A DNA stretch of 27,317 nucleotides from Gemmatimonadaceae bacterium (lineage in GTDB: Bacteria; Gemmatimonadota; Gemmatimonadetes; Gemmatimonadales; Gemmatimonadaceae): the NCBI GenBank assembly GCA_040901985.1, contig JBBDYC010000010.1, positions 47,081 to 74,397 on the forward strand, in the 5' to 3' direction. The position numbers and the translations under genes are program-made. Every line of letters starts with the position of its first letter. Within the stretch, counting starts at the first letter, position 1. The notes under the pieces are model-generated. The model ran no database searches. It saw only the letters and a list, made by a program, of their open reading frames with translations, and had not been told where the DNA came from. Of this stretch, positions 1 through 27,317 are shown piece by piece.

Positions 1-1
1 G

Positions 2-1423
2 CGGCGCGCCCCCCCCCCCCCCCCGGGTGGGAGTCGCGCGTTCGCGACGGCGGTCGACAATCTCGAGGTGGACTTCCGTCGGATCCTGACCGAGCGCTGG
101 ACGCTCGACGTGATCGGAATGGCGACGCGCGACGCGGGGCCGATCCTCGGCGAGTCGCGTAATCACTATCTCGTGCTCGGCCAGCAGTATCAGCTCGGCG
201 ACCGCACCTCGGTCCGGCTCCGTGCGTCTACCGGCGGCTTCGCCACGCATCGCCCCGGCCTCGGCTTCGGGCGATTCGGCTCGTCGCAGCATTCGCTCAC
301 CGGCGGTGCGCAGTTCCGGCTCCGGCGTTGGGACGTCTCGACGGACCTCAGGGTCGGGATTCTCGGCCGCGAGACCCAACTCTTCAGTGGGGCGATGAGC
401 GAGTTGCGCGTGGCGCAGCAAGAGGCGCAGGTGACGCTCTCGCGCGGCTTCGACGGGGTCGGCCACCTGACGACCGGCGGCGGCGCCCTGCTCACCGGAG
501 ACGGAATGGGGATGCCCCGCGAGGCGCTGAACGCCTTCGTCGGGATCGGCGGGGTGAGCCTGCCGCTCGGACCGCAGACCGTGCGCCTCCACTCCCGGCT
601 CAGTTATATCGCGAGCTCCGTCCAGGCTGCGCTGGTGACCGCGCAGCTCTCGGCGGTCACGACGCTCCCGGGGGGCCTCGACCTGATGGCGACCGTCGAG
701 CGGAATCCGTTCTTCCGTGATCGCCTCGGCCGGGCGACGTGGATGGGCGCACTCCGACTCACCGCCTCCACCACGGTCTTCGTGCCGCGGCAGCTGAAGA
801 AGGTCTCCGGCGTCGTCTACGAGGACCTCAACGGCAACGGCCGTCGCGACGTCGGCGAGGCCGGCGTGGCCGGCGTGGTGCTCCGGCAGGCCGGGATCCG
901 GATCGTGTCAGAAGAGAACGGCGTCTACCGCCTCCCGGCCAATCTCCGCGGCCGGCTGCAGGTGGATCCGCTCGGGCTTCCCGACGGATTCGTCCCGAGC
1001 CCGCAGTTCTCGCGCGACCTCACCGAGCAGCGCGACATCCCGTTGGTCCAGACGGGTTCGATGACCGTCATCCTCGCGCTGGCGGCCGATCCTGATGGCC
1101 GTCTGCCCGACGTGGACCTTGCCAAGGCGCAGGTCTGGCTCCGTGATGCGCTTGGGAACGACTGGGTCGGTCGCGCCTCGGGCGCTGGCGAGTACGCATT
1201 CGAGAACGTCCCGGCGGGCCGCTACTCGTTCCGCTTCGACCTCTCTCGCCTCGCCGAACCGCTGCGCAGCGAGGACGGCTTGCTGGCCGAAGTCGCGCCG
1301 CGCGACCACCGCTCGGTCACCGTGACGCTCCGCGGGCGGAACGTCCGCCTCATCGTGCCGCCGACCCGGTCGGAGCGCGACAAGGGCGGAACGGGCCGCG
1401 GTGGCCGCAGGGCCTTGCCGTGA
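2..1423 (+). CDS. 5'-truncated outer-membrane/surface protein: beta-strand-rich region, SdrD B-like domain and carboxypeptidase-regulatory-like domain (possibly usher-like)
   Basis: The frame of ORF 68..1423 stays open back to base 2. Amphipathic beta-strand pattern in the first half; GVVYEDLNGNGRRDVGEAGVAGVVL is the SdrD-B start motif; GEYAFENVPAGRY is a transthyretin-like/CarboxypepD_reg motif. Confidence 0.65.
   Translation, partial: RRAPPPPPGGSRAFATAVDNLEVDFRRILTERWTLDVIGMATRDAGPILGESRNHYLVLGQQYQLGDRTSVRLRASTGGFATHRPGLGFGRFGSSQHSLTGGAQFRLRRWDVSTDLRVGILGRETQLFSGAMSELRVAQQEAQVTLSRGFDGVGHLTTGGGALLTGDGMGMPREALNAFVGIGGVSLPLGPQTVRLHSRLSYIASSVQAALVTAQLSAVTTLPGGLDLMATVERNPFFRDRLGRATWMGALRLTASTTVFVPRQLKKVSGVVYEDLNGNGRRDVGEAGVAGVVLRQAGIRIVSEENGVYRLPANLRGRLQVDPLGLPDGFVPSPQFSRDLTEQRDIPLVQTGSMTVILALAADPDGRLPDVDLAKAQVWLRDALGNDWVGRASGAGEYAFENVPAGRYSFRFDLSRLAEPLRSEDGLLAEVAPRDHRSVTVTLRGRNVRLIVPPTRSERDKGGTGRGGRRALP
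9..24. repeat. Poly-C run (16 nt) at the contig edge, probable sequencing or assembly artefact
   Basis: Homopolymer seen directly; the other end of the window is also C-rich. Confidence 0.6.
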
Positions 1424-1836
1424 GACGGATTCGCGCCGCCTCGCTGGTAGCTGCCGGGGTGCTGACCGGCTGCTCGCTCCTCACGGCGCCGGGCGGCGAG
1501 GCCGCCGACGCCAGGGGCAGCTGGCAGTACACCGGCACGCAGTCCGCCCCGACGCTCCAACTGCAGGGCACGATGGAGATCACCCAGCAGAGCGGCGAGG
1601 CCATCGGCGGCACCGCGAGCTGGGAGGAGCACGACGGCATCGGGGTCGTTGGGATGGATGGCGGGACGGTTGCCGGGCGGGTGATCGGCGAGAGCGACGT
1701 GGATTTCGACGTCATCACGCCGGCCGGCGACCGCCGCCACGTGGGCCGACTGACGGCGGATACGATGACCGGGGCGTGGGTGCAGCTCCCGGGGGGCGAG
1801 TCGGGCGAGTTCCGCGCCGTGCGGACCGCCCCGTGA
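1420..1836 (+). CDS. Lipoprotein, small beta-rich protein of unknown function (138 aa)
   Basis: Basic N-terminus, hydrophobic stretch and lipobox LTG-C18. GTGA overlaps with both neighbours. Confidence 0.75.
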   Translation: MRRIRAASLVAAGVLTGCSLLTAPGGEAADARGSWQYTGTQSAPTLQLQGTMEITQQSGEAIGGTASWEEHDGIGVVGMDGGTVAGRVIGESDVDFDVITPAGDRRHVGRLTADTMTGAWVQLPGGESGEFRAVRTAP

Positions 1837-2378
1837 CCGTCTTCCGCGCGGTGGTGGCGGTGTTCGTCGCCGGCGCGTGCGTCGCGCCGGCGCCGAGCCT
1901 CGCGCAAGGCAGCTGCCAGATCAATGGCTTTGGCACCCCGTGCACGGTGGGCGGTGATGCCACGCATTCAATCTCGCTGACGATCACCGAGGCCACCCGA
2001 CTGACCGTCGCAAGTTCGACGGTGGCGCTCCCGGTGCCCACGGACGCGAGCTACAACGCGGGAGTCGGCGACGCGGTGCAGCTCCAGTACAATGTGGCGT
2101 CGAACACCTCGTGGGCGGCGACGATCTCGACGTCAGCAACGTATTGGACCGCCAGCCCGATTTCGGCGCGGCAGGACAAGCCGGCGGCTGATCTCCAGTG
2201 GTCCACGACGCTCAACGGCACGTACGTCGACCTCTCGTCCACTCCGACGGCGCTCTCGTCAGGGACCGCCACGGCCGGCGTGATGCCGTCAATCTTCTTC
2301 CGGTCGAAGTTTGCCTGGCTGACCGACGCTCCGGGGTCGTACCAGATTCTCGTCCAGGTCACACTCACCGCGCCGTAG
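1833..2378 (+). CDS. Secreted pilin-like protein (181 aa; chaperone-usher pilin or WxL-like)
   Basis: GTG at 1833 overlaps the upstream TGA, so the 1401 start is unlikely. Signal peptide ends SLA-Q; N-terminal Cys pair CQINGFGTPC; Thr/Ser-rich beta strands; C-terminal PGSYQILVQVTLTAP. Confidence 0.6.
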   Translation: MTVFRAVVAVFVAGACVAPAPSLAQGSCQINGFGTPCTVGGDATHSISLTITEATRLTVASSTVALPVPTDASYNAGVGDAVQLQYNVASNTSWAATISTSATYWTASPISARQDKPAADLQWSTTLNGTYVDLSSTPTALSSGTATAGVMPSIFFRSKFAWLTDAPGSYQILVQVTLTAP

Positions 2379-2398
2379 CGCGGTTCCGATGGGGTGGC

Positions 2399-2887
2399 TC
2401 ACCTGGATGCGACGGTCACCGTCGGCGCGCCCAGCGCCGTGGACCGCGCGACGAGCCGGAGTTCATCCATCCAAGTCACCGCTGCGCCGGTCGCCACGCG
2501 GACGCGGACCTCGACGTCTCCCTGGTTTGTTGCGTCCTCGCCAGCGACGACACGGATGGCCTCCGGTCCGGAGCTCCAGACGTTGCTTGCGGTGAGGATC
2601 TGGACGCCGTCGGGCGTGCCCTCGACGTCGAGATTCCAGGCGGTGTTTGCGGCGACCGTCAGCCGGACCACGAACTCCGAGAGATTCGCCCCCTTGGCGA
2701 CGATTTCCGGCCGGCCGGTGAGGCGAACGCGCAGGAACTCAGGGATCGAGAGGTTCACCTCGATGTTGGCCACGGCGCGGCGGCTGCCAACGGCAATCTG
2801 CTGCGCGTCCATCCGCCCCGCAGGCAGCAGAAGGGCGAGCGCCCCGATCACCAGCGTCGCTGCCCTAAGTCTGATCCGGTCGTCCAT
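2399..2887 (-). CDS. Secreted beta-rich protein, possibly pilin-like (162 aa)
   Basis: GGAG SD upstream of the ATG; signal peptide ends MDA-Q; shares a V-A-[AS]-N-T-x-W motif with 1833..2378. Confidence 0.6.
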   Translation of the reverse strand: MDDRIRLRAATLVIGALALLLPAGRMDAQQIAVGSRRAVANIEVNLSIPEFLRVRLTGRPEIVAKGANLSEFVVRLTVAANTAWNLDVEGTPDGVQILTASNVWSSGPEAIRVVAGEDATNQGDVEVRVRVATGAAVTWMDELRLVARSTALGAPTVTVASR

Positions 2888-2889
2888 AT

Positions 2890-2916
2890 CCCGCTCCAGT
2901 AGTCGTCTGGAGTGGG
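2890..2916. promoter_or_regulatory. Hairpin covering the SD of the 2399..2887 gene, or a weak plus-strand terminator
   Basis: CCCGCTCCAG-N7-CTGGAGTGGG: 9/10 pairs on the minus strand, 10/10 with one G-U on the plus strand, followed by TTT. Confidence 0.35.
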
Positions 2917-2997
2917 TTTCGGATACTGACCCGGCCGACTTGCCGCAGCCGTCACATCGTGTTGCCGGCCTAGGCCAGCTCTATGGGGGAAGGGCTC

Positions 2998-3513
2998 CTA
3001 GTCCCGGGCCGCAAGCCACCCCACCACCGCCTCCCCGAACGCCGGGAGGTCCCTCGGGACCCGGCTCGAGATAATGTTCCCGTCCACCACTACGGCCTCG
3101 TCCACCCAGGTCGCCCCGGCGTTCTGGACGTCGTCGCGGATCCCGACGGTCGAGGTCATCCGCCGCCCCTGGACGATTCCGGCCGAGATCAGGACCCAAG
3201 GGCCGTGGCAGATCGTGGCCACCAGGCCACCCCTGGAGTGGACCCCCCGGACAAGGTCGAGCACCGCCGGGTCCCGTCGCAGCTTGTCCGGGGCCCATCC
3301 ACCGGGCACGAGCACACCGGCCAAAGTGGCCTGGTCAAGATCGGCGAGACTGGCCTCGGTCAACGCTGGATAGCCGTGCTTGCCGCGGTAGGTCTGGCCG
3401 GGTGCGCCAATGAGCGGGGCAGGGAAGCCGGCCGCCTCAAGCCGCAGTTTGGGATACCAGACTTCGAGGTCTTCGTAGTCCGGACCGATCAGGATTCCCA
3501 CCGTGCGGCGCAT
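2998..3513 (-). CDS. pfpI: PfpI/DJ-1 family protein (type 1 glutamine amidotransferase-like)
   Basis: Motifs YEDLE, GKHGYP, VPGGWAPDKLR, nucleophile elbow TICHGP, VVVDGNIISSR. ATG 3513 is preferred over 3522 because TACAAT lies 7 nt upstream of it. Confidence 0.9.
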   Translation of the reverse strand: MRRTVGILIGPDYEDLEVWYPKLRLEAAGFPAPLIGAPGQTYRGKHGYPALTEASLADLDQATLAGVLVPGGWAPDKLRRDPAVLDLVRGVHSRGGLVATICHGPWVLISAGIVQGRRMTSTVGIRDDVQNAGATWVDEAVVVDGNIISSRVPRDLPAFGEAVVGWLAARD

Positions 3514-3520
3514 TTTAGGC

Positions 3521-3526
3521 ATTGTA
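3521..3526 (-). promoter_or_regulatory. Putative -10 element (TACAAT) for a leaderless pfpI transcript
   Basis: TACAAT-7nt-ATG(3513), with no SD directly upstream of that ATG. Confidence 0.5.
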
Positions 3527-3570
3527 TTGTGGAGAAGTCGCTCAGCTGAGCTCGGAACGTCAGAAAGTGC

Positions 3571-3675
3571 AAGAATAGAATAATTCTAACTTGTTTACAG
3601 ATGCCAAGTTATAGCGTTGTATTCAAGTTTATTCTATATGCATAACAACGCAACAGCATGCAGAAACTGCTGCAT
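3571..3675. promoter_or_regulatory. AT-rich intergenic region with several inverted repeats (possible operator or IHF-like sites)
   Basis: About 29% GC over 3571-3650 by hand count. TAACTTG-N11-CAAGTTA at 3587-3611; GCGTTGT-N24-ACAACGC at 3614-3651; ATGCAG-N6-CTGCAT at 3658-3675. Confidence 0.45.
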
Positions 3676-3902
3676 ATCGCGCGCCGATCAGACCCTGCCA
3701 CTCAAAAAGGTCACATTCCTTCTAATTCACAACTCCACCAATCCAGGAGCTCAATTGCCCGACCTTTCGGCGCCTCGAAGCGACTCACAGCGATCGGGTA
3801 CCTAGGCCGGCTGCGGTTTGCCGCTCCGCTGGACTTCCCGAACCTTCGTCACCGTCCAGGCGAGCCTTACGACGTCAAGAACCAACCCCGAACCTTGGAC
3901 TG

Positions 3903-4919
3903 TCATTTCGGCGGAAAGTCACCAGCTCGCTTTTGGGCCTGAAACGCCATCGCGCGGAGCCGGCTGACGCGAAGCCGCATCGGCGGGTGCGTCGCGAAGA
4001 GGTCCGCGACCCGCCCCTCGTGGGAGTTGGCCCACCGGCCGGTCGGGTCGGCGATGCATAGATGGGCCGCGCCGGCCGTAATGGTCTTGGTCGGGTGAAC
4101 CGCACGGTCAATCTTGTCCAGCGCATCGGCCAGGGCCATCGGGTTTCGGGTGAACTGGGCGGCCATCGCGTCGGCGAGGTATTCGCGCTTTCGGCTGATC
4201 CCCATCGCCATCAGCCGGACAATCAAGGGGGCGAGCAGCCAGCTGACCACCCAGAGGACCAGCAGGAGAATCAGCAAAGGATTCCCGCCCTTGCCGTTGC
4301 CTTTCGACCGCGACGACCCGCGCCCACCCCGGAACATGTGGCGGCTGACCCCGTCGCGAATCAGGAGGATTGCCCCTCCCAGCCCGGCCACGAGGGTCAT
4401 CAGCTGCGTGTCCTCATTCTTCACGTGGCCAAACTCGTGGGCCACAACGGCCTGGAGCTCATCGCGGTTCAGGGTATCGAGCAACCCTTGGGTCACCGCG
4501 AGGTGGCTCATTGCCGGGTTGGAGCCGGTCACGAAGGCGTTGGGGTCGGCGTCTGGGATTATGTAAATCCGTGGCCGTGGCACCCCGGCGGCAATCGCCA
4601 TCTCGTCCACCACGTTCTCCAGTTGCCGCTCGGCGTCGGTCTTGGCCTCCGTCAACGGAACGGCGCCGGTGGACCACAGCACCTTCTCGGCGCCGGTCCG
4701 CAATACGCTGAGCACGATCCAGATTCCGGCGCCCACCATAAGGATCCCGAGGAAGGGGACGCGGTGCACGTACTCGACCTCGCCGAGCGGCACCTCCCGC
4801 GACGCGAGCCAGAGAATCAGGTCCCCGCCGAAGCCCAGCCACGCGAAGAACACGAGGAAGGCGCCGACGAGGAGCCACGACTTCCGCTTGTTGGAGGCCT
4901 GTTGCTCGAAGAGGTTCAC
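3903..4919 (-). CDS. htpX: HtpX-like M48 zinc metalloprotease
   Basis: Motifs PNAF, ELQAVVAHEFGH, SRKREYLADA, LFATHP; several TM segments; directly downstream of lemA, a known pairing. Confidence 0.9.
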   Translation of the reverse strand: MNLFEQQASNKRKSWLLVGAFLVFFAWLGFGGDLILWLASREVPLGEVEYVHRVPFLGILMVGAGIWIVLSVLRTGAEKVLWSTGAVPLTEAKTDAERQLENVVDEMAIAAGVPRPRIYIIPDADPNAFVTGSNPAMSHLAVTQGLLDTLNRDELQAVVAHEFGHVKNEDTQLMTLVAGLGGAILLIRDGVSRHMFRGGRGSSRSKGNGKGGNPLLILLLVLWVVSWLLAPLIVRLMAMGISRKREYLADAMAAQFTRNPMALADALDKIDRAVHPTKTITAGAAHLCIADPTGRWANSHEGRVADLFATHPPMRLRVSRLRAMAFQAQKRAGDFPPK

Positions 4920-4951
4920 GCGCGCTCGCGGCTCAGGTCAGGCATCGGCGC

Positions 4952-5524
4952 TCAGGCGCCGCGGCGGAACTCCACCTTTGGCACGTTCCGCTCTGCCGCG
5001 TCCTCGATCTCCCAAAGCTCGGCCGGCACGGCGCGCGCGAACCCCGCCACCAGGTTCGTCGGGAACTGTTGCTGGCGCGTGTTGTAGGTCGTGGCCGTGT
5101 CGTTGTAGAGCTGACGGGCAAACGAGACCTTGTTCTCCGTGGAGGAGAGCTCTTCCTGGAACTGCTTCATGTTCCCGGTGGCCTTGAGGTCGGGGTACGC
5201 CTCGACGACGACCATCAGCCTGCCCAGCGCGCCGGTGAGCTTCGACTCGGCGGCCGCGGAGGCCGCCACGTGCTGGGGGTCGAGACCGGCCGACGCCTTG
5301 ATGGCGCCGTTGCGCGCCTCGATCACCGCCTGGAGGGTGTCCTTCTCGAAATCCATCGCCGCCTGCACCGCCGAGATGAGATTCGGGATGAGGTCGTGGC
5401 GCCGCTTCAACTGCACGTCAATCTGCTTGAGGGCGTTGGCCGTCTGGTTACGGAGCGAGATCAGTCCGTTGTACACGACGACAAACCAGATGCCGATGGC
5501 GGCGAGGATGATCAGCAGGATCAC
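4952..5524 (-). CDS. lemA: LemA family protein
   Basis: N-terminal TM; YNGLI, IDVQLKRRHDLIPNL, EAYPDLKA, ENKVSFARQLYND, FPTNLVA; GGAG SD. Confidence 0.95.
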   Translation of the reverse strand: MILLIILAAIGIWFVVVYNGLISLRNQTANALKQIDVQLKRRHDLIPNLISAVQAAMDFEKDTLQAVIEARNGAIKASAGLDPQHVAASAAAESKLTGALGRLMVVVEAYPDLKATGNMKQFQEELSSTENKVSFARQLYNDTATTYNTRQQQFPTNLVAGFARAVPAELWEIEDAAERNVPKVEFRRGA

Positions 5525-5601
5525 GGCAGGCTCCAGATGAGGAAGGCAAGGCGGCGCAGCAGGGCCGCCGCTGTTTCAGCGCGTGGCGGCCGACGCGCGG
5601 T

Positions 5602-5778
5602 TCACTCGCCGGCCTTTCGCTTGGCGAGGGCGTCCTGTACCCAGGTGAGCGGGATCAGGAAGAACGGCGTGAGGAAGATCCCGAGGAGGACGTTGAGCCA
5701 GGTGAGTCCGATGTAGTAGGCGCCCATGCCGAGGCCGGCGATGAGCGTCCCGAGGGGACCGCCGAAGGAGTGTTCCAC
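5602..5778 (-). CDS. Small membrane protein, 58 aa, not in the ORF track
   Basis: Translated by hand as MEHSFGGPLGTLIAGLGMGAYYIGLTWLNVLLGIFLTPFFLIPLTWVQDALAKRKAGE*. GGAG 8 nt before the GTG; G/C third positions dominate; basic C-terminal tail. Confidence 0.7.
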   Translation of the reverse strand: MEHSFGGPLGTLIAGLGMGAYYIGLTWLNVLLGIFLTPFFLIPLTWVQDALAKRKAGE

Positions 5779-5828
5779 GTCTGCGCTCCGGGTGACACTG
5801 CGAGGGGCCGCTGCTGGGGTCGGACGCG

Positions 5829-5837
5829 TGATATCTT
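5829..5837 (+). promoter_or_regulatory. Putative extended -10 (TGaTATCTT) for leaderless tilS
   Basis: TGn-TATCTT 6 nt before GTG 5844; no SD. Confidence 0.45.
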
Positions 5838-5843
5838 AGCGGC

Positions 5844-6887
5844 GTGCGCGCGCAAAGTGAAGCGGTGGCGACGGCGACTGCGACAGCGGCGGCGGCCGCG
5901 GTGGCGGCGGTGCAGGGGGCGCTCGCGGCGCTGCCGGCGGGCCGCTGGTTGCTCGCGGTCTCGGGTGGGCGCGACTCGATGGTCCTGCTGGACGCGATGG
6001 CGGGCGCCCGGCGCCACGAGATCGCGGCGGTCGCGACATTCGACCACGGCACCGGGGCGGCGGCCACGCGCGCCTGCCGACTGGTGGAGCGCGCGGCAAT
6101 GATGCGCGGCCTTCCGGTGGTGAGCGGCGTGGACGGCGCGCGCGGTGGGGCGACCGAGGCGACGTGGCGCGCGGCGCGCTGGCGCTTCCTGAACGCGTGG
6201 GCCGACGAGCGCCGGGCGACGGTCGCGACGGCCCACACCCAGGATGACCAAGTCGAGACGGTCGTGCTGCGGCTCCTGCGCGGCGCCGGGGCGCGCGGCC
6301 TTGCCGGGATGCGCGCGTCGGGCGACGCGGCGCCGGGTGCGGCCCGCGGCCGGCAGGTGGAGCGGCCGCTGCTCGCGGTGCCGCGCCTGACGGTGGCGGC
6401 CTATGCGCGGGCCCGGAACGTCGCGTTCGTGGAGGACCCGTCCAATCAGTCGCGCGCGCACCAGCGGAACCGCGTCCGTCTCGACCTGCTGCCGGCGCTC
6501 GAGCGCGCGCACCCCGGATTCGGCGCCTGGTGCCTCGACCTCTCGGCACGCGCCGGCGCGTTGCGCCGCGAGGTCGAGCGCGCGGTGGACGCGCTCGCAC
6601 CGGCCCTCACGCCCGATGGCACGCTGGTGGTGCGCGCGACGGCCGTCGCCGAATTCCGCGCCGCCGAGTGGTCGGTGCTCTGGCCGGCCCTCGCGGCGCG
6701 CATCGGCGTCGCGATGGACCGGCGCGGCATCGCACGCGCGGCGGCGTGGGCGCCACGCGCCGCGGTGGGCGCGCGCATCCCGCTCGCCGGCGACGCCGCA
6801 ATCGAGCGGACCGCGGCGACCTTCGTCGTCCGGCGCGCGGCGTCGGGAACGACAGCGGGGAGCCACGACTATATATTGAACAGATGA
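5844..6887 (+). CDS. tilS: tRNA(Ile)-lysidine synthetase (short form)
   Basis: PP-loop AVSGGRDS, DHG, TAHTQDDQVET, RPLL, EDPSN, RNRVR; sits in tilS-hpt-ftsH order. Confidence 0.93.
   Translation: MRAQSEAVATATATAAAAAVAAVQGALAALPAGRWLLAVSGGRDSMVLLDAMAGARRHEIAAVATFDHGTGAAATRACRLVERAAMMRGLPVVSGVDGARGGATEATWRAARWRFLNAWADERRATVATAHTQDDQVETVVLRLLRGAGARGLAGMRASGDAAPGAARGRQVERPLLAVPRLTVAAYARARNVAFVEDPSNQSRAHQRNRVRLDLLPALERAHPGFGAWCLDLSARAGALRREVERAVDALAPALTPDGTLVVRATAVAEFRAAEWSVLWPALAARIGVAMDRRGIARAAAWAPRAAVGARIPLAGDAAIERTAATFVVRRAASGTTAGSHDYILNR
6872..6877 (+). promoter_or_regulatory. Putative -10 (TATATT) for an internal leaderless hpt transcript
   Basis: AT-rich hexamer inside the tilS 3' end, 6 nt before ATG 6884; no SD. 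Confidence 0.45.
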
Positions 6888-7450
6888 GCGCCACCGCTGT
6901 CCCCTCGGCAATTCCCGATCCGCGCCTCCTCGGTCGCGACGTCAAGCGCATTGCGTTTGACGAGGCGACCATCGCGCGGCGCGTCCGCGAGATGGGCGAG
7001 GAGATCACGGCCGCCTATCCCGACGGCGACCTCCTCGTGCTCGGCCTCCTGAAGGGGAGCTTCGTCTTCCTGGCCGACCTCGTGCGGCAGATCCGTCGGC
7101 CGCTGCACGTGGATTTCCTCGTCGCCTCGAGCTACGGCGACGCCACCGTCTCGTCGGGCGCGGTGCGCCTCGTGTATGACCCCGAGACCGAACTCGAGGG
7201 GAAGCACATCCTGCTTGTCGAGGACATCGTGGACTCGGGGCGCACGCTCCAGAAGCTCCTGACGCTGCTGAAGGCGCGGAACCCGCGTTCCGTCGAGATC
7301 TGCGCCCTGCTCCACAAGCACATCGCCACCGAACTGCATCACCCGACGCGCTTCGTCGGGTTCGATGCTCCGAACGAATTCCTTGTCGGCTACGGCCTGG
7401 ACCACGCGGAGAACTTCCGCCACGTCCCGTACGTCGCCAGCCTCCGGTAG
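6884..7450 (+). CDS. hpt: Hypoxanthine phosphoribosyltransferase
   Basis: ATGA overlap with the tilS stop; LLKGSFVFLADL, SSYG, PRPP motif LLVEDIVDSGRTL, VGYGLD. Confidence 0.95.
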   Translation: MSATAVPSAIPDPRLLGRDVKRIAFDEATIARRVREMGEEITAAYPDGDLLVLGLLKGSFVFLADLVRQIRRPLHVDFLVASSYGDATVSSGAVRLVYDPETELEGKHILLVEDIVDSGRTLQKLLTLLKARNPRSVEICALLHKHIATELHHPTRFVGFDAPNEFLVGYGLDHAENFRHVPYVASLR

Positions 7451-7456
7451 GGACTT

Positions 7457-9427
7457 ATGGCCAACGCACCGCAACAGAAGCCCGGCGGAATGGGGCGCGC
7501 ATCGAAGACCCTCTCGCTCTGGATCCTCGCGATCCTCGTGCCGGTGGTCTTCTTCCAGCTGACGTCGTCGCGGAGCGATGACGCGCCGGCGGTGGACTAT
7601 TCCGTGTACGACCAGCAGCTGACTGCCGACAACATCCTGCGCGTGACGGTGATCGGTGGCCGCGAGGTGACGGGGGAGTTCAAGAACCGCGTCCTGATTG
7701 ACGGGCGCGAGGCGCGCAAGTTCTCGACCAAGCTGCCGGTCGCCAACAGCGAGTCGGAGATTGACCGGCTGCGGGCGCGCAACGTCGCGATCAAGGCCGA
7801 GGACCCGCGGATGAGCATGGTCTCGGTGCTCGTCAGCATCCTGCCCTGGATCCTCATCTTCGGCATCTGGATCTTCCTCTTCCGGCAGATGCAGGCCGGC
7901 GGCAACAAGGCGTTCACGTTCGGGAAGTCCAAGGCGAAGCTCCTCACCGGCGACACGCCCAAGGTGACGTTCGCCGACGTCGCCGGCGCCGACGAGGCGA
8001 AGGTCGAGCTGGTGGAGATCATCGAGTTCCTGAAGGATCCGGCCCGGTTCACCAAGCTGGGCGGGCGGCTGCCGAAGGGTGCACTCCTCGTCGGCCCGCC
8101 GGGCACCGGCAAGACGCTCCTCGCGCGCGCCGTGGCCGGCGAGGCGGGGCGGCCGTTCTTCTCGATGTCCGGCTCCGACTTCGTCGAGATGTTTGTCGGA
8201 GTGGGCGCATCGCGCGTGCGCGACCTGTTCGAGCAGGGGAAGGCGAGCGCGCCCTGCATCATCTTCATTGACGAGATTGACGCCGTCGGGCGGCACCGGG
8301 GCGCCGGACTCGGCGGCGGGCACGACGAGCGCGAGCAGACGCTCAACCAGCTGCTCGTCGAGATGGACGGCTTCGAGTCGAACGACGGCGTGATCCTGAT
8401 CGCGGCGACGAATCGGCCCGACGTGCTCGACCCCGCGCTCCTGCGCCCGGGCCGGTTCGACCGGCAGATTGTGGTGGACGCGCCCGACCTGCGCGGCCGC
8501 GAGGGGATCCTCAAGGTCCATATCCGGAACAAGCCGCTCGCCGCCGACGTGGACATCCACCGGCTGGCCCGCGGCACGCCGGGAATGGCCGGCGCCGACC
8601 TGGCGAACCTGGTGAACGAGGCGGCGCTGCTCGCGGCGCGGAACAACCACGACAAGATCTACATGGTGGATTTTGAGGACGCGAAGGACCGCGTGATGCT
8701 GGGCGCCGAGCGGAAGTCGCTCGTGATGAAGGAGGAGGAGCGCCGGCTCACCGCGTACCACGAGGGCGGCCACGCGGTCTGCGCGATCCGCGTGAAGGGG
8801 AACGACCCGTTGCACAAGGTGACGATCGTGCCGCGTGGGCGGGCGCTCGGCCTGGCGTTCACGCTGCCCGAGGATGACCGGGTGAGCGTGACGCGCGAGC
8901 AGCTGGAGGCGCGCCTGGTGATGGCCTACGGCGGACGGGTGGCCGAGGAGATCGTCTTCGGCCGCGACCACGTCACCACCGGCGCGTCGAGCGACATCCA
9001 GTTCGCCACCGGCCTCGCGCGGCGCTACGTCTCGCAGTGGGGGCTCTCCGACGCGATCGGCCCGATCCTCGTCGGCGACAACGAGCAGGAGATCTTCCTC
9101 GGCCGCGAACTGACCAGCCGCCGCACGGTCTCCGAGCGGACGGCGCAGCAGGTGGACGACGAGGTGGCGCGGGTGATCAATGAGGCGTACAACCGCGCCG
9201 CCGATACGATCACGAAGCACCGCGACCTGCTCGACCGGATCGCCGCCGCGCTGCTCGAGCGGGAGACGCTGACGCGCGAGGACATCGCGCTGCTCGAGAA
9301 GGGCGAGGCGCTGCCGCCGCGGAGCGATCCGCCCTCCGCACTGCCGACGCCGGAGAAGCCGGCGGGCGCGACGGAGCCGCGCCGGGTGCCGCCGCTCCTC
9401 GGTGGCCCCGAGCCGTCGCCGGCCTGA
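7457..9427 (+). CDS. ftsH: ATP-dependent zinc metalloprotease FtsH
   Basis: Two TM segments; Walker A GPPGTGKT; Walker [32 protein letters not shown]; zinc motif HEGGH. Confidence 0.98.
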
Positions 9428-9515
9428 GCGCGCACAACCTTTCGGCGGCGGACGGGCTCCCGGCGGTGGTCCGGGCTCGGGTGGAGCCGTCGCTGCGCTG
9501 AGCGGCGCACTTTCG

Positions 9516-9539
9516 CGGGGCGTCAACGCCCCGTAATTT
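9516..9539 (+). promoter_or_regulatory. Inverted repeat CGGGGCGT-CA-ACGCCCCG next to a putative -10 (TAATTT) for yggS
   Basis: Perfect 8-bp inverted repeat at 9516-9533; TAATTT at 9534-9539, 8 nt before ATG 9548; no SD. Confidence 0.4.
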
Positions 9540-9547
9540 CACGCGTT

Positions 9548-10246
9548 ATGCGCTTTTCAGGGCTCGCCGAACGGGTGGCCGAGGTCCGCGGCCGGATCAC
9601 CGAGTCGGCGCGTCGCGGTGGCCACGGCCAGTCGGTGCGGCTGGTGGCGGTGACCAAGACGCACGGCCCGGATGCGGTGTTGGCGGCGTGGGAGGCCGGC
9701 ATCACCGATGTCGGGGAGAACAAGGTGCAGGAGGCGACGCAGAAGCAGGACGCGTTGCGCGACGCCGGGACGGCGCCGGCGGGGCTTCGCTGGCACCTGA
9801 TCGGGCACCTGCAGACGAACAAGGTGAAGGCGCTGGCGCGATTCGCGCTGTTCCACGCGCTCGACCGTGCTCGGCTGGCCGATGCGGCGGCGGCGGAGGC
9901 GGCGAAGGCGGGGACGCCGTGCGACGTGCTGGTGCAGGTGAACGTGTCGCGCGAGGCGTCCAAGGGCGGGTACGAACCGGCGGAGCTGCCGGCGGAGGCG
10001 GAGCGGCTGGTGACGTTGCGTGCGCTCCGGGTGCGTGGCGTGATGACGATGGCGCCGCTCGACGCCGACGAGGCGACGCTGCGGACGGTGTTCGGGGGGG
10101 CGCGCGACGCCCTCGCGGTGATGCGCGCGGCGGGACACGAGGCAACGGAGCTCTCGATGGGGATGAGCGGCGACTACGAGATTGCGGTCGAGGAGGGCGC
10201 CACACTGGTCCGACTGGGCACCGTCCTGTTCGGCACAAGGAGCTGA
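9548..10246 (+). CDS. yggS: YggS family pyridoxal-phosphate homeostasis protein
   Basis: LVAVTK (PLP lysine), GENKVQE, WHLIGHLQTNK, LSMGMSGD, VRLGTVLFG. Confidence 0.95.
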   Translation: MRFSGLAERVAEVRGRITESARRGGHGQSVRLVAVTKTHGPDAVLAAWEAGITDVGENKVQEATQKQDALRDAGTAPAGLRWHLIGHLQTNKVKALARFALFHALDRARLADAAAAEAAKAGTPCDVLVQVNVSREASKGGYEPAELPAEAERLVTLRALRVRGVMTMAPLDADEATLRTVFGGARDALAVMRAAGHEATELSMGMSGDYEIAVEEGATLVRLGTVLFGTRS

Positions 10247-10250
10247 GGAC

Positions 10251-10751
10251 ATGGAGACCGAGGACACCTTTCATCTCACGCCGGTGGATGTGCGCCGGTT
10301 CGACTTTGGGTCCGCGTTGCGCGGCTACGACCGCGCGCGCGTGGACCAGTTCCGCGACCAGGTCGCCGACGAGTTCGAGCGCCTGCTGCGCGCCAATGCA
10401 GACCTCGAGACGAAGATGCGGAGCTTCCACGAGCAGTTGAAGTCGTTCCGCGACCGCGACAAGGCGATCAACGAGGCGCTCGTCAGCGCCCAGCAGCTGC
10501 GCGAGGACGTCAAGGACCAAGCGACGCGCGAAGGCGACCTGATCCTGCGCGAGGCGCAGGCGAAGGCCGAGCAGCTGACCGAGTCGGCGCGCGGCCAGGT
10601 GGCGACGCTGATGCGCGAGATCGAGTCGCTCGACCGCTCGCGCCGCGCCTACCTCGCCCAGCTGCGGACGCTCGCCGAGCGCCACCTCTCGGAGGTCAGC
10701 GTGCTCGAGCAGATCGCCGTCCCGGCGCCCGAGAGCGGGCGCGGGAAGTAG
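10251..10751 (+). CDS. divIVA: DivIVA domain protein
   Basis: LTPVDVRRFDFGSALRGYDRARVDQF signature followed by a coiled coil; AGGAG/GAGG upstream of ATG 10251. Confidence 0.9.
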   Translation: METEDTFHLTPVDVRRFDFGSALRGYDRARVDQFRDQVADEFERLLRANADLETKMRSFHEQLKSFRDRDKAINEALVSAQQLREDVKDQATREGDLILREAQAKAEQLTESARGQVATLMREIESLDRSRRAYLAQLRTLAERHLSEVSVLEQIAVPAPESGRGK

Positions 10752-10755
10752 GCGC

Positions 10756-13700
10756 GTGGCCGTCGCCGTCCCGCGCACGCGCTACCGGACGATCCCGCCG
10801 GAGCTCACCGCCGACGCGCTCGAGCGCGAGGTCGGCGACCGCTGGACGCGGGACGGCGTCTTTGCCGCGTCGCAGGCCGCGCGCGCCGACGCGCCGACCT
10901 GGGTCTTCTACGAAGGCCCGCCCACGGCGAACGGCCGGCCCGGGATCCACCACGTCTTCTCGCGCACGCTGAAGGACCTCTTCTGCCGCCATCGGGCGAT
11001 GACCGGCCACTTCGTCCCGCGGAAGGCGGGATGGGACACGCACGGTCTCCCGGTCGAGATCGAAGTCGAAAAGGCGCTCGGCATCTCGGGCAAGCAGGAC
11101 ATCGAGCGGATCGGCGTCGCCGAGTTCAACCGGCGCTGCCGCGAGAGCGTCTGGACCTACAAGGGCGACTGGGAGCAGCTCAGCGCGCGGATGGGCTACT
11201 GGCTCGACTACGCCGACCCATACGTCACCTACTCGAACGCCTACGTCGAGAGCGTGTGGTGGGCGCTCAAGACGCTGTACACGAAAGGCCTCCTCTACCA
11301 GGGGCACAAGATCCTGCCGTACTGCGCGCGCTGCGGAACGGCGCTGAGTTCGCACGAGCTGGCGCAGGGGTACGAGGACGTCGAGGATCCCTCGGTCTAC
11401 GTCGCGCTCGACCTTGAGGCGAAGGGAGGACGGGGCGGGAAGAAGGTGCGCCGTCGGATCATCGTCTGGACGACGACGCCCTGGACGCTCGTCTCCAACG
11501 TGGCGCTGGCGGTGAATCCGTCGCTCACCTACGTCGAGTTGCGCAAGAAGGCGGTCAAGGACTGGACCATCATCCTCGCCGAGGCGCGCGCGGGGGCGGT
11601 GCTCGGGGCCGACTTCGCGGACCGCTGGGACACGATCGGGACGCTGGCGGGCGCCGACCTCGTCGGCCTGCGCTACCGCCGACCGCTCGACTGGGTGGAG
11701 TACCCGGACACCGGCGCCCACGAGGTGATCGTCGGCGAGGAGTTCGTCTCCGCCGAGGACGGGTCGGGGGTCGTGCATATGGCGCCCGCGTTCGGCGCCG
11801 ACGACTACGCGGCGGCCCAGCGGCACGGGCTCGCCTTCGTCAATCCGGTGGACGCGCGGGGCGAGTTTCCGGCGGCGATGCCGGTCGTCGGCGGCAAGTT
11901 CGTCAAGGATGCCGACGCGGCGATCGTCGAGGAACTCCGTGCACGCGACCAACTCTGGAAGGAGCAGCGGCTCGTCCACTCGTATCCCCACTGCTGGCGC
12001 TGCGGCACGCCGCTGCTCTACTACGCGCGCACGAGCTGGTTCGTGCGGACGACGGCATTCCGCGACGCGATGCTGGCCCGGAACGCCGCGGTGAACTGGA
12101 CGCCGCCCGAAATGGGGTCGGGACGGTTCGGCAGCTGGCTGGAGCACAACATTGACTGGGCAATCAGCCGCGACCGCTATTGGGGCTCGCCGCTCCCGGT
12201 CTGGATCAACGACGCCGACCCGGACGAGGTCGAGGTGATCGGGTCGTACGCCGAGCTCGCGGCGAAGGTGGGGGAGGCGCTGCCGACGGACTTCGACCCG
12301 CACAAGCCGCAGGTGGACACCTACACCTGGCCGGCGCCGAGCGGCACCGGCACGATGCGGCGCGTGAACGAGGTGATTGACGCCTGGTTCGACTCGGGCT
12401 CGATGCCGTTCGCGCAGTGGGGCTACCCGCACCAGGCGGGGAGCGCCGAGCGGCTCGCGCACCACTTCCCGGCCGACTACATCGCCGAGGGGGTGGACCA
12501 GACGCGGGGGTGGTTCTACTCGCTGCTGGCGATCGCGACCGGCCTCGGTGATGCGCTGCCGAACAACGGCGATGCGTCGGCGGCGCCGTATAGGGCGGTG
12601 CTCGTGAACGACCTCGTGCTCGACGCCGCCGGCCAGAAGATGTCGAAGTCGCGCGGCAACACGGTGGACCCGGCGGCGGTGCTGGCGCGCCACGGCGCCG
12701 ACGCGGTGCGGCTCTTCCTGGTGTCGAGCGCGCAGGTCTGGGTGCCGCGGCGGTTCGACGAGGCGGTCCTTCGCGAGACGGCGGGGCGCTTTCTCGTCAC
12801 GCTCCGGAACGTCTACAGCGGGATCTTCGCGCAGTACGCCAACTTCGGCTGGTCGCCGTCGGCGCAGGACCCGCCGCCCGCTGAGCGGCCGGTGCTCGAT
12901 CGCTGGGTGCTGAGCGAGCTGGCGCACGTGGAGCGGTCGGTGGACGCGGCGCTGGAGCGGTTCGACGCCACCGGCGCCGCGCGCACGCTGATGGAGTTCG
13001 TGACGGAGGGCGTCGCCAACTGGTATGTGCGGTTGTCGCGTGCGCGTTTCTATGCGGTGGACGGCGCCGACAACCGCGCCGCATTCGCCACGTTGCACGA
13101 GGTGCTCGTCGTCGTCTCCCGGTTGCTGGCGCCGGTGGCGCCCTACCTGAGCGACTGGATGCATATGGAATTGACCGGGACATCAGTGCATCTTGCGCCC
13201 TTCGCGCGGCGCCCCGGGGCGCCGGCTGACGATGGGCGCGGCCTGCGCGACGCGATGACGGCGGCGCGCACGCTGGCGACGCTCGGCCGTGCGGCGCGCG
13301 AGGAAGCAGGGATCAAGGTGCGGCAGCCGCTCGGCGCGCTGACCTGCGTGGCGCCGGCCGTGACGGCCGAGTGGCAGGTGGTGATTGCGCCGATCGTCGC
13401 CGCCGAACTGAACGTGAAGCAGGTGAGCTTTGCCGATTCGGCGGCGGACTGGGTGCAACTCGGGGGGCGGCCGAACTTCCCCGTGCTGGGGAAGGTGCTG
13501 GGCGGCGCGATGAAGGCCGCCAAGCCGCTGGTCGAGGGACTCGGCCAGGATGCGTTGCGCACGATCGAGCAGGGGGGCAGCGTGGAAGTGGACGTGCCGG
13601 GCCACGGCGCGCTGACGCTTGACGCGTCGCGGGTGTCAATTACCGCGCGTGCCTCGTCGGCGTTCGTGGTGCAGCAGGGGCAGGGACTCTCGGTGGCGCT

Positions 13701-14001
13701 CGATCCGGCGGTGACGCCGGCGCTCCGGGCGGAAGGGATGGCGCGGGAAGTGGTGAGTCGCGTGCAGCGATTGCGGAAGGAGGCCGGCCTCGAGGTGAGC
13801 GACCGGATCCGGCTCGCGGTGGCGGCGCCGGCCGAGGTGCAGGAGGCGCTGCGCGGTCACAGCGCCTGGATGGCGGGTGAAGTGCTTGCGCGGGAGCTCA
13901 TCCTCGGGGAGGAGCTGCCCGCGACCCCAGCGTGGTCGGCGGATGCCGAGGTGGATCTCGACGGGCCGATGGCGCGCATTGCTCTTACCAAGGACAGCTG
14001 A
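10756..14001 (+). CDS. ileS: Isoleucine--tRNA ligase, type 2 (long C-terminus)
   Basis: EGPPTANGRPGIHH, GWDTHGLP, WTTTPWT, HCWRC, DWAISRDRYWG, EGVDQTRGWF, KMSKS; type 2 C-terminal AREVVSRVQRLRK...DRI. Confidence 0.96.
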   Translation: MAVAVPRTRYRTIPPELTADALEREVGDRWTRDGVFAASQAARADAPTWVFYEGPPTANGRPGIHHVFSRTLKDLFCRHRAMTGHFVPRKAGWDTHGLPVEIEVEKALGISGKQDIERIGVAEFNRRCRESVWTYKGDWEQLSARMGYWLDYADPYVTYSNAYVESVWWALKTLYTKGLLYQGHKILPYCARCGTALSSHELAQGYEDVEDPSVYVALDLEAKGGRGGKKVRRRIIVWTTTPWTLVSNVALAVNPSLTYVELRKKAVKDWTIILAEARAGAVLGADFADRWDTIGTLAGADLVGLRYRRPLDWVEYPDTGAHEVIVGEEFVSAEDGSGVVHMAPAFGADDYAAAQRHGLAFVNPVDARGEFPAAMPVVGGKFVKDADAAIVEELRARDQLWKEQRLVHSYPHCWRCGTPLLYYARTSWFVRTTAFRDAMLARNAAVNWTPPEMGSGRFGSWLEHNIDWAISRDRYWGSPLPVWINDADPDEVEVIGSYAELAAKVGEALPTDFDPHKPQVDTYTWPAPSGTGTMRRVNEVIDAWFDSGSMPFAQWGYPHQAGSAERLAHHFPADYIAEGVDQTRGWFYSLLAIATGLGDALPNNGDASAAPYRAVLVNDLVLDAAGQKMSKSRGNTVDPAAVLARHGADAVRLFLVSSAQVWVPRRFDEAVLRETAGRFLVTLRNVYSGIFAQYANFGWSPSAQDPPPAERPVLDRWVLSELAHVERSVDAALERFDATGAARTLMEFVTEGVANWYVRLSRARFYAVDGADNRAAFATLHEVLVVVSRLLAPVAPYLSDWMHMELTGTSVHLAPFARRPGAPADDGRGLRDAMTAARTLATLGRAAREEAGIKVRQPLGALTCVAPAVTAEWQVVIAPIVAAELNVKQVSFADSAADWVQLGGRPNFPVLGKVLGGAMKAAKPLVEGLGQDALRTIEQGGSVEVDVPGHGALTLDASRVSITARASSAFVVQQGQGLSVALDPAVTPALRAEGMAREVVSRVQRLRKEAGLEVSDRIRLAVAAPAEVQEALRGHSAWMAGEVLARELILGEELPATPAWSADAEVDLDGPMARIALTKDS

Positions 14002-14003
14002 CG

Positions 14004-14489
14004 ATGCCGACCCAGAAACCTGCGGGCGACAAGGGAGCGAAGGGAGCGAAGGGCGCGAAGGGCGAGAAAGGCGCGAAGGCCGACACGGGCGAGAAGAAAT
14101 TCAAGCCGCTCCCGAAGAAGCAGATTGCGTACTTCGAGAAGCGACTGCTCGACGAGCGACGGCGCGTGCTCAAGGAGCTCGGGCATTACGACGAGACCTT
14201 CGGCAACACGCCGCAGGGCGCCGACGGCGACCTGAGCGCGTACTCGTTCCATATGGCCGACCAGGGCACCGATGCGATGGAGCGCGAGAAGGCGTTCCTC
14301 TTCGCCTCGAAGGAAGGGCGGTTCCTCTGGCACGTGGACCAGGCGTTGCGGCGCCTCTACCGCACGCCCGACGAGTTCGGCAAGTGCCATCAGTGCGGCG
14401 GCGAGATCGCCCACGAGCGGCTCGACGCGCTGCCGCACGCGCGGTTCTGCATTGACTGCAAGACGCGTGAGGAAGATGGGAAGAAGTGA
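14004..14489 (+). CDS. TraR/DksA C4 zinc-finger protein
   Basis: HMADQGTD coiled-coil tip; CHQC-x17-CIDC with ERLDALP; ATG 2 nt after the ileS stop. Confidence 0.88.
   Translation: MPTQKPAGDKGAKGAKGAKGEKGAKADTGEKKFKPLPKKQIAYFEKRLLDERRRVLKELGHYDETFGNTPQGADGDLSAYSFHMADQGTDAMEREKAFLFASKEGRFLWHVDQALRRLYRTPDEFGKCHQCGGEIAHERLDALPHARFCIDCKTREEDGKK
14031..14075 (+). repeat. Five imperfect 9-bp tandem repeats (AAGGGAGCG-like) encoding (KGA/KGE)5
   Basis: aagggagcg aagggagcg aagggcgcg aagggcgag aaaggcgcg, read directly. Confidence 0.8.
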
Positions 14490-15012
14490 GCCGGGCGGCC
14501 TCTCGCGCGCCCGCGTGCTCGCGGTCGTGGCCGGGATCATCGCCCTCGACGTGGTCACCAAGCTTGTCGCGGTGGACCGGTTGGCGCCGATGCACGTGCC
14601 GCATCGTGTCCTCGGCGAGACGCTGCGGCTGACGCTCGTCTACAACCCCGGCGCGGCGTTCGGCCTGCACCTCGGCGCGTGGTCGCGGCCCGCCTTCATC
14701 GTGCTGACGTTCGTCGCGCTCGGGGTCGTCTGGTCGCTGTATCGGTCGAGCGCGCCGACGGCGCGGCTGCGGGTGCTGGCGCTCGCGGCGGTCGCCGGCG
14801 GGGCGATTGGCAACCTGATTGACCGGGTGCGGTCGGCGCGCGGCGTGGTGGACTTCGTGGACATCGGCGTGGGCAGCTGGCGGTGGCCGACGTTCAACGT
14901 GGCCGACTCCGCGGTGACGCTCGGCGCGTTGACGCTGGCGGTCGTGCTCTGGCGCGAGGACGCGGTGGCGGCGCGCCGCGCGCAGGGTGCTGAACGCGCG
15001 CCGCCGTCCTGA
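14476..15012 (+). CDS. lspA: Lipoprotein signal peptidase II
   Basis: DVVTK, NPGAAFG, GGAIGNLIDR, VVDF, FNVADS; ATG 14476 with GAGG upstream. Confidence 0.95.
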   Translation: MGRSEPGGLSRARVLAVVAGIIALDVVTKLVAVDRLAPMHVPHRVLGETLRLTLVYNPGAAFGLHLGAWSRPAFIVLTFVALGVVWSLYRSSAPTARLRVLALAAVAGGAIGNLIDRVRSARGVVDFVDIGVGSWRWPTFNVADSAVTLGALTLAVVLWREDAVAARRAQGAERAPPS

Positions 15013-15013
15013 G

Positions 15014-16012
15014 ATGCGCGACGGGCCGCTGGGTCCCGGGCGCCACCGGTTCACCGCCGGCGAGTCGGAGACCGAACGGCTCGACCTCCTCGTGGCGCGG
15101 CTGACGGGACTCTCGCGGACGCAGGCGGCGACGCTGATCGCGACGCAGAAGGTGGAAGTGGACGGCCGCGTCGAGCGCGCGAGCTTCCGCCCGCCGGCCG
15201 GCGCGCGCGTGGAGGTGGAGATCGCGCCGCCGTCGGGACGGACGATCGTCGGCGAGGACATCCCGTTGCGGATCGTGTTCGAGGACGACGACCTCGTCGT
15301 GGTGGACAAGCCGGCGGGGATGGTCGTCCACCCGGCGCCGGGCAACTGGAGCGGCACGCTCGTCAATGCCTTGATGGGGCGCGGGCAGGGCCTCGCGGCC
15401 GGGGCGGCGCCGGAGCGCGCCGGACTCGTGCATCGGCTCGACAAGGAGACATCCGGCCTGCTCATCGTCGCCAAGTCCGACCGCGCGCTGACGGGGTTGA
15501 GCGCGGCGATTGGCGCGCGGCAGGTCACGCGGCGCTACGCCTGCCTCTGCTGGGGCCATCTCGCGGAGGATCGCCTGACGGTGGATCGCCCGATCTCGCG
15601 CGACCCGAACGACCGCACGCGGATGGCGGCGCGGCCCGAGGGACGCGCGGCGCGGACCGACTTCCTTCGGCTCGCGCGCTTCGAGAGCGTGGACCTCCTG
15701 CGGGCGCACCTCCACTCGGGGCGTACGCACCAGATCCGGGTGCACTTGATGGCCATCGGCCACCCGGTGGTGGGCGACGACAGCTACGGAGGTGGCGGGG
15801 GCCGCCGCCTCGTCGGGCTGGCCCCGAAGCGACATTTTCTCCACGCGGCCTGGCTCGTCTTCAAGCACCCGGTGTCGGGGGATACGCTGGACCTCCGCTC
15901 TCCCTTGCCGGACGATCTCAAGCGGTCGCTCGCGCAAGTGGCGGGAGATCCGACGCTGTTTGCCCACCCCGACCCGCTGGAGTACTTTGACTTCTATAGA
16001 GCGACCGACTGA
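15014..16012 (+). CDS. rluD: RluA-family pseudouridine synthase with S4 domain (RluD-like)
   Basis: S4-like RLD...SR; DKPAGMVVHP; catalytic HRLDKETSG; GRTHQIRVH; HPVVGD; LHA. Confidence 0.92.
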   Translation: MRDGPLGPGRHRFTAGESETERLDLLVARLTGLSRTQAATLIATQKVEVDGRVERASFRPPAGARVEVEIAPPSGRTIVGEDIPLRIVFEDDDLVVVDKPAGMVVHPAPGNWSGTLVNALMGRGQGLAAGAAPERAGLVHRLDKETSGLLIVAKSDRALTGLSAAIGARQVTRRYACLCWGHLAEDRLTVDRPISRDPNDRTRMAARPEGRAARTDFLRLARFESVDLLRAHLHSGRTHQIRVHLMAIGHPVVGDDSYGGGGGRRLVGLAPKRHFLHAAWLVFKHPVSGDTLDLRSPLPDDLKRSLAQVAGDPTLFAHPDPLEYFDFYRATD

Positions 16013-16448
16013 GACGGTGGGCGGTGGCGAGGGCCGGCGCTACCTGTTGGCGCGGGCGGCGGACCAGCGGGTCGCGTTCCCGTTGGACGCGGTGCGGGAA
16101 ATCATCCCGCCCCGTGTGCTCACGCGGCTGCCGGGGGCCGGGGCGTGGGTTCTCGGCCTGCTCAATCTGCGCGGGTTGGTGCTGACGGTGGTGGATCTCA
16201 CCGTGCGGTTCGGCGGGACGCCGGGCGACTCGCCCTCGATTGTGGTGCTTGAGATGGACGGCCGGCTGCTCGGCGTACAGGTAACGGCGGTGTCGGCGGT
16301 GTCGGCGTCGGCGGACGGGACCGAGGCCGCGGTGGACGACGCCCGGTCGGCCGAGGGGCTGGTGCGCGGGCTGGTGGAGGTGCCCGGTGGGACGGCATTG
16401 GTGATTGACGTGAAGGCCCTGCAGCACGCGGCGCTCGCCGCGGTCTGA
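15987..16448 (+). CDS. cheW: CheW coupling protein (start is TTG 15987 or GTG 16017)
   Basis: VREII, TRLPGAGAWVLGLLNLRGLVLTVVDL; GGAG just upstream of TTG 15987. Confidence 0.88.
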   Translation: MTSIERPTETVGGGEGRRYLLARAADQRVAFPLDAVREIIPPRVLTRLPGAGAWVLGLLNLRGLVLTVVDLTVRFGGTPGDSPSIVVLEMDGRLLGVQVTAVSAVSASADGTEAAVDDARSAEGLVRGLVEVPGGTALVIDVKALQHAALAAV

Positions 16449-16489
16449 GCAGGGCGACAACTCGACCTTTCGACAGACTGGGGGACGGC

Positions 16490-16852
16490 GTGGCTCCGAC
16501 GGTGCTCATCTGCGATGACGCGATCTTCATGCGCACCATGGTCGGCGACATCCTGCAACAGGCGGGATTCGAGATCGTGGGGGAGGCGGAGACCGGAACG
16601 CAGGCCGTCGAGCGCTACAAGGCGCTGCGTCCGGACCTCGTGACGATGGATATCGTGATGCCCGATATGGGCGGGATCGACGCGGTCCGCGAGATCACGA
16701 AGTTCGACCCGAACGCGCGCGTGTTGATGTGCAGCGCGATGGGCCAGCAGTCGCTGGTCGTCGAGGCGATCCAGGCCGGGGCCAAGGACTTCGTGGTGAA
16801 GCCGTTCCAGCCGAGCCGCGTGCTGGAAGCGGTCCAGCGGGTCCTTGGCTGA
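16490..16852 (+). CDS. cheY: Single-domain response regulator CheY
   Basis: ICDDAIFMR, phosphoacceptor region DLVTMDIVMP, MCSA, KPF; 120 aa; resembles Bacillus/Thermotoga CheY. Confidence 0.92.
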   Translation: MAPTVLICDDAIFMRTMVGDILQQAGFEIVGEAETGTQAVERYKALRPDLVTMDIVMPDMGGIDAVREITKFDPNARVLMCSAMGQQSLVVEAIQAGAKDFVVKPFQPSRVLEAVQRVLG

Positions 16853-16891
16853 CCGCGCGGCCGCCCCCGAGCGCCGTTCCCGGCCCCCCGC

Positions 16892-18874
16892 GTGGACCCG
16901 TCCCGCTACGCCGAACTCTTCCGCACCGAGAGTCGCGAGCAGCTCTCGGCACTGAACCGCGCCCTGCTGGCGATCGAGCAGGGCGAGGCGTCGCGTGACC
17001 AGGTGGACGCCATCTTCCGCGGCGTGCACACCATCAAGGGGATGAGCGCGACGATGGGGTACGGCGCCGTGGCCGAGTTCTCGCACGAGCTCGAATCGCT
17101 GCTCGACAAGGTGCGCGAGGGCGAGCAGGGCATCTCCCCCGACCTGATGGACGCGCTCTTCGCGGCGGCCGACGCGCTGGAGGACGGGGTCGAGCACGCG
17201 CAGGAAGGGAACGCGATGAGCGAGGCGATGCAGCGCGCGCTGGAACGGCTGCACGACGTCGCCGGCGGCCGCTCGACGGGGGAGTTCCGCGTGTTGCGGC
17301 CCAACGCGCTGGTGGCGGCGCCGGTCGAGGCGGGCGCGGCGCTGGTCGGCGAGGGGACGCTCGTCCACGTGACGCAGCAGGCGGCGGCGCTGCTGCCGGG
17401 CGTGCGCGCCTTCATGGCGATCCAGCGCCTGCGCGACCTCGGCGAGGTGCTCGGGTGCGACCCGAGCGTCGAGCGGTTGCAGGCGGCGACCGCGCCGCAG
17501 GCGTTCACCGTGCGGCTGCGGACGGCGGCGGGTCCGGCGGAGATCGAGCGCGCGGTGCGGAGCGCGGGCGACGTGGCGACGGTCGTGGTGGACGAGCGGA
17601 TTGACCCCGCGGCGGTGGCGGCGGCGGTGGTCGAGCCGCCGGGTGCGACCGGGGACGACGTGCCGCGTCGGAGGGCGAGCGACGCGCTCGGGATGAGCGA
17701 CACCCTCGGGCCGGCCGAGCGAGGGCAGGCGCCGCGCGCCCGCCACGTGCGGATCGAACTCGCGCGGCTCGACGCGCTGCTCAACCTCGTCGGCGAGTTG
17801 GTGATCGTGCGTGGGCGGCTCCAGGCCCTCACCGGCAAGTTGCCCGACCCGGCGCTCCACGAGGTGATGGACGACGCGACCGCGCTGATCGGTGACCTGC
17901 AGCGCGAGATCATGACGAGCCGCCTCGTGCCGGTGGGGCAGGTCTTCGACCGCTTCCCGCGCCTCGTGCGCGACGTGGCGCGCCAGCTCGGCAAGGACGT
18001 GCTCTTCAGCATCGAGGGGAAGGACATCGAGATTGACCGCTCGGTGCTCGATGAGATCGGCGAGCCGGTGGTGCATCTGCTGCGCAACGCGGTGGACCAC
18101 GGGCTCGAGCTCCCGGCGGTCCGCGAGGCGGCGGGGAAGCCGCGCGCCGGCCGCCTGATCCTCAGCGCGCATCGCGACCGGAGCGCGGTGGTCGTCACGG
18201 TGCGCGACGACGGGCGGGGGATTGACCGGGCCAAGGTGCTCGAACGCGGCCTCGCGATGGGGATCGTCGCGCCGGGCACCACACAGCTCGACGACGACGC
18301 CCTGATGCGCTGCATCGCCCATCCGGGATTCTCGACCTCCGACCAGGTGACCGACATCTCGGGGCGCGGCGTCGGCGTGGACGCGGTGCTGGCGCGGACG
18401 CGGGCGGTCGGCGGCACGGTGGAGTTGCGGACGGTGCCGGGCGCCGGCACCACGATGTCCCTGCGGCTCCCGGTGACGCTGGCGATCGTGCGGGCGCTGC
18501 TGGCCCGTGTGGGGAGCGAGTGTTACGCGCTCCCGCTGACGCACGTGCGAGAGACGCTGGAACGCGGGCCGGCGCTGATCCGCCCCGTGCAGGGGCGCGA
18601 GATGCTCGTGCTGCGGGACGAAGTGCTGCCGCTGCTGCGGCTGCGCGAGGTGGTGCGGCTCGGCGCGCAGGCGGCGTCGCCGATGGAGGAGATCGTGGTG
18701 ATCGAGCGCGGGGACCGGCGGGCGGGGCTCGTCGTGGATGAACTCACCGGCCAGGAGGATATCGTGGTGAAGGCGTTCGACTCGCCGCGGGATGGACTGA
18801 CCCTGTTCAGCGGCGCGACCATCCTCGCCGACGGTGCCCCGGCGCTGATCGTGGACATCGGGAGCCTGCTGTGA
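16892..18874 (+). CDS. cheA: Chemotaxis histidine kinase CheA (P1-P5)
   Basis: Hpt FRGVHTIKG; P2-like VRAFMAIQRLRDLGEV; LDALLNLVGEL; HLLRNAVDHG; DDGRG; PGFST; SGRGVG; C-terminal CheW-like domain. Confidence 0.96.
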   Translation: MDPSRYAELFRTESREQLSALNRALLAIEQGEASRDQVDAIFRGVHTIKGMSATMGYGAVAEFSHELESLLDKVREGEQGISPDLMDALFAAADALEDGVEHAQEGNAMSEAMQRALERLHDVAGGRSTGEFRVLRPNALVAAPVEAGAALVGEGTLVHVTQQAAALLPGVRAFMAIQRLRDLGEVLGCDPSVERLQAATAPQAFTVRLRTAAGPAEIERAVRSAGDVATVVVDERIDPAAVAAAVVEPPGATGDDVPRRRASDALGMSDTLGPAERGQAPRARHVRIELARLDALLNLVGELVIVRGRLQALTGKLPDPALHEVMDDATALIGDLQREIMTSRLVPVGQVFDRFPRLVRDVARQLGKDVLFSIEGKDIEIDRSVLDEIGEPVVHLLRNAVDHGLELPAVREAAGKPRAGRLILSAHRDRSAVVVTVRDDGRGIDRAKVLERGLAMGIVAPGTTQLDDDALMRCIAHPGFSTSDQVTDISGRGVGVDAVLARTRAVGGTVELRTVPGAGTTMSLRLPVTLAIVRALLARVGSECYALPLTHVRETLERGPALIRPVQGREMLVLRDEVLPLLRLREVVRLGAQAASPMEEIVVIERGDRRAGLVVDELTGQEDIVVKAFDSPRDGLTLFSGATILADGAPALIVDIGSLL

Positions 18875-19503
18875 GCGCGGCGGACCTTCCGCCGGACGAC
18901 GTCCGGTCCCTGTCGGCCAACGCGATTGACGCGTTGCGCGAGGTGGCGAACATCGGGGCCGGCCACGCCGCCACCGCGCTCTCGCAGATCACCGACCAGC
19001 GGATCATGATCAGCGTGCCGCGGATCAACATCGTGACGCTCGAGGAGATCCCCAACCAGATCGCCGAGCGCGAGGAGCCGGTGGCGGCGATCCAGATGCG
19101 CATCCACGGCGACCTGACCGGGGTGACGCTGCTCGTCTTCCCGCAGCCGATCGCCCTCCGCGTCGCCGGCCTGATGATGCGGAAGCCGGTGACCGAGCTC
19201 GACGCGATCGCCGAGTCGGCGCTCAAGGAGGCGGGGAACATCCTCAGCGCGGCCTACCTGAACGCGCTGGCCGAATTCCTCCAGATGCGGATCCTCAACT
19301 CGCCGCCCGCCCTCGCGGTGGATATGAGCGACGCGGTCCTGACCTCGACCTACGTCGAGGTCGGCGAGGGATCGGAGTACGTTTTCTGCGTGGAGAGCGA
19401 GTTCCAGCTCGCCAACGACACGCATCCCCTGCGCGGCTTCTTCCTGTTGCTGCCGGATCCGAAGAGCCTGCAGGCCATCCTTCGCGCGATCCGCCTCGCG
19501 TGA
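18871..19503 (+). CDS. cheC: CheC phosphatase
   Basis: Two D/S-x3-E-x2-N sites: DALREVANIGAGHAATALS and SALKEAGNIL. Confidence 0.92.
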   Translation: MSAADLPPDDVRSLSANAIDALREVANIGAGHAATALSQITDQRIMISVPRINIVTLEEIPNQIAEREEPVAAIQMRIHGDLTGVTLLVFPQPIALRVAGLMMRKPVTELDAIAESALKEAGNILSAAYLNALAEFLQMRILNSPPALAVDMSDAVLTSTYVEVGEGSEYVFCVESEFQLANDTHPLRGFFLLLPDPKSLQAILRAIRLA

Positions 19504-22223
19504 CCGCGCCGGCGTCCCCCTCCCCGATGTCCGAACGGGACCGCGAGGTCCTGCGGGGCTTCGCGCGCCGGATTGACGCGGCGGACGCGGGGGCGCACAA
19601 CAACCTCGGCGTCCTCTACTTCACCAAGGGCTTCCACGAGGAGGCGGTGGGCGCGTTCACCCGGGCGCTCGAGCTCGACCCGAAGATGCAGGTGGCGCAG
19701 CGCAACCTCGAGATCGCCTACTTCAACACGGGCTATTACGACCGGCGGGTGGCCGAGTTGCGCGAACGGCTCCGTGCGCGACCCGACGACCGCGACGCGC
19801 GGTGGGAGCTCGGCCGCGCCTTCGCCCTGCTCGGGCAGGCGGAGGACGCGATTCCCGAGTTCCAGGCGCTCCTCGCGCTGCGGCCGGGCGACGTCGGCGC
19901 GATGATCCAGCTCGGACTCGCCGAGAAGGCGGCGGGACGGCTGGGGACGGCGCTCTCCTGGTTCCGCACCGCGCTCGGGCGCGATCCGCAGAGTGCGCTC
20001 CTCCATTGCTACGTCGGCGAGGTGCTCTACAACCAGGGCGCCTTCGACGACGCGCTGGCGTCGCTCCAACGGTCCATCCAGCTCAACCCCGACCATCCCG
20101 AGGCGCACTTCCTCCTCTCGTTCGTGCTCGGCGACATGGGGCGGCACGAGGACGCGCAGAAGGCGGGGAAGCGCGCCGTGCAACTCAACCCGGCGCTCTC
20201 CCGCGCCCAGGCCAACCTCTCGCTCGACGAGTACGACCCGAAGAAATACGAGGCGCTCGTGCCGGGACGTCAGGCCCAGCGCTCGATGGCGCAGATGACG
20301 ATCGCCGAGGGCGAGTCGCTGGCGCACTACACGCTGGGCCACGCCTTCCGGCAGCAGGGGCTGATGGACGAGGCGATGCGCGAATACCGGATGGCGCTGG
20401 AGCGGGGCGAGGATCGCGCGCTGGCGGTCCAGGCGATCGCCGAGCTGCACCTCCTGCAGAAGGAGCCGGAGCCGGCAATCGCGCTCTACGACGAGCTCCT
20501 GAAGGACCGCGCCGACAGCCCCAAGCTGTGGAACGAGCGCGGCGTGGCGCTGCACCAGACGGGCGACCACGCGGGCGCGGCGGAGAGCTACCGGCGCGCC
20601 CTCGAGGCCGACGCGACCTACGCGATTGCGCGCAACAACCTCGCCGTGGCGCACTTCCACGCCGGCCGCTCCGACGAGGCGGTGGACGAGTTCCGCGAGG
20701 CGCTCGCGCAGTCGCCGGGCTTCGTGAAGGCGCGGCTCAACATCGCCCTCCTGCTCGTCCGCGGGAAACGCTACCAGCTCGCGCTCGAGGCGTACCGGTA
20801 CGTGCTCGAGCACGACCCCGACCAGGCGATCGCCTGGAACGGCGTCGGGATGGTGCTGGCCGAACTGCGGAAGTTCGAGGAGGCGCGGACGGCGTTCGCG
20901 CGGGCAATCCAGTCCGACCCGGACTACGCCGAGGCGCACTACAACCTGAGCTTTACGCTCTCCAACCTCGGCGACTACCCGGGCGCGCTCCGCGAGACGA
21001 AGCGGGCGTTGGAGATCGACCCGTACTACGTGGCGCAGAGCTTCGCGCTGGCGATAGACCTCGAGTACGAGGATCCCGACCTCACCGTCGTCCCCGACCT
21101 CGGTGGCGAGCAACGGATGAGCACGGGGGTGGACACCTTCACCTTCGATTCGGGGCTGCTCGACACGATCTTCAAGCAGTTGGAGCCGGAGGTCGCGGCC
21201 GAGGACGCGGCGCCGGAGGCGGTCAGCGGCGACCCCTACGCGCTCGCCGTGGACTACCTGTCGAAGGGCCTGGTGGACCGGGCGATGTCCGAAGTGCGGC
21301 GGGCGATGGGGCGCGGTGCCGACCCGGTGCAGGGCGACGTCCTGCTCGGCGAGGCGTTCGGCCGGCAGGGGGCGTGGGGCGACGCGCTCGAGCGCTTCGA
21401 GGCGGCGCGGCGCGTGGCGCCGGACCATCCCGAGGCGCTGCGCGGCGAGACGCAGGCGCTGCTCAGCCTGGGCCGCGGCGGCGACGCGGTCGAGCCGGCC
21501 GAGCGGCTGCTCGCGGTGCTCCCCGACGATGCCGATGCGTTGATGCTGATCGCGACGGCGCGGTTCGAGGGGGGCAACGCCGAGGGCGCGCTGGAAGTGC
21601 TCGACCGGGCACGGCGGGTGGCGCCCGAGCGCGCCGAGGTGCTCCGCGGGATTGGCAACGTGACGCGGGCGCTGGGCAACCTCGACGCGGCGATTGCCGC
21701 GTACCGGCACGCGCTCACGCTCGACGGCGATTTCGCGGCCGTGCGCTACGACCTCGCGCAGCTGCTGCTCCAGCGCGGCGGGTTCGTCGAGGCCGAGCAG
21801 GAGTTGCTCGCCGCGCTCGACGCGGTGCCGACCTATGCCGACGCCACGCTCGCCCTCGCCGCGCTGCACCGCGCCCAGGGCCGGCCGGCCCAGGCGCTGA
21901 CGCTGCTGATCGAGTTCCTCGAGCGCGACCCGTACAGCTTCGACGGCCTCGTCGCGCTCGGGGAACTGCTGCTCGAGCAGGGACGTCCCGACGACGCCGC
22001 GATCGCCTTCCAACGCGTGTTGCGGTTCGACCCGGCGCACGTCGGCGCGATCTTCCATCAGGGCCTCCTCCTGGCGGCGCAGAAGCGCTACCGCGAGGCG
22101 GTTGCCTGCTTCCGGCGGGTGGCGGAAATCGAGCCGAACGGCGAGTTCGCGCGCCGCGCGTTCCGCGAGGCGCGGTCGGTCCAGCATCGCCTCGAAGGCG
22201 GCGACGGCGAGGCGGGGGACTGA
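19500..22223 (+). CDS. Large cytoplasmic tetratricopeptide-repeat protein (907 aa; alternative ATG 19527)
   Basis: Many 34-aa TPR units (AHNNLGVLY...ALELDP; AHYNLSFTL...ALEIDP); no signal peptide; GTGA overlap with cheC. Confidence 0.9.
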   Translation: MTAPASPSPMSERDREVLRGFARRIDAADAGAHNNLGVLYFTKGFHEEAVGAFTRALELDPKMQVAQRNLEIAYFNTGYYDRRVAELRERLRARPDDRDARWELGRAFALLGQAEDAIPEFQALLALRPGDVGAMIQLGLAEKAAGRLGTALSWFRTALGRDPQSALLHCYVGEVLYNQGAFDDALASLQRSIQLNPDHPEAHFLLSFVLGDMGRHEDAQKAGKRAVQLNPALSRAQANLSLDEYDPKKYEALVPGRQAQRSMAQMTIAEGESLAHYTLGHAFRQQGLMDEAMREYRMALERGEDRALAVQAIAELHLLQKEPEPAIALYDELLKDRADSPKLWNERGVALHQTGDHAGAAESYRRALEADATYAIARNNLAVAHFHAGRSDEAVDEFREALAQSPGFVKARLNIALLLVRGKRYQLALEAYRYVLEHDPDQAIAWNGVGMVLAELRKFEEARTAFARAIQSDPDYAEAHYNLSFTLSNLGDYPGALRETKRALEIDPYYVAQSFALAIDLEYEDPDLTVVPDLGGEQRMSTGVDTFTFDSGLLDTIFKQLEPEVAAEDAAPEAVSGDPYALAVDYLSKGLVDRAMSEVRRAMGRGADPVQGDVLLGEAFGRQGAWGDALERFEAARRVAPDHPEALRGETQALLSLGRGGDAVEPAERLLAVLPDDADALMLIATARFEGGNAEGALEVLDRARRVAPERAEVLRGIGNVTRALGNLDAAIAAYRHALTLDGDFAAVRYDLAQLLLQRGGFVEAEQELLAALDAVPTYADATLALAALHRAQGRPAQALTLLIEFLERDPYSFDGLVALGELLLEQGRPDDAAIAFQRVLRFDPAHVGAIFHQGLLLAAQKRYREAVACFRRVAEIEPNGEFARRAFREARSVQHRLEGGDGEAGD

Positions 22224-23203
22224 TGGCCATCGAGGGCCCACTCAAGGAACTCGGCATCCACGACGTCTTCCAGCTGCTCGACCTGAGCCGGAAGACGGGG
22301 ACGCTCACCGTCACGTCGGCGCTGCGCGACAACGAGGGTCGGGTCTGGTTCGAGAACGGCAAGGTGATCGCGGCGACCATCAAGTCCAATCCGCACCGCA
22401 TCGGCGACCTGCTGGTCCGGTCGGGGCGGCTGACCGACGCCGACCTGCTCCGGGTCCGCGAGCTGCAGCAGCAGGGCGACCGGCGGCGCGTCGGCGAGAT
22501 CCTCGTGGCGCTCGAGTTGGTGACGCCGCGCGAGATGGAGCGGCAGATGCGCCTGCAGATTGAGGCGGTAGTGTTCGAGCTGATGTCGTGGTCGGAGGGG
22601 CATTTCCGGTTCGACGAGGGGTTGGACGACGACGTGCTGCGCGAGGCGAGCGCGCCGATCGCCACCGCGTCGCTGCTGATGGAGGGCGCGCGACGGATTG
22701 ATGAGTGGTCGCGGATCGCCGACCGGGTGCCGAACCTCTCGGTGATTCCCGACCTGGCGCCGGTGGAGTCCGGGGATCCGGCGCTGCTCGACCTGCTGCC
22801 GCAGGAGTGGAAGGTGCTGTCGTGCATTGACGGCCGGACCGATCTCCGGACGATCTCGGGGATGCTGGCGATGAGCGAGTTCGACGTGGCGCGGATGGTG
22901 TACGGGATGGTGAGCACGGGCGTGGTGCTGCTGCGCCAGCCGCCGCGCGCGAGCGCGCCGGCGCCGCTGCCGCGCGGCACCCAGCCATCCGGCCACGCGA
23001 CGCCACTCGGCGTGCTGCCGGCTCCGGTGACGAACGGCGCGGCGGCGTTCCGTCGCGGCGCCTTCGCCGAGGGGATCGCCAGTTGGGCCGGCTTCCTCGA
23101 GTCCACGCCGGCGTACGCGGGCGCGGCGGTGATCCGCGAGGGCATCGCGGTGGCGTCGCGGCTGCACCAGATCCTCGCGCGGGAGGTGCCCGATGAGCGC
23201 TGA
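22223..23203 (+). CDS. DUF4388 (PatA_N-like) protein with an internal MshEN-like motif
   Basis: TGATG coupling at 22221-22225. MAIEGPLKELGIHDVFQLLDLSRKTGTLTV...GRVWFENGKVIAA, WSEGHFRF and LLMEGARRIDEW are typical of DUF4388 proteins. Confidence 0.85.
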   Translation: MAIEGPLKELGIHDVFQLLDLSRKTGTLTVTSALRDNEGRVWFENGKVIAATIKSNPHRIGDLLVRSGRLTDADLLRVRELQQQGDRRRVGEILVALELVTPREMERQMRLQIEAVVFELMSWSEGHFRFDEGLDDDVLREASAPIATASLLMEGARRIDEWSRIADRVPNLSVIPDLAPVESGDPALLDLLPQEWKVLSCIDGRTDLRTISGMLAMSEFDVARMVYGMVSTGVVLLRQPPRASAPAPLPRGTQPSGHATPLGVLPAPVTNGAAAFRRGAFAEGIASWAGFLESTPAYAGAAVIREGIAVASRLHQILAREVPDER

Positions 23204-24032
23204 GGAGATCCGCACGCTGAGCGAGACGCTGGCGGCCGATCCGGGGAGTCTCGTCTTCCTGCCGCTGGCCGAGGCGCTGCTGGCGCGGCACGACCTCGCG
23301 CACGCGGCGCGGGTGGCGCGTCGCGGCGCGGAGCGGCACGCCGATCGCGCCGATGCGCACGACCTCGTGGCGCGGATCGCACTCGCGCAGGGCGACGCCG
23401 CGGCGGCCGAGGCGGCGTGGCAGGCGGTGCTCGCGCGCGTCCCCGACTTCGGCGCCGCGCACCGCGGCCTCGGCTTCCTCCGCTACCAGCAGGGCCGGTA
23501 CGACGAGGCCGAGCGGCATCTGGGGGTGGCACGCGCGGCGAGCCCGGACGACCCGGCGTTGGAATCGGCGTGGCAGGCGGTGCAGGCGGCGCGCGCGGCG
23601 CGGGGCGGCGGCGAGCCGCCGACCGTGCCGTCTCCGGCGCCGTGGGCGGCGCCGCCGGTGGGCGCCGCCGGTGCGGCGACGCTGTTCGACGGCCTGCTTG
23701 GCGGGAGCGCGCAGGTGGCGCTCCTCCTCGACGCCGACGGCCTGGTCGTCGCCGGCCGCTACGAGACTGCGGCCGGGGAGGACCTCGGGGCGGTAATCGG
23801 GGCGCACCTCTCCGGCGTCAGCGACGAGGCGGCGCGGGCGATGCGCCACTTCGGGCTCGGCGCGTGGACCCGGATTGCGCTCGAGAGCGAGGCGGCGACC
23901 GTGGCGATGGCGCCGGCGGGCGACGCGATCGCGCTCGTCGCGGCGCCGCGCGAGGTACCGCTCGGCCTCGTCCGGCGGACGCTCGAGCAGTGCGTCGCCC
24001 AGGCGGAGCGTTGGCTCGGGGGTGCCGCGTGA
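23193..24032 (+). CDS. TPR plus Roadblock/LC7 fusion protein
   Basis: N-terminal TPRs (DPGSLVFLPLAEAL; AHRGLGFLRYQQGRYDEA), Pro-rich linker, C-terminal Roadblock-like ALLLDADGLVVA...LGLVR; GGAGG SD. Confidence 0.8.
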   Translation: MSAEEIRTLSETLAADPGSLVFLPLAEALLARHDLAHAARVARRGAERHADRADAHDLVARIALAQGDAAAAEAAWQAVLARVPDFGAAHRGLGFLRYQQGRYDEAERHLGVARAASPDDPALESAWQAVQAARAARGGGEPPTVPSPAPWAAPPVGAAGAATLFDGLLGGSAQVALLLDADGLVVAGRYETAAGEDLGAVIGAHLSGVSDEAARAMRHFGLGAWTRIALESEAATVAMAPAGDAIALVAAPREVPLGLVRRTLEQCVAQAERWLGGAA

Positions 24033-24370
24033 GCGCGTTCGGCGCCCTGGTCGGCGCGGTCACGCGGCATCGCGGCGTGACCGCGTGCCTCGTCGTGGCG
24101 GAGGAGGACGGCATCGTCGTGGACGGGACGGCGCAGATCGGCGTGGACACCGCCGCCTTTGCCGCGCTGACGGCGTCGCTTTACCGCAAGGCGGCGCGCG
24201 CCGCGGCCGCCGCCGGCTTCGGCGCGGTCAGTTTCTGCGAGCTCGAGGCGGAGGACGGGCGGGTGTTCGCCGCCGGACGCAACGGCCTCGTCATCGTCGC
24301 CGTCGCCGAACCGCGGGTCAACCTCGGGCTGGTGCGCGTCGAACTCCTGCGCGCGGCGGGGGGCCTGTGA
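24029..24370 (+). CDS. Roadblock/LC7 domain protein (MglC/MglB-like, 113 aa)
   Basis: GTGA overlap; GVTACLVVAEEDGIVV, AALTASL, NLGLVRVEL. Confidence 0.82.
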   Translation: MSAFGALVGAVTRHRGVTACLVVAEEDGIVVDGTAQIGVDTAAFAALTASLYRKAARAAAAAGFGAVSFCELEAEDGRVFAAGRNGLVIVAVAEPRVNLGLVRVELLRAAGGL

Positions 24371-24840
24371 TCCGCCACTCGCTCGCGGTCGGCTGGGCCG
24401 ACGCGCCGCTGAAGCGGTTCGTCGATGACGCGCGGCTGCAACTCGCGATCCTGATGCAATCGAGCGGGCAGGTCCTGGCCCAGGTGGGCTTCAAGCGGTC
24501 GCTCGACGTGCAGACCGCCTGCGCGCTCTCGGCGGCGATCAATGCGTCGGCCGAGCATCTCGGCACGATGGTGGACGGGACGCCGTTCCGCGGCCTGCAC
24601 TACGGGGGGAAGACCCGCCAGATGTACCTCGGACAGGTGCCGCTCAGCGGGACGATGCTCCTCGTGCTCGCCGTCTTCGACACCGAGAGTTCGCTGGGGA
24701 TCGTCCAGCTCTACGTCAAGGAACTGCAGGCGGCCGCCGCGGCGGCAGCGCCGGCACCGACCGACGACGCGCCGGCGCTCGCCGAGAACTTCGAGCAGGA
24801 CCTGAATCGCAACCTCGCTCAACTGTTCGGGAGGGGCTGA
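24367..24840 (+). CDS. mglB: MglB-like Roadblock GAP protein (157 aa)
   Basis: GTGA overlap; GQVLAQ, LHYGG, AVFDTESSLGIVQL and an acidic C-terminal helix (FEQDLNRNLAQLF) resemble Myxococcus MglB; directly upstream of mglA. Confidence 0.78.
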   Translation: MIRHSLAVGWADAPLKRFVDDARLQLAILMQSSGQVLAQVGFKRSLDVQTACALSAAINASAEHLGTMVDGTPFRGLHYGGKTRQMYLGQVPLSGTMLLVLAVFDTESSLGIVQLYVKELQAAAAAAAPAPTDDAPALAENFEQDLNRNLAQLFGRG

Positions 24841-24881
24841 TGCCCGTCACGGTCCTCCACCATTCACCGACCCCACCGTGA
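24840..24881 (+). other. 13-codon mini-ORF (MPVTVLHHSPTPP) bridging mglB and mglA
   Basis: Its ATG overlaps the mglB stop (TGATG), GGAGG lies 5 nt upstream, and its TGA overlaps the mglA GTG (GTGA). Confidence 0.35.
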
Positions 24882-25477
24882 GCCTCGTCAACTACGCGAC
24901 CCGCGAGATCACCTGCAAGATCGTCTACTACGGCCCGGGGCGGTCGGGGAAGACGACCAACCTGCATTACATCCACGGCCAGGTGCCGGGCGACCGCAAG
25001 GGGCAGATGGTCTCGCTCGCCACGCAGACCGACCGGACGCTCTTCTTCGACTTCCTGCCGATCGACCTCGGCGCGATCTCGGGATTCACCACGCGCTTCC
25101 AGCTCTACACGGTGCCCGGCCAGGTCTACTACCAGACGACGCGCAAGCTGGTGCTGCAGGGTGCCGACGGGGTGGTCTTCGTCGCCGACAGCCAGTCGCG
25201 CCAGCTGCAGGAGAACATCGAGTCGTTCCAGGACCTCCACGCGAACCTCGCCGAGCAGGGCGTGGACGCGCGGACGATGCCGCTCGTGATCCAGTACAAC
25301 AAGCAGGACCTCCCGCCGGAACTGATCACGCCGGTGCCGGAGCTCGAGGAGGCGCTCAACTTCCGCGGCGTGCCGTCGTTTGCCGCCGACGCCCTGCACG
25401 GCCCGGGGGTGTTCGAGACGCTGCGCGGCATCTCCGAGCTGGTGCTGCGCAAGCTCAGCGCCGGCCGAGGCGGCTGA
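24878..25477 (+). CDS. mglA: MglA family small Ras-like GTPase
   Basis: REITCKIVYYGPGRSGKTTNL, TDRTLFFDF (intrinsic Arg), TVPGQ, DGVVFVADS, NKQD. Confidence 0.95.
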   Translation: MSLVNYATREITCKIVYYGPGRSGKTTNLHYIHGQVPGDRKGQMVSLATQTDRTLFFDFLPIDLGAISGFTTRFQLYTVPGQVYYQTTRKLVLQGADGVVFVADSQSRQLQENIESFQDLHANLAEQGVDARTMPLVIQYNKQDLPPELITPVPELEEALNFRGVPSFAADALHGPGVFETLRGISELVLRKLSAGRGG

Positions 25478-25478
25478 C

Positions 25479-27317
25479 GTGCGCCTGGATCCGCGGCTGA
25501 CGTTCGAGCGGTTGGTGGTCGGGGCGGCGAACCGGATGGCCGCCGCCGCCGCGCGCGCGGTGGCCGAGGCGCCGGGCACGACCTACAACCCGCTCTTCAT
25601 CTACGGCGGATCGGGCCTCGGCAAGACGCACGTGCTCACCGCGACGGCGCATCTGCTCACCGCGCTGCAGCCGGCGGCCGAGGTGCTGGCGATGACGCTC
25701 GACGAGTTCTCCGAGCAGTTTCACGCCGCGGTGAGCGCCGGCGAGACGACGTCCTTCGGCGGCCGCCTGGCACGGGTGGACCTTCTCCTGCTCGACGACC
25801 TGCAGTTCGTGACCGGCCGGCGGGAGATGCAGGCCGAGCTGCTGCGGCTGTTCACGACGATGCAGGAGGAGGGCCGCCAGATCGTCTGCGCGTGCGACCG
25901 GCCGCCGGCCGAGATCGCCGATGTGGACGAACGGCTGATCGGCCGCCTGGCCGGGGGCCTCGTGGTGGACGTCGGCCTCCCCGAATACGAGACGCGCGTC
26001 GCGATCCTCCGCGCCGCCTGCGCCGAGCGGGAGATCGAGGCGCCCGAGGAGACGCTCGCCGCGCTCGCCGAGCGCGAAGTCGCGAGCGTGCGCGAGCTCC
26101 AGGGGCGCCTCAACGCCTGGGTCGCGCAGGACGCGATGGGCGCGCGTCCGGGTGCCGCACCGACGCCGACACCGGGCGACACCGCCGCGCTGCGGCCGTC
26201 GGGCGAGTTCCAGAGCTTCCTCTCCGACGTCGCGGCGGTGGTGCAACAGCAGGTCGAGTCGTGGCAGGTGCGTCTGCGCGAGGTGATCGCCTACTGGAGG
26301 GGCGAGGGATACCGGACCGCTGTACTGGAGCGGGCGCTTGGCCTGCCGAAGGACCCCGACGTCCAGGCGCTGGTGGCGATGTACGTGCAGGCGGTGGACC
26401 ACCTGCGCGCGCTCGAGGCCGAGGCGACGACGGTGGACCGCGCGCTTGGCGGCCACGAGCTCTTCCGCGACCCCGAACGGCTGAAGGAGGCGGAGGACCT
26501 GCTCGAGAAGGCGCTCGCCGGCGAAATGCCGCCTGGCGGCCCGAACCCCGCGTTCACGCGCGACGGCTTCGAGCTGGGCACGGCCAACCAACTCGCGGTG
26601 CATTCGGCCGACGCGGTGATCGCGGCGCCGGCGACGCGCTACAACCCGCTCCTCATCACCGGCCCGAGCGGGGTCGGGAAGACCCACCTCCTGCACGCAA
26701 TCGGGAACGCGATCGCGATCGCGTCGGAGGGGCGGATTGCCGTCGCCTGCGTGCACGCGCAGACGCTGGTGGACGAGTTGATCGCGGCAATCCAGGGCGG
26801 GACGGTGGAACGGTGGCGGTCGCGCTACCGCGCGGCCGGCGCGCTGTTGGTGGACGACGTCCAGTTCCTCGCCGGCAAGGAACGCACGCAGGACGAGTTC
26901 TTTTTCGTCTTCAACGCGCTCGCCGAGGAGGGCAAGCAGATCGTCCTCTCGAGCGACCGGCTGCCATCGGAGATCCCCGACCTGGCGGCGCGGCTTCGGT
27001 CGCGCTTCGAGGGCGGGCTGGTGGCGGAGATACAGTCCCCGGACCGCGCACTGCGCGAGAAGCTCGCGTCGCGCTTCCTGGCCGGCCTTGGCCGGCCGGC
27101 GCCGCCGGAACTGCTCGACGTGGTCTGCGACTCGCCGGTGCAGAGCGTGCGCGAGCTGATCGGGCTGGTGAATCGGCTCGCCGCGGCGGCCGACGCGCGC
27201 GGGATGGGTCTCGACGCGGCGCTGGCGCGCGACGAACTCGGACTCGGCGCCCCCGCGCCCGCCCCCCAGGCGCCCCCCGCCGCCCCCCCCCCCCCGCCCC
27301 CCCCCCGCCCCCCCCCC
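25479..27317 (+). CDS. 3'-truncated protein with two tandem DnaA/Hda-type AAA+ domains (about 600 aa or more); absent from the ORF track
   Basis: GTG 1 nt after the mglA stop; hand translation shows the frame open to the window end. Module 1: YNPLFIYGGSGLGKTH, LLLDDLQF, CDRPP, ERLIGRL, SVRELQG. Module 2: YNPLLITGPSGVGKTHLL, LLVDDVQFLAGKERTQDEF, SDRLP, RLRSRFEGGL, SVRELIG. Confidence 0.88.
   Translation, partial: MRLDPRLTFERLVVGAANRMAAAAARAVAEAPGTTYNPLFIYGGSGLGKTHVLTATAHLLTALQPAAEVLAMTLDEFSEQFHAAVSAGETTSFGGRLARVDLLLLDDLQFVTGRREMQAELLRLFTTMQEEGRQIVCACDRPPAEIADVDERLIGRLAGGLVVDVGLPEYETRVAILRAACAEREIEAPEETLAALAEREVASVRELQGRLNAWVAQDAMGARPGAAPTPTPGDTAALRPSGEFQSFLSDVAAVVQQQVESWQVRLREVIAYWRGEGYRTAVLERALGLPKDPDVQALVAMYVQAVDHLRALEAEATTVDRALGGHELFRDPERLKEAEDLLEKALAGEMPPGGPNPAFTRDGFELGTANQLAVHSADAVIAAPATRYNPLLITGPSGVGKTHLLHAIGNAIAIASEGRIAVACVHAQTLVDELIAAIQGGTVERWRSRYRAAGALLVDDVQFLAGKERTQDEFFFVFNALAEEGKQIVLSSDRLPSEIPDLAARLRSRFEGGLVAEIQSPDRALREKLASRFLAGLGRPAPPELLDVVCDSPVQSVRELIGLVNRLAAAADARGMGLDAALARDELGLGAPAPAPQAPPAAPPPPPPPRPPP
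27249..27317. repeat. C-rich low-complexity contig end; Pro/Ala linker and/or artefact
   Basis: Runs of up to about 13 C at the window end. Confidence 0.55.

Follow-up and report, generated by a model that had tools for sequence, protein, structure and literature searches.

What does a protein built from two copies of the DnaA ATPase do in a chemosensory gene cluster? Known roles of the DnaA ATPase core lie in starting replication and controlling that start, in helicase loading, and in transposition. The window examined here, a stretch of 27,317 nucleotides at 47081-74397 of contig C10 in a Gemmatimonadaceae genome, encodes on its forward strand CheW (15792..16448, start codon uncertain), a CheY-type receiver (16490..16852), CheA (16892..18874), CheC (18871..19503), a long TPR protein (19500..22223), a first PATAN (DUF4388) protein with a weak match to a c-di-GMP motif (22220..23203), a TPR and Roadblock protein (23193..24032), a Roadblock/LC7 protein (24029..24370), an MglB-like protein whose NCBIfam match is weak and far below the cut-off (24367..24840), and a small GTPase with a Pfam Arf match (24878..25477). 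We take this GTPase to be MglA, a name that follows an earlier note on this DNA and its motifs. Directly after it, as that note had it, and one base past its stop, the tandem ATPase gene begins with a GTG (25479..27317, forward strand) and runs for 613 codons without a stop to the end of the window, where a 10-N scaffold gap interrupts it. Past the gap follow the ATPase C-terminus with a tryptophan motif, a PATAN(DUF4388)-TPR gene, CheR, CheD, CheB, two CheW, and a TPR gene.

The reading frame opens directly at DnaA domain III. Pfam finds two Bac_DnaA stretches (E 7.5e-100) and, as the earlier note had anticipated, no DnaA_N; Bac_DnaA_C is also without a match, and three full-length relatives give the same pattern of two Bac_DnaA and neither terminal domain. 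The two Walker A motifs lie exactly at the positions first given for them (25605-25628 in module 1 and 26661-26684 in module 2). We also located Walker B (25782-25799 and 26844-26858), the sensor-I DR (25890-25901 and 26949-26960), the box VII arginine finger (RLIGR, 25932-25946; RLRSR, 26991-27005), and the sensor-II VREL (26085-26105 and 27144-27164). The Walker and sensor labels, and the split of interface residues into two faces used below, follow our reading of DnaA.

The gap raises the question of whether the gene is intact. A single public contig, perhaps derived from the source sample, agrees with the window at every base over 24904-27251 and ends before the final poly-C/proline run of the window. 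Because this contig does not reach the proline tail and relatives have an Ala-rich spacer at that place, the run at the gap edge is probably an assembly artefact. The actual C-terminus is a 27-residue tryptophan motif (motif B) just past the gap. The closest full-length relative has about 636 aa, and full-length relatives in general have 570-750 aa, end in motif B, and lack domain IV. One relative that NCBI names comes from Pseudogemmatithrix spongiicola. Forty loci were collected from other genomes; 38 are close relatives (37 titled Gemmatimonadota and one Planctomycetota), and both modules are spanned in 37 of the 40, with one more truncated by a contig end and the remaining two being weak alphaproteobacterial single-domain matches. 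A misassembly between the modules, which the earlier note had named as a possible flaw, is thereby ruled out; the missing C-terminus, which it proposed to recover, lies past the gap, and full-length homologues exist in related genomes.

Sequence comparison shows an architecture in which module 1 is followed by motif A, the helical unit, module 2, and motif B, without domain IV. Module 1 (25485..26135) is a DnaA domain III with its lid and is followed by a variable, Pro-rich, disordered linker (26136..26204, pLDDT under 50) and by motif A (26205..26255), a conserved short helix that matches its pattern in 33 of 35 sequences. A helical unit of about 90 aa without a Pfam family comes next (26256..26522), then module 2, a second domain III (26532..27248), and a spacer with the poly-C run (27249..27317), beyond which motif B and the PATAN-MshEN-TPR gene lie outside the window; all these features are on the forward strand. 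The region between the modules had been described as a linker in place of domain IV: domain IV is indeed absent, but the region is not a plain linker, since it holds motif A and a folded unit. When a full-length relative was modelled (pLDDT 88, pTM 0.50), both domain-III folds and the helical unit were predicted with confidence; the model shows no docking of the modules and at this pTM does not fix their arrangement. Motifs A and B are its low-confidence parts, as expected of partner-binding motifs. The model superimposes on domain III of Bacillus subtilis DnaA (8bv3) with an rmsd of 1.5 Å over 219 columns, and the best sequence match among DnaA structures has an E value of 1.6e-51.

The two modules differ in what they conserve (residues in B. 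subtilis numbering, taken from an ungapped alignment; counts from 35 selected sequences, 33 of which have module 2). Module 1 keeps K157 (35/35), D214 (35/35), F218 (31/35), D248 (34/35), R313 (32/35), and G317 (31/35), most of which are poorly kept in module 2 (F218 6/33, D248 14/33, R313 20/33, G317 15/33). Conversely, R202 is kept in all 33 copies of module 2 versus 17/35 of module 1, and R206 in 30/33 versus a position in module 1 where it is not among the four commonest residues, its equivalent being lost family-wide; module 2 also keeps R260 (33/33), R264 (31/33), and L269 (33/33). In the window protein, module 1 additionally lacks the equivalents of R202, I190, K222, T225, and R321, and module 2 retains the ssDNA-binding equivalents I190, K222, and T225. 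By these counts, the modules are complementary, with predicted ATP-face residues in module 1 and a predicted arginine-finger face in module 2. This apparent division of labour is partial, because both modules keep the arginine finger (R264, 32/35 in module 1) and most copies of module 2 keep the Walker A lysine (K157, 30/33). The earlier statement that both modules retain every motif holds for the window protein but not for the family, in which module 2 often lacks sensor I or sensor II, and several members lack its whole lid. The available text of PMC6669920 assigns I190 and K222 to ssDNA binding and R202, R206, F218, H231, R264, L269, G317, and R321 to the filament interface, and that of bioRxiv 2022.03.18.484894 names R264 as the arginine finger and adds T225 to the ssDNA set.

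Is this protein a replication initiator? It shares fold, Walker A/B, sensors I and II, and arginine finger with domain III of known DnaA structures (B. subtilis 8bv3/8btg, Thermotoga maritima 2z4r, Aquifex aeolicus 1l8q), and it passes the DnaA model TIGR00362 solely via summed stretches. Unlike DnaA, it lacks domains I, II, and IV, has an extra helical unit and two short motifs, and is encoded in a Che/Mgl locus and not beside dnaN or oriC. On another contig (C2), the source genome has a separate canonical dnaA that comprises domains I, III, and IV and precedes dnaN, as the earlier note had suggested confirming; this dnaA holds the only domain IV match in the genome, so the tandem gene is not its sole dnaA. 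No DnaA box was matched within 25 kb around the tandem gene, and nothing ties the locus to an origin, dnaA, dnaN, or replication genes.

Like Hda/HdaA, the tandem protein is a DnaA-clade AAA+ protein that lacks domain IV and keeps the arginine finger, and NCBI labels some relatives "DnaA/Hda family protein". It is nevertheless very unlikely to be the phylum's equivalent of Hda, inactivating ATP-DnaA on the sliding clamp. It scores 137.7 bits against the Hda model TIGR03420, versus a cut-off of 194.8 (90.5 for a single-module form), is closer to DnaA than to Hda, is a tandem protein, and sits in a signalling locus. It also starts at domain III without an N-terminal clamp motif, and a loose beta-clamp pattern matched just 2 of 35 sequences, non-canonically. 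Neither the gene context nor the mini-proteins described below fit such a role. The best reading is that the protein is neither an initiator nor Hda.

A search with the inter-module piece was positive in 199 of the 301 genomes of Gemmatimonadota (four unpublished genomes are included in this tally only), and the family lies inside a Che/Mgl cluster. The gene directly downstream encodes a PATAN(DUF4388)-MshEN-TPR protein in 63 of 63 loci, usually with the ATPase stop and the next start overlapping or adjacent, and mglA lies directly upstream in 59 of them; of the other four, two have no upstream DNA and two have rluD there. This synteny count leaves out the two weak alphaproteobacterial matches (L042 and L043). 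The c-di-GMP motif (MshEN) of the partner exceeds the NCBIfam cut-off in one locus (L037). Among the 102 genomes negative with the linker query, 16 have an orthologue of the PATAN-TPR gene (15 of 80 genomes and one of 22 others), and in all 16 a family member lies just before it. Ten of these are mini-proteins of 60-73 aa (nine read directly, one found by profile). Of the other six, two are divergent two-module forms, one is a lone, degenerate module, one keeps both modules but has no helical unit, and two are cut by contig ends. The helical-region profile gave one positive among the 80 linker-negative genomes searched. One further match to the PATAN-TPR query (G272) was discounted as the upstream paralogue in a decayed cluster. 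With the queries used, neither family member nor partner was found in 86 of the 301 genomes, and a mini-protein profile, run on 27 of these 86, gave no match. The gene is therefore unlikely to be needed for replication.

The neighbouring GTPase invites the reading that the tandem protein is a direct effector or regulator of MglA. The frequent upstream position of mglA agrees with this, as does the finding that all nine genomes with an mglA orthologue, among 80 tested, also hold a family member. Yet mglA is missing from the locus in nine cases (L109, L110, L198-L202, L208, and L209) in which family member and partner are kept, and no mglA orthologue was found in six of these nine genomes. At four of the loci (L109, L110, L198, and L209), the gene persists with both ATPases after the loss of mglA, mglB, and the che genes, and we consider an MglA-specific role improbable. 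By gene order, the constant partner is the downstream PATAN-TPR gene and not mglA. The earlier idea that an initiator-clade ATPase has been given a polarity output agrees with the evidence, the Che/Mgl setting included, although the fixed partner is this downstream gene. The genomes compared are kin and not independent samples, and the reductions are to be read as few events rather than as statistics.

By lineage, the family has zero, one, or two ATPase modules. Mini-proteins that consist of motifs A and B alone remain in 10 genomes where the ATPases have been deleted, and their reading frames differ mostly at third codon positions in five of five pairs (7/7 differences are synonymous in the closest pair), a pattern that shows purifying selection at the codon level. 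In a tree of the partners (31 of 38 aligned), the mini-protein lineages whose partner lacks MshEN form one clade (100/99), and L192 and L199 are separate reductions; by this tree, mini-proteins arose at least twice. One mini-protein lineage retains MshEN in the partner. In L200, a mini-protein of 60 aa is encoded at 9744-9926 on the minus strand and its PATAN-TPR partner at 8428-9744. A joint loss of MshEN and the ATPases had looked like eight of nine cases, but the single clade makes it one event. Since one-module forms are interleaved with two-module forms in the partner tree, the tandem form is probably ancestral; a one-module ancestor was dropped, because a two-module member nests between one-module members. 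Judged from these natural deletions, the ATPase modules are dispensable. The motifs themselves are not uniform: motif A is degenerate in some members (2/35 by pattern; G264), and the EE of motif B overlaps the likely ribosome-binding site of the next gene, with the Trp and EK positions outside it. Part of the conservation of motif B, and the gene coupling itself, may be translational. A candidate fusion of the tandem ATPase to DUF4388 (P0306) was judged an artefact and left out, with the DUF starting mid-domain behind a broken motif B.

These reductions bear on whether the gene is a decaying dnaA duplicate or results from faulty assembly, in which case translational coupling alone would maintain the mini-ORFs. 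Modules have been lost repeatedly, a few copies are frameshifted (L015, L055, L075, L076, and L087), and in the window the 3' end falls on a gap. Against this, the family is conserved across a class (identities of 34-89%; 52 columns do not vary among 26 sequences), the gene is contiguous in the 37 other assemblies, and the mini-ORFs, with their third-position bias, keep an internal motif whose isolation takes two separate deletions. We regard this reading as largely refuted and give it almost no chance.

Where did the two modules come from? A phylogeny of each module, which the earlier note had proposed, places all copies of module 1 in one group (100/98) and all copies of module 2 in another (100/99; 57 rows from 195 extracted domains). 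A single branch (96/95) sets the two groups apart from the rest, and their neighbour in the tree is Gemmatimonadota DnaA (92/96, not starred). The modules share 34% identity with each other and 44% and 38%, respectively, with host-type DnaA. This fits a duplication of the lineage's own dnaA followed by an internal duplication, and long branches may pull; a midpoint-rooted FastTree was left out of the rooting.

The helical unit has relatives elsewhere. Its profile matched 464 representatives, and among the 150 matches listed are 29 giant proteins with 4-28 copies. As a reciprocal check (the giant proteins were first found with the helical-unit profile), a repeat profile seeded from one giant protein puts the tandem ATPase gene at the top of the roughly 17,300 reading frames in the source genome, with 18.8 bits versus 11.7 for the next and at most 6.6 for reversed controls; HHalign of helical unit and repeat gives 98.4%. 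Of 20 clusters looked up, two are named Thermoplasmata, one Candidatus Wallbacteria, and one Methylacidiphilaceae. A fold search with the helical unit gave a best Z of 5.7 (EbhA, rmsd 3.8, 91 aligned), tied with unrelated bundles, and the Atlas gave no usable match to it.

Five of the 29 listed giant proteins also carry DnaA domain III, and a further search turned up additional fusions of this kind. Among 28 selected fusions of domain III, none has domain IV and 18 have the helical unit; other fusions combine domain III with MshEN (two modules), with DUF835 and HEAT repeats, with zinc ribbons, or with a T2SSE ATPase (P0310, named Thermoplasmata archaeon). These proteins (P0135, P0139, P0380, P0310, and P0294 types) resemble the tandem protein in lacking domain IV, and some carry MshEN or two modules. 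They differ from it in being large one-chain proteins in which domain III is accompanied by as many as 11 repeats, by zinc ribbons, by DUF835, or by T2SSE, and they are not a described system. The giant repeat proteins are probably archaeal, and so, putatively, are the repeat-plus-DnaA fusions. DUF835 is listed for Thermoplasmata in the accessible part of PMC5847659. The N-terminus of P0380 resembles DUF2226/PatA_N; a search with it found one relative, and its nearest clusters are Thermoplasmatota, with scores under 0.9 and TM of 0.44-0.47 that make this a lead only. Pfam called no PATAN domain in the domain-IV-less fusions. In the best tree, the fusion ATPases fall among other DnaAs, and a common origin with the tandem modules is not rejected (AU p 0.22). 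In a metagenome scan for the context of repeat-plus-DnaA fusions, 78 of 80 loci matched domain IV and none the repeat; these are canonical DnaAs and served as tree outgroups only.

Could the tandem protein couple the cell cycle to polarity? Module 2 might dock on, cap, or (as the earlier note had proposed for the whole protein) co-polymerise with the DnaA filament, or bind ssDNA, and motifs A and B might tether it to PATAN and Mgl proteins. Polarity would then follow replication state, or replication would follow polarity. The filament-interface residues kept in module 2 would suit this, ssDNA residues are moderately kept there (I190 23/33, K222 18/33, T225 23/33), and the surfaces could be compatible given the position of both modules next to Gemmatimonadota DnaA. 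However, the ATPases have been deleted in at least 10 genomes that retain the motifs, the surroundings of the gene lack a DnaA-box match and any dnaA/dnaN linkage, and fusions of this type, likewise without domain IV, are known from proteins that carry a Thermoplasmata name or resemble those of Thermoplasmata; archaea use Orc1/Cdc6, according to the portion of PMC3984812 available. On balance, we consider this coupling rather unlikely.

The reading we favour, and hold to be probable on comparative grounds, is that a paralogue of DnaA, no longer engaged in replication, here serves the PATAN-MshEN-TPR protein as an adaptor with a nucleotide switch, in signalling to pili or for polarity. Motifs A and B would dock on the PATAN-MshEN-TPR protein. 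The arginine-finger face of module 2 would complete the module 1 ATP site, either in the same molecule or in another one, in the manner of adjacent DnaA protomers, and the DnaA modules would form an optional ATP-dependent assembly switch. Such assembly could cluster or time the PATAN output, perhaps under c-di-GMP control via the MshEN insert of the partner. The source genome (99.97% complete) has six T2SSE-family ATPases over the cut-off, including PilB/PilT-family members, and five MCP domains, and FliG had no match in it; in this genome, a pilus motor is present and a flagellum is not. From the PilB/PilT-family ATPases and the lack of a FliG match, we infer that the output would be the pilus motor, with type IV pili or cell polarity as the most likely target of the chemosensory/MglA locus. 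All three elements of this scheme (docking, catalysis, and output) are deduced. In Synechocystis, PATAN domains bind PilB1 and PilC, and DUF4388 is named PATAN, in the text available of bioRxiv 2021.06.11.447907.

More tentatively, both Gemmatimonadota and, as a parallel case, Thermoplasmata archaea whose replication is not DnaA-based may have recruited DnaA domain III to supply the ATP switch for a PATAN-linked signalling system not yet described. The domain would work together with a shared helical repeat, dock by means of a peptide of two motifs, and report DNA or DnaA state to the pilus and polarity machinery by its retained filament and ssDNA surface. This broader version is possible, and we consider it doubtful. 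Class-wide reuse in a chemosensory/polarity locus, with archaeal-looking parallel fusions, would amount to a new job for the initiator clade and might connect replication state directly with cell polarity. Because two, one, or no modules occur as a natural deletion series, and because of the mini-protein of about 60 residues, direct tests of the partner and of what the ATPases do are possible. Members of the family are routinely annotated, wrongly, as "chromosomal replication initiator", which inflates dnaA counts.

In bringing together MglA, Roadblock, TPR, and PATAN genes, the locus resembles the Myxococcus MglA-MglB-SgmX module and the PATAN regulators of Synechocystis (PixE and PixG). Unlike the tandem locus, these systems have no DnaA-type ATPase described for them in the portions of the literature available. 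Nor is the partner simply SgmX, which is described as TPRs only in the accessible text of PMC7668184; the idea that SgmX carries DUF4388 was not borne out, with zero mentions in the literature searched. Myxococcus xanthus PATAN proteins are mentioned in passing in the available part of PMC11580455. The family is real, and the openly accessible literature searched gives no description of such a tandem DnaA-type protein. Among the domain-IV-less fusions, we read the P0135-type N-termini by eye as PATAN-like. The accessible text of PMC4316618 places group 1 MglA next to PATAN genes and gives the Gemmatimonas aurantiaca row as "PATAN>MglA>-PATAN>" with no mention of DnaA; the dash in this row may be the tandem ATPase gene.

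Within window 9548-18874, the Che/Mgl cluster is seen to be flanked upstream by yggS-divIVA-ileS-lspA-rluD. On the downstream side, beyond position 74397 of contig C10 of the source genome (G000), reading by eye shows a tRNA-like stretch followed by a TPR gene and then mraW; genes resembling ftsQ, ftsA, and ftsZ lie further along. The position between these flanks is retained even in shrunken clusters. In the small genome G272, from the same genus, the cluster (locus L207) is decayed and its mglA is degenerate; it contains no CheA, no DnaA-derived tandem ATPase gene (window 25479..27317, + strand), and no PATAN-TPR partner, and genome G088 likewise gave no match to any of the three. Most Gemmatimonadales genomes tested for an mglA orthologue carry a second mglA paralogue (~60% identity), including genomes that have lost this cluster.

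The PATAN-TPR partner, encoded directly downstream of the ATPase gene, has a 53-aa MshEN insert in its PATAN domain, which is cleanly deleted from the partners of loci L193-L196, L200-L202, and L208. These MshEN-less partners form a single clade, in which both ATPases and CheD are also gone from the locus. At L192, a short tandem repeat (9988-10092) separates the PATAN-TPR gene from the mini-ORF that replaces the ATPase gene, and breaks their usual stop-start coupling. In the source genome, a second 10-N gap lies inside the PATAN-TPR gene (G000:C10 about 75800-75850; locus L001 about 5800-5850) and is edged by poly-G/poly-C; the end of contig C16 is also poly-G. The contig of L017, titled Planctomycetota, has 75% identity and identical gene order, and is probably misbinned.

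DnaA domain III also occurs in other architectures. P0288, P0289, and P0294 (1867-1994 aa) combine MshEN, a DnaA domain III, a long helical stretch, and one more domain III, without domain IV; this is a second kind of tandem layout, distinct from that of the window's ATPase. P0310 (806 aa; named Thermoplasmata archaeon at NCBI) fuses DnaA domain III to a T2SSE-family secretion/pilus ATPase. The unnamed ~90-aa helical unit between the modules of the window's ATPase, repeated 14-28 times, makes up the bulk of P0122, P0124, P0131, and P0141 (2300-3100 aa), one of which is named Ca. Wallbacteria.
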